Origin: Candidatus Multivorans sp.
GTDB lineage: Bacteria; Acidobacteriota; Thermoanaerobaculia; Multivoradales; Multivoraceae
Assembly: GCA_965205095.1 (NCBI GenBank)
Contig: OZ242040.1
Location: 1,607,787-1,671,786 of the forward strand
Reading direction: 5' to 3'
Length of the DNA stretch: 64,000 nucleotides
Both the position numbers and the translations under genes were made by a program. Position 1 is the stretch's first letter, and every line of letters begins with the position of its first letter. Positions 1 to 64,000 of this stretch are shown one piece after another. The notes beneath the pieces were generated by a model. That model saw only the letters and a list, made by a program, of their open reading frames with translations. It was not told where the DNA came from and made no database searches.

Positions 1-977
1 GCGGACCGCTCACGCTGCGCCGCGTAGGCCTCCTGCCAGGGCGCGAGACGTCGCAGTTCCGCGAGGACCTCGCCTGCCAGCCACGCATCGGCGGCAGCGG
101 CCCCGTCGGCCCCGGCAGCACCGGCAGCACCGGCAGCACCGGCAGCACCGGCAGCACCGAACGAGACTGGACACGACCAGCCGCCGTCGTCGTCATCGTC
201 AACAGCAGGCGCGTCGTCTGGAAAGTCCTCCAGGACGACCGGACCGTCCCGGCGCTCCAGCAACCCGAGCGCCGCCCGCAGGACGCGGCGCTGGAAGTCC
301 GGCTCGTGAGGCGCGCCGAACGGCCGTCCCAGCTCGAACGGCACCCACAGGAACCTGGGCAGCTCCATCCGCTCCGTGTTGACCCGCACCAGGCTGATGC
401 CCGTCGTCGCGATGCCTTCATCTTCCAGGAAGTGACTTACCGCGCCCACGGCGCGGGTGCAGTTCGGTCACACGGGGCAGAGGCAGACCGCCTCCACCTC
501 GTCCTCCCTGAGCCGCGCGGCGAGCTCACGCACCGTCGGTTCGATCGCCTCGGGCGGCCAACCCGCGCCCATCAGCGAGTAGTGGAAGTCGGCCACCGAG
601 CCGATGGCCCCTTCGCTCTCCAGCTCGCGCAGGCGATCCAGCGGGAACACGACGTTCACGTCCTCGCGAAAGCCGGTCCGGTCGAAGTGAACGGACGAGT
701 GCGTCATCGTCAGGTCGCTGGTCGAGATGGAGCCCGGGATCACCCGGTAGCTCAGATCGACCGTCGAGAAGGCCCGGTCGCCCACCCGGTGCAGGCCGGC
801 CGAAGTCACCAGCGCCACGCGCCGCTCCGCCAGCGGCGGACCATCGACCCACGGCCGCGTCGCGAACGGCACGCACTCCTTCGCCACCACGTGGGCGGCT
901 TCGACTTCGGGCATGTCGGACAAACGGACCATCGCGTCTCGGACTGCCCCGCCGCCGGACGCCCGCGGGGCTGACAC
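1..977 (-). CDS. Selenoprotein B of the glycine/betaine/sarcosine/D-proline reductase family (GrdB/PrdB-like). Partial: the frame reads through an in-frame TGA at 468-470 and runs off the window start.
   Basis: The ORF-track piece 468-977 ends ...EVEAVCLCPV at a TGA. The same frame continues without stops to position 1 (PNCTRAVGAVSHFLEDEGIATTGISLV...). The segment VEAVCLCPV-U-PNCTRAV aligns with my recollection of the PrdB Sec region (VDAVVMTAG-U-GTCHRSAV, a UxxC motif). Upstream motifs (VALVTSAG..., FPLDRLRELESEGAIG) also fit the family. Confidence 0.75.
113..157 (-). repeat. 9-bp tandem repeat (GGCAGCACC, about 5 copies) encoding a (GAA)n linker inside the selenoprotein B gene
   Basis: Direct reading of positions 113-157. 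Confidence 0.8.
438..460 (-). promoter_or_regulatory. Putative bacterial SECIS hairpin about 11 nt 3' of the UGA (mRNA CCGCGCC-GUG-GGCGCGG, GC-rich stem with GU in the apical region)
   Basis: Perfect 7-nt inverted repeat seen directly in the sequence downstream of the in-frame TGA on the coding strand. Confidence 0.45.
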
Positions 978-1039
978 AATCTAGCGGCTCGGGGCTGCCG
1001 GCCGCGAGGGAACTGGATGCGCCGGCGTCCCCGCTGCTC

Positions 1040-1125
1040 TATAGGATCAAACTGGGTGCGCCGGCGCCCCCGCCGGCTGTGGCCGCGGGTCTTCTGACCC
1101 GCGGAAGACAACGCGCCGCGAAGCG
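1040..1125. repeat. GC-rich REP/MITE-like element (type B core CTGGGTGCGCCGGCGCCCCCGCCGGC) in the intergenic region between the selenoprotein gene and gabD
   Basis: The same core recurs at about 8400-8480, 10140-10235, 10680-10765, 12725-12800 and 60525-60560. Confidence 0.6.
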
Positions 1126-1159
1126 GCGACCATTTCGGCCAACCGACAGGAAGTGACCC

Positions 1160-2662
1160 ATGAGCATCGCCGCCTCCGAACCCACCAGCGTCCCCACGTC
1201 CCTTCCCGACCTGGACGACCCCGGTCTGCTTCAAGCCCAGGCCTACATCGACGGCCAGTGGGTCGATGCGGACTCCGGCGAGACCTTCGCCGTCGAGAAC
1301 CCGGCCAACGGCGAACTCCTTGCCGAGGTCGCCTGCTGCGGCGGCGCCGAAACGAAGCGCGCCATCGAGGCTGCCGCAAAGGCCTACGAGCAGTGGCGGC
1401 ACACCACGGCCAAGGAGCGCGCCGCGCTGCTGCGGCGCTGGTTCGACCTGATCATGGAGAGCCAGGAAGACCTGGCCCGGATGATGACGGCGGAACAGGG
1501 CAAGCCCCTCTTCGAGGCCCGCGGGGAGATCGCCTACGGCGCCAGCTACGTCGAGTGGTTCGCCGAAGAGGCCAAGCGGATCTACGGCGACACGATCCCC
1601 CAGCCTTCCAACGACAAGCGCGTCGTCTGCATCAAGCAGCCCGTGGGAGTGGTGGCCTGCATCACGCCCTGGAACTTCCCCAACGCGATGCTCGCACGCA
1701 AGATCGCACCGGCCCTCGCCGCCGGCTGCACGGTGGTCTGCAAGCCGGCCAACGAGACGCCGCTGTCAGCCAATGCGCTGGCCGAGCTGGCGGAGCGGGC
1801 GGGGATCCCGGCCGGCGTGATCAACATCCTCTGCGGCCAGACCGAGGAGATCGGCAAGGAGCTGACGTCCAGCCCGACGGTCCGCAAGCTCACCTTCACC
1901 GGCTCGACCGCGGTGGGCAAGCTGCTCATGACCCAATGCGCGGGCACGATGAAGCGGATGTCGATGGAACTGGGCGGCAACGCGCCCTTCATCGTGTTCG
2001 ACGACGCCGACCTGGACGCGGCGGTCGCCGGCGCCATGATCTGCAAGTTCCGCAACGCGGGCCAGACCTGCGTCTGCGCCAACCGCATCCTGGTCCAGGA
2101 AGGCGTCTACGACGAGTTCGCAGAGAGACTCGCCGCGGCGGTGTCCGGGATCAAGATGGGCGACGGCACCGAGGACGGCGTCACGGTGGGCCCGCTGATC
2201 AGCACGGAGGCCGTCGCGAACGTGACGAGTCGCGTCACCGACGCGGTGGACCGCGGCGCCACGGTCGAGATCGGCGGCGGCCCGTCCGATCTCGGCGACT
2301 GCTTCGTCCAGCCCACGATCCTCACCGGCGTGACGGACGACATGCGCGTCTTCCGCGAAGAGATCTTCGGACCCATCGCGCCGCTCCTGAAGTTCAGCAC
2401 CGAAGAGGAAGCGATCGCCATGGCCAACGACACCGAGTTCGGCCTGGCCAGCTACTTCTACGCCCGCGACGTCGGCCGCATCTGGCGCGTCAGCGAGGCC
2501 CTCGAGTACGGCATCGTCGGCATCAACGAAGGCATCATCTCCAACGAAATGGCCCCCTTCGGCGGCATGAAGGAGTCCGGCCACGGCCGCGAAGGGTCGA
2601 AGTACGGGCTCGACGACTACCTCGAGATCAAGTACATGTGTATCGGGGGGATTGAGGGGTAG
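1160..2662 (+). CDS. gabD: Succinate-semialdehyde dehydrogenase [NAD(P)+]
   Basis: 500 aa. Aldehyde dehydrogenase motifs (VVCKPANETP, ELGGNAPFIVFDDADLD, FRNAGQTCVCANR) with close similarity to E. coli GabD across the catalytic region. Confidence 0.9.
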   Translation: MSIAASEPTSVPTSLPDLDDPGLLQAQAYIDGQWVDADSGETFAVENPANGELLAEVACCGGAETKRAIEAAAKAYEQWRHTTAKERAALLRRWFDLIMESQEDLARMMTAEQGKPLFEARGEIAYGASYVEWFAEEAKRIYGDTIPQPSNDKRVVCIKQPVGVVACITPWNFPNAMLARKIAPALAAGCTVVCKPANETPLSANALAELAERAGIPAGVINILCGQTEEIGKELTSSPTVRKLTFTGSTAVGKLLMTQCAGTMKRMSMELGGNAPFIVFDDADLDAAVAGAMICKFRNAGQTCVCANRILVQEGVYDEFAERLAAAVSGIKMGDGTEDGVTVGPLISTEAVANVTSRVTDAVDRGATVEIGGGPSDLGDCFVQPTILTGVTDDMRVFREEIFGPIAPLLKFSTEEEAIAMANDTEFGLASYFYARDVGRIWRVSEALEYGIVGINEGIISNEMAPFGGMKESGHGREGSKYGLDDYLEIKYMCIGGIEG

Positions 2663-2669
2663 GGGCAAG

Positions 2670-2955
2670 GTCGCCGGCCTGCGGCCGGCGGCTGTTTATT
2701 GGCGGGCTTCGCCGCTCCGCGGCTGCGCCCGAAGCGGACCAGAAGGTCCGCGCACCCAGAGATACAGCCCGGTGTGGCTCGTTTCTCTACATGCGGATGA
2801 CATGGCGCCGCTCCGGGCGCAACCCAACTGCAGCAGAGCACTTCGCAGAACCCGACGCACGTTCTCTGGGTGCGCGGACCTTCTGGTCCGCTCGCCGCCG
2901 AAGGCGGCCAGAAACACGCGCCGGCCAAAGGCCGGCTCCGCCTTTCCACCTACCC
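2670..2955. repeat. Pair of inverted type-A REP-like units (GGACCAGAAGGTCCGCGCACCCAGAGA ... GTTCTCTGGGTGCGCGGACCTTCTGGTCCGC) with an internal GC-rich spacer
   Basis: Seen in the sequence. The same unit pairs occur at 11860-12080 and 61500-61690. Confidence 0.7.
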
Positions 2956-2963
2956 GCCGACCC

Positions 2964-4322
2964 TCAAGCCGCCTCCCGCGAACCGCTCACGAGCCCTGCC
3001 AAATCGCGGACGTCCTCCACCACGTCCAACCGCAGCGACACCTCCCGCAACCGCTCACTCGCCTCCGCGCCAAGCAACGGCGCCGTCAGCCCGGTCATCT
3101 TCGCGGCCAGCTTCGCCCCCTGCGCTTCGAGATCCGTCGCCGGAATCCCCGTGTCGTGGAACTCCTCGAGCGAATGCCCGTTCGCCCGCAACTCGACCCG
3201 CGCCTGCGTGTGGCCAAGCCCGCGATCGGTCCGCACCTCGACCCTGTCGATCATCCGCCCAACGTCCGGGTTCTCAAGCGTCTCGTCGACAAAGGTGCCG
3301 GTATCCGTCGTGTCGATCCCCAGCATCGCCAGCGACGTCGTCGCGACCAGACTGAACTTCGCCTCCAGCCCCGTCTTCGGTTCCGGGATGCCGCAAACGT
3401 CGAGCAAGCCCGGATGCACTGTGACGACCGCCTTCTCGACGTCCCCCGCCGCGACCCCCTCGGCCGCCAATCGCGGCCGCAGCCGACCCACCGACTCGAT
3501 CGCCGCATGCGTCAGGTAGCAGGCAGCGTGGTACTTGAACAGCGTGTCCTCGATTAGGAAGCGCCCGTCCTGCTCCTCGAGCCGCTGCCAGTTGACCTGT
3601 TCGTGGCCTGAAGCCGCCGCATCGGCATAGCCCTGCCGCCCGTCGACGGCCTCGGGGTTCGAGGTGAAGCCCCGCATCGCCAGCCGTGCCGACAGCAAGC
3701 CGCGCTCGGCGGCGTGCCCGGCATGAAACGGCTTCGTCATCGTGCCGAAGTTCGCCTTGAGACCGCTGGCCTGGGACGCCGCCAGGCCAAGCGCGTGCGC
3801 GAACTGCTCGTTGCTCGCGCCCATCAGGTGGCACGCCGCGGCCGCGGCGCCGTGGACGCCAATCGTCGACGTCGAGTGCCAGCCCTTCTTGTAGGGAGCG
3901 CCTCCGATGAGCGCACCGACCCGCGACTCCACCTCGATGCCGACCACGAACGCGACCAGCAGTCGCTCGCCGCTCGCACCCATCTCCTGGGCCTGCGCCA
4001 GCGCAGCCGGGAACACCGGCACCGTCGGATGCCCGCCCATCATGCTGTGCGTGTCGTCGAAATCGAGCGCGTGGCCGGCCGCGCCGTTGACGAGCGCCGC
4101 GACGCCGGGCGCGCAGTGCAACTCCGTGCCCACGATGGAGCACGGCCCGCTCTGGCCACCCAGCTCGTCGCGCAGGATCCCGGACAACGGCTCGCGGCTA
4201 CCGACCAGCGCGCAGCCGAACCAGTCGAGCACGCACTGGCCCGCCACGGTACGGGCCGACTCGGGAATGTCGTCCAGGGTCAAGCGACCGAAACGGTCCC
4301 AGAGATGGTTGGCAAGTCTCAT
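2964..4322 (-). CDS. MmgE/PrdD family protein (2-methylcitrate dehydratase-like)
   Basis: 452 aa with the overall composition and motifs of the MmgE/PrdD family. Confidence 0.8.
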   Translation of the reverse strand: MRLANHLWDRFGRLTLDDIPESARTVAGQCVLDWFGCALVGSREPLSGILRDELGGQSGPCSIVGTELHCAPGVAALVNGAAGHALDFDDTHSMMGGHPTVPVFPAALAQAQEMGASGERLLVAFVVGIEVESRVGALIGGAPYKKGWHSTSTIGVHGAAAAACHLMGASNEQFAHALGLAASQASGLKANFGTMTKPFHAGHAAERGLLSARLAMRGFTSNPEAVDGRQGYADAAASGHEQVNWQRLEEQDGRFLIEDTLFKYHAACYLTHAAIESVGRLRPRLAAEGVAAGDVEKAVVTVHPGLLDVCGIPEPKTGLEAKFSLVATTSLAMLGIDTTDTGTFVDETLENPDVGRMIDRVEVRTDRGLGHTQARVELRANGHSLEEFHDTGIPATDLEAQGAKLAAKMTGLTAPLLGAEASERLREVSLRLDVVEDVRDLAGLVSGSREAA

Positions 4323-4430
4323 CGTGTTTTCTCCACTTTCCGGCCTCCCCGCAGCCTCCGGATGCCGGCGAGAACCGGCGCTGCGCCTCCGAAGTGTAGG
4401 TCACCGGCAATTCACGGTGGGATCGGCCGA

Positions 4431-5642
4431 TCACAAGAGTTGCGACAGCAACGTTCGCACCGGGACGATCAAGGGCCTTCCCGGCTCCTCGAAGCAGCTC
4501 CGGTCGACGTAGTCAGCCGAGACGGAAACCTGGAAGGCGAAGGGCGCCCGCAGACGGTCCTGGTAGTAGCGGAGGTGAGGGCTCAGCGAGTCGCCGCCGT
4601 GCTTGACTTCGACAAGGATCCAGGGCTCGCCATCCCGCACGACGATCAGGTCGACTTCGCGCTTCTCCTTGTCTCGCAAGTAGGCGAGTTCGAAGTCGCC
4701 CAAGCCGAGATCGTTCCAGCCGTCGACGGCCTTGGCGAGGTGGCAGGCAACGAAGGTCTCGGCGCGCTGGCCAGGGTCCTCGACGCCCGACCAGTCCCGC
4801 AGGTACCACTTGGGCTCCTTGCGCAGCGACCGAGAGAGGTTGCGAAACCAGGGGCGCACCAGGAAACCCAGGTGAAGGTCAGCGAGCGTGGCGACCCAGC
4901 GGCGCACGGTGTCGGCCGCCACCCGGACCTGCCTGGCGAGATTGTCGTAGACGATCTGCTGTCCAGAGCGGTCGGAGAGCAGACGCACCAGGACCTCCAA
5001 CTGGTCCAGTTGCTGGATTCGGGTCAGGTCTCGCACCTCCTCGCGGACCAGTTGCGCGAACCGGAGAGTCCGCCAGCGACGGGTGAAGCGGATGTCGCGC
5101 CTCAGGTACGGCTCGGGAAAACCGCCGTGCTGCCAGAGCGCCTCGAAGTCGCCGTCGTCAATCTCCCGGGGCGAACCGGGGAGGCCAGGCGGCTCGGCCA
5201 GATCACGCGGCGCAACCTCAGCCACCGAAAAGGGGTGCATCCGGTAGAGGAAGTAGCGCCCCATCAGGCTGTCGCCACCGCGCCGGTAGACATCCAGCCG
5301 ACTGCTGCCAGTGACCAGAATCTTCATCCGGTCCCCGTAGCTGTCGAAGAGCCCCTTGAGGAAGGACTTCCAGCGCGCGAACTTGTGCAGCTCGTCGAAC
5401 AGCACGACGGGCGGAGTCTCGGACAAGCGGTCCAGCTCCAACGCCTCGACAACTCGCCGGGGACCGGCGAGCACGAGTTCCCGATGGTCGAGATCGTCCC
5501 AGTTGAGGGTTGCATCGGCCCTGGCGCGACAGGTGGTCGTCTTGCCGACTTGCCGCGGGCCGCTGACGAAGGCCATCTGCCGATTCCGGCCGAGATGCTC
5601 CCTCAGGATCGGGTCATAGATGCGCGGTGATTCCGAGTCCAC
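4431..5642 (-). CDS. AAA+ ATPase with a C-terminal DUF4143-type domain
   Basis: Walker A GPRQVGKTT, Walker B VVLFDELH, then a conserved DUF4143-like C-terminal region. Confidence 0.75.
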   Translation of the reverse strand: MDSESPRIYDPILREHLGRNRQMAFVSGPRQVGKTTTCRARADATLNWDDLDHRELVLAGPRRVVEALELDRLSETPPVVLFDELHKFARWKSFLKGLFDSYGDRMKILVTGSSRLDVYRRGGDSLMGRYFLYRMHPFSVAEVAPRDLAEPPGLPGSPREIDDGDFEALWQHGGFPEPYLRRDIRFTRRWRTLRFAQLVREEVRDLTRIQQLDQLEVLVRLLSDRSGQQIVYDNLARQVRVAADTVRRWVATLADLHLGFLVRPWFRNLSRSLRKEPKWYLRDWSGVEDPGQRAETFVACHLAKAVDGWNDLGLGDFELAYLRDKEKREVDLIVVRDGEPWILVEVKHGGDSLSPHLRYYQDRLRAPFAFQVSVSADYVDRSCFEEPGRPLIVPVRTLLSQLL

Positions 5643-5713
5643 GCGACCATTCTTCCCACTATCGTGGAATAGTCAAGACCATTCCACGACAACCCTCTGA
5701 ATGGTCGCGCCCC

Positions 5714-6907
5714 TCAGCTCCTCCTCGACGGCTTCCCCAGCAACGCGTCCGACACGATCTTCAGCATGATCTCCGACGTCCCCTCGAAGATCTTCGTCAA
5801 GCGCGCGTCGCGCCAGTAACGCTCCACCGGGTAGTCCGTCGTGTAGCCCGCGCCGGCCAGCACCTGCAGCGCGTCGGAGCACACCCGCTCCGACATCTCG
5901 GCGGCGAAGTACTTCACCATCGCCGCTTCCTTTGCGCACGACACGCCGGTGTCGATCTTCGCGCACACCGAGTAGTTCAACTGGCGCGCCGCCTCGACCT
6001 CGGCCGCCATGTTCGCGATCTTGAAGCGAATCGCCTGGAAGTCCGCGATCGGCCGCCGGAACTGGATGCGCTCCTTCGAGTAGGCGATTGCCTGTTCCAG
6101 CGCGCCCTGGGCAAGGCCGATCGACCGGGCCGCGGTGTGCGCCCGCGCCGACTGCAGGCCGCGCGTCATGCCGTAGAACGCCTGACCCTTGGCCTCCTTC
6201 TGGCGCTTCGTGATCGGCACGCGGACGTTGTCGAAGTGGAGCTCCCACGTCTTCCAGCCGTGGTAGCCGATCTTCGGGATCGGCGAGCCCGTGACGCCCT
6301 CCGGCAGCTCGCCGGGCGGCTTCTCGATCCCGATGCCGGTGAGCGCCGCGTGGCGCTTCGACGGATCGCCCTCCGTCCGCGCGATGACCTGGATGAAGTT
6401 CGCGCCGTCGGCGAAGGTGCACCAGTACTTGTTGCCGGTGATCACCCAGTGGTCGTCCTCCATCCGCGCCCGGCAGGTGATCGACGAGATGTCCGACCCG
6501 ACCTCCGGCTCCGACATCGCCAGCGCGCCGAGGTACTTGCCCTCGGCCATCAGCCTGATCCGCTTCAGGCGCTCCTCGCCCTCGAACGGGATCGAGCGGT
6601 AGAACCCGTTGCCGCGAGCGATGATGCTCGCGACGCTCATCCAGCCCCGCGCCAGTTCCTCGGCGACCAGGCAGTACTCGAACGCCCCCAGCCCGGCGCC
6701 GCCGTACTCCTCCGGGATCACGATGCCGAAGAAGCCCAGTTCGCCCATCTTGTCGATCAACGACTGCGGGATCGTCTCCTTCTTCGGGTCCAGCTCGTTC
6801 GCGACCGGGAGGACCTCCTTGTCCGTGAAGTCCCGGGCGATCCGGCGGAGCATCTCGCGCTCTGGCGTCATGTAGCCGACGGTCCGGGTTGATGTGATGT
6901 CGTTCAT
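5714..6907 (-). CDS. Acyl-CoA dehydrogenase
   Basis: 397 aa. ACAD motifs (GSDISS, YWCTFADGA) and a C-terminal catalytic-base region (IFEGTSEI). Confidence 0.9.
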   Translation of the reverse strand: MNDITSTRTVGYMTPEREMLRRIARDFTDKEVLPVANELDPKKETIPQSLIDKMGELGFFGIVIPEEYGGAGLGAFEYCLVAEELARGWMSVASIIARGNGFYRSIPFEGEERLKRIRLMAEGKYLGALAMSEPEVGSDISSITCRARMEDDHWVITGNKYWCTFADGANFIQVIARTEGDPSKRHAALTGIGIEKPPGELPEGVTGSPIPKIGYHGWKTWELHFDNVRVPITKRQKEAKGQAFYGMTRGLQSARAHTAARSIGLAQGALEQAIAYSKERIQFRRPIADFQAIRFKIANMAAEVEAARQLNYSVCAKIDTGVSCAKEAAMVKYFAAEMSERVCSDALQVLAGAGYTTDYPVERYWRDARLTKIFEGTSEIMLKIVSDALLGKPSRRS

Positions 6908-7007
6908 GGCGTGGTCAATCGGGATTCGTTGGCGCTAGACCTGAGAGCCGGGGAGCCTAGCTGACAGCGATTCCGGCTGGCGGTTCGCGACATCGCCGCG
7001 ATGCCCG

Positions 7008-7412
7008 TCAGAACAACCGCGCTAGCGCCTCTCCCGGAGTCACTGCAGGAATCGGCGACCGCCGGAAGTCTCTGACATTTCTCGTAACGATGTGCTGTGC
7101 CCCGCACGCTTGCGCGGCGGCAACCTGCATCGCATCTTCGAAGTCTCTCATCGGCAACGAAATCGCGTAGCGGAGAGCCGCCGTATCCACGGGCGCTACC
7201 GCCACGAAGCGCACCAACTCGTCGATGAAGTCTCGAGCATCCGCGTCCCCACGTTCGGAAGTCACGAGGTAGTAGAAGTTCGAGAGCGTGTGCCATGCGA
7301 CGTGCGCTCGAAGCGGACCACGCTCGACCCGCTCAAGGAACTCGGCGGACGGTCCCGAGTGCGGGTGCCGGTCAAGAGCGATGTCAACCAGGACATCCGT
7401 GTCCAGCAGCAT
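7008..7412 (-). CDS. vapC: PIN-domain toxin VapC
   Basis: 134 aa. Begins MLLDTDVLVD (PIN acidic residues). The stop/start overlaps the upstream antitoxin. Confidence 0.8.
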   Translation of the reverse strand: MLLDTDVLVDIALDRHPHSGPSAEFLERVERGPLRAHVAWHTLSNFYYLVTSERGDADARDFIDELVRFVAVAPVDTAALRYAISLPMRDFEDAMQVAAAQACGAQHIVTRNVRDFRRSPIPAVTPGEALARLF

Positions 7413-7633
7413 CAGAGGTACTTGCGCGCAAGCGCCTTGTACCGGCCGTCGGCCCGTCGGGCCGGCTTGAACCGGCCCCGCCAGCGAGACGCGAACGAGG
7501 GGACGTTGTCGCCCGCCATCTCTCTCAGCGACGCCTCGATCAGCGACGACAACGAGACGCCGCGAGCTTGGGCGTACTGCTTGGCTCTAGGCACCAACTC
7601 ACTATCCACGGTGATTGTCAGTTTGCTCTTCAT
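7412..7633 (-). CDS. Ribbon-helix-helix type antitoxin (VapB-like). Start taken at the internal Met (MKSKLTITVD...).
   Basis: KLTITVDSEL...RGVSLSSLIEASLRE is a typical RHH antitoxin. It overlaps vapC. Confidence 0.7.
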   Translation of the reverse strand: MKSKLTITVDSELVPRAKQYAQARGVSLSSLIEASLREMAGDNVPSFASRWRGRFKPARRADGRYKALARKYL

Positions 7634-7945
7634 GGTCTCCCGTCCGATGGGCGAACACGTATGCTGCGTATCGTATACGTGTAAACGCCGAGCGGCAACC
7701 GAGCGGAGTTGTGACAAGCTGCGAAGTGCAGTGTCACCGCCGAAACCGCCCAAGCCAACAAAGCGCGAGAAGCGCTTGGAAGCGCTGGCGCTGCTCAAGA
7801 TCCTCGAGCTAGGCGACCGCCAGATCGAAGCCGGTAAGGTCCAGCCAGCGGCCGATGTGTTCGCGCGGCTCCGAAAGCGCTACCAAGCAGACTGAGTGCG
7901 TGAGACTCTGCCCAACGGCACGAAGCGCCTGTCATCGGCGCCGTT

Positions 7946-8380
7946 TCAAACGCCGTAGCTCCTGATCTCCTCGGGAACAATCGTCAGCACACGCAGTTCC
8001 GCAGCCGCTCGGCGCCACACGTCGACCACCTCCGCGTGCGCCTTCGCGACCGCCGGGTCCTCATCGACCCAGTAGCGTGCGGCCAGCCGTTCCATGAGCG
8101 GCACGACCCCTTCCTGGGTGATCGACACAACACCGTCAACCGCGACCCACGCCTCCGGTTCGCCGACTTCCCTGGCCACCAGAAGCGACGCCCTGGGATC
8201 GTTCTCGAGCCGGGCGATCTTCTTGTGCGAGGCGAGGCTGAACATCCGGATCCGCTCGCCGTCCCACTCGAACCAGACGGGCACGCCGTTCGGTGCCCCG
8301 TCAAGGTCGTTCGTGCATAGGACGCCGATCCGGGTTTCCCTCAGGAACTCGTCGATCTCGGATCGGGACATGTCCGGCAT
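7946..8380 (-). CDS. Pyridoxamine 5'-phosphate oxidase family / PPOX class F420-dependent protein
   Basis: 144 aa with split-barrel PNPOx-like motifs (TRIGVLCT, VWFEWDGERI). Confidence 0.75.
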   Translation of the reverse strand: MPDMSRSEIDEFLRETRIGVLCTNDLDGAPNGVPVWFEWDGERIRMFSLASHKKIARLENDPRASLLVAREVGEPEAWVAVDGVVSITQEGVVPLMERLAARYWVDEDPAVAKAHAEVVDVWRRAAAELRVLTIVPEEIRSYGV

Positions 8381-8399
8381 TGTGCTCCTCCTCGTCGTC

Positions 8400-8480
8400 G
8401 TAGCGGAAGCCGGCCTTCAGGCCGGCGCGTCTCTCTGGCCGCCTTCGGCGGCAGCCGGCGGGGACGCCGGCGCACCCAGT
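8400..8480. repeat. REP-like element, type B
   Basis: ...GGCAGCCGGCGGGGACGCCGGCGCACCCAG. Confidence 0.6.
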
Positions 8481-8490
8481 CCGGAGCGCC

Positions 8491-9393
8491 TCACCAACGG
8501 CCGGCGGCAGCCGGCGAAAAGGCCGGCGACCCCAGCCGCGTCTGATCGCCGACAATCTCCGCCAGCACCGGCTCGACGTACCCGTAGAACCGCTCCGGGT
8601 CCTCCGACATCGGGAAGTGGCCCAACCCCTTCATCGTCCGGTACGTCGCGCCCTTGATCTGGCCGGCAACTTCCTTGGACGCCTCCGGCGGCGTCGCGGC
8701 GTCGTACTCGCCGGTCAGCAGGAAGACCCGCGTCTGCGAGGTGTCGATCTCCGAAGCCCGGTCGCCCAGGTCGTGGTCGGTGCCCCAGTAGAAGAGGTCG
8801 CCCCGGAACACCCGCGGCGCGCCCTGGCTGTAGCACCAGCCGACTTCGCGGCGGTAGGCCTCGGGCGCCTTCGGTGAGGTGATCCCGATCATCAGGTCGC
8901 TCTTGTAGCCGTTGTTGATCTCGGGGTGGTCGAGCAGGTCGATGTTGCCGGGGTCCGACTTGATCGCCGCCTCCAGCCCGATGACGGCCTGGAACAGGCC
9001 CGGGCGGTGCAGCGCCAGGTCGAGGGCCAGGTGGCCGCCGATCGAGCTGCCCATGTAGACCGGGTCTTCGAGCTGGAGTTCGCCGACGAAGCCGGCGACG
9101 AAGTCGAGCAGGAAGCTCTTGGTCAGCCGGTACTCCTGCTTCCACCACTCGACGCCCGTGGGCGGCACGGACTTGGCGTGGTAGGGCAGGTCGTAGGCCA
9201 GCACGTGGAAGTGCCGGCCGATCCGTTCGTCCTCCAACTGGTGGCGCCACTGGCGGCCGTCGGAGCCGGCGGTGTGCTGCAGGACCAGCGGAATGCCGTC
9301 CGGGTTGCCCGCCGACTCGAAGTAGACCTCGTAGCCGACGCCCTGGACTTCGAGGTCCAGGTAGCGGCCGACGCGTTTCGCGAACGTGGGCAT
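8491..9393 (-). CDS. Alpha/beta hydrolase (start at internal Met MPTFAKRV...)
   Basis: GSSIGG nucleophile elbow and C-terminal GHFP. Overlaps the upstream gene by ATGA. Confidence 0.75.
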   Translation of the reverse strand: MPTFAKRVGRYLDLEVQGVGYEVYFESAGNPDGIPLVLQHTAGSDGRQWRHQLEDERIGRHFHVLAYDLPYHAKSVPPTGVEWWKQEYRLTKSFLLDFVAGFVGELQLEDPVYMGSSIGGHLALDLALHRPGLFQAVIGLEAAIKSDPGNIDLLDHPEINNGYKSDLMIGITSPKAPEAYRREVGWCYSQGAPRVFRGDLFYWGTDHDLGDRASEIDTSQTRVFLLTGEYDAATPPEASKEVAGQIKGATYRTMKGLGHFPMSEDPERFYGYVEPVLAEIVGDQTRLGSPAFSPAAAGRW

Positions 9394-9737
9394 CAGGCCG
9401 CCGCCCGCTGGTCGCCGAGGAGCATCCGCTTCACGTCGCCGTCCGTCTGCTGGCTCAGGATGAAGAGGTAGAGCGTCAGGAACGGCACGCCGAAGAAGAG
9501 AGCGACGACGGCGAGCAGGAGACCGCCCGGGGAGAAACCGTTGCGCCACGCGACCCACAGCCCCGACAGCGTGAGGAACCCCATGAAGTCGAGGTTGAAC
9601 TGGCCGTTCCAGGTCATCGCGGCGATGTCGCCGAAGAAGATCTGGAGCAGACCCAGGCCGTGCTCCATGGCGACGAACACCGTGTAGACGACGATCACGC
9701 CGAAGACGGCGCCGAGAAACAGGCGAAACGCGTTCAT
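9393..9737 (-). CDS. Small integral membrane protein (start at MNAFRLF...)
   Basis: Three or four hydrophobic segments. Translationally coupled (ATGA) on both sides. Confidence 0.5.
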   Translation of the reverse strand: MNAFRLFLGAVFGVIVVYTVFVAMEHGLGLLQIFFGDIAAMTWNGQFNLDFMGFLTLSGLWVAWRNGFSPGGLLLAVVALFFGVPFLTLYLFILSQQTDGDVKRMLLGDQRAAA

Positions 9738-10120
9738 GCGGAAGCTCTCTCGGTTTCGTTGGACACCTCGCGCATCACCTGGACCAGGCGGCGCAGCGCC
9801 GGGTAGTACGCGGCGTATTCGAGTTGATCGTGGTTCATCTCGATGCCGTGATGCACGCTGGCGAAGAACGGGTCCTGGTAGAAGGGCCGCGGCACCTCGC
9901 GCAGCAGCTCCCGCCACTCCTCCTCAGGGCCCGCGAGAAAGACGTCGGACGGCGTGTCCGCCTCGCACGGCTCGAGCGCGGCGACGGCGCCGTCCTCGAA
10001 GCGGATCGCGTGGTGCGCGTCGCCTACGCTGAGCCGCAGGCTCGCCGTCCAGTGCCGGATCGTGTACCGGAACTCGGGATCCTGCTCCAGGTTCGATTTC
10101 AGGTTGTTCCAGGGAATCAT
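9734..10120 (-). CDS. Hypothetical protein (start at MIPWNNL...). First gene of a three-gene coupled operon.
   Basis: ORF with ATGA coupling. The N-terminal extension given in the ORF track runs through a REP element and is probably spurious. Confidence 0.45.
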   Translation of the reverse strand: MIPWNNLKSNLEQDPEFRYTIRHWTASLRLSVGDAHHAIRFEDGAVAALEPCEADTPSDVFLAGPEEEWRELLREVPRPFYQDPFFASVHHGIEMNHDQLEYAAYYPALRRLVQVMREVSNETERASA

Positions 10121-10139
10121 CCCGGAATCGTAGCGCGCA

Positions 10140-10235
10140 GGACGACCGGATGCGCCCCACACTGGGTGCGCCGGCGTCCCCGCCGGCTGCCGCCGCTGGC
10201 GGCCAGGGAACCGCGCCGCGTAGCGGCGACCGCTC
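10140..10235. repeat. REP-like element, type B
   Basis: CACACTGGGTGCGCCGGCGTCCCCGCCGGCTGCCGCC... Confidence 0.6.
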
Positions 10236-10268
10236 TCCGCCGGGCCCCTCTCGTGACTCTGGTCCTTC

Positions 10269-10622
10269 TCAGCCGGCGCGGGCGCCATTCGGGACCGGGC
10301 GCTCGGGAGTCAGCAACGCCGGAAGAAGACCGTCCTCATAGCCGACATCGAACAGCATGCCCTGCGAGGTGATCCCCATCATCTTCCTCGGCTCCAGGTT
10401 GACGATGAACAACGCCTGCCGACCTTCGATCTCGGTCGGATCCTCGCGCTCCTGTTGCATCCCCGCGAGGATCGTCCGCTTGTGGTCGCCGAAATCGACC
10501 TCGAGTCGGACGAGCCGGGTCGATCCTTCGACGTCGCTGACGCTCTCGATCGTGCCGACGCGGGCGTCCACCTGATTGACGACACCGATGTCGATGGCGG
10601 GCTTCACCGGTGCGGGTTTCAT
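10269..10622 (-). CDS. csaA: tRNA-binding protein (CsaA / EMAP-domain family), start at MKPAPVK...
   Basis: IDIGVVNQVDARVGTI...MLFDVGYEDG is a Myf/EMAP-II-like OB fold. Confidence 0.75.
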   Translation of the reverse strand: MKPAPVKPAIDIGVVNQVDARVGTIESVSDVEGSTRLVRLEVDFGDHKRTILAGMQQEREDPTEIEGRQALFIVNLEPRKMMGITSQGMLFDVGYEDGLLPALLTPERPVPNGARAG

Positions 10623-10679
10623 CTCTTCCAAGACCGATCCTCCACTGTGTCCGTTCGAAGGGGCGAAGCGTACCGGGAG

Positions 10680-10765
10680 AGCGGTCGCCGCTACGCGGCG
10701 CGGTTCCCTGGCCGCCTGCGGCGGCAGCCGGCGGGGACGCCGGTGCACCCAGTGTGGAAACAAAA
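10680..10765. repeat. REP-like element, type B, inverted relative to the 10140 copy
   Basis: ...GGCAGCCGGCGGGGACGCCGGTGCACCCAGTGTG. Confidence 0.6.
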
Positions 10766-10815
10766 GGCGCCGAGCGAGCGTTTAGCCTGCACACAGACCG
10801 AACGGAGTCCCTCGA

Positions 10816-11828
10816 TGAACTGGAGAGCCTTGCTACTCGCGGCCTCAGCGGCAGTGCCGGCAGCGATCGCTCAGGAGAACGGCGCACCTCACCAGCCTGC
10901 CCCTGTGGACATCGTCGAGGAGGAGATCCAGGTCGTGGGAGATCTCCCCGGGCCGCCCCTCTGGAAGGTCACGAAGGACGACCACGTCCTGTGGATCCTC
11001 GGCACTCCCGGACTCGTGCCGAACGATCTCCGCTGGCATCCGGACTCCGTCGAACACGCGCTGGCCCACTCCAGCGAGTACCTGCCGTTTCCATCCCTGA
11101 GCGTCTCGTTGACAAACCCGGTGAAGGCATGGCGGCTGATCAAGCGCATACGACGGATCCCGGACCGGGGAACCCTGGAGGACGTCCTGCCGGAGGACCT
11201 GTACCGTCTCTTCTCGGAGACCAGACTCAGATACGCACCGAGGCGGGACAGCCTCGAAGAACTGCGGCCTAGCGTCGCCGCCGAGGAACTCTTCGACTCG
11301 GCGGTGCAGTCGGCTGGCCTGGAGTCGGGCCGAACGATTGGTCGGGCAATCGAGAAGCGGGCGAAGAAGCACAACGTCAGCAAGGTGCCAGCGCACCTGT
11401 CCGAGCGCTACAAGGACTCGCCTCTCTTCGATTCGATCCGGGAAATGTCGGCCGATGCGGAGCGAACCTGTCTGCAGACACTTCTTCAGGAGCTCGACTC
11501 CCAGCTCAAGGCGCACACGCGTCTTGCGGCTGCCTGGGCGGTAGGCGATTTGGCCACGCTTAGGGCCCATCCAGGCGATTCGGCCACCTGGGCCTGCGAT
11601 TCCTTTGCACTCGCCTTCGAACCGGAGGTGCTGAGCCAGATCGAGTCGCGCAGCTGGGCGCTCTGGCTCGAGAACGTCGACCGTGCCTTGCGCGACAACG
11701 ACTCCACCTTCGCCACCCTGCGTCTCGGCGACCTGCTTCGACCCGACGGGCCCCTGTCCTGGCTCCGGCAGAGGGGCTACGAGGTCGTTGAACCCGACGA
11801 GACTCCTGCGGCGGGGCAGCAAGGCTAG
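10816..11828 (+). CDS. TraB/GumN family protein with an N-terminal signal peptide
   Basis: Start at MNWRALLLAASAAVPAAIA. Size and composition fit TraB/GumN. Confidence 0.6.
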
Positions 11829-11859
11829 GGCCAGTTCGGTTGCAGTAGAGAACCCGCTC

Positions 11860-12080
11860 CCCGTCGACCGTTCTCTGGGTGCGCGGACCTTCTGGTCCGC
11901 ATCGAGCGCGATGCTGCGAAGCAGCGAGCACGAGCGCGCCTGGGCCGCGAACTGGTGCCTGGCCACAGATTTGTCGCCGGCCTCCGGCCAGGCGCAGTGT
12001 TGCTCCGGACTCCGCCGCTTCGCGGCTTCGTCCGGAAGCGGACCAGAAGGTCCGCGCACCCAGAGAACGGGCGTCGGTTC
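11860..12080. repeat. Inverted pair of type-A REP-like units
   Basis: GTTCTCTGGGTGCGCGGACCTTCTGGTCCGC ... GGACCAGAAGGTCCGCGCACCCAGAGAAC. Confidence 0.7.
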
Positions 12081-12219
12081 TGCGAAGTGCTGTGCTGCAG
12101 TTGACATCGCCGTGGGCGGCTCTGGCGGCCAGTGTCAGACAAGCTTGCACCTCCGACTTGCTCCCGCTACGTTCAGCGGCACTACGTTCCGCGACGCAAG
12201 CCCCTAGAATCCTCCCCGC

Positions 12220-12714
12220 ATGCCCGACCCCGACTTCTCCACCTTCCCCCTCAAGAAGAAGGGCAACCGCTACCAGGACTTCGAGGAAGGCCGCACCTTC
12301 CAGCATCACTGGGGCCGCACCCTCACCGAGGCGGACAACGCGCTGTTCGCCACGTCGACGATGCGGTTCACGCCGCTCTACTTCAACGCGGAGTACGCGC
12401 GCGCCCACGGCCACGACTCCGTCGTCATCGACCCGCTGCTCGTGCTCTGCACCGTCGTCGGCATGTCGGTCGAGGACCTCTCCGAGGGCGGCGGGCCGTT
12501 CCTCGGCGTCAACCAGGTGAAGTTCCACCGGCCGGTCTACCCCGGCGACACGATCACCGCCACGAGCCGCGTCGTGGGCCGACGCGAGTCCGGCTCGCGC
12601 CCCGCCTTCGGCATCGTCACCTGGGAGACCGAGGCCCTCAACCAGAACGGCGACGTCGTCGTCAGCTACCAGCGCACCAACCTGGTCGCCAAGCGACGGG
12701 AGCCCGCGCCATGA
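12220..12714 (+). CDS. MaoC-like (R)-hydratase / dehydratase
   Basis: 164 aa hot-dog-fold MaoC signature. Confidence 0.75.
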   Translation: MPDPDFSTFPLKKKGNRYQDFEEGRTFQHHWGRTLTEADNALFATSTMRFTPLYFNAEYARAHGHDSVVIDPLLVLCTVVGMSVEDLSEGGGPFLGVNQVKFHRPVYPGDTITATSRVVGRRESGSRPAFGIVTWETEALNQNGDVVVSYQRTNLVAKRREPAP

Positions 12715-12724
12715 CCACCGCCCT

Positions 12725-12800
12725 CACCGACATCCCCACACTGGGTGCGCCGGCGCCCCCGCCGGCCTTCCGGAAGAACGCGCCGCGCAGCGGCGACCAT
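12725..12800. repeat. REP-like element, type B, between the two MaoC genes
   Basis: CACACTGGGTGCGCCGGCGCCCCCGCCGGCC. Confidence 0.6.
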
Positions 12801-12841
12801 CTTGTCCGGGCCGCCGCCCCGCAGCGCAGCGAGGCCACGCC

Positions 12842-13315
12842 ATGACCTCCGCCCTCACCTCCCCCACCACCTACTTCGAAGACTTCACCGCCGGCCAGAA
12901 GATGCGCCACGCCCGCAGCACGACCATCGAAGAAGTCGAAAGCCAGCTCCTCACCAAGCTCGTCATGAACACCGCCGACGGCCACTTCGACGAGCACAAG
13001 ATGAAGGCGTCCCCCTTCGGCCAGCGCCTCGTCTTCGGCCTCGTCACCGGCTCCACCGTCATCGGCCTGGCGACCCAGGACACGGCCGAGAACGCGCTCG
13101 CCGAGCTCGGCCTCGACAGGATGCGCTTCCGCGCGCCGGTCTTCCTCGGCGATTCGCTGACCGCCTACACCGAGGTGCTCGAAGTCCGCGACGCCGACCG
13201 CGACGACGCCGGCGTCGTCCGCTTCAAGCACTGGGGCACGAAGCAGGACGGCACGATCGTCTTCGAAGGCGAGCGCGAGGTCCTGATCAAGCGCCGCTCG
13301 CACTGGGGGTCGTAG
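12842..13315 (+). CDS. MaoC-like hydratase / dehydratase (second copy)
   Basis: 157 aa hot-dog fold. The stop overlaps the GTG start of the next gene (TAGTG). Confidence 0.75.
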   Translation: MTSALTSPTTYFEDFTAGQKMRHARSTTIEEVESQLLTKLVMNTADGHFDEHKMKASPFGQRLVFGLVTGSTVIGLATQDTAENALAELGLDRMRFRAPVFLGDSLTAYTEVLEVRDADRDDAGVVRFKHWGTKQDGTIVFEGEREVLIKRRSHWGS

Positions 13316-14559
13316 TGGGCGGAGGCACAGGCCCCCTCTCCGACCTCGTCATCATCGACTGCACGATGGCGCTCGCCGGGCCCTTCGGCTCGGCCATCCT
13401 CGCCGACCTCGGGGCCGACGTGATCAAGGTCGAGCCGCCGACCGGCGACATGTCGCGGCCGTCCCCGCCCATCCCCGAGGACTTCATCCACCCCGCCCAG
13501 GGCAAGGCTGGGGTCGACGGGGGCTGCGACTTCGGCGGCTACTTCGGCAGCATCAACCGCAACAAGCGCAGCATCGCCCTCAACCTGAAGGACGAAGCCG
13601 ACCGCGAGACCTTCCTCCGCCTGTGCGAGCAGGCCGACGCCGTGCTCGAGAACATGCGCGCCGGCGTGATGGACCGGCTCGGGCTGAGCTACGAGGTCAT
13701 CCGCGAGCGCAACGCGCGAATCGTCTACGCGGCGCTCCGCGGCTTCGGCGACCCGCGGACCGGCGAGAGCCCCTACGCCGACTGGCCCGCCTTCGACATC
13801 GTGGCCCAGGCGATGGGCGGCTTCGCCCACGTCAACGGCCCCCGGGGCGACGGCGACCGTCCCGGCGGCGGCTACCCCGGCGGCGCCTCCGTCGGCGACC
13901 TGTTCCCCGGGGCGCTGATGGCGCTCGGCGTCGTCGCCGGGGTGCACCACGCGCGGCGCACCGGCAAGGGCCAGTTCATGGACGTCGCCATGATCGACGG
14001 CGTCAACCTCCTGTGCGAGTCCGTCTTCGCGAACTACGGCTCCGCCAGGCGCCACCAGCTCCCGCCGCGCGGCAAGCACCACCACAGCCTGAGCCCGTTC
14101 GGCATCTACGACGCGAAGGACGGCGGCGTGGCCATCGCCGCGCCCCTGCCGGCGCAGTGGGAGATCCTGTGCCGGGAGATGGGACGGCCCGACCTGGTCG
14201 ACGACGAACGCACCAGCGACTTCGCCGCCCGCCGCGCCAACCGGGACTTCGTCGAGGGCGTCGTCTCCGGGTGGACCGGCTCGCTCACCCGCGACGAGGT
14301 CGTCGAAGCGCTGGCCGGCCGCGTCCCCTGCGGCCCCGTACAGACCGCGGCCGACATCTTCGAGAGCCCCCACACCGCGGTCCGCGAGATGGTCGCCGAG
14401 GTCGAGCTCCCGGGCGACAACGCGCCGGTCAAGATCGTCGGCAGCCCGATCAAGTACACCGAAACGAAGACCGGCGTGCGCCGGCGGGCGCCCCTGCTCG
14501 ACGAGCACCGCGACGAGATCCTCGCCCAGTTCGGGATCAACGCCGGGATCAAGGAGTAA
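13315..14559 (+). CDS. Family III CoA-transferase (CaiB/BaiF-like)
   Basis: GPLSDLVIIDCTMALAGPFGSAILADLGADVIKVEPP is the canonical family III N-terminus. GTG start. Confidence 0.85.
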   Translation: MGGGTGPLSDLVIIDCTMALAGPFGSAILADLGADVIKVEPPTGDMSRPSPPIPEDFIHPAQGKAGVDGGCDFGGYFGSINRNKRSIALNLKDEADRETFLRLCEQADAVLENMRAGVMDRLGLSYEVIRERNARIVYAALRGFGDPRTGESPYADWPAFDIVAQAMGGFAHVNGPRGDGDRPGGGYPGGASVGDLFPGALMALGVVAGVHHARRTGKGQFMDVAMIDGVNLLCESVFANYGSARRHQLPPRGKHHHSLSPFGIYDAKDGGVAIAAPLPAQWEILCREMGRPDLVDDERTSDFAARRANRDFVEGVVSGWTGSLTRDEVVEALAGRVPCGPVQTAADIFESPHTAVREMVAEVELPGDNAPVKIVGSPIKYTETKTGVRRRAPLLDEHRDEILAQFGINAGIKE

Positions 14560-14563
14560 GGAC

Positions 14564-15466
14564 ATGCGACTGAGACGTTCCGAACTGGCCGTGCCCGCCA
14601 GCAACCCGCGGATGGTCGAGAAGTCGGCGCAGAGCGACGCCGACCTCGTCTTCCTCGACCTGGAAGACGCCGTCGCCCCCGACAGGAAGGAAGGCGCGCG
14701 CCAGATCGCCATCGACGGCCTGAACGAGCTCGACTGGGGCAGCAAGGTGCGCTCCGTGCGCGTCAACGACCACACCACCCGCTGGGCCGTCGACGACATG
14801 ATCAGCATGGTCGAAGGCGCGGGCGAGAACATCGACGTCATCATCCTGCCCAAGGTCAAGCAGCCCCGCGACGTCTGGTTCTTCGAGACCATGCTCGACG
14901 GCCTCGAACAGAAGCTAGGGCTTACGCGCCCAATCGGCCTCGAAGCGCTGATCGAGGAAGCCGAAGGCCTCGCCAACGTGGAGGCCATCGCCACCTGCTC
15001 ACCCCGCCTCGAAGCCCTGATCCTCGGCTTCGGCGACCTCTCCGCCAGCATGGGCATGCGCTTCGGCCACGAACTCGACAAGGACTTCCGCTACCCAGGC
15101 GACATGTGGTCCGCCCACCGCGTCCGCATGATCGCCGCCTGCCGCGCCGCCGGCATCGACGCCATCGACGGCCCCTTCGGCGACTTCAGGAACGACAAGG
15201 CCTACCTCAAGCAGGCCACCTGGTCCGCCAGCCTCGGCGCCGTCGGCAAGTGGTGCATCCATCCCAACCAGATTCCCCTGGCCAATGACGTCTTCGCGCC
15301 CTCGCCCAGGGAGATCGAGCAGGCGCAGAAGATGGTCGATCTCTACAACGAGTCCGTGGCGAAGGGGGCCGGGGCTGGAGGCAAGGGCGGGCAGTTGGTG
15401 GATGCGGCTACGTTGCGGATCTATGAGCCGGTGTTGGAGAGGGCTAGGGCTACGGGGAGGTTGTAG
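14564..15466 (+). CDS. HpcH/HpaI-CitE family acyl-CoA lyase (malyl-/citramalyl-CoA lyase-like)
   Basis: 300 aa. CitE-like motifs (LEALILGFGDLSASMG, DGPFGDFRND). Confidence 0.8.
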   Translation: MRLRRSELAVPASNPRMVEKSAQSDADLVFLDLEDAVAPDRKEGARQIAIDGLNELDWGSKVRSVRVNDHTTRWAVDDMISMVEGAGENIDVIILPKVKQPRDVWFFETMLDGLEQKLGLTRPIGLEALIEEAEGLANVEAIATCSPRLEALILGFGDLSASMGMRFGHELDKDFRYPGDMWSAHRVRMIAACRAAGIDAIDGPFGDFRNDKAYLKQATWSASLGAVGKWCIHPNQIPLANDVFAPSPREIEQAQKMVDLYNESVAKGAGAGGKGGQLVDAATLRIYEPVLERARATGRL

Positions 15467-15645
15467 GGCGAAGCCGCGAAGTCTCGCTGAAGGCGCTCCA
15501 GTTCGTACTGCAACGATCACCCGTCGACCCTGACCGATTAAGTCCGTGCAGCGCTGGAAGTTCAGTTACACTGGATCCCTCCCCGCCTATTCGACGGGCA
15601 CGGGACACAACCGTACACCTGACCGAGAGCCCACAGAAACACGAT

Positions 15646-16500
15646 ATGACAATCCCTGAACGACAACTTGAACAATGGACCGGCGTCGGCTCTCAAGCCG
15701 GCTCCGCCACTACGTACGCCTCGATCAGAACCGCCCTCGAGGCACACAACTGGCCGTCCGGAATGAACCACTACGTCTATCTGCAAGGTTCCTATCCGAA
15801 CCACACCAACATCCGCGCCGACAGCGATGTCGACGTAGTCGTAGAAAGTTCGAACGTCTTCTATCACAACGTACCGGGGCCAGCCGAGCGCTTACAGTAC
15901 GGCCTGACAAACCCTGGACACTACGGATGGGAAGAGTTCCGCCATGAAGTCCTGCTAGCGTTGCGCAGTTACTATGGTCCTTCCGTCTCAGAAGGAGACA
16001 AGAGCATCAAGGTGCCGAGGTCCGGCAACCGACTGAACGCCGACGTAGTCCCGGCCCTGCTTTACCGCCAGTACCGTCCTCCAGCACATCTCCGCGCTTA
16101 CGCCGAGGGAATGACCTTCTGGACCCGCAAGACCTCCACCCAGATAGTCAACTTCCCCAAGCTCCATAGGAAGAACGGAGAGACGAAGAACAGCCAGTGT
16201 CTCTCCCGCTACAAACGGTCGATTCGCATGTTCAAGAACGCGCGCAACCGCGCGGGAAGCGACTTCCCGTCCTACTTTGTAGAGTGTCTTCTCTACAACG
16301 TGCCCAACCTGTGCTTCGCGGTCAGCCTCGCCGCGACGTACGACCGTGCGCTGAGATACCTCGAGGGCGCGGACCTCCGCTCCTTCGTCTGCCAGAACGA
16401 ACAGCAGAACATGATCGGTGACGCGCCCTGGCAGATCGACTGGCTCACCGCGGAAGAAGTCGTCCGTGACCTACGGCACCTCTGGCGCACATGGAGCTAG
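15646..16500 (+). CDS. cGAS/DncV-like nucleotidyltransferase (CD-NTase / SMODS-type), CBASS cyclase candidate
   Basis: Pol-beta NTase motif GSYPNHTNIRADSDVDVVVE (GS...DxD) and a third acidic residue in RLNADVVPAL (hDhVP-type). Overlaps the patatin gene by 10 nt. Confidence 0.65.
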   Translation: MTIPERQLEQWTGVGSQAGSATTYASIRTALEAHNWPSGMNHYVYLQGSYPNHTNIRADSDVDVVVESSNVFYHNVPGPAERLQYGLTNPGHYGWEEFRHEVLLALRSYYGPSVSEGDKSIKVPRSGNRLNADVVPALLYRQYRPPAHLRAYAEGMTFWTRKTSTQIVNFPKLHRKNGETKNSQCLSRYKRSIRMFKNARNRAGSDFPSYFVECLLYNVPNLCFAVSLAATYDRALRYLEGADLRSFVCQNEQQNMIGDAPWQIDWLTAEEVVRDLRHLWRTWS

Positions 16501-17411
16501 GAAGACCGTACAGAATCCTGTCCCTCGACGGGGGCGGTGCGCTCGGTGTCTTCACACTCGGCGTACTGAGTGAACTAGAGAAGATGATCGGTTCTCCGCT
16601 GTGGAAACGAGTCGATCTCATCTACGGCACAAGCACGGGTTCGATCATCGCTGCTCTACTCGCCCTAGGCCACCCGGTCGACCACGTGTACGAACTCTAC
16701 CTGGAACGTGTTTCGGACATCATGCGCCGCTCTACGTTGTGGACGAGATCGGCTGCTCTTCACAGGCACGCCGAGGACGTATTCGAGAAGAAGAAGGTCG
16801 ACAGCTTCCTTGTAGACGTTGGCATCGTCGCAACGAACTTGGATTCTAAGCGACCCTTGGTGTTCAAGAGCACCGCCGAAGGGGCACATGGCAGGAAGGC
16901 GAGTTTCTGTCCGGGATTTGGCTGCACCATAGCAGACGCCGTGATCGCTTCCAGCGCCGCTTACCCTATGTTCCGGGTCAAGCGGATCTCGACTTCCGTG
17001 CATGGGGAGCTGCGTGCAGCCGATGGCGGATTCGTCGCGAGCAACCCAACCCTTCTTGCGTTGGCGGATGCCCTCGGTCCACGAGAGAAAGCGCGGGGGG
17101 ACCTCGGCGTACTAAGCGTGGGAACAGGCTCGTATCCGCCAAAGCCCTCCGTGTATCGACTCGTGAAGACACTTACAACGTTGATGCAGAGTGGATCCGG
17201 GGCAGTTGATATGCTTCGCAAACTTCTGTTTAGAGACGTGTGGACAGTCAGAGTAAACACAAAGGAGTCGAGCTCCCGTCTCAAGACGAACATGCTGGAG
17301 CACCGGACGCGCGTACTGCGACGCGTCTATCAGAGGGGACAGGATGCGTTCGGAGAGAACGAAGAAGCTCTGGCTGAGCTGTTCGTTGGAACGGAGAGGG
17401 ATGGCCGATGA
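16491..17411 (+). CDS. Patatin-like phospholipase (CapV-like CBASS effector)
   Basis: DGGGALG oxyanion motif, GTSTGS nucleophile and DGG catalytic Asp motifs. Confidence 0.8.
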   Translation: MELGRPYRILSLDGGGALGVFTLGVLSELEKMIGSPLWKRVDLIYGTSTGSIIAALLALGHPVDHVYELYLERVSDIMRRSTLWTRSAALHRHAEDVFEKKKVDSFLVDVGIVATNLDSKRPLVFKSTAEGAHGRKASFCPGFGCTIADAVIASSAAYPMFRVKRISTSVHGELRAADGGFVASNPTLLALADALGPREKARGDLGVLSVGTGSYPPKPSVYRLVKTLTTLMQSGSGAVDMLRKLLFRDVWTVRVNTKESSSRLKTNMLEHRTRVLRRVYQRGQDAFGENEEALAELFVGTERDGR

Positions 17412-17788
17412 CTACTGGCACGGCGGCAGAGAAGCGCGAACTACGGCTAGAGTGGAACAAGCCAGACGGTCGGTGGCACTCGCTGCGCGACGTGAGCCTC
17501 GATGATCCGAGCGTAGGGGATCAGGATGGCGTCTACATCATCTGGCACGGTGGCCGCAATCGAAGAGTCGTCTACGTAGGAAGCGGAAGGATCGCTACTC
17601 GGCTGAGCGCCCATCTCTACGATGGTCGTTTCCTACCGTATGCACACCTCGGCCTAGGGGTGACCTGGGCCGAGGTTCCAATGAAGCACCAGCGAGGCGT
17701 GGAACGCTTCTTGGCCGAAGAGATGGAGCCGGTAGCTGGTGGGCGCTATCCGAATGCCGCGCCGATTGCCGTGAATCTACCTTGGTAG
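17408..17788 (+). CDS. Small GIY-YIG domain protein
   Basis: GVYIIWHGG...VVYVGSG followed by conserved Arg (TRLSAH), Glu (AEEME) and Asn. The start overlaps the patatin stop (ATGA). Confidence 0.55.
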   Translation: MTTGTAAEKRELRLEWNKPDGRWHSLRDVSLDDPSVGDQDGVYIIWHGGRNRRVVYVGSGRIATRLSAHLYDGRFLPYAHLGLGVTWAEVPMKHQRGVERFLAEEMEPVAGGRYPNAAPIAVNLPW

Positions 17789-17792
17789 CAAG

Positions 17793-18185
17793 GTGATGCC
17801 GCAGTTTCGCCGCTCCGAGCCGCCGGACGTCACGCTGCATGAGGTCCAGAACCAGGATCTGGACCTGATCAGGAGCGCTGGCAATAGGGCCACTCAAGGT
17901 GCGTCAGGAGCCTCTGCCACCGCGTCAAGCACGGTCGCCATCCTACTCACGTTGGCGACGTGCGATGTCCCCGTACCATGGCGCACAATTCTCGGAATGA
18001 CGGCGTTCGCTTGTGTCGTCGGCGCCTTTGTCTTTGGGCGCATGTGGTGGCGGGGCCATCGGGAAGGCCAACGCCGCGTCGACACGATCAAGGAACGACC
18101 GATCGCTGAACGGCCCGGCCCGGCGGTCGACGAGAGGCTCGAACGCCTCCTGGAGCAGCTCACGCGGGAGGAGGAAAGTCCATGA
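17793..18185 (+). CDS. Small membrane protein (two predicted transmembrane helices)
   Basis: Hydrophobic stretches VAILLTLATC and AFACVVGAFVFG. Co-directional and tightly spaced. Confidence 0.45.
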   Translation: MMPQFRRSEPPDVTLHEVQNQDLDLIRSAGNRATQGASGASATASSTVAILLTLATCDVPVPWRTILGMTAFACVVGAFVFGRMWWRGHREGQRRVDTIKERPIAERPGPAVDERLERLLEQLTREEESP

Positions 18186-19024
18186 GTCTCCCCGAACCAG
18201 CGCGTATCGACAGTCTGGCACTGCACGAAGGGCGATTCATGGTGTCGGCTGCACTCTCTCACCAAGGCGATCGCTTCAAGATCACCTCCGCTGTCCTGCT
18301 CGCTCCTGACGCTCTGGTCCTGTGCAGCTTTCATCCCGCCAATCCGGAGATACTGATCAAGCTCTTGGATGGGCGGCACATCAATGGGCACTGGTGGGTT
18401 CAGATCGCAAGCGTGTCCCAAGTCGCAGTCGAAATCACCGTGCAAGACGTCGTAACCGGAGAAGCGAACACCTACCGTTCCATCGAGGGTCCGTTTAGTC
18501 CGATCGCCGACTTCACAGCTTTCAAAGACGCGTATCGCTCCTTCACTGACAGCCCCAGCCCTGAGGGCAACGCCGCTGCGCCGAAGCTTGCTGACATATA
18601 TGACTCTTCAATGCCGTCACAGGAGAAACACATGACAGACTCACAACTCGAGCTCAAGAGGCTCCGCCTCTTCCAGACGATTCATGAGTGGGCCTTCAAC
18701 GACCATAGTCGGCCGTCTTCCTATGATCCGCGAATCACGACTCTCGAAGTCCAAGCAAGGCTACTCGGCCTCAGCCCGAGGAACATCCAGATCCTCACCG
18801 AGAGCATCAGCGGTATCCGCGACCTGGCCATTGACTGGTGGAAAACAGGCCAGGAGGAGATTGGCGGCGAGGAGCGGGTCGAGCTCAACAGGAGGATCGA
18901 CGAGGCCCTCACTCCGCTGTATCAGATGCTTCTAGGTGAGCCCCCGAGCGGGCCGCTAGCTCCAACGTGGCCCAGACCTCGAGCAGGAGCCGACCTCCCG
19001 AAGTCAGAGACGCATATTGGCTGA
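18182..19024 (+). CDS. Hypothetical protein with a domain shared with the IS-disrupted gene at 26372-28513
   Basis: LIKLLDGRHINGHWWVQIASVSQVAVEITVQDVVTG resembles LVKVLDGCPINGYRWVFVAPVTDLGLSLRVTGPTG. Confidence 0.5.
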   Translation: MSLPEPARIDSLALHEGRFMVSAALSHQGDRFKITSAVLLAPDALVLCSFHPANPEILIKLLDGRHINGHWWVQIASVSQVAVEITVQDVVTGEANTYRSIEGPFSPIADFTAFKDAYRSFTDSPSPEGNAAAPKLADIYDSSMPSQEKHMTDSQLELKRLRLFQTIHEWAFNDHSRPSSYDPRITTLEVQARLLGLSPRNIQILTESISGIRDLAIDWWKTGQEEIGGEERVELNRRIDEALTPLYQMLLGEPPSGPLAPTWPRPRAGADLPKSETHIG

Positions 19025-19180
19025 GTTGGACTCGCTCGTGCACACCAGACTCTTGACTGATTTGGAGGCTGCACGAAGCGCGCTCCCTCAAGGCGAACGG
19101 AACAACAACCACGACAACGCCAAGAACGTGCTCGGCCTACGCGAGCGAGCCAGTGTACTCAAAGCACAACCGGAGAGAAG

Positions 19181-19444
19181 TTGATCATGTATGGGGAGTC
19201 GATCTACTACTGTGCGCGTTGTGGCGACAGGGCAGAGGTTCAGATCAACCAAGCGACTCGTGAAGGCCATCCCCAAGGACTCGTCAAGTGCCTCAGGCCC
19301 GGTTGCGATGGCGGTACCGAGGACTACGAGATACTTCTTGAACAGTTGGGAAACCCGGGGAGGAATCCTCGTCCGAAGTTCGTTCTTGTCCCCCCTTCGA
19401 AGTCGAAGACGGACTGCGCAGAGCCAAGAACTCGGTGTAGTTGA
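19181..19444 (+). CDS. Small zinc-ribbon protein (CxxC...CxxxC), hypothetical
   Basis: CARCG ... CLRPGCDG. ORF only. Confidence 0.3.
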   Translation: MIMYGESIYYCARCGDRAEVQINQATREGHPQGLVKCLRPGCDGGTEDYEILLEQLGNPGRNPRPKFVLVPPSKSKTDCAEPRTRCS

Positions 19445-19879
19445 GCCGGCAGCTCGTACTGCCCAGAACCGAGGCAGAGGCGCAGCTCGGTCTTGGGGCG
19501 TGGAGGCGTCCCGTGACCGAAGGCCTGCCGGATCATTCAGCCGCCGGCACGGACTTGCGGTCGGCTCCGGCTGTCGCGTCAAGTTCGGCCGACGAGCCTC
19601 GCGTTGGCGCCAGCGCGGCCGACATCTCCATCAGCCGGTCCAGCGTGAAGCGCCCGAGATCGGCATTGCGGACGCGGAAGAAATCCGCCGCAGCGAACCC
19701 GGTGAGACTCGCCGCCTCGTGAGCAGCGAGACGACGGTCGTCCAACACCGCGATGATTCGCGCAGCAAGGACAGCCTTGGCCTGCTTCAGGTCCGCCTAG
19801 GGGTCGCCGAAGTCCCGGAAGACGTTCCCGCTGCCGTGAACGAGTTCGGATTCTCTGTAGGTGACCATCGGCACGGGCA

Positions 19880-20296
19880 TCACGCCGCCGTCAGACGCAC
19901 CCGTTCCCCGTCCAGTTCGAGCGTGGTCTTGGAGTAGGTCAGCTTCTGAACGATCTTGCCGTCCCTGAAGTGCAGAATATCGAGGCCGCGCCTCGCTTCA
20001 TGCTTGTCTCCCTGGCCCTTCTCGAACGAGGGCGAGTCGAGCTGCCAGCGGAAGAGCATCTTCTGCTCGACTTCGTCGATGAAGGTCTCTTCGGTCGTGA
20101 ACTTGAAGTCTCCATGATTGGCGAACCACGGCGCCCATGCCTCACGGAGACTCTCCTTTCCACGGACCGAGCCCCCGTTCCAGTTCTCGAAGTAGATCTC
20201 GTCGTGAAACAGGTCCATCACGCCGTCGAGGTCGTGCTCGTTCCAGGCAGCGCCCCATCTGGCGAACGCGCTGGCCATCTCGTCTCGTGTCAGCAT
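19880..20296 (-). CDS. SnoaL-like / NTF2-fold protein
   Basis: AWNEHDLDGVMDLFHDEIYFENW is a typical SnoaL_2/DUF4440 N-terminus. Confidence 0.65.
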   Translation of the reverse strand: MLTRDEMASAFARWGAAWNEHDLDGVMDLFHDEIYFENWNGGSVRGKESLREAWAPWFANHGDFKFTTEETFIDEVEQKMLFRWQLDSPSFEKGQGDKHEARRGLDILHFRDGKIVQKLTYSKTTLELDGERVRLTAA

Positions 20297-20299
20297 GGT

Positions 20300-20395
20300 C
20301 TTCCTCCTTGGTGACGGCACAGAGAAGCAAGGGCTGCCCAGAAGGGCAGCCCTTGAGCCGACAGCACGCTGCCGGCGGGTATCTGTCGGAGACTA
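20300..20395. repeat. Approximately 95-bp duplicated segment with a hairpin (GGGCTGCCC-AGAA-GGGCAGCCC). The second copy is at 28985-29075.
   Basis: Near-identical strings seen at both places, each at the 5' side of a minus-strand gene. Confidence 0.7.
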
Positions 20396-20438
20396 TACGC
20401 GCAGAGCCCCAAGAGCCCTAGGTACGCCGCGATGGAAG

Positions 20439-20708
20439 TCAGCCTCTAACAAGAACGGGGGCCACCAGGGTGTCTTCTCGAGTTCCGCTCTTCCGCACCA
20501 ATGCTCCGCCCTTGATGCCCTTGGCGTAGACGGCGCGTATGGCCTCGTCGCAGCTTGGGTAGGCACCGATGACCTGCCGACCGCGAATCACCAGGTGCTG
20601 GCCCGGATACCGGCTCCTGAGCTGGTCGAAGTGCTCGTCGTAGTAGTCCCGTTCCTCCTTGAGCACAGTCCTCACGACGTAGTACCCCGTCGCACACTTT
20701 GGCTCCAT
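20439..20708 (-). CDS. Hypothetical small protein
   Basis: ORF with a plausible internal start. Confidence 0.35.
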   Translation of the reverse strand: MEPKCATGYYVVRTVLKEERDYYDEHFDQLRSRYPGQHLVIRGRQVIGAYPSCDEAIRAVYAKGIKGGALVRKSGTREDTLVAPVLVRG

Positions 20709-20889
20709 TGCCAACAGCGGTTGCTCTCGCACCGGATGCTACCAGCGCACTCCGGAGGCCCGGAAGCGGACGGCTACTCGCGCAACCAAGTCCTCCCCGT
20801 TGCGGTGGCGACGCCTCCGCGGTCGGCTGCCGCCGCGTTAGAATCGCCTCCGACGCGAACGGCGGGCCCATGCCCGAAGGAGGGTCACT

Positions 20890-21102
20890 ATGGAGAAGGC
20901 GGCCACGGGCTTGGCCTGGACATTGAAGGTGCAGGTGGAGGCATTCCAGGAAGACGGCGACTGGGTCGCCATCTGCCCGGCCCTGGACGTGGCCAGCCAG
21001 GGTGAAACCAGAGAGCATGCCTTCAAGATGCTCGAAGAAGCCCTGATCGGCTACTTCGAGTGCCTCTCGGAACTCCGTCAGCGGGCTCACATCTCTACAT
21101 GA
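20890..21102 (+). CDS. hicB: HicB-family antitoxin (UPF0150)
   Basis: 70 aa, YWVAICPALDVASQGETREHAFKMLEEALIGYFE. Confidence 0.7.
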   Translation: MEKAATGLAWTLKVQVEAFQEDGDWVAICPALDVASQGETREHAFKMLEEALIGYFECLSELRQRAHIST

Positions 21103-21230
21103 CCCGACCAGGGCTGAGCGGCCTCGTTGTCATCCCCATGCACAGAAGAGACCTGAAGCGGGGAACACTGGCGTCGATTCTCCGGCAGGCCGGACTGAGC
21201 CGCAGCGAGTTCATCGACCTTCTCGGCTAA
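21099..21230 (+). pseudogene. hicA: HicA-like toxin, N-terminally truncated (43 codons)
   Basis: GLVVIPMHRRDLKRGTLASILRQAGL matches the HicA C-terminal half. The start overlaps the hicB stop. No HicA-like N-terminus in any frame upstream. Confidence 0.4.
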
Positions 21231-21285
21231 GGGCGTCACTCGCAACATCCGGGCGATACCCCGGCGGGTTTATCGGCGACGGCGT

Positions 21286-21732
21286 TCAGGTAGCTCGGGT
21301 CGCCGCTCGCAACCTCCGCGTTCCGAACCAGACGCCCACGGCCCCGATCAGCGGGTTGAGCCAGAGGTACCACGCCGGCTGGCGAGCCCCTGCAGTCGCC
21401 TCCATCATCGACACGTCGTCGGGGCGCGGTCCTGCCGCCATCTCCGGCGCGACAAGGGCATTCACCACTCCGAGCACGATCACCAGGCCGATCAGGATCG
21501 TCGCGCCCTTGGCGTCGTGCGCCACCCAGGCACAGACTTGCCCGCCGATGGACGCGCCCACTAGCCCCAGTACCACCTGGACGAGTACCCAGCCGCCGGA
21601 CACCTCCCACGAACCCGGCTCGAAAGCGCGCGAGGGCCCCACCGTCAGCCACAGAAGCGAGAAGAGTGCGAATTGCACGGCGGCCATGGCGACGTAGCCG
21701 ACGATCGCGGCGAGGATGTTCCTGAGCATCAT
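21286..21732 (-). CDS. Integral membrane protein (four predicted transmembrane helices). A paralog lies at 28528-28959.
   Basis: 148 aa, about 90% identical to the ORF at 28528-28959. Confidence 0.6.
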   Translation of the reverse strand: MMLRNILAAIVGYVAMAAVQFALFSLLWLTVGPSRAFEPGSWEVSGGWVLVQVVLGLVGASIGGQVCAWVAHDAKGATILIGLVIVLGVVNALVAPEMAAGPRPDDVSMMEATAGARQPAWYLWLNPLIGAVGVWFGTRRLRAATRAT

Positions 21733-21814
21733 GTTCCTCCGAGCTCATCCAGGATAGCTCGCCTGGTCAGGTCAGCGAATCGATGCGCCGACTACTGGCA
21801 GCCAGGCGACGACG

Positions 21815-22270
21815 CTAGCGAGGGCGAACGAGCGGCCTAGGCTCACAGACGTACCCCAGCCAGAAGAGGCACAGACCGGTCGTGAGAGCCGGTCCACGGA
21901 ACTCTTCCATCCCGATTCGGGGAATGACGAAGGCGATGCCGAGCAGCCCGAGCGCCGCTCCAAGAAACACGAACGAGTACGCCAGCCAGTCCGGCACACG
22001 GTCGAGCCGGTCGAGGAAGGTCCGTGGATGCCCGGAGCCAGAACCAGGAGAGCTCCACGCCGCGACACCAAGACTGCCCAAAGCGAGAGTCAGGAGAGCG
22101 AAGCCCAGAACCAGAGCCGATTGCTCGAGAGCGGGCCGCTCTTTGGGGATCAGAAACGCGCCGACGCCATAGAACGCGTAGAACGTGACGACGCACGAAA
22201 CGACGAACCACCTGAAACGGGGGCTGTGTCCCCGGACCGGCGAAATCTCGGCTTCCTGCGACGCGCTCAT
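21815..22270 (-). CDS. Hypothetical membrane protein
   Basis: Four hydrophobic segments. Confidence 0.45.
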   Translation of the reverse strand: MSASQEAEISPVRGHSPRFRWFVVSCVVTFYAFYGVGAFLIPKERPALEQSALVLGFALLTLALGSLGVAAWSSPGSGSGHPRTFLDRLDRVPDWLAYSFVFLGAALGLLGIAFVIPRIGMEEFRGPALTTGLCLFWLGYVCEPRPLVRPR

Positions 22271-22410
22271 GGAACTCTCGGTCCATTGAGCCTACCGGAC
22301 GGCTCAACAACGTTACTCCCGTCGTCGGGACACGGTCATGCCGCCATCTCCATGCCGCCGGAGCCAGTAGTCTCGCCCATCCGCTTCGGGCGCTCCAGCG
22401 ACAAGACCCC

Positions 22411-23040
22411 ATGACCCTCGACCTCACCTTCGGAGGCCGCCTCCGCATCCCGCTCATCGCGGCGCCGATGTTCCTCGTGTCGTCGCCCGAGATGGCGCTC
22501 GCCGCCTGCTCGCGGGGCGTCATGGGCAGCTTCCCCGCCCACTCCACCCGGACCCGCGCGGTCTTCGCCGGCTCGCTCAGCACCGGCCGCGACATCGTTG
22601 CCGCCCTCGCCATGGGCGCCGACCTCGCCTACATGGGCACCCGCTTCATCCCCGTCCGCGAGTCGCTGGCCAGCGAGGACTACCGCAAGCGCCCTGTTCG
22701 GGGCGACCGCGAAGGACGTCCTCTTCACGACCGCCCTCGACGGGTTCCCGGCCAACTTCCTGGCGCCCAGCATCGAGGACGCCGGCCTGGACCTCGACGA
22801 GGTCAAGGCGACTCCACCTGGGCAGATCGTCGACCCCGGCAAGGCGCGGGGGCGCTACAAGAGGATCTTCTCCGCCGGCCAGGGTGTGGGGATGGTCAAT
22901 GAGGTGAAGCCGACGGCCGAGCTCTGCGATGAGTTGATTGCGCAGTATCGGGAGGCGCAGGTGGCGGTACGGGAGCGGCTCGGTGGCTCGGCGGTGGCGG
23001 GGGCGGCGGCGTGCCGGAGGCGGTTGGAGAGGCGGAGAGG
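22411..23040 (+). pseudogene. Nitronate monooxygenase (NMO / 2-nitropropane dioxygenase) gene remnant with an internal deletion and a frameshift
   Basis: N-terminus RIPLIAAPMFLVSSPEMALAACSRGVMGSFPA is followed directly by C-terminal NMO motifs. The rest of the C-terminal domain sits in another frame (ORF 22598-23044). Confidence 0.6.
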
Positions 23041-23173
23041 CTAGAGAGAGTCACCAAACGGGAGGGAGATTCGAGTGGCCAGGCACCACAAGCTGATCCA
23101 GAGCTACGGGCTGTTCTGGTGAGCTTGCCCCGGTTTCGTGGACACGACATCCTTTGAGTAGGAGGTATCCACG

Positions 23174-23482
23174 ATGCCAAGATCAAGACCCCGGTACCCG
23201 GCAGAGTACCGGCAGCAGATGGTGGATCTGGTCCGGTCCGGGCGCAGCCCGGACCATCTAGCCCGGGAGTTCGAGCCTTCAGCGCAGTCGATCCGCAACT
23301 GGGTGAGGCAGGCAGACCGGGACGAAGGCCGGCGCGTTGACGGCCTGACGACTGCGGAGCGGTCCGAGCTGCGGCGCCTGCGCCGCGAGGTTTGCCGGCT
23401 TCGGGAAGAGCGGGAGATACTGGCAAAAGCAACGGCCTGGTTCGCTCGGGAGACGGGACCGAAGGGGTCTTCCGGTTCATGA
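23174..23482 (+). CDS. IS3-family transposase OrfA (HTH / leucine zipper)
   Basis: 102 aa, typical IS3 OrfA. Confidence 0.85.
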   Translation: MPRSRPRYPAEYRQQMVDLVRSGRSPDHLAREFEPSAQSIRNWVRQADRDEGRRVDGLTTAERSELRRLRREVCRLREEREILAKATAWFARETGPKGSSGS

Positions 23483-24339
23483 GAGCGCACCGGGCCGAGT
23501 TCCGCGTCACGACGATGGCTCGCGTGCTCGGCGTCTCCACGAGCGGGTACTACGCCTGGTTGAAACGCCCTCGGTCCGCCAGGGACAAGGCGGACGGCGT
23601 TCTCGCCGAGCGCATTCGGGCGATTCACGGACGGAGCCGGGGTACGTATGGCGCGCCGCGGATTCAGGCCGAGTTGGCCGACGAAGGAGTCTTCGCGAGC
23701 CGCAAGCGGGTCGCCAGACTGATGCGAGAGTCCGGCTTGACAGGCGCAAGCCGCCGCAAGAAGCCGGGCACGACCCGACGTGACAGGAACGCTCGTCCGG
23801 CGCCGGACCTGGTCGACCGGAAGTTCTCGGCGGACGCCCCCGACCGGCTGTGGGTGGCGGACATCACCTACGTACCGACGCTCTCCGGCTTCTTGTATCT
23901 GGCCGTCGTCCTGGATGTGTTCAGCCGTCGTATCGTCGGCTGGGCCATGGACTCCTCCCTCGCGACGGACCTCGTCGTCGGCGCGCTTGAGATGGCGATC
24001 GCCCAGCGCCGGCCCGAGGGTGTGATCCATCACTCCGATCAAGGCAGCCAGTACACTTCACTGGCCTTCGGGAAGCGCTGCCGCGGCGCCGGCATCGCAG
24101 TCTCGATGGGTTCCGTCGGAGACTGCTACGACAACGCGATGGCCGAGAGCTTCTTCGCCAGCCTCGAATGCGAACTGCTGGATCGGAGCACGTTCCGGAA
24201 TCGCGCCGAAGCGAGGACCGAACTCTTCCGCTGGATCGAGGGCTGGTACAACCCCCATCGGCGCCACTCCGCACTCCGATACCTCTCGCCCGTCAACTTC
24301 GAGAAAGCCTGCAACGAACACTACGAAGCCGCCGCCTGA
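23392..24339 (+). CDS. IS3-family transposase OrfB (DDE integrase core), expressed by -1 frameshift fusion to OrfA
   Basis: DDE motifs (DRLWVADITYV, HSDQGSQYTS, NAMAESF). Confidence 0.85.
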   Translation: MPASGRAGDTGKSNGLVRSGDGTEGVFRFMRAHRAEFRVTTMARVLGVSTSGYYAWLKRPRSARDKADGVLAERIRAIHGRSRGTYGAPRIQAELADEGVFASRKRVARLMRESGLTGASRRKKPGTTRRDRNARPAPDLVDRKFSADAPDRLWVADITYVPTLSGFLYLAVVLDVFSRRIVGWAMDSSLATDLVVGALEMAIAQRRPEGVIHHSDQGSQYTSLAFGKRCRGAGIAVSMGSVGDCYDNAMAESFFASLECELLDRSTFRNRAEARTELFRWIEGWYNPHRRHSALRYLSPVNFEKACNEHYEAAA

Positions 24340-24915
24340 ACCCTAAACACAAACTGTCCACGAAAGCGGGGCAACTCCATGGGACCGGGACAAGGTCGAC
24401 TGGAGCAAGAACAAGGCAAAACTGCTTGGCCGGCTCAAGGCCAAGGACGAGCCCGTGGACTTTCGCGACCAGGCGGGAATCTACGCCCTCTACGACCGTG
24501 AGTTTCGCCTCCTCTACGTCGGCCAAGCTGGGAGCAGCAACAGCACCTTGTTCAGCCGCCTCAGGTACCACAACACTCTTCACGCCGGAACTCGCGGATT
24601 GGCCTCCCGCTGGCAGTACTTCTCCTGGTTCGGCCTCCTCCGCGTCCTGAAGGGAAGCCAGAAGCTGGCTGATCCGCCCAAGACTCACCAGACGAAGCGG
24701 CCAGAGATCCTCGATGCCCTGGAAGCTGTCGCTATCGAGATTGCCGACCCTGACCTCAACCGGCAGGGCGGCAGGCTGCGCGCCATTGAGGAGTACCTGC
24801 AGTGTGGAGATGACGTCGAAGAGCAGCGGGCCGAGGACGGTGGCTCTGCTGCGGGAGGAAACGAGAACGCATAGTGCCGCGCCTCTAGGGCGCGCGGGCT
24901 CCGACCCCGGCAGCG

Positions 24916-26022
24916 GTGGCGGCCATGCGAGAAGGGACGAGGAGGTCGACCGACGTGGAAGGAATCAAGATCTGGCAGCTCGATGGTTCGCGGGCCATTC
25001 CTCTGGCCTCGGCCAACCGGCTGAGGTCCGAACAGATGCTCGAAGAGGCCCTGGTCGAGAACCCGCACCTCTTGCTGGACGGGTTGACCCTGGTCGGTCG
25101 GCAGACGCCTACAGACGGCGGGCCGCTTGATCTTCTGGGACTAGACCAAGACGGCAGGTTGGCCGTCTTCGAGCTGAAGCGCGGCACACTGTCACGTGAT
25201 GCGGTCGCTCAGGTGATCGACTATGCCTCCCACCTCGACGACCTGGATCTCGAAGAGCTCGCTGGTCACATAGGCGCAGCGTCAGGTGCTCACGGCATCG
25301 ACAAGATCGAGAGCTTCGAGGACTGGTACGGCCCGCAGTTCGGTGAGCTGGAGTCCCTCAAGCCGCTGCGCCTGTTTCTGGTTGGCCTCGGTGTCGACGA
25401 TAGGACGGAGCGGATGGTGAGGTTCCTCGCCAACAACAGCGCCATGGACATCTCCCTGCTGACCTTCCACGGATTCGACCAAAGTGGAAAGAGCCTGCTG
25501 GCCAAGCAAGTGGAAGTGGAGCCAACGGACAACGCGCAACGGACTGTCAGACGCAGGCGCAGGAGCCGGCAGGAACTCCAGCAGTTGTTCGATGAGAAGC
25601 TCAGTCGATGCGGAGTCCCCGAGCTGTTCCACGAGGTCAAGGGCGTGTTCGAGACAGACTGGCCGCGAGCAAGGAAGTGGGCGAACACCTACGGACTCGC
25701 CTTCAAGCTCCAGAGACCGACGCCGTCGGGGCGGTACTCGGTTCAGTATGCGCGGGTCAGTCCCAACGAAGACGAAATAGTCATGGTCTTCTTCCCTCGT
25801 GCCATTCGCCTGTGCAGGGAGGAGTTCAGGCCCCGAGTCGAGGAAGTTCCGTACCAGACGTGGCCACCGGAGCGTGAAGCCCTGCCAGCGAACGAGGACG
25901 AACAGCCGGAGATCCAGTTCCGGCTGACGCCGGAAGTCTGGGACGACCACAAGGCGAGCCTGACCGAACTTGCCCAAACCGTCTACGAGGCTTGGGAGGA
26001 AGAGCGTGCGAATGAGCCGTAG
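24916..26022 (+). CDS. PD-(D/E)xK nuclease-fold protein (NucS/DUF91-like core) with a C-terminal domain of unknown function, paralog 1
   Basis: LDLLGLDQDGRLAVFELKRG...AVAQVIDYASHL carries the D...ExK restriction-endonuclease-like motif. Paralogs at 34868-36025 and 36131-37129. Confidence 0.6.
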   Translation: MAAMREGTRRSTDVEGIKIWQLDGSRAIPLASANRLRSEQMLEEALVENPHLLLDGLTLVGRQTPTDGGPLDLLGLDQDGRLAVFELKRGTLSRDAVAQVIDYASHLDDLDLEELAGHIGAASGAHGIDKIESFEDWYGPQFGELESLKPLRLFLVGLGVDDRTERMVRFLANNSAMDISLLTFHGFDQSGKSLLAKQVEVEPTDNAQRTVRRRRRSRQELQQLFDEKLSRCGVPELFHEVKGVFETDWPRARKWANTYGLAFKLQRPTPSGRYSVQYARVSPNEDEIVMVFFPRAIRLCREEFRPRVEEVPYQTWPPEREALPANEDEQPEIQFRLTPEVWDDHKASLTELAQTVYEAWEEERANEP

Positions 26023-26708
26023 ATGGTGATGTCCCTACAACCGGCTCCTGTCGAGGCCGGCCATGGTCATCGTCGAACACGGCGCTAGCCGCTTACAAGC
26101 CGCCTGACCGGGCACTCATCCAGCGCCGGTACCGTCCAATGCGCCGCCGGGGCTACCTTCAATGGCGTAGCCCCCCTTGTGCTACCGTCCAGCCCGTCAC
26201 CGTAGGTGCAGGCCCCGTGTCGGGTCGCCTGCCGAATACAACAGTCCCGATACATGGCTTGGGGTAGCTCCCCGGACCTGGGGCGAATAGGCCGGAATCT
26301 CTCGTGCCTGCACCAGACGGTGACAACGGCCCGACGCCAATCCCGGTGTCGCGCCTCTGGTCGGAGGAGCCGTGCGCCTGTTCGTCAACCTTGTCACCGT
26401 CACTACTCTAGCCACCTTTAGCCTTCCTCTCTCCGCGCAGTCATTCTCCGTTCATGGCGATGGAACCACGGATGTCTTTCTGCCTCGGCCACTCACAGAA
26501 GGAACTTGGGATATCGAGTTGACTAGGAACAGTCGAAACGACACCGCCTTTCTCTTCTGGCTACGGGGAACCACGCCAAGACTTGGAGCTATCTTCAGCG
26601 GCAGCCGCCGCATCACGAGAACGACTATCGCCGCGTGTTGGTGGTCTTGGTGCCACATCGTGCCCGAGTGGAGTTGCCCCGCTTTCGTGGACAGTTTGTG
26701 TTTAGGGT

Positions 26709-27656
26709 TCAGGCGGCGGCTTCGTAGTGTTCGTTGCAGGCTTTCTCGAAGTTGACGGGCGAGAGGTATCGGAGTGCGGAGTGGCGCCGATGGGGGTTGT
26801 ACCAGCCCTCGATCCAGCGGAAGAGTTCGGTCTTCGCTTCGGCGCGATTCCGGAACGTGCTCCGATCCAGCAGTTCGCATTCGAGGCTGGCGAAGAAGCT
26901 CTCGGCCATCGCGTTGTCGTAGCAGTCTCCGACGGAACCCATCGAGACTGCGATGCCGGCGCCGCGGCAGCGCTTCCCGAAGGCCAGTGAAGTGTATTGG
27001 CTGCCTTGATCGGAGTGATGGATTACACCCTCGGGCCGGCGCTGGGCGATCGCCATCTCAAGCGCGCCGACGACGAGGTCCGTCGCGAGGGAGGAGTCCA
27101 TGGCCCAGCCGACGATACGACGGCTGAACACATCCAGGACGACGGCCAGATACAAGAAGCCGGAGAGCGTCGGTACGTAGGTGATGTCCGCCACCCACAG
27201 CCGGTCGGGGGCGTCCGCCGAGAACTTCCGGTCGACCAGGTCCGGCGCCGGACGAGCGTTCCTGTCACGTCGGGTCGTGCCCGGCTTCTTGCGGCGGCTT
27301 GCGCCTGTCAAGCCGGACTCTCGCATCAGTCTGGCGACCCGCTTGCGGCTCGCGAAGACTCCTTCGTCGGCCAACTCGGCCTGAATCCGCGGCGCGCCAT
27401 ACGTACCCCGGCTCCGTCCGTGAATCGCCCGAATGCGCTCGGCGAGAACGCCGTCCGCCTTGTCCCTGGCGGACCGAGGGCGTTTCAACCAGGCGTAGTA
27501 CCCGCTCGTGGAGACGCCGAGCACGCGAGCCATCGTCGTGACGCGGAACTCGGCCCGGTGCGCTCTCATGAACCGGAAGACCCCTTCGGTCCCGTCTCCC
27601 GAGCGAACCAGGCCGTTGCTTTTGCCAGTATCTCCCGCTCTTCCCGAAGCCGGCAA
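26709..27656 (-). CDS. IS3-family transposase OrfB (copy 2)
   Basis: One amino-acid difference from copy 1 (K instead of R in AKTELF). Confidence 0.85.
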   Translation of the reverse strand: MPASGRAGDTGKSNGLVRSGDGTEGVFRFMRAHRAEFRVTTMARVLGVSTSGYYAWLKRPRSARDKADGVLAERIRAIHGRSRGTYGAPRIQAELADEGVFASRKRVARLMRESGLTGASRRKKPGTTRRDRNARPAPDLVDRKFSADAPDRLWVADITYVPTLSGFLYLAVVLDVFSRRIVGWAMDSSLATDLVVGALEMAIAQRRPEGVIHHSDQGSQYTSLAFGKRCRGAGIAVSMGSVGDCYDNAMAESFFASLECELLDRSTFRNRAEAKTELFRWIEGWYNPHRRHSALRYLSPVNFEKACNEHYEAAA

Positions 27657-27874
27657 ACCTCGCGGCGCAGGCGCCGCAGCTCGGACCGCTCCGCAGTCGT
27701 CAGGCCGTCAACGCGCCGGCCTTCGTCCCGGTCTGCCTGCCTCACCCAGTTGCGGATCGACTGCGCTGAAGGCTCGAACTCCCGGGCTAGATGGTCCGGG
27801 CTGCGCCCGGACCGGACCAGATCCACCATCTGCTGCCGGTACTCTGCCGGGTACCGGGGTCTTGATCTTGGCAT
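27566..27874 (-). CDS. IS3-family transposase OrfA (copy 2)
   Basis: Identical to the copy 1 OrfA. Confidence 0.85.
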   Translation of the reverse strand: MPRSRPRYPAEYRQQMVDLVRSGRSPDHLAREFEPSAQSIRNWVRQADRDEGRRVDGLTTAERSELRRLRREVCRLREEREILAKATAWFARETGPKGSSGS

Positions 27875-28527
27875 CGTGGATACCTCCTACTCAAAGGATG
27901 TCGTGTCCACGAAACCGGGGCAAGCTCAGAGAACCCCGGATTAGTGAGAAGCAAGCTATGGATAGAGCCGTTTCTGTTTGATGGTCGGTGGACCATAACG
28001 TTCACGAAACAGGGGAGCGACCCCGACCCTGAACCACCGCCTCCCATCTACGGCCCATGTACGCCCACCACAGACGTACTCCAGTTCACTGGAGGCTACA
28101 GCGTCCGCATGTGCTGGCAAGCGTCAGACGGGCGCACAGGACAGGCGAAAGCTGGCCTGTGGGCCTCCGGCGAGTCCGGTCTGCTCTGGTTCTTCGAGCG
28201 AGACAACGCCGAAGCACTCGTCAAAGTGCTGGACGGCTGCCCGATCAACGGATACCGATGGGTATTCGTGGCTCCAGTAACCGACCTTGGCCTATCGCTC
28301 CGCGTTACCGGACCAACCGGACAGACGTGGGACTACACCAACTCAGTGGGAGTAACCGCGCCGTCACGAAGCGATACTAACGCATTTAGATGCGCCAATG
28401 AACAACATGAGAAACGAGGTACTCTGCGGACGCAAAGACCCGGTAGCCACGTTCAAGCTGATACACCGAGACAGAAAAGAGGCGCTGGAATCCGATCAGC
28501 AACGAGACCTTAGTGAATTTCGCTCTG

Positions 28528-28959
28528 CTACTCGCGCAGTTTCCGCGTTCCAAACCACACACCCACGGCCCCAATCACCGGGATGAGCCAGACGTACCAC
28601 CCCGGCTGCCGGGCCCCTGCGGTCGCCTCCATCATCGTCACGTCGTCGGGGCGCGGCCCTGCCGCCATCTCCGGCGCGATCAGGGCATTCACCACTCCGA
28701 GCACGAGCACCAGGCCGATCAGAATCGTGGCGCCCTTGGCGTCGTGCGCCACCCAGGCACAGACCTGCCCGCCGATGTACGCGCCCACAAGGCCGAGGAC
28801 GACCTGGACGAGTACCCAGCCGCCGGATACCTCCCACGAACCCGGCTCGAAGGCGCGCGAGGGCCCCACCGTCAGCCACAGAAGCGAGAAAAGTGCGAAT
28901 TGCACGGCGGCCATGGCGACGTAGCCGACGATGGCGGCGAGGATGTTCCTGAGCATCAT
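28528..28959 (-). CDS. Integral membrane protein, paralog of 21286-21732
   Basis: Start at MMLRNIL. Confidence 0.6.
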   Translation of the reverse strand: MMLRNILAAIVGYVAMAAVQFALFSLLWLTVGPSRAFEPGSWEVSGGWVLVQVVLGLVGAYIGGQVCAWVAHDAKGATILIGLVLVLGVVNALIAPEMAAGPRPDDVTMMEATAGARQPGWYVWLIPVIGAVGVWFGTRKLRE

Positions 28960-29149
28960 GTTTCTCTCTGGGCGGGCGCTTGAGGCTGCCCCAGAGAAGC
29001 AAGGGCTGCCCAAGAAGGGCAGCCCTTGAGCCGACAGCACGCTGCCGGCGGGTATCTGTCGGAGATTCTACCTACTTGCATGCCACGCATGCTGAACGGT
29101 GCGGACAACGCATGGGCCACTCGCCGCAGCTCCGACCGGGGAGGGTCGA

Positions 29150-29225
29150 GGCGCCATCGGGCTCCGTTGCCCGCCTCGAAGCCCTCATCCTCGGCTTCGG
29201 CGACCTCACCGCTCCCGGCGGTCCG
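29150..29225 (+). other. Short fragment homologous to an internal part of the CitE-like lyase gene (matches 15005-15050)
   Basis: CGCCTCGAAGCCCTcATCCTCGGCTTCGGCGACCTC. Confidence 0.6.
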
Positions 29226-29535
29226 AAGCCACTGAGATCGTCTCCAGGTCCCGCCGCAAGTCTTGGAGTTCGTACTGCGCCGGCACCTTCCGGGCGCGGG
29301 CGTAGTCCATCATCTCCCACAGTGAGACGCCGGCGTCGCGCGCCGCTCGTGCGAGCGTGACCTTCCCGTCGCCGTACTGCCGGGCGTAGTGCTTGAGTTT
29401 CCAGTCGTGGACCGCGCTCGCAAGCAACCGGCGCACCGTCGTCGAGCGGTCGGCCTGCTCGACCTCCTCGATGAGTTCGAGTTCGCGGACCAGGCCCATG
29501 GGCAGCCTGGCGCCCACTGTCTGTTCTTTCTTCAT
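29206..29535 (-). CDS. UPF0175-family (HTH) putative antitoxin with no recognisable toxin partner
   Basis: 109 aa, C-terminal HTH AARDAGVSLWEMMDYARARKV. Confidence 0.5.
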   Translation of the reverse strand: MKKEQTVGARLPMGLVRELELIEEVEQADRSTTVRRLLASAVHDWKLKHYARQYGDGKVTLARAARDAGVSLWEMMDYARARKVPAQYELQDLRRDLETISVASDRRER

Positions 29536-29561
29536 GAGTCTGTCCAGGGAAGGACTCGTAG

Positions 29562-29855
29562 ATGCCTATCCAGCACTTTACTCTGATCGTCGAGGGTACC
29601 GACCTGCAAGCCGAACCGTTCATCGGCGCTCTCTTTGAAGCTGGCTGCGACGACGCGACCGTCGGCCAAGTGGACGGCGTCCAGTACGTCGACTTCGATC
29701 GGGAAGCGGAGAGCCTCGGCGAGGCGATCATCTCCGCAGTGCGGGACGTCGAGAGGGTCGACGGCCTTCAGGTAGTTCGGGTCGCCGATGCGGGGCTCGT
29801 CTCGATGACGGACATCGCCTCCCGCCACCCGCTCAGGCGTTCAGAAACCCCTTAG
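29562..29855 (+). CDS. Hypothetical protein
   Basis: ORF only. Confidence 0.3.
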   Translation: MPIQHFTLIVEGTDLQAEPFIGALFEAGCDDATVGQVDGVQYVDFDREAESLGEAIISAVRDVERVDGLQVVRVADAGLVSMTDIASRHPLRRSETP

Positions 29856-30169
29856 TCACCATTCGCTTCATGAACGGAGATGCAGGCCTTCGTCGAGACG
29901 AACAGGGCGACCATTCCCGGGTTGCTGGCAACGCTCGGAAAGTGAGCCAAACGCCGATCGGAAAGTGATCCACCCTCGGCGGTGTTTGAGTGTACGGGAT
30001 CCGTTCTCCCGGGTGTCCTTCGGAGGTCAGTAGCAGCAGCGGCTGCGGTAGCAGTGGGAAACCGGCTTGGCGGTTTTCCAAGGCGCTGCGGGAAACGGTC
30101 TGCCGTTTTCCGCAGGGCCGGCAGCTTCCGCAGCCGGCGTCGCCGCCTGGTTGGAGCACGCAAGGCGCC

Positions 30170-30919
30170 TCATGCCGTGGTCCTCAAGCGGGTCCGATAC
30201 GAGGCGCCCTTGGTGGTGAGGATGTGGGCGTGGTGGGAGAGGCGGTCGAGCAGGGCGGTGGTCAACTTCTCGTCGCCGAAGACCCGGACCCATTCGGAGA
30301 AGGCGAGATTGGAGGTGAGGATGGTGGAGCGGCGCTCGTAGCGGTCGGCGAGGACGTTGAACAGGAGTTCGCCGCCGGCGCGGTCGAAGGGCACGAAGCC
30401 GAGCTCGTCGAGGATCAACAGGTCGACTCGCTGCAGACGTTGCTGCAGGCGGCCCAGCTCCCGCTGGTCGCGGGCTTCGAAGAGGTCGCGGACGAGGTCG
30501 GAGGCCTTCCTGAAGAGGACCCGGCGCCTTCGCTTCGCGGCCTCGATGCCGAGCGCGGTCGCGATGTGGGTCTTGCCGGTGCCGATGGGTCCGACCAGGA
30601 CGACGTCGTCGCCGCGATCGATGTATTCGCAGGAGGCCAGCTCGGCCAGCTTGGGTTTGGAGATGCCCTTGAGCGCTTTGAAGTCGATCTGCTCCATGGT
30701 CTTCTGGTCGGGGAAACGGGCGGCGCGCATCAGGCGCGCGACGGCTCTGGCGCCGCGATCCCTGATCTCCGCTTCAAGCAGTTGCCACAGGTAGTCCTCG
30801 TAGTCCCACTGTCCGTCCCGGGCCTGCCGCGCCCGCTGCTCGTAGTCACGCAGCACGGAAGGCAGCCTGAGCGTCCTGAGGCCCTCCGCAATGACGGCTC
30901 TGCGCGCGACGCGGCTCAC
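30170..30919 (-). CDS. istB: IS21-family helper ATPase IstB (GTG start)
   Basis: Walker A GPIGTGKTH, Walker B LLILDELG. Confidence 0.85.
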   Translation of the reverse strand: MSRVARRAVIAEGLRTLRLPSVLRDYEQRARQARDGQWDYEDYLWQLLEAEIRDRGARAVARLMRAARFPDQKTMEQIDFKALKGISKPKLAELASCEYIDRGDDVVLVGPIGTGKTHIATALGIEAAKRRRRVLFRKASDLVRDLFEARDQRELGRLQQRLQRVDLLILDELGFVPFDRAGGELLFNVLADRYERRSTILTSNLAFSEWVRVFGDEKLTTALLDRLSHHAHILTTKGASYRTRLRTTA

Positions 30920-32359
30920 GACGCCGCCTCGTGAAGCAGGGCGTCGAAGTCGGCGGCCGCGGCGCTCTCGACCGTGTGGTCTCGAAGGGCTTCCGGCACC
31001 TCGATCGCGAGGGCCTGCCTGTGCTCGACCAGCCCCAGCAGATCGAAGCGGCCGGCGGCCAGGGCCTCCTCGACTGCGGCGGCGACCTCCTCGCTGCCCT
31101 CGTCCGTGATCACGCTCAGCAGCTTGGCGAAGAGCCGCGCCGTCTCCAGCGCACCGTGCCGAGACTCGAGCATCCGCCACAGCTTGCGGTAGGCCGGGCC
31201 GAGCTCAAGAAGCAACTCCGGAGCGACCTGTCGCACCGCCTGGGGTTTGCGCGACAGCTCCTCGAAATAGTGCGAGTAGCGCACCAGGCGTTGGCCGGGA
31301 CGCATCCGATCGCAGCGGTACTCCTCCTCCCGGCAGCGGAAGACGATGTCGCTCGCCCCGATCCGGGCATGGACGTCGAGGCTCTTCCACCGTGAAGGAA
31401 CGGAGTAGGTCGCGCCGCCCAACTGCACCGTCGCCTGGCGAGAGACCCGCACGATCCTGAGCTTCCTCGGCTCGAAGTCCGATCCAGGCAACTCCCGCAT
31501 CGCTTCCCGCTCCTCGTCCCAAAGCGCGGCGTCCTTGTGCGCCGCATCGACCGAGGCCAGCACCGCGGCCGCGATCTCCGCAAGCGTCCCGCCGCGAGGC
31601 GCCGGACTCATGTGCGCCAGACGGATGCCCTTGCCCCGAGCCTCCACGCTGCCCTTGTCGTGACCCTCGCCCGGACGGGCGAAGCACGGCTCGAACAGGT
31701 AGTGGCTCGCCAGGGCCGCGAATCGCTCCGTCAACTCCCGCTCGGACCCGACGCGACGGCGAACCGCCGAACTCAGATTGTCGTAGACCAGACGATGGGG
31801 CACGCCGCCGAAGTGCAGGAATGCCCGCACGTGACCGTCCAGGAACGACACCTGGTCGCAGCGGTCGTACAGCCACACGAACGAGCGCTTCGAGTACGGC
31901 AGATGCATCAGGAACTTCCACACCCGGTGCGCCACGCCGCCCTCCTCGACCGTCACCTCGAAGAAATCCACCTGGCCCGACTCCCCGGCACGGTGCACCA
32001 GCGGAATGAACGTCTCCCGCCGCACACGCTTCCACTCCCGAACGTAGCTGCGAACCGTCGTGATCCCGGACCTCGTAGCCCTCCTCCGCCAACTGGCGGT
32101 GCAGACGAACAGCCGTCAGGCGCTGCTTGGCCGTCGTCCGCCGCGACCACCTGCTCAGCAGCTCCTCCAGTCGCGGCCCCACTCGCTCCGTCACCCACCG
32201 ACGCCGGGGCTTGCTCTCAACCCGGCGCGCCTCGCTCTGGTCCAGGTACCTCCGCACCGTGTTGCGGCTTACGCCGTGCTCGCGAACCACCGAACGCTGG
32301 CTGCGCCCCTCCACCAGAACCTGGTGCCGAATAACATGAACCTGATCCATCCTCAGCAA
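30916..32359 (-). pseudogene. istA: IS21-family transposase IstA, frameshifted between the N-terminal HTH part (32359 to about 32060) and the DDE part (32025-30916)
   Basis: The N-terminal frame reads ...LAEEGYEV. The +1 frame then continues as ...SGITTVRSYVREWKRVRRETFIPLVH. A single-base indel near 32050-32065 separates them. Confidence 0.75.
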
Positions 32360-32425
32360 GTCCTTCCTCCGATCGCGTTGGTCTCATCGTCAAGACCAAG
32401 CTACCGGCCAAGGGCCGAGGGTGGA

Positions 32426-32752
32426 TCACTTTCCGATCGTTGGGTGGCTCAGTTTCCGAGCGATGCCTCCAGCCACGAGACGCTCGTGCTCGGCTTCGAC
32501 ATCGTCGACGGCGAAGGAAGCAAGGGGGATCCCGTCCTCCACGAGCGCCCTCCTGTACGGACCGACCGCGGGGTGTTCAGCAGGCTCGAGCAGCAACTCC
32601 GTCCCCTCCGGAGCTTCCTCGGATACGACGGTGATCCAGGCGTGCTCTCCCACCGGGATGTCGTGCTTTACCCGAAAGCCGAGCGTCTCGGTGTAGAAGC
32701 GAAGCGCCTTCCGCTGGTCGTCCACGAAAACGCCGGTCAGGTGGATTCTCAT
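32426..32752 (-). CDS. VOC (glyoxalase/bleomycin-resistance) family protein. Its 3' end runs into the IS21 terminal repeat.
   Basis: 108 aa VOC fold. The last roughly 10 codons are encoded by IS terminal-repeat sequence. Confidence 0.65.
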   Translation of the reverse strand: MRIHLTGVFVDDQRKALRFYTETLGFRVKHDIPVGEHAWITVVSEEAPEGTELLLEPAEHPAVGPYRRALVEDGIPLASFAVDDVEAEHERLVAGGIARKLSHPTIGK

Positions 32753-33036
32753 TTCTCAATGTCCTCGTCTGTTGAGACCGGCCACCGCTCCCCGATTGCC
32801 GTGAGCGGGGCGCCCTCGAACCAGTGGAGCTTGGACCTTCCCTCCCGCTTCGTGCGGATCAGCCCGGCGGCTTCCAGGACCTGCAGGTGTTGCGAGATCG
32901 CCTGCCGCGAGGAGTTGATGTCGTGCTTCATGATCAGGCGCCCGCAGATCTCGAAGAGCGATTGACCTGGCCGATCGACGAGCTCATCCAGGATGGCTCG
33001 CCTGGTCGGGTCTGCGATCGCGCGGAAGATGTCCAC
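32749..33036 (-). CDS. ArsR/SmtB family transcriptional regulator
   Basis: ADPTRRAILDEL...ISQHLQVLEAAGLI wHTH. Confidence 0.8.
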   Translation of the reverse strand: MDIFRAIADPTRRAILDELVDRPGQSLFEICGRLIMKHDINSSRQAISQHLQVLEAAGLIRTKREGRSKLHWFEGAPLTAIGERWPVSTDEDIEK

Positions 33037-34291
33037 ATGTCTACGGCAGGTCTGCGTGTCGAGGCTTCATGTATATGCAAGCACCGGCTTGCATGTCAAC
33101 CGTGAGCTTCCCACGGCGCTGCACGGCTCGTTGTGTCGTCCCTCAGCGCCCGAGGTCAGCGGCACGCCGGCTTGCTCGGCGGTCAGTCCGGGGTCACCCG
33201 GAAGTTGGGTCCCACACCCAAAGCGCGGTCACGGGATCTCGTCGTCGGTCGCTTGGCCCGTCCCAAAGCACCCCGTCTTCATCCAGAGCCGCGACGTGCC
33301 GGTCGAAGCCGACCAGGCAGGGGACGAAGGGGAGACAGTCCGCGACACGAGCGGGCGGATCATCAACCCGTGTCAACAGGTGCGGTAGAGAATCGAGCCA
33401 GCTGGCAGCAGCTCCCTCGCCAGGGCGATACGGTTCACCGAATGGTCGCCCCGTGGCGTTCTGGAACAGGGCAAGCGCGTCTCTCCCGAACGGTGGCAAC
33501 GACCGGTCAGCATCACCTCGATAGCGTCCAAGGCCGCGGCAGGCTCGGCCCCGCAATCGGCTAGACACTGCAACCGCAACTCATAGTCCGAGAGCCAGCG
33601 CGCTCGTCTGACCCACTTGAGGACAGTCCACGGCGTGCAGCCTGACACCCGCGTCAGGGCAATCACGGCGCAGGCGTTCGGGTGTAGCGCCTCTTCACCG
33701 GACGGCAATCCATCCAGGGCATTGCCGAGACGGACGCGGGGACGGAACCAACGGGTCACACTGTCTTTCTCGTCGCCTTCCTCAGGAGGCCGCGACGATT
33801 GTAGTCAACCCTCACCGCCGATGCTGCGACGTCGGGGGTTCAACTTAGAGTTCGGGCTCGACGAAGGCCCGAGTAGTCCGGGCGCAGCGGGATCGGTTAC
33901 ATTGACCAGGTCGGGAGCGCGTTTTAGACCTCGGTCCGCCTGCGGCGGAATGGCTGGCGGGCTCGAGGCGGCCGCAGGCCTCCCGCCTCAGTACCGGCAA
34001 CCTAGCCCCGTCCCCGGGGATAGATCCTCGCGGTCTCGACGACGCGAGTACGTTCCCGAGACTGCCGACGACCCCCAAGCCGTTGCGGCACTTGGCTCTT
34101 GATCGCGCATTCGTTGCTCGATAGCTCGTTAGGTTCGCCCTGAACTTGCTCCTGATCGCTGTATAGTCGCGCCTTCCATTCATCGGGGTGGAGTCATCCC
34201 CTAAGGGCGACGGACCGTTCGCCGCCACGCGCGCACAACCTCGTCGGCCGCGACTCAGCCACGTGAAGCTGCCCGGTTTCCTGGTGGGAGA

Positions 34292-34855
34292 GTGACCAGA
34301 CGGAAAGGGAGATTCCGAGTGGCCAGACACCACAAGCTGATCCAGAGCTACGGGCTTTTCTGGGACCGGGACAAGGTCGATTGGAGCAAGAACAAGGCGA
34401 GACTGCTCGGCAGGCTCAAGGTCAGGGACAAGGCTGTGGACTTTCGCAACCAGGCGGGCATCTACGCCCTCTACGACCGTGAGTTTCGCCTGCTCTACGT
34501 CGGCCAAGCTGGGAGCAGCAACAGCACGTTGCTGAGCCGTCTCAGGTACCACAACACTCTTCACACTGGAACTCGCGGATTGGCCTCCCGGTGGCAGTAC
34601 TTTTCCTGGTTCGGCCTCCTCCGCGTCCTGAAGGGAAGCCAGAAGCTGGCTGGACCGCCCAAGACTCACCAGACGAAGCGGCCAGAAATCCTCGACGCCC
34701 TAGAAGCTGTCGCTATCGAGATTGCAGATCCCGATCTCAACCGGCAGGGCGGCAGGCTGCGCGCCATTGAGGAGTACCTGCAGTGTGGAGATGACGTCGA
34801 AGAGCAGCGAGCCGAGGACGGTGGCTCTGATGCGGAAGGAAACGGGAACGCATAG
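34292..34855 (+). CDS. Small GIY-YIG domain protein (intact paralog of the IS-disrupted gene)
   Basis: AGIYALYDREFRLLYVGQAG plus downstream conserved Arg/Glu/Asn. Confidence 0.6.
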   Translation: MTRRKGRFRVARHHKLIQSYGLFWDRDKVDWSKNKARLLGRLKVRDKAVDFRNQAGIYALYDREFRLLYVGQAGSSNSTLLSRLRYHNTLHTGTRGLASRWQYFSWFGLLRVLKGSQKLAGPPKTHQTKRPEILDALEAVAIEIADPDLNRQGGRLRAIEEYLQCGDDVEEQRAEDGGSDAEGNGNA

Positions 34856-34867
34856 TCCGCTCGCCTA

Positions 34868-36025
34868 GTGGCGCGCGTGCTCCGGCCCCAGCAGCGGCGG
34901 CGGCCGGCGCCGCCACCGCACGGGTCGTTGCGAGAAGGGACGAGGAGGTCGACGGACGTGGAAGGAATCAAGATCTGGCAGCTCGATGGATCGCGGGCCA
35001 TTCCTCTGGCCTCGGCCAACCGGCTGAAGTCCGAACAGATGCTCGAAGAGGCCCTGGTCGAGAACCCGCACCTGCTGATCGAAGGGTTGACCCTGGTCGG
35101 TCGGCAGACGCCTACAGAGGGCGGGCCGCTTGATCTCCTAGGAGTAGACCAGGACGGCAGGTTGGCAGTCTTCGAACTGAAGCGCGGCACACTGTCACGA
35201 GATGCGGTCGCTCAGGTGATCGACTATGCCTCTCACCTCGACGACATGGATCTCGAAGAGCTCGCCGGTCACATAGGCGCAGCGTCAGGTGCTCACGGCA
35301 TCGACAGAATCGAGAACTTCGAGGATTGGTACGGCCCGCGGTTCGGTGAGCTTGAGTCCCTCAAGCCGTTGCGCCTGTTTCTGGTTGGCCTCGGCGTGGA
35401 CGATAGGACGGAGCGGATGGTGAGGTTCCTCGCCAACAACAGCGCCATGGACATCTCCCTCCTGACCTTCCACGGGTTCGACCAAGGTGGAAAGAGCCTG
35501 CTGGCCAAGCAGGTGGAAGTGGAGCCAACGGACAATGCCCAACGGACAGTACGACGCAGGCGCAGGAGCCGGCAGGAACTCCAGCAGAGGTTCAACGAGA
35601 AGCTCAGTCGATCCGGTGTCCCGGAGTTGTTCCACGAGGTCAAGGGCGTGTTCGAGAAAGACTGGCCGCGAGCCCTGAAGAGGTCGAACTCCTACGGACT
35701 CGCCTTCAAGCTCCAGAGACCGACGCCGTCGGGGCGGTACTCCGTGCAGTACGCGCGGGTCGATCCCAACGAAGACGAAGTAGCCATGGTCTTCTTCCCG
35801 CGCGCCATCCGCCTGTCCAGGGAGGAGTTCAGGCCGCGAGTCGACGAAGTCCCGTACAAGACGTGGCCACCGGGTCGTGAAGCCCTGCCAGCGAACGAGG
35901 ACGAACAGCCGGAGATCCAGTTCCAACTGACGCCGGAAGCCTGGAACGACCACAAGGCGAGCCTGGCCGAACTTGCCCAAGCCGTCTACGAGGCTTGGGA
36001 GGAAGAGCGTGCTAGTGAGCCGTAG
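34868..36025 (+). CDS. PD-(D/E)xK nuclease-fold protein, paralog 2
   Basis: 385 aa, about 90% identical to 24916-26022. Confidence 0.6.
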   Translation: MARVLRPQQRRRPAPPPHGSLREGTRRSTDVEGIKIWQLDGSRAIPLASANRLKSEQMLEEALVENPHLLIEGLTLVGRQTPTEGGPLDLLGVDQDGRLAVFELKRGTLSRDAVAQVIDYASHLDDMDLEELAGHIGAASGAHGIDRIENFEDWYGPRFGELESLKPLRLFLVGLGVDDRTERMVRFLANNSAMDISLLTFHGFDQGGKSLLAKQVEVEPTDNAQRTVRRRRRSRQELQQRFNEKLSRSGVPELFHEVKGVFEKDWPRALKRSNSYGLAFKLQRPTPSGRYSVQYARVDPNEDEVAMVFFPRAIRLSREEFRPRVDEVPYKTWPPGREALPANEDEQPEIQFQLTPEAWNDHKASLAELAQAVYEAWEEERASEP

Positions 36026-36130
36026 GCGACGCCCCTACGCTCCGCGGCGACACGGGCAACACCGGGGACGATTCCAGCAGACCCGCAGCTACGACCCGCC
36101 AGACCCGACTAGCGCAGAGGGGAGCCGAGA

Positions 36131-37129
36131 ATGGTGAAGCTGGCCGCATGGACGATCGAGGAACAGCCCGAGAAGAAAGGCCCGCAGAAATGGGAGCCAC
36201 GGAGAATCGAGCCCTCCCAGATCGACCTGGAGAAACACCTCGAGGACTGGATCGTCAAGGATGCATCCCTCATCGGGCAAGGGCTGACACTGGTCGGCCG
36301 CCAAGTGACGATCGACGACGGTCGTCTCGATCTGCTGGCCATCGACTCGCACGACCGGTGGGTGGTGATCGAGGTCAAGCCCGGAGTTCTCCACTCCGGC
36401 GCACTGAACCAGGCGCTCTACTACGCCTCGTCACTCGCCCTTCTCGACACGGATGACGTCAGCAGGCTCCTGAAAGACGGACTTCGCCAGCTTGGGGACG
36501 AGGAGGCACTTTCAGCGAGAGTCAAGCAGCTTCTGGACGAGGAAGAGGAGCGAGAGATCGCCCTGTTGCTCGTCGGTGCCGGCGTCCACCCGGGCTTGGA
36601 GCGAATGAACGGCTTCCTCGGGCGCTTCGGTATTCCGGTCAGCGTTGTCAGCTTCGAGGTGTTCGAGTTGGATGAGGGCCCGAAGCTCCTGGTCCGCGAG
36701 GTGATCGACGAAGCCGTCGCGGTGCCGCGTCCGAAACGCCGCTACACCGTTGGGGCTATCCGGAACCTGGCCGTCAAGGCGGGCGTTGGAGAGCAGTTCG
36801 ATCGCTTCGTCCGCATCTCGGAAGAGGCCGGTCTGCCGGTGCAGGCGCAACAGGCATCTGTGAGAATCGCTCCGCCGGCAGACAAGAGGCGTTTTCTGAT
36901 GTACGCGACGCCGCGACCCGACCCGAACGGCGGAGCACTGGGTATCTGGGTGGGTCCCGAGAACTTCGCCGACTGGTTTCCTCCCATATGCGCCGAAGCG
37001 GCCACGGACGCGCTCGGCACCTACGACGACGGCGACTTCCTGGCCGGTGAGGAGCTCGCCAACCGGCTCGACGAGATAGAGAGCTTCCTGACGACGTACT
37101 TTCCGGAGCCAACTGCGGACAGCGACTAA
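36131..37129 (+). CDS. PD-(D/E)xK nuclease-fold protein, paralog 3 (divergent)
   Basis: GRLDLLAIDSHDRWVVIEVKPG ... ALNQALYYASSL. Confidence 0.55.
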   Translation: MVKLAAWTIEEQPEKKGPQKWEPRRIEPSQIDLEKHLEDWIVKDASLIGQGLTLVGRQVTIDDGRLDLLAIDSHDRWVVIEVKPGVLHSGALNQALYYASSLALLDTDDVSRLLKDGLRQLGDEEALSARVKQLLDEEEEREIALLLVGAGVHPGLERMNGFLGRFGIPVSVVSFEVFELDEGPKLLVREVIDEAVAVPRPKRRYTVGAIRNLAVKAGVGEQFDRFVRISEEAGLPVQAQQASVRIAPPADKRRFLMYATPRPDPNGGALGIWVGPENFADWFPPICAEAATDALGTYDDGDFLAGEELANRLDEIESFLTTYFPEPTADSD

Positions 37130-37424
37130 CCCCTCGGGGGGTGGAAGCAACCCGTCGACTCCAGTCGCAACGCTTGCTCCGCGGAGGTTTAGCTGGCCGC
37201 CGCGCGCGTTCGGCATCGAAGAGCACCTGTTCTTGGAGGCCTGCGGTCAGCCGGCCGGAACGATCTTAAGAGGCAGTTACAGCACGGCTGACAACTGCTT
37301 TCGTCTCGACCGCGACCATCTCGAGAGCCTCATCTCGCTCATTGTCGACCGACCAACGTCCGGAGGCAGCCTTCCGGAGGACTGAGCATCCGCTACGGCA
37401 CTGGGGCCGGTAGCAACGGCGGGC

Positions 37425-37500
37425 AGTTGTGGATGCGGCAACGTTGCAGATCTGTCAGCCGGTGTCGGATCGGACTAGGGCCACTGGGAGGTCGTAGGCG
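37425..37500 (+). other. Fragment homologous to the last roughly 75 bp of the CitE-like lyase gene (15395-15475), in a 500-bp non-coding stretch
   Basis: GGCGGGCAGTTGTGGATGCGGCAACGTTGCAGATCTGTCAGCCGGTGTCGGA... compared with GGCGGGCAGTTGGTGGATGCGGCTACGTTGCGGATCTATGAGCCGGTGTTGGA. Confidence 0.65.
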
Positions 37501-37633
37501 TGGCCCGTCCGACCCGTCGCCAGAACATCAGCGAGTCCTTGATACTCTCCACCTGGCCGCAGTCAGGCCCGGCTGGCTTCTTGACGGCTCAAGCAGCAAG
37601 ATCTGAGTGCCATGAACGGCCTAGTCGTCCGCG

Positions 37634-38188
37634 GTGCTCTCGGCTTGGTTCAGTAGCTCTTCACTCCAAAGCCCAATGTCCTCTGCATCTGACCTCAGAG
37701 CTCGCGTCGGCTACTTGCTGGCTGGCGGTCTAGTGTTCCTCGCTATTGAGCACATTCTAGTGGACGCCACTGTCAGCTTCATCAAGGGCACGACAGCTTC
37801 GATCATCGAGTATGTTCCTGAAATAATGCCGTCTACAGTCGTCCAACGAGAACGACGAGAGCGCATAAGGGAACTGAGAGAAGAATCTCAGCACGAGCTA
37901 TGGCTGTCGAGAAACTTGACGTTCGAGGGAGACTTCTCCGACTCGCTCAGGGAGGTGTTTCGTCGCCACCATAGGGAACAGGCCGTGCTCCTGGACCTGC
38001 AAGCGCGACGGTTGGAAGAGGGCCGGCTCGTCAGAAAGTACCCACCCGCGAAGTGGTATGACAACGTCTTCGTCTACCCTATGGACTTGAACCCTAGCGA
38101 TCTTCCCGGTCTCTCCGTCAGAGATGCCAACCGGAAGCCGATAATCCTGCGCAACAGAGTCACAGTTAGGCTAGATGGGTCGAGCTAG
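37634..38188 (+). CDS. Hypothetical protein
   Basis: ORF, lower-GC codon usage. Confidence 0.35.
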   Translation: MLSAWFSSSSLQSPMSSASDLRARVGYLLAGGLVFLAIEHILVDATVSFIKGTTASIIEYVPEIMPSTVVQRERRERIRELREESQHELWLSRNLTFEGDFSDSLREVFRRHHREQAVLLDLQARRLEEGRLVRKYPPAKWYDNVFVYPMDLNPSDLPGLSVRDANRKPIILRNRVTVRLDGSS

Positions 38189-38279
38189 CGTGGCGCGGGC
38201 CAGGCGCATGCCGTGAACTCCTTGGGCCAGTGGCTCTTCCCTTCAGGGGACTATGTCGAGTAGTGCCTACGCCAAAGGG

Positions 38280-39113
38280 CTACACGGCATCGCCGATCTG
38301 GGACGCCAACTCGCCTTCGTAGACGTACACGGCGCCCAGCATCAAGTACTTCGTCCACAGCCGCCAGACCGCTTGCCATCTCGAACTCTTCGGATCAGCC
38401 TGTTCCACGGGGAGTCCGTAGCTCCTTGCATCCGTCGCCGACACGATCGCGCCGTGGTTCTTGGATTCGCCGATCAGATGCTGGTGCAGGGCTTTGGCGA
38501 GCGCCTCCACATCCTGGGGCTTGCGTGACGAAACGCTCGCCAGAGCCTCCCGAGTCAGGTCTGCGATTCGGTCCATCGCGTCGCGGCTCTGCTGGACCAT
38601 GAGCGCTGTGATGTCGGTCAAGAGCGATGCGTGAAGTGGATAGGTCGTGGGGTTCTCTTGAATCCTGCGCTCGGCCTCTTCCACCGCGGCGATGATGGCG
38701 CGTGCGGGGGCCAGGGAGCCGTCCGGAAGCTGGAACTGTGGGTCGACAGGGCCGAGGTCACTCGTCGGCCCCATGTAGATGCTGTCCGCCCCCAAGACCA
38801 GGAGCGTTCCGGCGCTCTTGGCCTGGTCCGGCACGATCACGGTCAGCTCCCGGCACCGCGACTGGGCTTGGCGAATCATCCGCAACGCGGTTTCGCCATC
38901 CCCTCCCAAGGTCCCGAGCATGAGGTGAAGATCCTGCTCCGGGTCCGCATTGAACAGTGTCTCCTCAAGAAGCGGGACGCTGCGAAGCGGGAAGATCACA
39001 TCCCGCACGACCACGAGACGGCAGTCGTGAGCTTCCTGGTAGCTCCGGATGATCTGCTGGCGTTCGTACCGCCCAGCGTTGGCGGCTTCGTAGAGAGGAC
39101 TGCGGTTCGTCAC
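38280..39113 (-). CDS. ClpP/S49-fold serine peptidase (SDH family)
   Basis: GGDGETALRMI...AKSAGTLLVLGADSIYMGPTSDLGPVDPQ. Confidence 0.55.
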   Translation of the reverse strand: MTNRSPLYEAANAGRYERQQIIRSYQEAHDCRLVVVRDVIFPLRSVPLLEETLFNADPEQDLHLMLGTLGGDGETALRMIRQAQSRCRELTVIVPDQAKSAGTLLVLGADSIYMGPTSDLGPVDPQFQLPDGSLAPARAIIAAVEEAERRIQENPTTYPLHASLLTDITALMVQQSRDAMDRIADLTREALASVSSRKPQDVEALAKALHQHLIGESKNHGAIVSATDARSYGLPVEQADPKSSRWQAVWRLWTKYLMLGAVYVYEGELASQIGDAV

Positions 39114-39451
39114 TGGCGGATGCGGATCGGTAGCCCCTGCAGATCGAACGTGGACGGCTTGTCACCCCGAGCCTTCCGCGTCTCCTCCCGTACCCGCTTG
39201 GCGAACTCGATCCGTTCCCGCCAATCGGGATCGATGCTCGTCGGGGGGTGCCCAAGCGCGGGTGACTGTCCGGCGACATCCCGGCTGCGATCCGACGGTG
39301 TGGCTTTAGGCTCGGTCACGACTGGTCCCTGCTGTTCCGTATGGGGCGTTCCGAGTACACGCTCGCCCTCTCGGCCGAAGTGTACGAGGTGGATTCTAGC
39401 GGAGACCCACCCTGGCGGCTCGATTCGCCCGAAGCCCGAGACCTGATTCAA
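39110..39451 (-). CDS. Hypothetical protein upstream of, and coupled to, the peptidase gene
   Basis: ORF with a 4-bp overlap. Confidence 0.35.
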   Translation of the reverse strand: MNQVSGFGRIEPPGWVSARIHLVHFGREGERVLGTPHTEQQGPVVTEPKATPSDRSRDVAGQSPALGHPPTSIDPDWRERIEFAKRVREETRKARGDKPSTFDLQGLPIRIRQ

Positions 39452-39495
39452 CTCTCGGGTTGAATGACAGCCCAGATCCCGCTACCCTCAACCAC

Positions 39496-39855
39496 ATGGT
39501 TGAACAAGACCTGAACCACATCTTCCACGCCCTCTCCAACCCCACCCGCCGCGCCATCCTCGCTCGCCTCGCCTCAGGCGAAACAACCGTCGGCGACCTC
39601 TCCAAGCCCCTCCCCCTCTCCTTCGCCGGCGTGTCGAAACACCTCGGCGTACTCGAACGCGCCGGCCTCGTGACACGCGAAGCGCGGGGCCGAGAACGAG
39701 TGTGCCGGCTCAACCCGGCCGCGCTCCGGGACGCCCAGGAGTGGCTCAAGTTCCACACCCGCTTCTGGACCGAGCGCTTGGACGCGCTCGGCGCACTGGT
39801 CGAGACCGGCGCCGGCGCCGACGACGCGGACGAGGACGAGGGCGAAAAGCAATGA
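39496..39855 (+). CDS. ArsR family transcriptional regulator
   Basis: FHALSNPTRRAILARL...VSKHLGVLERAGLV. Confidence 0.8.
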   Translation: MVEQDLNHIFHALSNPTRRAILARLASGETTVGDLSKPLPLSFAGVSKHLGVLERAGLVTREARGRERVCRLNPAALRDAQEWLKFHTRFWTERLDALGALVETGAGADDADEDEGEKQ

Positions 39856-40358
39856 CGAGCCCCACCCAGCCGACACCAGCCACCCGCACGAACAGCCCGG
39901 AGGACCCCGTCATGGCGGACCACCAGAACGAACCGAACATCCACCTGACGCTCGAACGCGTGATCGACGCGCCGGTCCAGCGGGTCTACGCGGCATGGAC
40001 CGACCCGGAGTTGCTGAAGCAGTGGCTGGCGCCGGGGGATGCCGTCGCCTCGCGCGCGGTCGCCGACACAGTGGTCGGCGGGACGTTCCTCATCGAGATG
40101 CGCGGGACCGACGGGCAGCGCTGGCTCGCCCGCGGCGTGTACCGGGAAGTCGCGCCGCTACGCCGCCTGGTGCACACCTGGCGCTGGGAAGGCAGCGACA
40201 TCGAGACACTGGTCACCGCCGAGTTCGAACCTGAATCGGCCGATACGACGCGCCTCACGGTCACTCATGCCCGATTCGCCCAGGACGAGGCCCGCGACCA
40301 GCACGGGAGTAGCTGGGCGTCCTGTCTCGAGAAGCTCGGGGAGCTGTGCGCCGCATGA
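39852..40358 (+). CDS. SRPBCC / AHSA1-family protein
   Basis: Starts by ATGA overlap with arsR. Typical ArsR-AHSA1 pair. Confidence 0.7.
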   Translation: MTSPTQPTPATRTNSPEDPVMADHQNEPNIHLTLERVIDAPVQRVYAAWTDPELLKQWLAPGDAVASRAVADTVVGGTFLIEMRGTDGQRWLARGVYREVAPLRRLVHTWRWEGSDIETLVTAEFEPESADTTRLTVTHARFAQDEARDQHGSSWASCLEKLGELCAA

Positions 40359-41248
40359 ACAGGGTCGCGTCGACCGCCCGTCCCGATTGGGTTTCCGACG
40401 ACCTGTTCCCGTTCGAGAGCCGGTTTCTCGACCTCCCGCCCGATCACCGGATGCACTACATCGACGAAGGCGAGGGCGAACCGATCGTGTTCGTCCACGG
40501 CAACCCCGCATGGTCGTTCGAGTTCCGGCATCCGGTCCGGGAACTGCGGTCGGAGTTCCGCTGCGTCGCGCTCGACCACATCGGCTTCGGCCTCTCGTCA
40601 CGGAGCGCACGGCGCGAGGACCATCGTCCCCGGAGTCACGCGCAGCGCCTGGCCGCTCTGCTCGACCATCTCGACCTTCGCGACATCACCCTGTTCATGA
40701 ACGACTGGGGCGGGCCGATCGGCCTCGACTTCGCACGCAGGCACCCGGAGCGCGTCAAGCGTCTCGTCATCGCGAACACCTGGTGCTGGCCGGTCGGCGA
40801 CGACTTCCACTTCAGGTCGTTCAGCTTCCTGATGTCGAGCTGGATCGGCCAGTACCTGCTGCGGCACCACAACCTCTTCGTGAACGGAGTGATGCCGAGA
40901 GCGGTCGGCGACCGGAGCGTCCTGACGCCGGAGATCATGGCTCACTACCGCAGCGCACAGCCGTCGCCCGCGGCACGGGCCGCGAGCGCCGCGCTGCCGG
41001 GCTACATCGTGGGCGCGAGCGACTGGCTGCGCTCGATCTGGGAGGACCGCGCCGCCTTCGCGGACAAGCCGGCGCTTGTTCTCTGGGGGCTGAAGGACAT
41101 TGCGTTCCGGAGGAAGGAACTGGAGCGGTGGAAGTCGGCGCTTCGGGATGTCGAGGTTCGCGAGTTTGAGGATTGCGGGCACTTTGTGGCGGAGGAGGCG
41201 CCGGGGAGGGTGGTGGAGGGCCTTCGGAGGTTCATGAGGCGCTCGTAG
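40355..41248 (+). CDS. Alpha/beta hydrolase (haloalkane dehalogenase-like)
   Basis: HGNPAWSFEF, nucleophile DWGG, C-terminal CGHF. Confidence 0.75.
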   Translation: MNRVASTARPDWVSDDLFPFESRFLDLPPDHRMHYIDEGEGEPIVFVHGNPAWSFEFRHPVRELRSEFRCVALDHIGFGLSSRSARREDHRPRSHAQRLAALLDHLDLRDITLFMNDWGGPIGLDFARRHPERVKRLVIANTWCWPVGDDFHFRSFSFLMSSWIGQYLLRHHNLFVNGVMPRAVGDRSVLTPEIMAHYRSAQPSPAARAASAALPGYIVGASDWLRSIWEDRAAFADKPALVLWGLKDIAFRRKELERWKSALRDVEVREFEDCGHFVAEEAPGRVVEGLRRFMRRS

Positions 41249-41264
41249 CGGCCTGCCCGCATGA

Positions 41265-41580
41265 TCGCTGCCCGCTGCGGGGCCAGCATCGACGCCATCG
41301 ATCGCCCCTTCGACGACTTCAGGAACGACAAGGCTTACCTCAAGGCAGGCCACTTGCGCCGCCAGCCTCGGCGCCGTCGGCAAGTGGCTCATCCATCCCA
41401 ACCAGATTCCGATGGCCAACGACGGCCTCGCGCCGTCGCCCAGGGACGTCGAATAGGCGCAGAAGATGGTCGATCTCCACAACGAGTCCGTTGCGAAGGG
41501 GACTGGGGCGGGCGCGAAGGGGGACAGTTGGTGGGCGCGACGACGTTGCGGGTCATGAGCCAGTGTGAGGAGGGCGCGGG
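41265..41580 (+). pseudogene. Degenerate copy of the 3' third of the CitE-like lyase gene (matches 15125-15466) with frame-disrupting changes and an in-frame TAG
   Basis: Aligned DNA: RMIAA...AIDGPFGDFRNDKAYLK ... QKMVDL(Y/H)NESVAKG ... up to the stop. Confidence 0.8.
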
Positions 41581-42080
41581 CTGCTGGGAGGTTGTAGGCC
41601 CGACGCGCAGCCCCGACCACGGCGAGGCGACCACCGATGTCGCGCCCTTCGCGCGTCACCCAGCGCTGCGCCGCACGCGACCACAGCGGCGGCCGGTCCT
41701 ATGGCAGCGAGTGGATCTGGCCCCTCGATCAACTGGTGCTCCTCCTCGCGACATCACGGGTATCTCCACCAGCCGCCGCCGTTCAACAGGCCGGTTCCGA
41801 GCGGAGACCTCACAGCGACTCAGCCTCGGGTATCGGGTGTCTACCGTAGTTCCGGCTCGATCAGTGGAGGTACGGGGCCAGGACCGCCTGTCGGTGCTTG
41901 AGGAGGACTGCCTGCACCTTTCTGGGTACGCTCCGCCGGCCTCGCACTACTGTCGCGATGCCGCGAACGGTACTAGTCTTGGCGACGGAGGCGCGACCAT
42001 GAACGAACTCTACGAAGAACGACAGCCTGGGTGGATCGCAGGTGGCGCACCCGGGAACGGCAGGTCGAGAGGCTAGGACG

Positions 42081-42983
42081 ATGAAGGTGAGGCGCGACGA
42101 GAACGGCATTCAGCTCTTCGACCGAGTAAGCGGACTCAACATTCTCGTCGATGAAGTCTCGGTGCCGGTACGGGCGCGCCACTTCGCGCCACGGTTCGTC
42201 TCGATTGCGCTGACGAATGCATGCGATCTGAACTGCCATTTCTGCTACGCGCCGAAAGATCCCGCGCGACTCGACCTCAAGTCCGTAGTCGCCTGGGCCG
42301 TGGAGTTGGACGGCGGCGGCTGCCTCGGGCTCGGTTTCGGAGGTGGTGAGCCTACGTTGCACCCGGACTTCCCGGCAATCTGCCGTCGCGTCGCCGAGGA
42401 GACCAGCCTAGCGGTGTCGTTCACGACGCACGGCCACCGCATAACCGAGCGGCTCGCCAAAGAGCTAAGGGGGGCCGTCCATTTCGTACGAATCTCACTC
42501 GATGGAGTCGGCGCCACCTACGAGAGAATCCGAGGCCGGTCCTTTGAAGCTTTCCTCCACAAACTAGACGTCGTCCGCACGATCGCTCCGTTCGGTGTCA
42601 ACTACGTCGTCAACGCTGACACCATCGAAGGTCTGGGCGCCGCGGCACGATTAGCCTTCGACCGAGGGGCCCTCGAACTGCTGTTACTGCCCGAAAAGCC
42701 GGTCAACGGCAAGGGCGGCATTGACCCCACCACTTCTCAAGCGCTCTCGTGCTGGATTGAGCGCAACCACCACTACCGGCTCGCAATATCCGATACTGCG
42801 GCACCAGACGGCCTTCCGTTAGCTGATCCCTTCCGCGGAGGAAGTCCTCTCTCCGCCTTCGCCCACATTGACGCGACAGGGCGGCTCCGTGCCTCTTCCT
42901 CTTCCAGGCTCGGCTCACCCATTCAGTCTTCCCTCAGACTTGCACTGTCCGCCGTCCGCGCCAAGCTAGGAGAGCCAACATGA
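42081..42983 (+). CDS. Radical SAM protein of about 300 aa (CxxxCxxC, no SPASM cluster)
   Basis: ALTNACDLNCHFCYAP and GGGEPTLHP motifs. Start taken at MKVRRDENG. Confidence 0.75.
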   Translation: MKVRRDENGIQLFDRVSGLNILVDEVSVPVRARHFAPRFVSIALTNACDLNCHFCYAPKDPARLDLKSVVAWAVELDGGGCLGLGFGGGEPTLHPDFPAICRRVAEETSLAVSFTTHGHRITERLAKELRGAVHFVRISLDGVGATYERIRGRSFEAFLHKLDVVRTIAPFGVNYVVNADTIEGLGAAARLAFDRGALELLLLPEKPVNGKGGIDPTTSQALSCWIERNHHYRLAISDTAAPDGLPLADPFRGGSPLSAFAHIDATGRLRASSSSRLGSPIQSSLRLALSAVRAKLGEPT

Positions 42984-43384
42984 AAGTATGGGTAGGTTAC
43001 GGTTCTGAGCACTCTTCCAGGCTCAATCTGATCGGCCGTTTCAAGACACCCGAGGCCGCGGAGGAGGTTCGACGACAACTGGAGCAGCTCTGCGAACTCG
43101 TCGCGAACAGCTACGACCACGATAGGTTTGACGAGAACCCGATGGCCCTCTACCTCGACAGGGAACTATGCGAGACGTTAGCCGGCCTCGGTTGCCGCCA
43201 CTTTTCCCCAGAAGACATCGCGAGTCTCATCGGCGAGCACCAGATAGACCGCCGCGGCAACGAACTCCGAATCTGGTCCAACGAATTCAGCGTTAGTGGT
43301 TTCGTCAAGTTCCTGATAGAGAGACCGGTCCGTGTCGAAGTCTTCTCGGAGCACCACTTTCCCGAGGCACAATCCTCACAGTAG
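42980..43384 (+). CDS. Hypothetical 134-aa protein, translationally coupled to the radical SAM gene
   Basis: ATGA overlap. No recognisable domain. Confidence 0.5.
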   Translation: MKVWVGYGSEHSSRLNLIGRFKTPEAAEEVRRQLEQLCELVANSYDHDRFDENPMALYLDRELCETLAGLGCRHFSPEDIASLIGEHQIDRRGNELRIWSNEFSVSGFVKFLIERPVRVEVFSEHHFPEAQSSQ

Positions 43385-43407
43385 CTACGCAGTCTGAGAG
43401 AGTTCAG

Positions 43408-46400
43408 TTGGATTGGGAACAATTCACACGGCTACCCGGGTCAGAGTCCTGGAACTGGGAGCGCCTCTGCGGAGCAGTGGTGCGGCGGAGCTTCGGGGCC
43501 CTAGGGAGACTCCGCTACGTTTCCCAGCAACCGGGAGTAGAGTTTCACTTGGAGTTGGAGCGCCCTTCAAACATCTTGGGCCAGCCGGGCCGTTGGTGGG
43601 GCTGGCAGTGCCGATGGCACAAGATCTCCCCCGGTCGACCACTCGGAAAGACACGCCAGAAGAAGATCGAATCGTCGATTCGCACAGCCGAGAAGTACGT
43701 TCCTAACATGACCGATTGGGTCCTCTGGACGAGAAGGCCCCTCACTCCGACGGATCAAAAGTGGTTCTTCGCCATCCCATCTAGACTGCGGTTGCACCTG
43801 TGGACCGAGGCTGATCTGGACGCTCACCTCGTTGGCGAAGCTGAGATGCTCCGGCGCACTTACTTCGGAGATCTCGTCCTTACACCGGGAGATCTTTGCA
43901 ACCTACGGGATCAGTCCATTGCTCCAATCCGTGACCGGTGGCTGACCCACGTCCACACGGAAGTCGATGCCGAGAGCGAACTTCGGAAACTTCTTGCGGA
44001 AGCAGACTACTGGAACGAGATGGCAGGACTTGTCGCCGAGCTTGACTCTTCAACCCAGGAGTTGGCGAAGATTCTCCCTGAAGTTGAGGAAGAGTTCCAG
44101 GGCCAAGTTCGATTACTCGCGGACGACCTCCGTGGCTTGAGTGACGCCACCGGAGAGACATCCCGCGCATTACAGAGCGCGGCCTTGGCCACTGCAACCG
44201 AGAGGACCGCCACGGAGCCCTCCTTTAGGCTCAGCCGTGCCCAGGGGACTCGGCTCGCTCGGTCCCTCAGGAAGCGACGCTCTCAGTTCTGCTTCCCCGT
44301 ACAAGCCGCTCTTGCCCGCCGCCGCGACGCGGAGATCCTCCTGGCGCAGTTCCGAGGGTACTTGTCCACCTCGGCCGTCGCCGTGGTCGGTCCGGCAGGA
44401 TGTGGCAAAACGCACCTAGCCGCCGAGCTGACGACCTCCCGCGGTAGTCGACCGTGCGGCATCTACCTCCAAGCTTGGCCTCTGACAAAACGGGGCACGG
44501 CCAAAGAACTGATGGACCAGGTCGACGGCGTTGGCGCAGAGTCCTTCGTCGAGCTACTTGAAGCCGTGGACGCGGCCGGGTCACGGGCGGGCACGCGAGT
44601 ACCGGTGGTCATTGACGGACTGAACGAATCGGAGGATCCGGTCAGCTGGAAGAGCGAACTGGCAAGCCTGGTTCCCGTGTTGAACCGACTACCACACGTT
44701 CTCCTCATTGTGACCGTGCGGCCGTCTGTGGCGAGTATGGCGGTTCCAGAGGGTCTCCGCAGGCTGGAACTCCCCGGCTTTGATCACGCAACGCCCGCAG
44801 CCGTCGATCGGTACTTCCAAGCGTACCGGATCGACCCCGGCTCGGTGCCTCTTTCATACGGACCATTCCAAGAGCCACTTTTCCTCCGAATCTTCTGCGA
44901 AGCGACAAATCCCGGCAAGGAGGTCACGGTGAGGCTAGATGAGGTCCCCGCCTCCCTCATAGGTGCGTTTGGCCGTTTCCGAAGGACCGTCGCGGAGAGA
45001 ATCGCGGATCGGCCAGGTGGTGTGCGCCGCTACGTTCAGGATGTTCTAAGAGCTCTGGACGCCATCTCGCTGTCCCTCTGGACTGCGAAGCGCCGAGCCA
45101 TGTCCTTCGACGAGCTCCGCAAGCTCATCGGCGACGACGCCCAGGATTGGACCAAGAGCCTTGCCAGAGAACTACTGGACGAAGGCATCCTTGGCGCAGA
45201 GCCATATGACGGCCGCCACGGCCGAGTCGTCATCCTGTTTGATCCCTTCGCTGGTTTTCTTGTCGCGGACGCGCTGATCCGCGAAAGAGGGCGGGAGGAC
45301 TTCACTAAGTGGATCGGCGACGACCACACGAAGACTCTCCTCGGCACTCACCCGGAAGAGGCACACCCTCTCGCATCGGACATCCGAAGAGCCTTCGTGG
45401 GCCTAGTTCCCAGGAGATTCCGGACACAGTTCTGGCAGCTCGTAGACGGCGAGGTCCGGAGGGAGGCGACCCTCGCCGCTGCTGAGCTTGAGGCTACTCT
45501 TCTAGACCACGCAACCGTTCAGGAGATCGGTCGGCTTGCTTTGCGGCCGGACCCTGACCTCGTCCCGAGTCGGTTGGGCCGAGGCGATCTCTTTGACCGA
45601 TTCCGAGAGCTACGAGAGGCTGTTGGGCATCCCCTCAACGCCGAGTTCTTGGATCACCTACTTGGTCCCCAATCGGTCGCGGATCGCGACTTGCGGTGGT
45701 CCGAGTGGGTCCGAAGACGTGAGCACGACATCCTCGCCGACATCGACCTCTTGACCAAGCGTTGGCGATGCACGGAGGACCGCACACGCCGAGATGACCT
45801 CCGTGCCCTTTGGCTAAAGTGGCTGCTTACGAGTACTCATCGCGACCTTAGAGACCTCGCCACACGCGCCCTCTACTGGTATGGCCGAGGAGAACCGGAA
45901 GCGTTGTTTCGCCTCGCGATCTCCAGTATGGGCACGAGCGATCCGTACATCAAAGAACGCCTTCTTGCAGCCTCGTTCGGTGTCGTCATGGCTGGACCCG
46001 GAGGGAGGCACGAGTTCGGGCGGGAACTACACGACTTCTTGGATCAGCTATGGAATGCGCTCTCTGCAGAGGACGCTGCGCACGCTACCGACCACTGGCT
46101 GATTCGTCACTGCGTAGAGGGAATTGTCGCGGTGGCCCGCCTCTACTACACCTCGGCACTCGGCAAGTGGTCGACCGAAGGGGAGTTTCGGCGCCCTGGC
46201 AGGCCGGAACCGATCGCACGCAAAGACCCTCGGAACGCGGAGCGAGAACTAGTCTATGGCATGGACTTCAGAAACTACACGGTCGGCAGGTTACTCCGAA
46301 ACCGGGACAACTATGACTTCAAGGACGAAGAGTACGAGGAAGTGTCGTCATGGATTCGAGCGAGGGTCTGGGAACTGGGTTGGCGAGCCGAACGCTTCAA

Positions 46401-47433
46401 GGCAGCGGAAGAGAGCATCGCTCAGTACCGTCGATATCGTTTCCATCATCGCGGGAAGGTGGAATCGTACCAGAAGAAGTACGGCTGGATCGGGTTCTTC
46501 GAGGCCGCGGGTAGGCTCGTGGAAGAGGGACGGTCGCCGTTCATGGACGGTGAAACCCAGCTATCCGACGTCGACATCGACCCGTCCTTCCCGTCAGTAC
46601 CCAGAGCTGCTCCTGCATGTATCCCGGACCTACTCTCTGAGGACTTCGAGGATTCCGAGAGCTGGGTCCTGTCTGGCACTGTGGATGTACCGGATCGCAT
46701 GCTGCGGCATCGGGTGCTTGAGGACTCCCACGGGCCGTGGGTCGCACTCTCCGCATCCTTACGTCAACGGGATCTCGAAACGAGACGGGAGGTGTTTGCC
46801 GTCCTATGGAGCATGCTTGTTCGCCGGGGGGACGAGCAGAGACTCAGGCGAGTTCTCCGGTCACGGCGTCGGCCAGGCAACATCTGGCAGCTACATCCTC
46901 CTGAGAGCTACTACGTTTTCGCCGGAGAGATGCCATGGAGTTTATGCGCCCGGTTCGGTGAAGGCGCGGACAATCTGCGGCAGCTGTACGCCCGAACCGC
47001 CAGGGGAGAGGACGGGCAGGAGGTTCCGGTCGAGTTGGCGGCCAACTACTATGCATGGGAGTCGTACCACTCCGTGACCAATGACGCTGGAGGATTCCCT
47101 GTCCCAGCGGTCACCTTCGCCGAGGCTTTTGATCTTCGGGTCGTGCCAGCCAGCCTGGACTGGTGCGACGCACAAGGCCGGAGAGCTTCGATGACGTTCG
47201 GGCCACCGGCTAGGTTCGACGAAAGCGGACACCTCCTGTATCTCCGGGAGGATCTCATTCGGAAGTACTGCAACCAGCACGACTACGAGCTGATCTGGAT
47301 GGTTTGGGGCGAACGGACACCGTGGTTCGCCGACCGACCAAGAGACCTGCCAGCTTGGCTCCTTCAGGCGTACGAGGACTACACGTACGGCTGGCGCCGC
47401 ATTGCATCGCTGGACGAGGTCACTGCCGTCTAG
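43408..47433 (+). CDS. Large NACHT-type STAND NTPase (1341 aa) with an N-terminal domain of about 300 aa of unknown function
   Basis: Walker A VVGPAGCGKTHLAAE, Walker B VVIDGLNESED, then the hhhTxR motif (LLIVTVRPS). Long helical C-terminal region. Confidence 0.7.
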   Translation: MDWEQFTRLPGSESWNWERLCGAVVRRSFGALGRLRYVSQQPGVEFHLELERPSNILGQPGRWWGWQCRWHKISPGRPLGKTRQKKIESSIRTAEKYVPNMTDWVLWTRRPLTPTDQKWFFAIPSRLRLHLWTEADLDAHLVGEAEMLRRTYFGDLVLTPGDLCNLRDQSIAPIRDRWLTHVHTEVDAESELRKLLAEADYWNEMAGLVAELDSSTQELAKILPEVEEEFQGQVRLLADDLRGLSDATGETSRALQSAALATATERTATEPSFRLSRAQGTRLARSLRKRRSQFCFPVQAALARRRDAEILLAQFRGYLSTSAVAVVGPAGCGKTHLAAELTTSRGSRPCGIYLQAWPLTKRGTAKELMDQVDGVGAESFVELLEAVDAAGSRAGTRVPVVIDGLNESEDPVSWKSELASLVPVLNRLPHVLLIVTVRPSVASMAVPEGLRRLELPGFDHATPAAVDRYFQAYRIDPGSVPLSYGPFQEPLFLRIFCEATNPGKEVTVRLDEVPASLIGAFGRFRRTVAERIADRPGGVRRYVQDVLRALDAISLSLWTAKRRAMSFDELRKLIGDDAQDWTKSLARELLDEGILGAEPYDGRHGRVVILFDPFAGFLVADALIRERGREDFTKWIGDDHTKTLLGTHPEEAHPLASDIRRAFVGLVPRRFRTQFWQLVDGEVRREATLAAAELEATLLDHATVQEIGRLALRPDPDLVPSRLGRGDLFDRFRELREAVGHPLNAEFLDHLLGPQSVADRDLRWSEWVRRREHDILADIDLLTKRWRCTEDRTRRDDLRALWLKWLLTSTHRDLRDLATRALYWYGRGEPEALFRLAISSMGTSDPYIKERLLAASFGVVMAGPGGRHEFGRELHDFLDQLWNALSAEDAAHATDHWLIRHCVEGIVAVARLYYTSALGKWSTEGEFRRPGRPEPIARKDPRNAERELVYGMDFRNYTVGRLLRNRDNYDFKDEEYEEVSSWIRARVWELGWRAERFKAAEESIAQYRRYRFHHRGKVESYQKKYGWIGFFEAAGRLVEEGRSPFMDGETQLSDVDIDPSFPSVPRAAPACIPDLLSEDFEDSESWVLSGTVDVPDRMLRHRVLEDSHGPWVALSASLRQRDLETRREVFAVLWSMLVRRGDEQRLRRVLRSRRRPGNIWQLHPPESYYVFAGEMPWSLCARFGEGADNLRQLYARTARGEDGQEVPVELAANYYAWESYHSVTNDAGGFPVPAVTFAEAFDLRVVPASLDWCDAQGRRASMTFGPPARFDESGHLLYLREDLIRKYCNQHDYELIWMVWGERTPWFADRPRDLPAWLLQAYEDYTYGWRRIASLDEVTAV

Positions 47434-47983
47434 CTCGGCTACCAGGGCATCGTCGGCCCGCTTTTCCCCTCCCTAGGTCCTCTGAACCCGGCCGCCGGCC
47501 CGCGCGGATTGTCACGCGATGCTCGATCTGCGCCACCAGATTCTCTGACAGCGCATGCTCCAGGAAAGGAACATCCCCGACTCCTTCGTAACGCCCCAGG
47601 CCGATTCTCAGGGACGGCGGCGACTTCGTGCGACAGCTCCAGGTCGGCCGAAATGCGACAAGTCGATGCCACCCACTGGTGGTCCAGTAGGTCCGTAAGG
47701 TGTGGGGGTGCCGTGGTGCTCAACCCCGGAACGGGTCGGGGATCACATCGGACTCGTTGCTACTCCCCTCGATGCGTCCAATCGAACAAGCGGACTCTGA
47801 GTCGGTAGTCAACCCGCTCTCTCGGCCTCCGTCTGAAGCGACCGGATGCCATCGATCACGCCTGCAACACGGTTGACTTGAGCCTGTCGCCACCGCTACA
47901 GTGCACGACCTCCAACTTGGGGCCGGACTCGCCAAGGCCGCCGATAGGCCGCCTCCACACGTGAGCCCCACGACAAGAGAGAC

Positions 47984-48880
47984 TTGATCTCCGTGTCGCA
48001 GTCACAAGGCACCGCGCCCGCACCTAAACCGCAAGCTCCCCCGGTACGCGGCAACGCTAGTCCTCAAGATGCCGCGGTCAAGCTCCACTTCGCGCACGAG
48101 CTGGTCAACCGGCTTTGGCAAAACGCTCCCGACATTCAGCCGGATTGCGTCGCGGACTACGTGGCGATTCAGGCTTGGGCGTGGATTCCCTCTGGCTGTC
48201 AGCTCGTCGAACAGTCCTTCAAGGCGCTGATCGCCGCCCGCCACGGCACGCCACTCACGGAACGGAAGAAAGGCCACCATCTGGACGAACTGTTCGCCAA
48301 GTTGGAGAACAGCGACAAGCAGGCGATCTCGCACGCCTTCGAGTCCTTCGTCAGTCTTCACAACCACATACCAATCCCAACCGTAGGCGACTTCTTCGAC
48401 TCCGTAGGTCGCGGCTACACCCGATGGAGATACATGCTCCTCGACGGAGCGGAGGGTATCCCGCCCAACCACTTTGGTGCGCTCCTAGAAATCGCCAATG
48501 CCACGATTTCTCTGCTCAAGTCCTGTCTCGCTGACAAACCACCGAGTTTCCCGACGGTAATGCAGCGGATCCAGTTCAACATCGATGGTGACATCGGGCA
48601 TGCGTGCAACCGCCTCAACCGAGGCGACGAGGAGCTGGATGAACTCGAACATCGCTACCAGCGTCTACGACGAGAGATCCTCGGCAACATGAGGACCCGT
48701 CTCGCCATTGCCGCCCACTTGGAGAACACCGACAACTCAAGGTTGGGACCACAGCCACCCCCGAACCCTTGGAGCCGGAACTTGCCCGAACTCACCCCTC
48801 CGATCGAGGTGTTGATCGACCTCTGGAAGCGGTCGAGCGATCGCAAGAACCTCGTAGCCTACTTCCGCAAGCCACTGTGA
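47984..48880 (+). CDS. Hypothetical protein
   Basis: ORF of 298 aa. Confidence 0.4.
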   Translation: MISVSQSQGTAPAPKPQAPPVRGNASPQDAAVKLHFAHELVNRLWQNAPDIQPDCVADYVAIQAWAWIPSGCQLVEQSFKALIAARHGTPLTERKKGHHLDELFAKLENSDKQAISHAFESFVSLHNHIPIPTVGDFFDSVGRGYTRWRYMLLDGAEGIPPNHFGALLEIANATISLLKSCLADKPPSFPTVMQRIQFNIDGDIGHACNRLNRGDEELDELEHRYQRLRREILGNMRTRLAIAAHLENTDNSRLGPQPPPNPWSRNLPELTPPIEVLIDLWKRSSDRKNLVAYFRKPL

Positions 48881-49019
48881 TCCTCACCGGATGGGTCGCG
48901 CAGACGCCGACCACAGGTGACGGTCGCGTGGTCACCTTCCTCTATTCCGGCACGGGCGCCGAACTCCGCACCTGGGCCGGGAGCCACGAAAACACATGCT
49001 CCGGCGGGGGCCAAAGGCC

Positions 49020-50456
49020 CTATGCGGAGGCTCCTTTGGCCCGGTTGTGCTTTCGGCATAGTACTTGTGCATTGCCAATCACGGTTGGGCCTCCCTTCGA
49101 GTGCGGCACTACATGATCCGCTTCGTACTCGGACCAAGGAACTCTCGCCTCGTCAATCGGTAATCCGAGCCGCGAACACTCCTGGCACACCCCGTCAACC
49201 GCTCGGTAGATCGCAATGCGATCGCTCTCGCTGAAGCTCCTCCTCTCATCCTTCGTCAGGATCTCGACGTCTTCGGCGCTCGCGAACTCAAAGAAGATCT
49301 GCCGAATGACTCGATCTCGTATCTTGATTTCGCGCCCGCTTTGCTGTCGGTGAGAAGTGAACACCTGTATATCTGAGTCATCTTCCCGGTGATCACGCCG
49401 TCGCTGGTCGAACGAGATCGTGAATGCCCGGAATAGCCGCTGCTCCCGCTCGGCGAACACGTAGTGCTTTCGCAGGTGCCGGAGTAGGAGGTAAAGCGAG
49501 ACAATCACGTACTCCGCTTCTAGCTCCCGCATCCCATGCCCGTCCGTCACATCCTCCCGAAACACTCCATAGAACGCCCTCATATTGGCAAGCACCGATC
49601 TTGCGGGCGACGTCCCTTCGTAGGAGTAGTTGCCGATGCCTTCGGGATGCTGGCCCTTCTCGATGAACTCACTGACGTTCTTGTTACTGATGTCCGCAGG
49701 GCCGTCCTCCTCCTCTAGGATCAGCAGTCGAGTCAGTATTGCCAAGTGCTGCATCCGCGTGTTGGCCCGCGTGATCGTACGGAAGAAGTCGTGCGTGTGG
49801 GGATTGTCTTCGATGGGTTCGTAGGAGTCGTAGTCAAAGCTGATGTCGTCCGCGTACTTCACGACGAAGTTCCGGGGAAGGCTCGATAGTCGGGCGTGGG
49901 CGACCTCCATATAGTTGAGGGTCTCGCCTTGCTGAAGACGCCAGAAGATCTCCGCGGCTGTCTGCTGGTGCTGAGGGTTTCGGGGGTCGTCAATCCCCTT
50001 TACCGTGTCCACCTCGTAGCGGAGGCTCTTGTCGACGAACTGTCGCACCTTGACCGGGAGGTCCCTGTACTTTAGCCCGGGAAGCGAGCTGTCCAGGTCC
50101 GCAAGGGACTGCGGCAACGCCAGTTCATTCTTGTAGAATGCTTGGGCAACGCGTATGCGCTGCTGACCATCGATGACCTCGTTCTTGTTGTCCTTCTCGG
50201 CCAGCTTGATTTCGCGAAGCACGATTTTCGGCACATAATACCGACGGAACAGACTGTCGAGTAATGCCTGTTGTTTCTGCCGTGACCATACGTTCTTGCG
50301 TTGGTATGGTGGTCGAACGACATAGTCTTCTGGGTACTTGTAGAAGTCCTCCAGCTTGCTGTGGCCCGGGATCACGTCATAGGTTGTCGGCGGACTGAAC
50401 AATGCTCTCTCCTGCTGTCGGTTCTTGAGTCGGGCCAGATTGGACTGGGACCCCAC
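49020..50456 (-). CDS. DUF262 (ParB/GmrSD-like, DGQQR motif) protein with a C-terminal HNH endonuclease. Likely Type IV / modification-dependent restriction (GmrSD- or SspE-like).
   Basis: VIDGQQRIRV near the N-terminus. C-terminal EADHVVPHSKGG...NAQVLCRKHNRAKG is HNH. Confidence 0.7.
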   Translation of the reverse strand: MGSQSNLARLKNRQQERALFSPPTTYDVIPGHSKLEDFYKYPEDYVVRPPYQRKNVWSRQKQQALLDSLFRRYYVPKIVLREIKLAEKDNKNEVIDGQQRIRVAQAFYKNELALPQSLADLDSSLPGLKYRDLPVKVRQFVDKSLRYEVDTVKGIDDPRNPQHQQTAAEIFWRLQQGETLNYMEVAHARLSSLPRNFVVKYADDISFDYDSYEPIEDNPHTHDFFRTITRANTRMQHLAILTRLLILEEEDGPADISNKNVSEFIEKGQHPEGIGNYSYEGTSPARSVLANMRAFYGVFREDVTDGHGMRELEAEYVIVSLYLLLRHLRKHYVFAEREQRLFRAFTISFDQRRRDHREDDSDIQVFTSHRQQSGREIKIRDRVIRQIFFEFASAEDVEILTKDERRSFSESDRIAIYRAVDGVCQECSRLGLPIDEARVPWSEYEADHVVPHSKGGPTVIGNAQVLCRKHNRAKGASA

Positions 50457-50510
50457 GGAGTCGGCACTACGCCGCCCCTCGATTCGGCGACCTGCGCTCT
50501 TCGGCTCGAA

Positions 50511-53180
50511 TCACCGTAGAGTGTGTCGCTTCCATTTCGAGACGATCTCCTCGACGCCTTTGTTCAGTTCCCTCAGCTCGTCCGCCAAGGCCGTGTTGCT
50601 CTCGGTCGCTCGCCTTTCGGCGCCGGCCACTCGCGTCACGGTCTCCTTCTGCGCCTCCAGCGACGGAAGGAACACGCTCAGGCTCTCGAAGTCACCCTCT
50701 TGCGTACGTCTACGATTGGAATGTCCCGTGGTGATTGCTCGCACTGCTCGTTGAAAGTACGCTGTCCGTAGGAGCAGTTGCAAATAGCGGGCGTCCACCT
50801 GCTCGCGGCTCTCCTCGCGCAGATAGTAGACTGGGAACTCGCTCGTGACTATCGCGCCATCAAACTCCTGCGGAACAACTCCAACACAACCCTTCCAAAG
50901 GTCGATGCGTGACAGCAGAATCCCGCCCGCGTGGATCCGGTTCCACACTTGGCTCTCCTTGAAGTAGGCCCCCAACCAACTTGGTGGATTCCGTCCCTTT
51001 CCCGCTTCACGAGGCGTGAACTGTCCTTCCTGGCTCAACGTGACCGTCAGGAACTCGGTATCCGGCTCGCTGTTAGGAACTACGGGGTCGGCCCTTTGCT
51101 CAAGAAGCTCCCCGACCTTGTACGTCCTTGTGCCGCCGGGAGTGTCCTCCACCTCTTCGGCGATCTTGAAGATGTGGTACTTCGGGTCGATCCTCGAACT
51201 AGGATGTGCGCCATACAGGTCACTGGCGGGAACCGCCAAGCACGTGGGATAGGCACTACCAGAGTAGCCCTCTCGGTCTCTCTCGAACAGTCGGAATTGA
51301 CCAAGGATCGTCGACGCCGGTGCGGCCACCGCTCCGCCGTCCTGGGCATAGAGGTCATTGTCGATGTCCGGCGAACCCGCTGGGGTGAATCCAATAGCGT
51401 CGGCTTCCGCGAGAAACACGTGGTAGTCGTTCTCCGCGAGCGCTCGGCCGACCGCCCCTCGCTTCGTGCTGCCGGCTTCCTCCAAAGAAGTCGTCATCCG
51501 ACGTTCTTCCTCCTCCGAGAACCGCTTCAGGAACAGCAGACTCGTCTTGTTCTGCGCCCCACTCTTGCGAAACGCGAAGTCAGGAAGGGACACGATAGCG
51601 AGAACCCGGCATTTCTTGAAGATGAATCTCCGAGCCGCTGGACAGAGACTTCGTTCCCCCGGATTGTTGAGAAGACCATCTGGGACGACCATTCCAAGAC
51701 GACCGCCGGGGGCGAGCCACTTGATGGAACGCTCCAAGACAGCGATCTCGGACGCCACTTGGCTTCCGGTAGGGATCTCGAAATTGTCCAGGCTGTTACC
51801 ACCCAAATGGTCTCGATCACCTTCCTTCACGCTGTCGCCGAAGGGTGGGTTTCCGACGATCAAACTGAAGGGACTCGTCGAGGGATCGAGAAGCGGATTC
51901 ATGAAGTTGCTATCCAAGCAGCTCCGGTCAACTTCAATGTTCGTATGACCATCCCTGTGCAGAATGAGGTTTGTCTGACAGATTCGTCCCAGTTTCTCGA
52001 AGATCTCGATTCCGTAGAGTCCCTTATTGGCGAAGTCGAACTTCCGGCGCTCCTGCCCCTCCTGACCAGCGTATGCGACGTCAATATGCCGCCATACCTG
52101 AATCAGTGTTTCGAGAAGGAACCCCCCGCTCCCAGCTGTGGGGTCGAGCACTCGGTCCGTGTCGGTTGGCCTAAGCAACGCACACACGAAGCGGACAATC
52201 TCGCGACGCGTAAAGTACTGACCGAGTTCTCCTCGGAAGACCGAACCGAAGAAGCCTTCGAAGGCACTGCCCAGCGCATCGACGTCCATCCGAGTAAACG
52301 CCACCGCTTCGATAGTTCGCACTACCTGGGCGATCTTGTCGTCCGACACATCGAGAGGTTCAGAGAACACCGTGGGATCTTCGCCCTGCGCTTCCGCGTA
52401 GAGAGTGCGAATCCGGTTGCCCGTGCTGACGTCCTCTTCGCGCCGGCCTACTTGGAACCGACGGGGCTGGCCCGTGGCAGTGTGCCTCTCATCGTGAATC
52501 TTAGCGAAGAGCAACTTAGACCACTCGTCGAAGGCGGTTAGAGGATCGCGTTTGCCACCGGCCCAGATGAGGGCATGGGCGTTCCGCACACGGTTCTCGA
52601 CATCCCGGCTTGGAAGAGGCCGGATGTCCCGTTCTTCACCAGCCACGAACGGAAACTGTGACACTTGGCCGTAACACTTCGGAAGGTCCTCGCGAGTACC
52701 AAGATGGTTCTCGTCACGCTCTTCCGGTGGATAGTCCGCAACCGCATAGAGTGCTGAATCAGAACCGCTGTCGATCAACGCTAGTGACGTCGTACGTAGG
52801 GAGTTAGCGTTGCCGAACGCCTGTTCGACCGCTTGGAGAAACGCGCGCTCGCTGACGCCAGGCCTCTTCGTCTCCGCCACGAGGTAAGGCGTGTCACAAC
52901 TGCTGTCGGTGTAGATGACGATGTCTGCGTAGTCGGAGGGCGTTCGACGGGGGACTTGCACCTCGACCTTTATCGCAGTGGCCGGATACTCACGCTCGAG
53001 AATCAGCCAAGCGTACAGGCCAGCGCGGACCTTTTCCTCCGGGTCCGTGAAGTCCTGGTCTGTGCCGTTTGCGCACTTGTAGAGAACGCGATCACCGTGA
53101 AACTCTAGGTAGCCGCGCTTCTCAGCCTCCGCGATGAGGCCGCTCCAACTAGCCGGAACGGCGGCTTTCGATCTAGTCAT
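50511..53180 (-). CDS. MmeI-like Type IIL (IIG) single-chain restriction-modification enzyme: N-terminal PD-(D/E)xK endonuclease, gamma-class N6-adenine methyltransferase, C-terminal target-recognition domain
   Basis: 889 aa. DIVIY...YLVAETKRPG (D...ExK), MTase motif I LDPTAGSGGFL, motif IV IVGNPPFG, HsdS-like C-terminus. Confidence 0.7.
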   Translation of the reverse strand: MTRSKAAVPASWSGLIAEAEKRGYLEFHGDRVLYKCANGTDQDFTDPEEKVRAGLYAWLILEREYPATAIKVEVQVPRRTPSDYADIVIYTDSSCDTPYLVAETKRPGVSERAFLQAVEQAFGNANSLRTTSLALIDSGSDSALYAVADYPPEERDENHLGTREDLPKCYGQVSQFPFVAGEERDIRPLPSRDVENRVRNAHALIWAGGKRDPLTAFDEWSKLLFAKIHDERHTATGQPRRFQVGRREEDVSTGNRIRTLYAEAQGEDPTVFSEPLDVSDDKIAQVVRTIEAVAFTRMDVDALGSAFEGFFGSVFRGELGQYFTRREIVRFVCALLRPTDTDRVLDPTAGSGGFLLETLIQVWRHIDVAYAGQEGQERRKFDFANKGLYGIEIFEKLGRICQTNLILHRDGHTNIEVDRSCLDSNFMNPLLDPSTSPFSLIVGNPPFGDSVKEGDRDHLGGNSLDNFEIPTGSQVASEIAVLERSIKWLAPGGRLGMVVPDGLLNNPGERSLCPAARRFIFKKCRVLAIVSLPDFAFRKSGAQNKTSLLFLKRFSEEEERRMTTSLEEAGSTKRGAVGRALAENDYHVFLAEADAIGFTPAGSPDIDNDLYAQDGGAVAAPASTILGQFRLFERDREGYSGSAYPTCLAVPASDLYGAHPSSRIDPKYHIFKIAEEVEDTPGGTRTYKVGELLEQRADPVVPNSEPDTEFLTVTLSQEGQFTPREAGKGRNPPSWLGAYFKESQVWNRIHAGGILLSRIDLWKGCVGVVPQEFDGAIVTSEFPVYYLREESREQVDARYLQLLLRTAYFQRAVRAITTGHSNRRRTQEGDFESLSVFLPSLEAQKETVTRVAGAERRATESNTALADELRELNKGVEEIVSKWKRHTLR

Positions 53181-53638
53181 GTAACGGCCCGCCTCTCCGA
53201 ACGGAGTCGGCGAGACTCAATGTCGAGCCACCTCCCGCCCCTCCTTGGAGCGTGATCGAGTCGTCGATGTTCCTCAAGCGCTCGGGCTGTCGAACGTTGC
53301 GATTCTGGGTTGCTCGTAGCGTACGTGGGCAAAGGTGCCGACGACGTTGGGTTGACGTTGCTCCACAAGGACTTCGATGTACGGACGTGAGCTCGGAGGT
53401 CTCCGCAGCGTCAGTGACGGACACAGGTGCGGTCCACCTTGCCCCGGTACTTTGGTCATCCCTGCCTACCTTTACCTCGGTTCGAGACGGCATTACTATC
53501 TGGCGGAAAAGCGGTCTGTCAAGACCTCGCCCCCACTGGCACGGAGTGGGCCTAGCGTGCGTTCCGGGCTTCCTACCCGACACCGCCGACTTGTCGGGAC
53601 GTTCTAGCCGCCGACTTCACCCTGGTGCCAGCTAAGGA

Positions 53639-54370
53639 CTACCAAGGCATAGTCCGCCCGCTGTACTCCCTCCCCACCTCCGCCGAATCCTCCCGCCGCC
53701 CCGCACCAATCATCACGCCACGATCAATCTGCCCCGCCACATTCCCCTGCAACACATTGTCCAGGAAGTACATCCCCCGCTCTTTCGTCAGCTCCAGCAC
53801 CATGTCCCCCGCAGCAACCACCTCCGGCGGCAACGGCGGATCGGCCCGCCCTTCCAGATAGCCGTACGACAGCCCCAGGTCCCGCGGCCCGTGTTCGGCG
53901 AAGGCCAGGCCCGGCACCGACAGCGTCTCCGCCGCCCTGTCCAGCGCCTCCTGGTCCTCCAGCTTGACGCCGAGCATGATCTCGCCCTCGGGGTTGAGCG
54001 GCCAGACGTCGGCCTTCTGCAGGTACTCCGGGACGCTCAGCCCCCAGACCCAGGCTGCGTAGGTGTGGCTGCCCCAGCCGCGGAGGCCGACGCCCAGGGT
54101 GTCGGTGGCCTGCTTGTGGATCGGGTAGCGGGCGGCCTGGACGAAGCGCTTGACTCCCTCCGGGTCGCGGGCGCGGGCGAGGTGAACGCCGTGGACGCCC
54201 TGGGCGAGGGCCTGCTGGACCATCCAGCCGCCGGCCGTGACGGTCGCTTCGTCGAGGCCGAGCAGGGGCAGGGAAACGATGACGGTCGGCGTGCGGTGGC
54301 CGCTCGGGGTGGGGCCGGCGTCGACGAGGCCGCGCATGAACTCGTGGAGCGCCGCGAAGTCGAGCGCCAC
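53639..54370 (-). pseudogene. Truncated duplicate of the C-terminal 243 codons of the HpcH/HpaI aldolase domain of gene 56048-58708
   Basis: More than 95% identical at protein level to the C-terminus of the fusion protein. Lacks the first roughly 45 aldolase residues (including the DYIIYNVEH region). Confidence 0.7.
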
Positions 54371-54378
54371 GTGCTCAG

Positions 54379-55149
54379 CTAGCGCAACGGAGGGAAGTTG
54401 ATGGTCACGATCCGGTACACGGCTACAGGCTCCCCGTGGAGCGTCGCGGGCTTGAACTTGTACCGCCTCACGGCCCTCGCAGCCTCCAAACCGAGTCCGT
54501 AGCCGGGGTCCTGGAGAATGACCGGGTGCTCCACGCTTCCGCGTTCATCGATGACGTATCCGATCACCGCAGCGCCGTAGACGCCAGCCTCAAGCGCCCA
54601 CGCCGTACGCCTTGGCCCAAGGGAATCGGGGTTCTTCCGCACGGGCGGTTTCATGCCTTCCACCGGCTTGCCGCCAACGTTGAGGGTGTGGATCTCCCGG
54701 TCAGGATTCGCCAGGCGTACTGCCAGAAGATCGACATCGACGACGAGTCCGAGCGCGAACGCATAGTGCTCGGCGGCGTTGCTGCTTCTCTGGTCGACAT
54801 GGCGACGCGCGGACGAAACGGCCACGTCGTGCAGTCCCTTCTCCTTTGCCGCCATGGCGTGGATAGCCCAGAAGAGCCGCGGCAGTTCCAGATCGGGATG
54901 GAGCGCCTCGAGCTCGACGATGTCGTCCAGGAAGCTGAGCGCCTCGGGCAACTGTTCCAGTTCGGCGAGGCGCGCCGCTTCCGCCCACAGGCGCTCAACG
55001 TCAGCCTCCGGGGTCGGCTCTTCCTGCGCCAGGAGGGGCGCCACGGTGATCAGGAGAAGAACGGGGATGTACGAACGGCGGAGGGTCGCGGACAGGTCGC
55101 GCTGTCCTTGCCTGGCGCCGGTAGCCATCACTGCCACTACCAAGGGCAT
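54379..55149 (-). CDS. TonB C-terminal-domain protein (energy transducer TonB family)
   Basis: C-terminus AAVIGYVIDERGSVEHPVILQDPGYGLGLEAARAVRRYKFKP. Start at MPLVVAV. Confidence 0.6.
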   Translation of the reverse strand: MPLVVAVMATGARQGQRDLSATLRRSYIPVLLLITVAPLLAQEEPTPEADVERLWAEAARLAELEQLPEALSFLDDIVELEALHPDLELPRLFWAIHAMAAKEKGLHDVAVSSARRHVDQRSSNAAEHYAFALGLVVDVDLLAVRLANPDREIHTLNVGGKPVEGMKPPVRKNPDSLGPRRTAWALEAGVYGAAVIGYVIDERGSVEHPVILQDPGYGLGLEAARAVRRYKFKPATLHGEPVAVYRIVTINFPPLR

Positions 55150-55297
55150 CGCCCGCCCACTGTACTCCCTCCCCACCTCCGCCGAATCCTCCCGCGGCGC
55201 CGCCGACCTGCAGGCCGGCGTCGGGGACCAAACCGCTTCCGCGTCGGCGACGGCGGCGCGTCGTAATGACGACTTGACATCTTGATCTGCGAGCATC

Positions 55298-55603
55298 ATG
55301 ATGCCTTCCATGCGAACAACCGTCACGCTGGATGCCGATACCGAGTCCCTGCTGCGCGAGGCGATGCGGCAGCGGGGCCAGACCTTCAAACAGACGTTGA
55401 ACGACGCCGTGCGCCGCGGACTCACCGGAATCGTGAGCGATCCGGAGCGCCCGCCGTTCGTCCAGCGGACGTTTCCCATGGGCGTCAGGGCCGGGTACGA
55501 CCTCGGGAAGCTGTCCGCCCTGGAGGCGGAGATGGACACGGAGGCGTTCCTGGACGTGACCCGTCGACTGATCGACGACGACGCCGGGCCCGGACCGGGA
55601 TGA
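55298..55603 (+). CDS. Type II antitoxin (VapB-like)
   Basis: 101 aa. ATGA overlap with the PIN gene. Confidence 0.6.
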   Translation: MMPSMRTTVTLDADTESLLREAMRQRGQTFKQTLNDAVRRGLTGIVSDPERPPFVQRTFPMGVRAGYDLGKLSALEAEMDTEAFLDVTRRLIDDDAGPGPG

Positions 55604-56040
55604 TCGTCCCCGACGCGAATCTCCTCCTGTACGCGGTCGATTCGGCAAGCCCGTTCCACGGCCGGGCCGCGAAATGGTGGACCGACTGCCTGAGCGGCAC
55701 CATCCCGGTCGGACTCTGCCAGCCGATCCTTCTTGCATTCCTGCGAGTGAGCACCAACCGGCGCGTCTTCCGGGAGCCCCTCTCCCTCGAGGCCGCGGGC
55801 GAACTCGTGACCGAATGGACGGCCCATCCCGTGACACGGCTTCTGCTGCCCGGTGAAGACCATGTGCGGCAAGTCGTCGAGTTGCTCGCCGACGCCGGAT
55901 CCGCAGGAGGCGACCTGGTCACGGACGCGCAGATCGCGGCCCTGGCCCGAGCGCACCGAGGCGAAGTGCACACCGCGGACCATGACTTCAGGCGCTTCGA
56001 GGGCGTGATCTGCCGGTATCCGCTGGCGGATGGCAACTGA
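55600..56040 (+). CDS. vapC: PIN-domain toxin VapC (second copy in the window)
   Basis: MIVPDANLLLYAVD ... TDAQIAALA ... VHTADHDF. Confidence 0.75.
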   Translation: MIVPDANLLLYAVDSASPFHGRAAKWWTDCLSGTIPVGLCQPILLAFLRVSTNRRVFREPLSLEAAGELVTEWTAHPVTRLLLPGEDHVRQVVELLADAGSAGGDLVTDAQIAALARAHRGEVHTADHDFRRFEGVICRYPLADGN

Positions 56041-56047
56041 TCCCGCG

Positions 56048-58708
56048 CTACCAGGGCATCGTCCGCCCGCTGTACTCCCTCCCCACCTCCGCCGAATCCT
56101 CGCGCCTCCCCGCGCCGATCATCACGCCCCGGTCAATCTGCCCCGCCACGTTCTCCGGCAACACATTGTCCAGGAAGAACATCCCCCGCTCCTTCGTCAG
56201 CTCCAGCACCATGTCCCCCGCCGCGACGACCTCCTGCGGCAGCGGCGGGTCGGCCCGGCCTTCCAGGTAGCCGTACGACAGCCCAAGGTCCCGCGGCCCG
56301 TGCTCGGCGAAGGCCAGGCCCGGCACCGACAACGTCTCCGCCGCCCTGTCCAGCGCCTCCTGGTCCTCCAGCTTCACGCCGAGCATGATCTCGCCCTCGG
56401 GATTGAGCGGCCAGACGTCGGCCTTCTGCAGGTACTCCGGGACGCTCAGGCCCCAGACCCAGGCGGCGTAGGTGTGGCTGCCCCAGCCGCGGAGGCCGAC
56501 GCCCAGGGTGTCGGTGGCCTGCTTGTGGATCGGGTAGCGGGCGGCCTGGACGAAGCGCTTGACTCCCTCCGGGTCGCGGGCGCGGGCGAGGTGGACGCCG
56601 TGGACGCCCTGGGCGAGGGCCTGCTGGACCATCCAGCCGCCGGCGGTGACGGTCGCTTCGTCGAGGCCGAGCAGGGGCAGGGAGGCGATGACGGTCGGCG
56701 TGCGGTGGCCGCTCGGGGTGGGGCCGGCGTCGACCAGGCCGCGCATGAACTCGCGGAGCGCCGCGAAGTCGAGCGCCACGTGCTCGACGTTGTAGATGAT
56801 GTAGTCGCCCCAGGTGCCGGCCATCTGCACGCCTTCCTCGTAGCCGCCGGTGGAGGCGTCGTAGTAGATGGGCTGACCGCGCTCGAGGAGCTCGATGGAC
56901 TTGTTGACGCGCCGGGGCTGGTAGTCGGACACGGCGCGGGCCGCGTCGGCGCCCTTGCCGAAGCCGGGGGAATCGGCGAGCTGGCGGTAGGTCGGGAGCA
57001 GGCGGAGTTTGGTGGCGGGCCGGAAGTCGCGCCAGAGCGTCAGGTGGCGGCCGGAGGCGGAGTGGACGACCCCCCAGCCGTGCTGGCTTGCGACCACGCG
57101 GTTCGTGAGGTCGCCCGGGGGAAGGGGCGCCGCGACGGTGATGCGGGTCTGGTGGGTGGACGGCGACCAGGAGGTGGCGAGGACCTGGAGTTCCCGGCCG
57201 TCGTCGAGGAACTCGGGTAGTCCGGCCTCGTTGCCATCGCCCTGGGAACTGTCGCGGCTCAAGGACGCGGTGACGATCGCCGTGCCGTCGCTCTCCAGCG
57301 ACCCGGTGACGATGTTGTTGCTGAAGCGCGTGGGCTCGAGCCCTTCCTTGGTCTCGATGAGCAGGGTGTCCTCGAGGATCGTGTTGTCGGTGACCTCCAG
57401 CTCGCTCCGCTGCAGGTAGAAGCCGCCGTTGAGCGCGGCGACGTTGCCGGCGACGCGGCCGCGGCTCTCCATCGTGATGCGGGTGGCGCCGGAGTTGCGG
57501 GACGGGTTCGAGTTGCCGAAGAAGCGGTTGCCGGTCACTTCGACGAAGAAGTCCTCGGGCGCGGGCATCGGGTCGAACGGCCGGTCGTAGCGGTGCTCCT
57601 GGCCGCCGACGAACAGGCCGCCGCCGTCGTCACTGCCAAGGTTGGCGACGATGACGTTGTCGCGAACCTTGGCCGAGGACCAGTAGGCGACGAAGATGCC
57701 GCCGCCGTCGTTGTTGTGGAGCGCCCAGTTGGCGAGGACGACGTTGCCGGTGATCTCGGGCGACGACCGGTTGAAGATGGAGATGCCGCCGCCGTCGCTG
57801 CTGCGCATGGGGTCGGCGGCGGCACCGGCGACGTTGCCGATGATGGCGTTGTCGGCGATGACGCCGTCGCACTCGCCGTCGAAGGCGATGCCGCCGCCCC
57901 GGCCGATTTCGGTGCCGTTCTCGGTGATCAGGTTGTTGCGGATCACCGGGGCGCCACCGTTGCGGCAGTAGATGGCGCCGCCGTCGTGGGCGGTTTCGTG
58001 GAGGTACTTGGGGGCCCAGTTGGCGGGAGTGAGGGTGCTGTTGTCGGTGAAGACGTTGTTGGAGAGGACGGGTGAGGCGCCATCGATGAGGATGCCGCCG
58101 CCGGGGGCGCGGACCAGGCCGCCCTGGATGCGAAGGCCGTCGATGCGGGGGTTGGTGTTGGCGTCGCCGGAGACGGTGAGGACGCGGTCTTCGCCCTGGG
58201 CGTCGAGGATGGTCGGGTGGGCCTGGATGTCGCGGTCGCGGGTCCAGTCGGTGGAGGCGGGGTCGAAGCCGGCGTAGAGGTCGGTGTTGGGGGGGAGGTT
58301 GAGGTTGTGGGTTGGGTAGGTGCCGGCGGCTATGAGGATGGCGGCGCGCGTCGTGGTGGCGTCGGCGGTTGTGTCGGCGGTAGCCGCGGCGAGGGCGGCG
58401 GTGATCGTGGCGTAGGGGGAGGAGGACGTGCCGGTCGCGGTGGCGTCGTTGCCGGTGGTGGCGGAGACGTGAAGGACTTGCGTGTAGGCCGTCGTGTCGA
58501 CGGGGGTTGTCTGGGGGCCGGGGGTGGCGGCAGTGGAGGTGGTCGCCAGGAGGAGGGTTGCGGCGACGCTGAGGAGGATGCAGCGAGTCGTCGCGACTGT
58601 CGGTGCGTTTGTCGGTGCGCCGGCCTTCTGGCCGGCTGCCGCCGAAGGCGGCCAGATGATCGGCCGGCCGGAGGCCGGCACCTTCCTGAAGAGGCGGCCC
58701 AATGTCAT
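56048..58708 (-). CDS. Secreted fusion protein: signal peptide, right-handed beta-helix (pectate-lyase fold) repeats, and a C-terminal full-length HpcH/HpaI-type aldolase domain
   Basis: Repeated DGGGI/NNxI beta-helix motifs. C-terminal 270 aa align with HpaI (DYIIYNVEH matching DWLLIDGEH, ARYPIHK, EYLQKAD, GEIMLGVKLED). The 5' extension in the ORF track (58709-60928) is a spurious antisense frame. Confidence 0.6.
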   Translation of the reverse strand: MTLGRLFRKVPASGRPIIWPPSAAAGQKAGAPTNAPTVATTRCILLSVAATLLLATTSTAATPGPQTTPVDTTAYTQVLHVSATTGNDATATGTSSSPYATITAALAAATADTTADATTTRAAILIAAGTYPTHNLNLPPNTDLYAGFDPASTDWTRDRDIQAHPTILDAQGEDRVLTVSGDANTNPRIDGLRIQGGLVRAPGGGILIDGASPVLSNNVFTDNSTLTPANWAPKYLHETAHDGGAIYCRNGGAPVIRNNLITENGTEIGRGGGIAFDGECDGVIADNAIIGNVAGAAADPMRSSDGGGISIFNRSSPEITGNVVLANWALHNNDGGGIFVAYWSSAKVRDNVIVANLGSDDGGGLFVGGQEHRYDRPFDPMPAPEDFFVEVTGNRFFGNSNPSRNSGATRITMESRGRVAGNVAALNGGFYLQRSELEVTDNTILEDTLLIETKEGLEPTRFSNNIVTGSLESDGTAIVTASLSRDSSQGDGNEAGLPEFLDDGRELQVLATSWSPSTHQTRITVAAPLPPGDLTNRVVASQHGWGVVHSASGRHLTLWRDFRPATKLRLLPTYRQLADSPGFGKGADAARAVSDYQPRRVNKSIELLERGQPIYYDASTGGYEEGVQMAGTWGDYIIYNVEHVALDFAALREFMRGLVDAGPTPSGHRTPTVIASLPLLGLDEATVTAGGWMVQQALAQGVHGVHLARARDPEGVKRFVQAARYPIHKQATDTLGVGLRGWGSHTYAAWVWGLSVPEYLQKADVWPLNPEGEIMLGVKLEDQEALDRAAETLSVPGLAFAEHGPRDLGLSYGYLEGRADPPLPQEVVAAGDMVLELTKERGMFFLDNVLPENVAGQIDRGVMIGAGRREDSAEVGREYSGRTMPW

Positions 58709-58790
58709 TGCACTCGCGCAAGCCACTTCGCGGCATCGCGCTTGATGCCGGCCAGAAGGCCGGCGCACCGGCACGGGCGCCCAGTGTGTT
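58610..58790. repeat. REP/MITE-like element with terminal inverted repeats GGCCTTCTGGCCGGC / GCCGGCCAGAAGGCCGGCGCACC
   Basis: Same family as 63650-63800. Confidence 0.65.
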
Positions 58791-58806
58791 CTGCTGTGCA
58801 TTCTCC

Positions 58807-61518
58807 TTACCCTCCTTCCACGAACTGCATCGCGTAGAGCTTGGCGCCGCGCATGCGAAAGACGACTTGCACCGTTCGGCCCACCAGCGGGCTTAGATCG
58901 GCGCCGGTCCCCAGCCAGTCGACTTCCTTCGCGATGAAGTCGCCGTTGACGTAGACGCAGTCGTCCACGGTGTAGCCCTCGATTGGCCGCCCCCGCTCGT
59001 CCAGGAAGCCGACCTGCAGGTAGCCGACGGCGTCGGTGTCGACGTTGAGTTGCAGGCGGTTGCCGGTGAAGGTGAGGGGCCTGGTGATCGCGGTCGTCTC
59101 GTGGCCGTAGGGACTGTCGAGGGAGATGAAGCCGTCGAGGCGCTGGACGAGGCGGTAGACGCCGCGGCCGTCCGGGTCTTCGGTGTGGGGCGAGTGGTAG
59201 TGGGTCTCGCCGAAGTAGTACTGCCAGAGCTCCTCGCCGCGGCGGACCATGCCCTGGGCGATGTAGGCGGTGACCACGTCGCGGCCCTCGTGCCGGCCGA
59301 TTCCCACGTAGGCCGGCTCGGGATGGCGCTTCCAGTCGAGCCCGTTGCGGCTGACGGCGACCTGCGATTCGAGCGGGCCGGAGCCGAGGCCGCGCTCTTC
59401 CAGGCCCAGCACGGTGCGGGCCTCCGGTCCGTCGCCGTAGTAGTGGAAGTAGCCCACCGGGAAGGCGAGGTAGGTGTCGGGCGCGTAGGGGTACTTGATC
59501 GCCTTGGTCAGGTAGAAGTCCACGCCTGCCGGGTCGTCGGGGGTCGGGTCGAACAGGTGGGGATACTCCATGCCGAAGCCGCCCGGCGTCAGCGGGCCGT
59601 TGTCCACCCACCAGGGCAGCGGGTCGCGGAGCGGATACTCGCCGCGCAGGTCGAGGTACTCCTGCTGCGTCAGCGGCGTGAACGGCTGGGTCGTCCGCAG
59701 GTCCTCGTGCTCCGTGACCACGGAACTGCGCTGCGTCGCGCCGCCGGGCGTGTGGAAGATGCCGGAACGGTGGAAGGCCACGTAGACCTGCCGCTGGTCG
59801 TCGTAGAAGGTGCTGCTCTGGGTGCCGGACCGGAACGGCAGGATGATGTTGCGGCGCCGCGTCCAGTTGTAGCCGTCGGGCGAGGTGTAGAGGTAGAGGC
59901 CGCGCCGCTGGTAGTCCGTGAGGTACTTCCAGTGTTCCTCGGGCGGGCCGTGCGGGTCCCGGAACGGGCTGCCGAGGCCGCCGACCATGTCGGGGATGAC
60001 GATGTTGCGGTGGCCGTTGATCTCGCCGCGCCCCTGGTCGGGCCGCTCGAAGTGGACGCCGTCGGTCGACGTGTAGACGGCAAGGTGGTCCTCCTCCACC
60101 GAGTTGTAGATGCGGATGACGCCGTCGTCGCCCTCGATGACCGTCAGGTGCTTGCGGAACGTGCCCCTGATGTTGTCGATGACGCGCTCGGCGCGCTTCG
60201 GCGGGTTGACGACGAACTCGGTGTCGCCGGAGGAGGCGAGGATGGCGCTGTCGATGAAGAGGTGCTTGCGGGTGCCGAGGTTGAGGGGTTCGGGCGAGGG
60301 GGCGGCGTCGGCGGTCGAGTCGTCGGTGGAGCTGTTGGTGGAATCGCCAGTGGAGGCGTTGGTGGAGGCGTTGGTGGAGGCGTTGGTGGAGGCGTTGGTG
60401 GAGGCGTTGGTGGAGGCGTTGGTGGAGGCGCCGGTGGAGTCGTTGGTGAAGTCGTTGGCGAAGAGGAGCGGCGGGCCCTGGGTGAGTTCCAGGGGTTCGG
60501 GTGCGGTGGCGAAGGTCGCCGCCGGGTCGAAACTGGGTGCGCCGGCGCCCCCGCCGGCATCCGGCGCGAAGTCGGCGGTGTAGACGAGGCCGCGGCTGAC
60601 GCGGAACTCGTCGAGCAGGCCAGTGAGGGGGCGGTCGAACAGGCCGTCGCTGCCGAGGACGAAGTAGGCCTCGTCGCCGGCGGGGAGGGCTTGGAGGGCG
60701 GCGGTGGGTGGTTCGGGTTGAGCGGTGCCGTCGACGTAGTGGGTTAGCTGGTTGGTGGCGGCGTCGTAGGTGAAGGCGTAGTGATGCCAGTCGGCGGCGG
60801 GCGCGGCATCGGCGGATGCGGCGTCGGCCGGTGAAGCGCCCGCTGGCGCCGGGCCGGCGGTGGGGATCTCGATGGCCGCGCCGGAAGGCTGGTTGCCGAG
60901 CACGAAACGGGAGCGGTCCGCCGACCACTTGAGTTGCGTGACGATGTCGTTCTCACCGCGGGGACCGGTGCCGATCTCGAAGACGACGGCTTCGGCATCC
61001 GCGGGGGCGTCGCCCGGCGCGTCGCCAGGGGAGTGCCAGAACTCGACCGTCCAGTCGAAGTCGCCGAGGTTCAGGGCGTTCGTCGTGGGATTCTTGAAGC
61101 CGACCTGCTTGCGGAGGTGGTTCTCGCCGGAGGTCATGAGGGCCGCGTAGTGGGCGGTGAACCAACTCAGCGGTTCCACGGTGCGGCCTTCGGGGATCGG
61201 CAGGCGAGCGAGGCCGAACTCGCCGGGCTTCTCTTCGGCCGGCGGCACGTCGAGCGGCGGGTCGAGCGGAGCGAGCAGCAGGGCGTTGCCGTAACGGCCC
61301 GGGACGACCCGGGCGCCGAGGCCAAGGGTCAGGACCAGGTCGTTGTCCGACATGTCGTCGAGGGTGTGGCTCGGGTAGAGGCCGGCCGGTTCGTCGAAGA
61401 GCCAGAGGGCGGTTGTGGTTGTGGTGTCGTCGGTGGCTGGGGCGTCGGGGGCCGGAGTGCAGGCCGTGAGTGCGATGAGGAGGGCCGTGGGGACAGCAGT
61501 AGAGAACCCCGCCCGCAC
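58807..61518 (-). CDS. Lipoprotein with an N-terminal LamG (concanavalin-like) domain, a (TNAS)n linker and a C-terminal glycoside-hydrolase-like domain
   Basis: GTG start giving MRAGFSTAVPTALLIALTAC (lipobox LTAC). LamG-like N-terminal half. The C-terminal function is a guess. Confidence 0.55.
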   Translation of the reverse strand: MRAGFSTAVPTALLIALTACTPAPDAPATDDTTTTTALWLFDEPAGLYPSHTLDDMSDNDLVLTLGLGARVVPGRYGNALLLAPLDPPLDVPPAEEKPGEFGLARLPIPEGRTVEPLSWFTAHYAALMTSGENHLRKQVGFKNPTTNALNLGDFDWTVEFWHSPGDAPGDAPADAEAVVFEIGTGPRGENDIVTQLKWSADRSRFVLGNQPSGAAIEIPTAGPAPAGASPADAASADAAPAADWHHYAFTYDAATNQLTHYVDGTAQPEPPTAALQALPAGDEAYFVLGSDGLFDRPLTGLLDEFRVSRGLVYTADFAPDAGGGAGAPSFDPAATFATAPEPLELTQGPPLLFANDFTNDSTGASTNASTNASTNASTNASTNASTNASTGDSTNSSTDDSTADAAPSPEPLNLGTRKHLFIDSAILASSGDTEFVVNPPKRAERVIDNIRGTFRKHLTVIEGDDGVIRIYNSVEEDHLAVYTSTDGVHFERPDQGRGEINGHRNIVIPDMVGGLGSPFRDPHGPPEEHWKYLTDYQRRGLYLYTSPDGYNWTRRRNIILPFRSGTQSSTFYDDQRQVYVAFHRSGIFHTPGGATQRSSVVTEHEDLRTTQPFTPLTQQEYLDLRGEYPLRDPLPWWVDNGPLTPGGFGMEYPHLFDPTPDDPAGVDFYLTKAIKYPYAPDTYLAFPVGYFHYYGDGPEARTVLGLEERGLGSGPLESQVAVSRNGLDWKRHPEPAYVGIGRHEGRDVVTAYIAQGMVRRGEELWQYYFGETHYHSPHTEDPDGRGVYRLVQRLDGFISLDSPYGHETTAITRPLTFTGNRLQLNVDTDAVGYLQVGFLDERGRPIEGYTVDDCVYVNGDFIAKEVDWLGTGADLSPLVGRTVQVVFRMRGAKLYAMQFVEGG
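60335..60470 (-). repeat. Perfect 12-bp tandem repeat (GGTGGAGGCGTT, 6 copies plus degenerate flanks) encoding the (TNAS)n linker
   Basis: Direct reading. Confidence 0.85.
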
Positions 61519-61690
61519 CGGGGCCGTTCTCTGGGTGCGCGGACCTTCTGGTCCGCTCTCGGGCGAAGCCGCGGAGCGGCGTAGCCCGAAGAAAGCGGCC
61601 GCCGGCCGAAGGCCGGCGACGTTGTCTCCGCCGCCTTCGGCGGCAGCGCACCAGAAGGTCCGCGCACCCAGAGAACGACCGTTGCCGGGA
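61500..61690. repeat. Inverted pair of type-A REP-like units with an internal spacer closely related to element 63650-63800
   Basis: GTTCTCTGGGTGCGCGGACCTTCTGGTCCGC ... CACCAGAAGGTCCGCGCACCCAGAGAAC. Confidence 0.7.
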
Positions 61691-61722
61691 GCCCCCTTCT
61701 CTACTGGTATCGGCGCGTCCAT

Positions 61723-63650
61723 CTAGCTCCCCACAGAGTCGGTCACCGCGAGGTCGGCATGCGGAATCACCAACGTCTCCACCAACTCATCATCAATCGA
61801 GTAGATCTCATACGTCACCCGCGGCTCCTCCCCCGCCGTCTCAAACGTCAGCAACCCGAACGAGTCCTTCAGGTTGTAACTGAACAACGCCCCCGGCTCC
61901 ACCGGGTGCGTATGGATGTTCGTCAACTGCCCGCTCAGAAGATCGTGGAACGCATAGCCGCTGTCCCGCTCGATCGCCCAGGCTTCGGAGCGATGCCGGT
62001 CTGACGAGAGCAGAACCACCCCGGTGACGTCGTTCTCCTCGATGAAGCGGAAGATCTCCTCGCGCTCCTCCGGGTAGCCCGACCAGGTGTCGCGGCTGCC
62101 GGGCTTGGCGCCGTCGGCCCAGGCGACGGGGCTGGCGATCACCTTGAAGGTGGCTTCGGAGGCCGCCCAGCGAGTCGAGCAGCCACGCCTTCTGCTCCGG
62201 ACCGAGCATGGTTGGGTCGTCGGGCCCGTCGTCGAAGGGGTTCGTCCGGTAGGTGCGGCCGTCGAGCATAAGTACGTCGACATCCCCGAGCGAGAACCCG
62301 AACCAGACGCCCGGGTGGGAGTCCGAGCCGTGGCCCGGGTTGTTCCAGTTGCGCCGGAACAGGTCCACCATCGGCTGCTTCCAGGCCGGGCGGTCGACGT
62401 AGGGGCCGAGCCAGATGTCGTCGACCGCGGCGTCGTGGTCGTCCCAGATGGCGTAGACGGGCATCGCGCTCACCAGGCGCCGGAACTCGGGGCGCGACTG
62501 GCGCTGGTAGTAGGTGTAGTCGTGGAAGGGGCCGGGTTGCTCGGGCAGGTCGATGTAGACGTTGTCGCCGAGGATGAGGAAGGCGTGCGGGGTGTGGCCG
62601 GCGATCGTGTCCCACATGCGCTCGTTGGCGGGGGTGTAGCCGGCGCAGCCGCCGAAGGCGATGGTGAAGGTGCCGGGTGTGCCGGGGCTGGGGGCGGTGC
62701 GGAGGGCGTAGGTCGGGGACGCGGGCGCCTGGAGCGGCTGCGACGACTGTGACGACTGTGACGACCCGGAGGATTGGGACGACCCGGAGGACTGCGACGG
62801 CTGGGACGACGCGGACGACTGCCCAAGCGGCGACCGCTGGGACGACCCGGAAGGCTCCGACGACTGCTCCGGCTGCGGCTTTGCCCGCGGCTCGGACGGC
62901 GCCGTCAGACGGACCTGGTAGCTGTAGGTCGTGTCGGGCGAGAGACCTTCAAGGGTCGCGGTGCCGGTGAAGTCACGGTCGGCGTTGGTGGCGCCGGAGG
63001 CGACGTGATGCTCGTCGGCGGTTGTCGCGATGACTTCGAGGGGAGTTGCTTCGGCGGTGCGGATCCAGACGCGGGCGGTCGTGTCGGTGACGGCGCCCAG
63101 CATGGGCCCGTGGACGATCGCGTGCTGCGGGCTCGCCGCGTGTAGGGCGAAGGTCGCGGTTGCGGCAAGCGGCGCGAGTAGCTCGCGCGGGCCAGCGAGG
63201 AAGCGGCCGAAGGGCATGCCGGCGTCGAGGGCTGCCTGCATGGCTCCCTCGGCTTCGTCGATCCGGTCGAGTTGGGTGAGCGCTACAGCGCGGATGAAGT
63301 GCGATTCGGCGTCGTCCGCGTCGTCGGCGAGCCGGGCGTCGGCGAGTTCGATGGCTCTGGCCGGGTTGCCGTCGAGGATCTCCAGGAGTTGCCGCTGGCC
63401 GCGGCGCTTGTAGTAGAGGTCGGCGGAGCGCTCGTCGAACATGCGCCGGCTCCACTCGTTCTCGGCGCCGTAGAAGGGGTGCGGGTTGTCGCCCTCGTAG
63501 GCGTCGGGCGGGCCGAACTCGCCGAAGTTCTCGCCGCCGGGGTTGCCGGCTTCGCGGGCTGTGAGTTCGGCGGTGCGGTCGTCGACAGGGGCGGAGCAAG
63601 CAACGACTGCCGCCGTGATGAGCAGTAGGAGGCCCAGGTGAGCGGTCCTC
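61723..63650 (-). pseudogene. phoD: PhoD-like alkaline phosphatase / metallophosphoesterase lipoprotein, frameshifted near 62150. Contains a degenerate (SSQ)n linker.
   Basis: FLILGDNVY, WDDHD and GDVDVLMLDGRTYR lie in one frame. The continuation (VIASPVAWADG...VVLLSSDRH) lies in another frame (ORF 61723-62283). The start codon is unclear. Confidence 0.6.
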
Positions 63651-63800
63651 CCACTGTCGGTGCGCCGGCCTTCTGGCCGGCTCTCGGGCGAAGCCGCGGA
63701 GCGGCGCAGCCCGGACAATGAGGCCGCCGGCCGGAGGCCGGCGACGTTGTTTCCGCCGCCTGCGGCGGCAGCCGGCCAGAAGGCCGGCGCACCGGCAGTC
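63650..63800. repeat. Approximately 140-bp MITE-like element with terminal inverted repeats CCGGCCTTCTGGCCGGC ... GCCGGCCAGAAGGCCGGCGCACC
   Basis: The internal sequence is near-identical to 61560-61680. Confidence 0.7.
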
Positions 63801-63815
63801 GGACTGCGGGCAGAA

Positions 63816-64000
63816 CTACCGGTCGACGAAGGCGCCATCTTCTGTCGTCAAGGTGCTCCAGCTCTTCGGCTCGTACGGGAACTTCGCGGCTACCTCCTCG
63901 TCCAGGTCGATGCCGAGGCCGGGGCGGCTGGGAAGCTTCGCGAAGCCGCGTTCGTAGGAGAAGTGGCCGCCGTGGAAGAGGTCCTGCCAGAACGGGTCCT
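63816..64000 (-). CDS. Enolase-superfamily (mandelate racemase / muconate-lactonising enzyme) protein, C-terminal end only
   Basis: Reverse translation ends ...LPSRPGLGIDLDEEVAAKFPYEPKSWSTLTTEDGAFVDR*. Confidence 0.5.
   Translation of the reverse strand, partial: DPFWQDLFHGGHFSYERGFAKLPSRPGLGIDLDEEVAAKFPYEPKSWSTLTTEDGAFVDR

Follow-up and report, generated by a model that had tools for sequence, protein, structure and literature searches.

Two unrelated nuclease genes, a small gene encoding a GIY-YIG protein and a large gene encoding a NucS-fold PD-(D/E)xK protein, are adjacent in a variable defence hotspot of a Candidatus Multivorans-like genome from the Thermoanaerobaculia (Acidobacteriota), and are present twice in the window, the 64,000-nucleotide stretch of DNA that was analysed. 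The pair is likely to represent two independent single-gene cassettes that are neighbours in this hotspot. Since each gene occurs without the other in nearly all other genomes, they are regarded as two separate defence candidates, both probably restriction-like. The first cassette would be a stand-alone GIY-YIG endonuclease, and the second a PDC-S11-related nuclease combined with a double-wing domain, with a diverged paralog just downstream. Each protein is proposed to act alone, with recognition of some property of incoming DNA by the non-catalytic part and cleavage by the nuclease domain.

Organization of the two-gene repeat

The earlier note described a recurrent two-gene module in a defence island. 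The setting, a defence island, is as described, with CBASS, Avs2, GmrSD-HNH and type I/IIG MTase genes in the same 38 kb as the nuclease genes. The repeat is also real, and with 91.4% nucleotide identity over ~1.74 kb (23046-23119 plus 24380-26022 versus 34288-36025) it is closer than the 85-90% first given. Translation starts were assigned from homologues and ribosome-binding sites, and are GTG codons for the large gene (34958 and 24955) and for the intact small gene (34319); a GGGAG ribosome-binding site lies ahead of the GTG start of the interrupted small gene. With these starts the large protein has 355 residues instead of 370-385, and the gap between the genes becomes about 80-100 bp instead of 12-40 bp. 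Of the statement that one of three paralogs is inactivated by an IS3 element, the disruption itself holds, but it is confined to the copy 1 GIY-YIG gene, and all three PD-(D/E)xK genes are intact. The features are listed in Table 1.

Table 1. Nuclease genes and IS3-family elements in the window.
Feature	Coordinates	Strand	Description
GIY-YIG gene copy 1, 5' stub	23075..23119	+	first 15 codons, left of IS; matches 34319-34363
IS3-family insertion sequence, copy 1	23120..24379	+	1260 nt, splits GIY-YIG gene copy 1; TG...CA ends
GIY-YIG gene copy 1, 3' remainder	24380..24874	+	right of IS
Large nuclease gene copy 1	24955..26022	+	355 aa, intact; NucS_C E 3.3e-9; 92.9% nucleotide identity to copy 2
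IS3-family element, second copy	26669..27928	-	99.8% identical to copy 1, inverted; own GAG target duplication
GIY-YIG gene copy 2	34319..34855	+	intact, 178 aa
Large nuclease gene copy 2	34958..36025	+	355 aa
Third, divergent large-nuclease paralog	36131..37129	+	332 aa; NucS_C E 9.6e-8, PDC-S11 E 1.5e-28

The large PD-(D/E)xK protein

The large protein consists of an N-terminal NucS-C/RecB-like PD-(D/E)xK domain and a C-terminal double-wing domain resembling YjbR, YdhG and MotA. In profile searches the NucS C-terminal-like domain is followed by sequence without a family match, as described before. The D...ExK motif, likewise recognised at that stage, corresponds one-to-one in the alignment with the residues of the NucS catalytic triad; within the extended pattern D...ExK...QxxxY, no variation is seen at D59, E73, K75, Q86 and Y90 among 30 sequences. 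We infer that the double-wing domain binds DNA, and it may form the recognition part of the protein. Some members of the family carry this domain in duplicate, as would be expected of a modular binding domain. The third, divergent paralog reported previously is confirmed; it is 28% identical to the large protein and retains the D / E-x-K motif. It follows the large gene in the relatives L001/L088, L087, L090, L167 and L184, and is absent from that position in L089 and L185-187.

The large family was surveyed by a genome scan with two peptide patterns, which sampled its closer subfamily (at least 45% identity to the large protein). In 37 of the 80 species-representative genomes obtained, the large gene is located within a Dehalococcoidia pyrimidine operon, between pyrC and carA and on the same strand. 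Such a location is atypical for a defence island and is a point against a defence cassette. The neighbourhood survey revealed no conserved system partner for the family, the neighbours being either genes of the pyrimidine operon or variable cassettes.

The fixed place in the operon, together with the retained NucS triad and a positive correlation between its pairwise identities and those of its flanks (Spearman 0.36-0.43), could indicate a housekeeping nuclease for DNA repair or recombination, NucS-like but with a different DNA-binding module, which in this genome just lies in an island. This is unlikely. The correlation is weaker than that between pyrC and carA themselves (0.68), the large gene evolves faster than its flanks (mean identity 54% versus 68% and 74%), and PIN toxin genes occupy the same slot in 21 loci. 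In addition, the present genome has two copies and a paralog in a defence island, the presence of the gene varies among close relatives, and the N-terminal half of the protein matches a PADLOC defence-candidate model. An assignment as NucS orthologue was rejected: the protein scores 53.9 and 33.3 bits against the NCBIfam NucS equivalogs, far below their cut-offs of 216 and 252, and the NucS two-domain architecture with its N-terminal domain is absent.

The small GIY-YIG protein

The original assignment of the small protein to the GIY-YIG nucleases is upheld by its motifs and catalytic residues. The motifs G56-I-Y58 and Y69-V-G71 do not vary among 29 members of the family and, in an AF2 model, lie on the adjacent β-strands E56-61 and E67-73. 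Residues R83, H87, E138 and N150 are invariant in the same set, the glutamate and asparagine aligning with the 'LE...PkYN' motif of UvrC. The scores remain below the Pfam thresholds (14.3 versus 22.6 bits for GIY-YIG, 13.3 versus 22.4 for GIY_YIG_2). The small protein has the catalytic residues and a predicted GIY-YIG fold, and belongs to a divergent family that is missed by current models; this family is large, with ~1,900 clusters, and uncharacterised. At its N-terminus the protein has a short, conserved, Trp-rich β-element, and a profile search of the 178-residue window protein revealed no reader or DNA-binding domain. A HARE-HTH domain is present in all eight long relatives scanned, N-terminal in this reader-plus-GIY-YIG architecture. 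The recognition part would thus be the Trp-rich β-element or, in the fused relatives, the HARE-HTH reader.

Small homologues are found in various settings. Fusion to HARE-HTH is frequent in the family, as is a place between a type III-like MTase gene and the gene for a NERD/UvrD helicase, at gaps of 3-7 bp; this translational coupling, together with the HARE-HTH fusion, points to a restriction-type role. Others are located beside a Dam methylase and a SacI-like REase (L002) or beside PQQ propeller genes (L003, L004), and a homologue with 87% identity stands alone in an integrase-bounded element (L168/169).

GIY-YIG is a classic homing-endonuclease fold, and the small gene might be a selfish, free-standing homing-type gene that inserts at various sites, rather than a defence gene. 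Its presence/absence polymorphism and tight boundaries are consistent with such behaviour: homology to L168 is restricted to 34305-34807, and the left edge at 34288 recurs in three comparisons. The same holds for its occurrence in the integrase-bounded element, in 12 viral or prophage contigs, and in metagenome loci where it is flanked by housekeeping genes, for example leuS, metG, gyrB and that for a 2-oxoacid dehydrogenase. A homing gene is nevertheless improbable, as the small protein lacks a DNA-binding domain of the I-TevI type, the gene is generally single-copy, and the family features that point to restriction are at odds with it. Moreover, no clear viral enrichment is seen (12 matches among 2.9 M viral contigs, as compared with >571 among 241 M records from metagenomes), and the relatives compared show neither a target-site signature nor an empty/filled-site pair with identical flanks.

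Distribution of the gene pair

A small gene lies within 5 kb of the large gene in only one of the 80 species-representative genomes with a large gene, and an orthologous large gene lies near the small gene in none of 80 metagenome loci, two of which contain weak, unrelated NucS_C ORFs. The two genes are non-adjacent in one 4.79-Mb assembly. Among the Ca. Multivorans-like relatives, the combinations are mixed: the large gene occurs without the small gene in L184, L087, L089 and L090, and large plus third gene without the small one is also seen; small and large genes occur without the third in L185-187, and all three are present in L001 and L167. The homology breakpoints among relatives (~34288, 34908-34930 and 36025) fall between genes, and the slot upstream of the large gene is filled in other relatives by GmrSD, by TIR/SEFIR plus DUF4268, or by an unknown 309-aa gene. 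Because of the low co-occurrence, the solo small homologue and these mixed combinations, the pairing is recognised as local linkage within one variable hotspot of one lineage, the adjacency being confined to some Ca. Multivorans haplotypes. The recurrent functional module of the earlier note is not borne out. Of the two findings which that note had named as refuting its module, the absence of the pairing elsewhere is nearly what is observed; orthology of the large protein to NucS is not.

A single two-gene system, consisting of cooperating nucleases or of a toxin and its partner and duplicated as a unit, is quite improbable, although several features are suggestive of it. The alignable duplicate extends from ~30 bp upstream of the small-gene start to the stop codon of the large gene, and both genes are on the same strand, each with its own ribosome-binding site and with no terminator-like site between them. 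At least five haplotypes of the lineage also keep the two genes adjacent, on one strand and with purifying selection acting on them, and lineage-specific cooperation is therefore conceivable; the pair is retained in L001, L167, L185-187 and both window copies. Against a joint system stand, besides the rarity of the pair outside the lineage and the solo small gene, the four close relatives that have a large but no small gene, with a breakpoint between the two. The spacer, with only 68% identity and a 22-bp indel between copies 1 and 2, also argues against it, as does the lack of small-large fusions among the best 150 small-family representatives or the long large-family proteins.

Probable doubling of the hotspot and IS3 insertions

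The doubling exceeds the 1.7-kb unit and includes a membrane-protein gene (21315-21739 versus 28542-28966, 93% identity) and a further segment (20320-20398 versus 28992-29071). Relative L167 matches copy 1 plus the sequence to its left at 94.8-97% identity, and relative L001 matches copy 2 plus the sequence to its right at 96.4% across 6.9 kb. The region may thus comprise two hotspot versions, version A (~19.9-26.0 kb) closest to L167 and version B (~28.5-37.1 kb) closest to L001. The two copies of the nuclease genes would go back to this larger doubling, with the entire hotspot occurring twice in the genome, and not to a copying of the two-gene unit by itself. Comparison of the copies, at dS ~0.2, gives dN/dS values of 0.14 (small gene) and 0.24 (large gene), and both copies are under purifying selection.

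The element that splits the small gene of copy 1 is assigned to the IS3 family on the basis of overlapping reading frames for an HTH protein (orfA, 23174-23482, HTH_Tnp_1) and a DDE transposase (orfB, 23392-24339, rve/HTH_21), imperfect terminal inverted repeats, ends of the TG...CA type, and duplication of the 3-bp target TGG (23117-23119 and 24380-24382). When the element and one copy of the target duplication are taken out, the reading frame is intact, and the encoded protein shows 100% identity to that of the small gene in L167. The second element disrupts a secreted-protein gene (26372..28513) that is unrelated to the nuclease genes. A composite transposon, with the nuclease genes between two IS3 copies, was rejected: the outer flanks differ (TGG on the left versus GAG on the right), and a separate pair of matching target repeats borders each element. 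The two elements were inserted independently of each other. Loss of the version A GIY-YIG gene through the first of them would be recent, later than the doubling of the hotspot.

It is very unlikely that the duplication is an assembly artefact, with the hotspot haplotypes of two strains wrongly joined one after the other in a metagenome-assembled genome. The nearest relatives of versions A and B are haplotypes from different samples, and IS3 and IS21 repeats, typical points of misassembly, lie between the copies; but from 26023 onward, where copy 1 ends, the sequence is unique and not a shared repeat, L089 has the same order of large gene and membrane-protein segment, and each IS copy has a clean, separate target duplication.

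Highly improbable is a small gene that acts as a mobile homing-type cassette, cutting cassette-free alleles and spreading itself and adjacent defence genes between strains, although this would account for its tight boundaries and its uneven occurrence across hotspots that are almost identical, its location immediately 5' of the NucS-fold nuclease, R-M system and MTase/helicase genes, and the co-transfer of a small-plus-large block into the second hotspot version; if true, the small gene would drive the exchange of cassettes in such hotspots.

Comparison with known systems

The reading as two independent restriction-like cassettes can be compared with several known nucleases. A relation to Shedu (SduA, DUF4263), raised in the earlier note, is not found: the large protein resembles Shedu and Hachiman HamA at the generic fold level only, and searches with Pfam and PADLOC gave no DUF4263 or HamA family match for the window proteins. 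The small protein shows a weak similarity over the GIY-YIG motif region (E 9e-4) to UzuA of Uzume, which is reported to have a GIY-YIG domain (10.1101/2024.10.26.620412), and distant small-family relatives match the GIY-YIG-containing candidate PDC-S14 weakly in the motif region (E 2e-5). Membership of either was rejected, as only ~50 residues are matched and the HARE-HTH-fused relatives have no UzuA match. Compared to the N-terminal GIY-YIG domain of UvrC (PDB entries 1yd6 and 1ycz), the small protein lacks the UvrC C-terminal domains, and has two additions, an 'RWxYFSWFG' insertion and a further β-element at the N-terminus. In the wH-GIY-YIG type IV restriction enzymes Ahi29725I and Apa233I (PMC11037411), a GIY-YIG nuclease serves as the restriction effector. 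By architecture, the small family may be likened to them, as its distant members combine an N-terminal HARE-HTH reader with GIY-YIG; the window protein differs in having only the Trp-rich N-terminal element instead of a reader domain.

Unlike NucS/EndoMS (PDB entries 2vld and 5gke), the large protein has no NucS N-terminal DNA-binding domain; its nuclease domain is itself N-terminal and is followed by an unrelated domain. It is most similar over its N-terminal ~200 residues to the PADLOC single-gene candidate PDC-S11 (model PDLC04916; E 7.5e-35), which the third paralog also matches (Table 1). The matched part corresponds to the NucS-C-like nuclease and the adjoining α/β region, and both PDC-S11 and the large family are mostly solo genes. 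The large protein, however, covers only positions 5-203 of the 358 in the profile, and its double-wing, YjbR/YdhG-like C-terminal half is outside the model. PDC-S11 is itself a candidate, named just in survey papers in the literature found, and the accessible literature contains no experimental phage-defence evidence for PDC-S11-type proteins or the small GIY-YIG family. A comparable design principle may be seen in END(Mag), in which a NucS-like PD-DExK nuclease is fused to an inactive EndoIII/Ogg1-like sensor of modified bases and which restricts phages (PMC12191111). Both would combine, in a single gene, a NucS-like nuclease with a separate DNA-recognition domain, which is EndoIII-like in END(Mag) and has a double-wing YjbR-like fold in the large protein.

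Organization of the duplicated unit

Comparison of the window with itself reveals a repeated unit, in which 23046-23119 together with 24380-26022 matches 34288-36025 with 91.4% identity. From homologues and ribosome-binding sites, the small gene, coding for a GIY-YIG protein of 178 aa, starts at GTG 34319, and the large gene, coding for a NucS-fold PD-(D/E)xK protein of 355 aa, at GTG 34958 in copy 2 and GTG 24955 in copy 1, which leaves spacers of ~80-100 bp between the two genes. A third gene directly 3′ of copy 2 is a paralog of the large gene with 28% identity. In copy 1 the small gene is broken after codon 15 by an IS3-family element; the open reading frame is intact once the element and one copy of its target duplication are taken out. 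The self-comparison, the IS ends with their target duplication and the paralog identity thus confirm what the earlier note had read from the sequence, i.e., a repeated unit, split by an IS3 element in one copy and accompanied by a third paralog. The two IS3 copies in the window do not form a composite transposon, since their target duplications differ and they must have been inserted separately.

The differences between copy 1 and copy 2 are mostly synonymous (dS ~0.2). The small gene has a dN/dS of 0.14 and the large gene one of 0.24, showing purifying selection on both. The prevalence of synonymous differences shows that both copies evolved as functional genes and that the IS3 insertion in the copy-1 small gene is recent.

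Distribution of the small and large genes

The large gene was surveyed by a pattern-plus-tblastn scan with one genome per species. It gave 97 relatives, from which 80 loci were retained with flanks of 5 kb, mostly from Dehalococcoidia/Chloroflexota MAGs, with some from Nitrospirales, Vicinamibacterales and Thermoanaerobaculia. A small-family gene lies near the large gene in only one of the 80 loci (L088), which is the same place as locus L001 of a Ca. Multivorans sp. genome. Likewise, an orthologous large gene is found in none of 80 metagenome loci of the small gene, two of which contain weak NucS_C ORFs. In locus L002 a 55%-identical small gene is followed by a Dam-type methylase and a SacI-like endonuclease, and the large homologue of the same 4.79-Mb assembly (L091) is located elsewhere. 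Other small genes lie 5′ of PQQ-propeller or unknown genes, and an 87%-identical small gene stands alone inside an integrase-bounded element, where homology to the window DNA spans only the gene (34305-34807).

Within the lineage every combination is observed: small, large and third gene together (L001, L167 and copy 2 of the window), small and large without third (L185-187), large and third without small (L184, L087 and L090), and large alone (L089). In relatives that lack the small gene, homology to the window begins at ~34908-34930, just 5′ of the large gene, and the slot 5′ of the large gene is taken by GmrSD plus SLFN, TIR/SEFIR plus DUF4268, or an unknown 309-aa gene; as the upstream slot is different in every relative, no pair of empty and filled sites was obtained for the small gene. 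The occurrence of all combinations, the breakpoints between the genes and the changing upstream slot indicate that the small and large genes behave as separate, interchangeable cassettes of a variable defence hotspot. The recurrent two-gene module proposed in the earlier note is therefore better described as local linkage.

Between the genes there is neither a promoter-like site nor a terminator-like site on the + strand; the single terminator-like match is on the - strand. The window contains no Rfam family, and its 20-40 kb part no tandem repeats. Rosetta-stone fusions of the pair were not found either: the ~500-aa large-family proteins contain the C-terminal domain twice and no GIY-YIG domain, and the domains fused in long small-family proteins are HARE-HTH or XRE HTH, never NucS. 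A 178-aa ORF of L167 (6831-7367), considered as a second small-family gene, is unrelated.

The large gene is placed in the pyrimidine operon, between pyrC and carA and on the same strand, in 37 of the 80 species-representative genomes (almost all of them from Dehalococcoidia), as would be expected if it were a housekeeping gene in this class. Such a role is nevertheless unlikely, given that the gene evolves faster than its flanking genes and that PIN toxins occupy the same slot; from these features the pyrC-carA slot is tentatively read as a hotspot. In one Dehalococcoidia MAG, two contigs (L138 and L144) each contain pyrC, large gene and carA, which could reflect duplication of the region or mixing of strains in the bin.

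Two probable versions of the hotspot

In L167, a segment with 94-97% identity to window 19880-23119, which forms the left flank of copy 1, is followed by the small gene, a copy-1-type large gene (94.8%), the third paralog and then the equivalent of the window region at 39.4 kb. L001 contains the same left-flank remnant and GmrSD, and then 6.9 kb with 96.4% identity to window 34288-41227. Among the small proteins, reconstructed copy 1 and L167 share 100% identity, and copy 2 and L001 share 96.6%. The window also has two copies of a membrane-protein gene belonging to the hotspot. The arrangement in L167 and L001 points to one ancestral locus, and this likeness, together with the doubled membrane-protein gene, indicates that the window most probably holds the whole hotspot in two versions, A (L167-like) and B (L001-like). 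The versions are set apart by IS-rich sequence, including an IS21-family element in which the istA reading frame seems split (ORFs 31205-32359 and 30916-32025). The sharp block ends at gene boundaries would then reflect flank divergence and cassette turnover, not mobility of a two-gene unit. That the doubling is a chimera of metagenome assembly is unlikely, as unique sequence forms the junction between the versions and the order of large gene, then membrane-protein segment, recurs in L089.

Defence-island setting

The defence-island context assigned earlier holds, the window containing CBASS, a viperin-like gene, Avs2, GmrSD-HNH and a methylase (Table). The G+C content of the window is ~65%, and is lower at 15.6-53 kb (58-65%) than in the flanks. 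Downstream in the CBASS locus are three overlapping ORFs (17408-19024), two of which were scanned without a family match. A serine protease gene is kept beside the nuclease genes in L001 and L185-187; in the window it has an upstream ORF of 113 aa and a divergent ORF of 184 aa without family match.

The 3′ end of an HpcH/HpaI-like aldolase gene (14564-15466) occurs in three copies, the gene's own end (15124-15467) and two partial ones (37403-37498 and 41257-41598; 83-86% identity), with a common final TAG. These look like att-type duplications from serial island integration; no integrase or tRNA was seen with them. A 738-bp direct repeat with 95% identity is present at 53639-54376 and 56048-56785, and the high-G+C flanks contain dispersed short repeats of about 60-220 bp in either orientation.

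Table. Coordinates and properties of features in the window and in related loci
Feature	Position	Strand	Remarks
CBASS locus	15646-19024		oligonucleotide cyclase 15646-16500; patatin phospholipase effector 16491-17411
Copy 1	23075-26022		small gene split
IS3-family element	23120-24379		1260 nt; orfA HTH_Tnp_1, orfB rve; TG...CA ends; 3-bp TGG target duplication
Secreted-protein gene	26372-28513		split by second IS3 copy; N-terminal part 26372-26668, C-terminal part 27929-28513
Second copy of same IS	26669-27928	inverted	99.8% identical; own GAG duplication; interrupts unrelated gene
IS21-family element	29920-32474	-	IstA rve, IstB ATPase; 61-nt imperfect inverted repeats at ends
Copy 2	34319-36025		intact
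Third gene	36131-37129		large-gene paralog
SDH-family Clp-fold serine protease	38280-39113	-	in region 37634-39451
Viperin-like radical-SAM gene	42042-42983		with DUF6375, directly upstream of Avs2
DUF6375 gene	42980-43384		
Avs2-type STAND NTPase	43408-47433		1341 aa
GmrSD_N-HNH type IV-like endonuclease	49020-50456	-	
Type I/IIG methylase	50511-53180	-	889 aa; specificity-domain segment; adjoins GmrSD-HNH
Short dispersed repeats	2666-2941, 8403-8492, 10149-10247, 11842-12103, 58610-58773, 61496-61680, 63655-63797		
Pyrimidine-operon loci	37 loci within L092-L165, e.g. L092:1303-7662		pyrR-pyrB-NUDIX-pyrC-X-carA-(PIN)-carB
Methylase/GIY-YIG/helicase operon	L019:2185-7598; also L009, L010, L011, L023, L038, L045		940-aa methylase, small-family GIY-YIG, 690-aa helicase
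HARE-HTH carriers	P0193, P0195, P0214, P0233, P0239, P0258, P0276, P0306		N-terminal domain; 8 of 8 long small-family relatives scanned

The two nuclease families

Both nuclease folds proposed from the sequence are supported by profile searches and alignments. The N-terminus of the large protein matches Pfam NucS_C (E 7e-10), and a phmmer search against the PDB matches it to P. abyssi NucS. The D-E-K triad of the large protein lines up with that of NucS and, like a QxxxY motif, is invariant in 30 homologues. The possibility that the large protein is a NucS orthologue was checked and rejected: the NucS N-terminal domain is absent, and the score against the NCBIfam equivalog is 53.9 bits versus a cut-off of 216. 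The PADLOC model PDC-S11 matches with E 7.5e-35, covering only the first 203 of 358 model positions; PDC-S11 is kin to the large protein, and is itself an untested single-gene phage-defence candidate for which the literature yielded mentions in surveys only. The large family, combining a NucS fold with a double-wing C-terminal domain, is common in MAGs of Chloroflexota, Acidobacteriota and Nitrospirota. A phage origin was rejected, as 2.9 M viral contigs contain no large-family match and only 12 small-family matches.

The small protein matches Pfam GIY-YIG below threshold (E 0.05). In a 29-member alignment the GIY and YVG motifs and the Arg, His, Glu and Asn residues are invariant and spaced as expected, and the best PDB match of the family profile is the UvrC GIY-YIG domain, with both motif blocks aligned. 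A 50%-identity library contains 1,914 clusters of this family with E values of 1e-3 or lower, 401 of which reach 1e-30 or lower, and more than 571 relatives occur in metagenome contigs; a family of ~1,900 clusters is missed by current Pfam and NCBIfam models. Membership of UzuA (Uzume) was rejected, the match being weak, limited to 50 residues and absent from HARE-HTH-fused relatives.

Small-family proteins are encoded solo, as HARE-HTH fusions (with an additional XRE-type HTH in P0193 and P0239), or between a methylase and a helicase. At least five to seven loci show this last setting, with translational coupling of the small gene, across gaps of 3-7 bp or overlaps, to genes for a type III-like methylase (PADLOC PDLC03632) and a NERD/UvrD helicase. 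The GIY-YIG protein is the sole nuclease-fold protein identified among the three, and the operon may be a restriction-modification-like system with GIY-YIG as the nuclease.

Functional implications

The results do not describe a new two-gene immune system, but two poorly characterised families of solo nucleases, both defence candidates worth testing. Duplication of a gene pair in a single genome can mimic a module where there is only hotspot linkage, a warning to discovery pipelines to check cross-lineage co-occurrence before a defence system is called.

Most likely, each gene encodes a self-contained restriction-like DNA endonuclease. The folds, active sites, distributions and selection are established by the analysis, and we infer roles in defence and DNA recognition for both families. 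HARE-HTH is a proposed reader of modified DNA, and type IV enzyme activity is proven for fusions of the wH-GIY-YIG kind (PMC11037411); by analogy, this precedent, the HARE-HTH fusions and the methylase/helicase operon suggest that the small family functions in restriction. The large protein would combine a nuclease with a separable, sometimes duplicated, double-wing domain, a design that parallels enzymes of types IIS and IV as well as END(Mag), a fusion of a NucS-like nuclease with an iEndoIII modified-base sensor that restricts phages carrying modified guanine (PMC12191111).

Follow-up and report, generated by a model that had tools for sequence, protein, structure and literature searches.

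The operon lies on the + strand of the window, by which we mean the whole stretch of 64,000 nucleotides that was analysed. Three co-directional genes were found as open reading frames, here named avap1, avap2 and avs2, and the ATG of avap2 and the TGA of avap1 overlap as ATGA, in agreement with the translational coupling described in the first-pass annotation. The features of the locus are as follows.

41249..42080, + strand: non-coding spacer of ~830 bp that separates avap1 from the alpha/beta-hydrolase gene, delimited by gene calls; presumed promoter region with apparent gene remnant.
42081..42983, + strand: avap1, radical SAM protein of 300 aa with a single CxxxCxxC cluster and a GGGEP SAM motif, without SPASM or twitch domain.
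42980..43384, + strand: avap2, DUF6375 protein of 134 aa.
43408..47433, + strand: avs2, STAND NTPase of 1341 aa with a TTG start.
43408..43887, + strand: predicted Mrr-like PD-(D/E)xK nuclease effector domain, Avs2 residues 1-160, from the AF2 model, Foldseek and conservation.
43888..44307, + strand: helical bundle linking nuclease and NTPase, Avs2 residues 161-300, all-helical in the model.
44308..45267, + strand: STAND NTPase module, Avs2 residues 301-620, from Pfam, 9o4e and motifs.
45268..47433, + strand: C-terminal helical region, presumed phage-protein sensor, Avs2 residues 621-1341 and the stop codon.

The open reading frame of the radical SAM gene spans 42042-42983, and the start backed by database homologues is the ATG at 42081, which gives the protein of 300 aa. 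At least 1520 homologues of Avap1 were found, most of them ~300 aa long and beginning at the equivalent of this ATG. The sequence GGAGAG stands upstream of the avap2 ATG, and a Shine-Dalgarno-like run (GAGAGAG) precedes avs2. The avap2-avs2 spacer was counted as 23 nt and not the 24 bp given previously.

The gene preceding the operon ends at 41248. The gap that follows had been taken for a 500-bp promoter region, but it is really 830 bp long and appears to carry a frameshifted gene remnant. Translations of the gap contained a lyase-like C-terminal remnant spread across two frames, to which the Pfam C-C_Bond_Lyase match was weak (E = 0.22). A sigma-70-like consensus was absent from 41249-42080, a promoter and terminator scan of 41200-48000 gave nothing beyond shuffle expectation, and an Rfam scan of the whole window gave no match.

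The large protein had been labelled a NACHT NTPase. The NTPase part of this label stood, but the NACHT part is borderline, with a Pfam NACHT score of 27.0 bits against a cutoff of 26.7 (E = 4.7e-6); Pfam matches to AAA_22 and AAA_16 were also located in the NTPase module. Matches to Avs2 models were far stronger and longer, and the protein was therefore filed under Avs2. PADLOC model PDLC02164 matched residues 2-911 of the window protein with an E-value of 1.7e-108, five further PADLOC Avs2 models matched it at 1e-33 to 1e-58, and the solved Avs2 9o4e matched residues 325-861 (E = 3.9e-29). The NCBIfam Avs2 equivalog NF041813 scored 246.8 bits against a cutoff of 1000 and aligned with residues 322-861 only, which indicates that the window protein represents a divergent Avs2 clade. 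Judged by these profile matches, it belongs to the Avs2 family in the broad sense and falls outside the narrow EcAvs2-like equivalog. The Walker A motif, recognised in the first-pass annotation as GxxGxGKT, reads GPAGCGK334T (from G328), and Walker B reads VVID403GLNE where DGLDE had been reported. Both motifs are conserved at 95% or more among 61 relatives. Every segment of Avs2, the C-terminal region included, is conserved across the family, and the helical bundle is the least conserved (mean column conservation 0.45).

The product of avap2 matched PF19902 (DUF6375) over its full length (E = 4.2e-30; 105.5 bits against a cutoff of 27.5) and has a predicted ferredoxin-like fold. A word-index search returned 3 homologues, and an exhaustive search returned 154 representatives. 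The family shares an invariant N-terminal tail, MK(I/V)WxxYGSEHS, which is predicted to be flexible, and a C-terminal motif, VEVYSxHDYP. A protein that looked like a DUF6375-nuclease fusion (P0189) was judged to be a frameshifted or mis-called Avs2. The product of avap1 matched PF04055 (E = 5.8e-18; 66 bits against a cutoff of 29.5).

A search for conserved three-gene synteny, which the first-pass annotation had proposed, was carried out on 80 of 308 genome loci and on 22 metagenome loci. The order rSAM-DUF6375-Avs2 was kept in about 75 of the 80 GTDB species loci, which is essentially every locus with enough flanking sequence and far more than chance would give. The trio occurs in Actinomycetota, Chloroflexota, Pseudomonadota, Planctomycetota, Bacillota and Bacteroidota, and also on plasmids and one viral contig. 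One locus flagged by the script as having no Avs2 (L053) was an artefact, as its Avs2 reading frame runs off the contig end. In another (L001) the operon adjoins BilABCD. Comparison of locus L084 with E. coli genomes gave no match, nor did a search of the phage collection with Avap1. The window operon was correctly placed among restriction genes by the first-pass annotation: two PDC-S11 nucleases (34868-37129), a GmrSD_N-HNH gene (49020-50456) and an N6-MTase/specificity fusion (50511-53180) lie nearby. A repeat search for island borders in 40000-54500 found short chance-level repeats only.

The same three components are known from the KpAvs2 operon of Klebsiella pneumoniae S_15PV, in which Avap1 is a radical SAM protein (PF04055) and Avap2 a DUF6375 protein (PF19902) (Béchon et al. 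2024, Nat Commun 15:9860, PMC11564622). Defence by that operon was shown experimentally and comprises phage-triggered DNA degradation and abortive infection (PMC11564622). In that study Avap2 is defined as a DUF6375 protein whose gene is no more than two genes away from that of Avs2, and Avap1 as a radical SAM (PF04055) protein beside Avap2; in the window the DUF6375 gene is directly upstream of avs2, and the PF04055 gene overlaps avap2. The link between the window and the KpAvs2 operon was drawn from these definitions and from the genome of Nitrospirae bacterium JdFR-85 (L041), which appears in Fig. 1B of the same paper, has the trio, and encodes an operon to which the window proteins are 34-50% identical. 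The window and KpAvs2 operons share components, gene order and defence-island placement, and their Avs2 proteins are alike in length (~1350 aa) and in domain succession, from an Mrr-like nuclease fold through a helical bundle and the STAND NTPase to a long C-terminal domain. The window operon differs in being a divergent orthologue from a high-GC genome, with QCR for QxK and a TTG start, and is known from its sequence alone. On these results the operon avap1-avap2-avs2 very probably belongs to AVAST type 2 (Avs2) and serves against phages in the manner of the KpAvs2 operon, whose mechanism may be carried over by homology. The first-pass annotation knew of no described bNACHT or Avs system with a radical SAM partner, but the trio was described and tested in 2024 (PMC11564622). 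Its proposal of a candidate novel defence system held as to an antiviral STAND operon in which the radical SAM and small proteins are true partners. Publication and validation of the rSAM-DUF6375-Avs2 operon in 2024 leave no ground for a claim of discovery.

The N-terminal 300 aa of the large protein had been described as an uncharacterised domain. A profile search of this part against PDB sequences gave just compositional coiled-coil matches to the helical bundle, and a Pfam scan of it, member by member, gave no consistent domain. Structure prediction resolved it into a nuclease domain and a helical bundle. The N-terminal AF2 model (pLDDT 91.5) has an alpha-beta-beta-beta-alpha-beta core, and Foldseek placed EcAvs4 (8dgf) at the top for the nuclease domain (E = 9.5e-5, probability 1.0), followed by MspJI, Card1/Cdn1 and NucS. 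Residues 1-160 are a predicted PD-(D/E)xK nuclease of the Mrr-like type. Active-site positions are occupied by E18, E45, Q67-x-R69 and D103, of which E18, E45 and D103 are invariant across the family alignment. The column of the catalytic lysine is filled by K or R in the family and holds arginine (R69, in QCR) in the window protein, so that nuclease activity of this member is not guaranteed. In KpAvs2 the catalytic lysine is K71, and the K71A substitution abolishes defence and Ksap-induced toxicity (PMC11564622). The window copy might on this ground be decayed or rewired, with an inactive nuclease and a locus that is either dead or uses another output. We consider this unlikely, as arginine occupies the same column in 21 of 61 intact full-length relatives from many phyla, the three acidic residues are invariant, all three open reading frames are intact, and arginine retains the positive charge. 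The recurrence of QxR in intact members points instead to purifying selection on a working variant. The lysine-to-arginine exchange is a natural active-site variant that recurs across phyla and is directly testable.

In the Avap1 family the CxxxCxxC cysteines (C48, C52 and C55) and the GGGEP motif (G87-P91) are invariant, and these three are the only invariant cysteines. The first-pass annotation had noted a radical SAM core without SPASM domain, and no twitch domain was found either. Against solved structures, the family profile matched SkfB (6efn, 2.5e-15) and PqqE (2.5e-10) better than viperins (~1e-6), and matches end at about profile position 204. SkfB and PqqE are its nearest solved relatives, and Avap1 too is encoded beside a small partner protein. 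It lacks, however, their SPASM/twitch auxiliary-cluster domain and an N-terminal domain of RRE size, and its partner is a folded protein of 134 aa where theirs is a short precursor peptide. Avap1 was considered as a SPASM RiPP maturase and rejected as such, because the auxiliary cysteines are absent and the partner is folded.

Viperin models were the top PADLOC and NCBIfam matches of the radical SAM protein, but the viperin model NF038283 scored 53.7 bits against a cutoff of 180 and aligned with residues 54-172 only, and the PADLOC pVip match (65 bits) covered the radical SAM core alone. Taken together, the viperin matches were confined to residues 53-178. Membership of the viperin/pVip family was rejected on score and coverage, with viperins ranking below SkfB and PqqE. 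Viperin products are 3'-deoxy-3',4'-didehydro (ddh) nucleotides. Both pVip and Avap1 are radical SAM proteins with a similar CxxxCxxC core in defence contexts, but Avap1 falls far under the family cutoff and is always accompanied by DUF6375. The suggestion of viperin-like nucleotide chemistry in the first-pass annotation is accordingly disfavoured. An undescribed system, in which the radical SAM protein makes a viperin-like antiviral nucleotide under control of a NACHT sensor, would agree with these top matches and with the defence island. It is nevertheless highly improbable, as the matches cover the generic core, SkfB and PqqE match better, and Avs2 has a predicted nuclease effector of its own. 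The system is moreover already described; pVip-type nucleotides were undetected with the KpAvs2 operon, and the Avap1 model has no NTP pocket (PMC11564622).

The mechanism proposed for the window operon follows KpAvs2. The C-terminal domain of Avs2 would bind a phage protein, as presumed by analogy with the C-terminal deletion and pull-downs of KpAvs2. NTP-dependent STAND oligomerisation would then activate the N-terminal Mrr-like nuclease, and the activated nuclease would degrade DNA so that infection is aborted. Avap2 would be a constitutive cofactor on the helical bundle between nuclease and NTPase, needed for full activity, and Avap1 would broaden the range of phages covered. Gene structure, family, synteny, the predicted nuclease fold, motifs and orphan pairs come from the present analysis, and we infer the order of these events and the substrate of Avap1. 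The defence phenotype, Avap2 binding and phage triggers are taken from PMC11564622. According to that study, Avap2 binds the KpAvs2 helical bundle and is required for defence; Avap1 is needed against T2 and dispensable against SECphi18; and KpAvs2 is triggered by the large terminase or by small proteins of the phage, Ksap1 and Ksap2 being examples (PMC11564622).

Other Avs systems share parts of this plan. Solitary AVAST type 2, with EcAvs2 (Gao et al. 2020/2022; 9o4e), has a homologous STAND NTPase and adjoining helical region and the same presumed logic, in which phage-protein binding leads to oligomerisation. It is, however, a single-gene system, and EcAvs2 has a different N-terminal effector. 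The window protein needs accessory proteins. EcAvs4 (8dgf), compared here together with SeAvs3, is the best fold match of the window nuclease and likewise fuses a PD-(D/E)xK Mrr-like nuclease to a STAND NTPase. The nuclease identity is just ~18%, and EcAvs4 and SeAvs3 belong to another Avs family of portal or terminase sensors without accessory genes.

Pairs of avap1 and avap2 without any Avs2 were found in at least 11 loci, in deeper Avap1 clades. Most of these orphan pairs are on short metagenome contigs, and a distant partner gene is possible. They often adjoin defence genes, for instance those for PDC-S11, a PD-T4-6 kinase, an Mrr protein or type IIG RM, and the Avap2 tail motif and the N-terminal and catalytic motifs of Avap1 are conserved in them too. 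One distant pair (L086) adjoins sugar-transferase genes and another (L097) stands amid housekeeping genes, and about 95% of Avs2 genes are solitary (PMC11564622). It could be argued from this that the radical SAM and DUF6375 genes form a biosynthetic or housekeeping pair that merely adjoins an independent Avs2. Such an arrangement is scarcely credible for the window, because the trio is invariant across phyla in its clade with overlapping or tightly spaced genes, and it moves as a unit on plasmids. The binding of Avap2 to KpAvs2 and its requirement for defence contradict it for the KpAvs2 homologue (PMC11564622).

Two readings of the pair itself were weighed. In one, Avap1-Avap2 works autonomously, as a toxin/antidote-like pair or as a second effector, with a latent toxic radical enzyme, Avap1, that is checked by Avap2 and is released or redirected upon activation of Avs2. 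This is a tentative possibility. The orphan pairs beside other defence genes agree with it, as do tandem Avap2 copies in two loci (L089 and L090), the requirement for Avap1 against T2 but not SECphi18, and the observation that avap2 could not be deleted with avap1 and avs2 present (PMC11564622). On the other side, Avap1 expressed alone is tolerated without phenotype (PMC11564622), and L097 is surrounded by housekeeping genes. The loss of both defence and Ksap-induced toxicity in K71A indicates that the phages tested are countered mainly by the nuclease. If the module did act in this way, it would provide nuclease-independent killing, which might help against phages whose DNA is modified, T2 among them.

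In the other reading, Avap1-Avap2 is an older self-contained two-gene module that was captured by one Avs2 lineage and whose radical-SAM chemistry is directed at a protein, with the Avap2 tail (MKxWxxYGSEHS) or else the STAND protein as the likeliest substrate. It is a conjecture of similarly low probability. The orphan pairs in deeper Avap1 clades, and the motifs conserved in them, speak for the capture. From weak core similarity and conservation, we infer that Avap1 may act on a protein, the Avap2 N-terminal tail most likely or else Avs2, rather than on a nucleotide. The first-pass annotation had itself offered modification of the small protein as an alternative, and this may still hold. The Avap1 core is nearest to those of SkfB and PqqE, which modify peptides, and the undeletable avap2 beside avap1 and avs2 and the lack of pVip products (PMC11564622) were also counted in support of the captured module. 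The dispensability of Avap1 for one phage (PMC11564622) was counted against the explanation favoured here. A protein-acting Avap1 would give radical SAM enzymes a new, non-nucleotide role in immunity, that of a licensing switch or of a second effector. The orphan pairs near PD-T4-6 kinases, Mrr proteins and RM would then either defend on their own or serve other effectors as plug-in accessories.

The arginine at the catalytic-lysine column, the predicted flexibility of the invariant Avap2 tail and the pairs without Avs2 are new here. Since those pairs carry the same invariant motifs, the question shifts from how the pair helps Avs2 to its own activity, and the locus and its ~300 relatives provide wide-ranging material for comparative work on the biochemistry of Avap1 and Avap2. 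Plasmid records, among them conjugative Vibrio resistance plasmids, annotate the trio merely as "radical SAM protein", "DUF6375 family protein" and "ATP-binding" or "hypothetical protein", and recognising it would improve defence-system annotation.

The three co-directional genes proposed in the first-pass annotation are all present in the window, and the start of avap2 overlaps the stop of the radical SAM (rSAM) gene avap1 as ATGA, as claimed:

42042-42983, plus strand, rSAM open reading frame; the start was taken as the internal ATG at 42081, where database homologues of ~300 aa begin
42980-43384, plus strand, avap2, 134-aa gene with GGAGAG just 5' of its start
43408-47433, plus strand, avs2, 1341-aa gene with a TTG start preceded by a GAGAGAG run, 23 nt from the avap2 stop

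The large gene is closely spaced as described, but by the 23 nt counted here instead of 24 bp. The motifs named for the trio are real except for Walker B, which reads VVIDGLNE and not DGLDE. The supposed 500-bp promoter region is an 830-bp gap that follows an alpha/beta-hydrolase gene ending at 41248, and neither a sigma-70-like consensus nor an Rfam match was found in this gap.

The reading of the operon as a defence system was right, but an rSAM partner of an Avs/bNACHT gene is not novel: Béchon et al. 2024 (Nat Commun 15:9860, PMC11564622) already describe the trio. The partners of KpAvs2, the Avs2 tested from Klebsiella pneumoniae, are the radical SAM protein Avap1 and the DUF6375 protein Avap2; Avap2 accompanies ~5% of Avs2 genes, and Avap1 is present too in most of those (PMC11564622). 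The window operon is a new divergent member of this known kind. The remaining interest lies in what the radical SAM-DUF6375 pair does, in pairs without Avs2 (orphans) and in a Lys-to-Arg nuclease variant.

The large protein, previously labelled a NACHT NTPase, matched six PADLOC Avs2 models (top PDLC02164, E 1.7e-108, residues 2-911) and the solved Avs2 structure 9o4e (E 3.9e-29, residues 325-861), whereas Pfam NACHT was borderline (27.0 bits vs a cutoff of 26.7) and the narrow NCBIfam Avs2 equivalog fell below its cutoff (247 vs 1000 bits). By these profile matches it is a divergent Avs2-family member, not a generic NACHT protein. The 134-aa protein is DUF6375 over its full length (PF19902, E 4e-30). 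An exhaustive DUF6375 search of 1.84 billion proteins returned only 154 cluster representatives, nearly all of them stand-alone proteins of 120-145 aa.

One genome per GTDB species was scanned; 308 loci encode Avap1 relatives, of which the top 80 were retrieved. In every sufficiently flanked locus of these 80, the rSAM gene was followed by DUF6375 and an Avs2 homologue, and this downstream protein was homologous to window Avs2 in all four segments. The three-gene order, for which a search had been proposed, is kept across phyla in this set, with hosts including Actinomycetota, Chloroflexota, Pseudomonadota, Planctomycetota, Acidobacteriota, Paenibacillus and Bacteroidota; the explanation that the trio consists of unrelated genes merely adjacent to each other is contradicted. 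Locus L041 is from Nitrospirae bacterium JdFR-85, one genome displayed in Fig. 1B of PMC11564622, and its proteins are 50% (Avap1), 35% (Avap2) and 34-44% (Avs2) identical to those of the window. The same trio was found in two metagenome relatives, one of which adjoins BilABCD and reverse transcriptases. Complete operons were also located on plasmids of Synechococcus elongatus PCC 11801 (L111) and Vibrio parahaemolyticus (L112, pVb677-tet) and on one predicted viral contig (L088, IMGVR_UViG_3300042278_000591, IMG/VR). On conjugative MOBH Vibrio plasmids the operon adjoins the resistance genes qnrVC6 and dfrA. The plasmid records label the trio as radical SAM, DUF6375 family and ATP-binding or hypothetical protein, with no defence-system annotation. 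Among relatives on long contigs, L001 5941-8812 is closest to the window operon (Avap1 identity 65%); its immediate neighbours are BilABCD, a ubiquitin-like defence system, an HTH/ImmA-like pair and two genes for reverse transcriptases.

The N-terminal 300 aa of Avs2, formerly called uncharacterised, were modelled from a 43-sequence alignment (pLDDT 91.5). In the predicted structure an alpha-beta-beta-beta-alpha-beta PD-(D/E)xK nuclease core spans residues 1-160, and a helical bundle residues 161-300. The closest fold was the Mrr-like nuclease of EcAvs4 (8dgf, E 9.5e-5, probability 1.0), followed by MspJI, Card1/Cdn1 and NucS. E18, Q41, G43, E45, F46, G65, W66, C68 and D103 are invariant in 61 aligned full-length family members. 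Among these, the third nuclease motif is QCK in Proteobacteria and the published Nitrospirae homologue, SCK in most Actinomycetes and QCR in 21 members, including the window (Q67-C68-R69, 43606-43614). KpAvs2 has the catalytic lysine K71, whereas window Avs2 has arginine R69 at that column, matched by position. KpAvs2 loses its defence with any one of three changes: K71A in the nuclease, K337A in Walker A or removal of the C-terminal domain (PMC11564622). An inactive nuclease in the window copy is nevertheless unlikely. QCR recurs in intact genes from several phyla, with the remaining active-site residues conserved, and is taken here as probably functional, not decayed.

E. coli carrying the KpAvs2 operon is protected through abortive infection, in which DNA is degraded; Avap2 attaches to the helical bundle that lies between nuclease and NTPase, and defence against SECphi18 requires it (PMC11564622). 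This published mechanism, transferred by homology, fits the window operon and is the best-supported reading. A phage protein would be recognised by the C-terminal domain of Avs2, STAND oligomerisation would then switch on the N-terminal nuclease, and the nuclease would degrade DNA and abort the infection. Avap2 would act as a cofactor bound to Avs2, and Avap1 would broaden the phage range.

The roles of Avap1 and Avap2 were left open by Béchon et al. 2024 (PMC11564622), and 2026 preprints using KpAvs2 add nothing further on the accessory proteins. The rSAM protein has one CxxxCxxC cluster; neither a twitch domain nor, in agreement with the first-pass annotation, a SPASM domain was found. Its proposed likeness to viperin comes down to a generic core match (53.7 bits vs the viperin cutoff of 180). 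Against solved structures the rSAM-family profile matched SkfB (2.5e-15) and PqqE (2.5e-10), with viperins behind at ~1e-6. Béchon et al. detected no pVip-type nucleotides, and their Avap1 model is without an NTP pocket (PMC11564622). A viperin-like nucleotide product of Avap1 is disfavoured. Avap1 is needed against T2 and dispensable against SECphi18, and an avap2 deletion was not obtainable with avap1 and avs2 present (PMC11564622); that Avap1 is a gated second effector is compatible with much of the evidence. With modest confidence, we propose that Avap1-Avap2 is an enzyme-partner module predating the link to Avs2 and that the substrate of Avap1 is not a nucleotide but a protein, either the Avap2 tail or Avs2.

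Conservation in DUF6375 peaks at MK(I/V)WxxYGSEHS, which starts at Met1 (Avap2 residues 1-14, 42980-43021). Nowhere else is the AF2 monomer model unstructured and of low confidence (pLDDT ~55). The tail is equally conserved in pairs without Avs2, and these features suggest that it is a docking or substrate tail for Avap1. Distant DUF6375 genes always had an Avap1-like rSAM gene ahead of them, and many such pairs, in a small sample with many short contigs, were without Avs2 in the available flanks (L084, L086, L090, L091, L094, L095, L097, L098, L102, L104, L106, L107, L109). Orphan pairs lie at ~10 kb in loci of 20 kb. They are absent from PMC11564622, whose search went outward from Avs2, and may be taken as a lead, not a census. 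Their neighbours were as follows:

L097, housekeeping genes
L095, PD-T4-6 Ser/Thr kinase directly downstream (E 1e-93)
L098, GAF-cyclase and type IIG RM system
L090 and L094, GNAT/FemAB genes
L091, HD protein
L102, stand-alone Mrr_cat protein
L109, PDC-S11
L086, sugar transferases

In an Avap1 neighbour-joining tree all sequences linked to Avs2 fall into one clade, and the orphans into separate, deeper ones. Orphans also keep the terminal motifs of Avap2 and, in Avap1, the cluster and SAM motifs together with R4, G9, G18, D24 and E25 of the N-terminal part; these motifs therefore serve the Avap1-Avap2 partnership, not Avs2 binding. Two orphan loci, L089 (1537-2284) and L090 (9604-10372), have one Avap1 gene with two tandem Avap2 copies behind it.

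The claimed restriction and defence neighbourhood was borne out, with further defence genes on both sides of the operon. The surrounding genes are:

34868-37129, two adjacent paralogues of 385 and 332 aa, PADLOC candidate PDC-S11 (E 7.5e-35 and 1.5e-28), NucS_C nuclease domain
47984-48880, plus strand, downstream of the operon, 298-aa protein without a Pfam or PADLOC match
49020-50456, minus strand, downstream, GmrSD_N-HNH protein, NsnA-like
50511-53180, minus strand, downstream, 889-aa HSDR_N_2 / N6-methylase / specificity fusion
54379-55983, 534-aa protein with a TonB_C domain

The TonB_C domain suggests that the high-GC host is diderm and not an actinomycete. A PDC-S11 gene is also the neighbour of the orphan pair in L109. 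The G+C content of 42-53 kb, operon included, is 0.58-0.63 vs 0.67-0.72 in the flanks. This suggests that the island was acquired; a search for repeats bounding it found none. In the gap 5' of avap1, frameshifted translation of 41261-41456 gives a lyase-like C-terminal fragment (...GKWLIHPNQIPMANDGLAPSPRDVE*), for which the only Pfam support is a weak C-C_Bond_Lyase match (E 0.22). On this weak evidence, it is probably a gene remnant left when the island inserted.

The Avs2 gene seems to be disrupted repeatedly in the family. Insertions of ~1.3-1.7 kb split it in L010, L027, L074, L060 and the plasmids NZ_CP068629.1 and NZ_CP034301.1, at the nuclease/NTPase junction in L010, L027 and L074 and ahead of the C-terminal part in L060. 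An IS3 transposase annotation lies beneath the match in two Vibrio plasmids, and L083 looks frameshifted.
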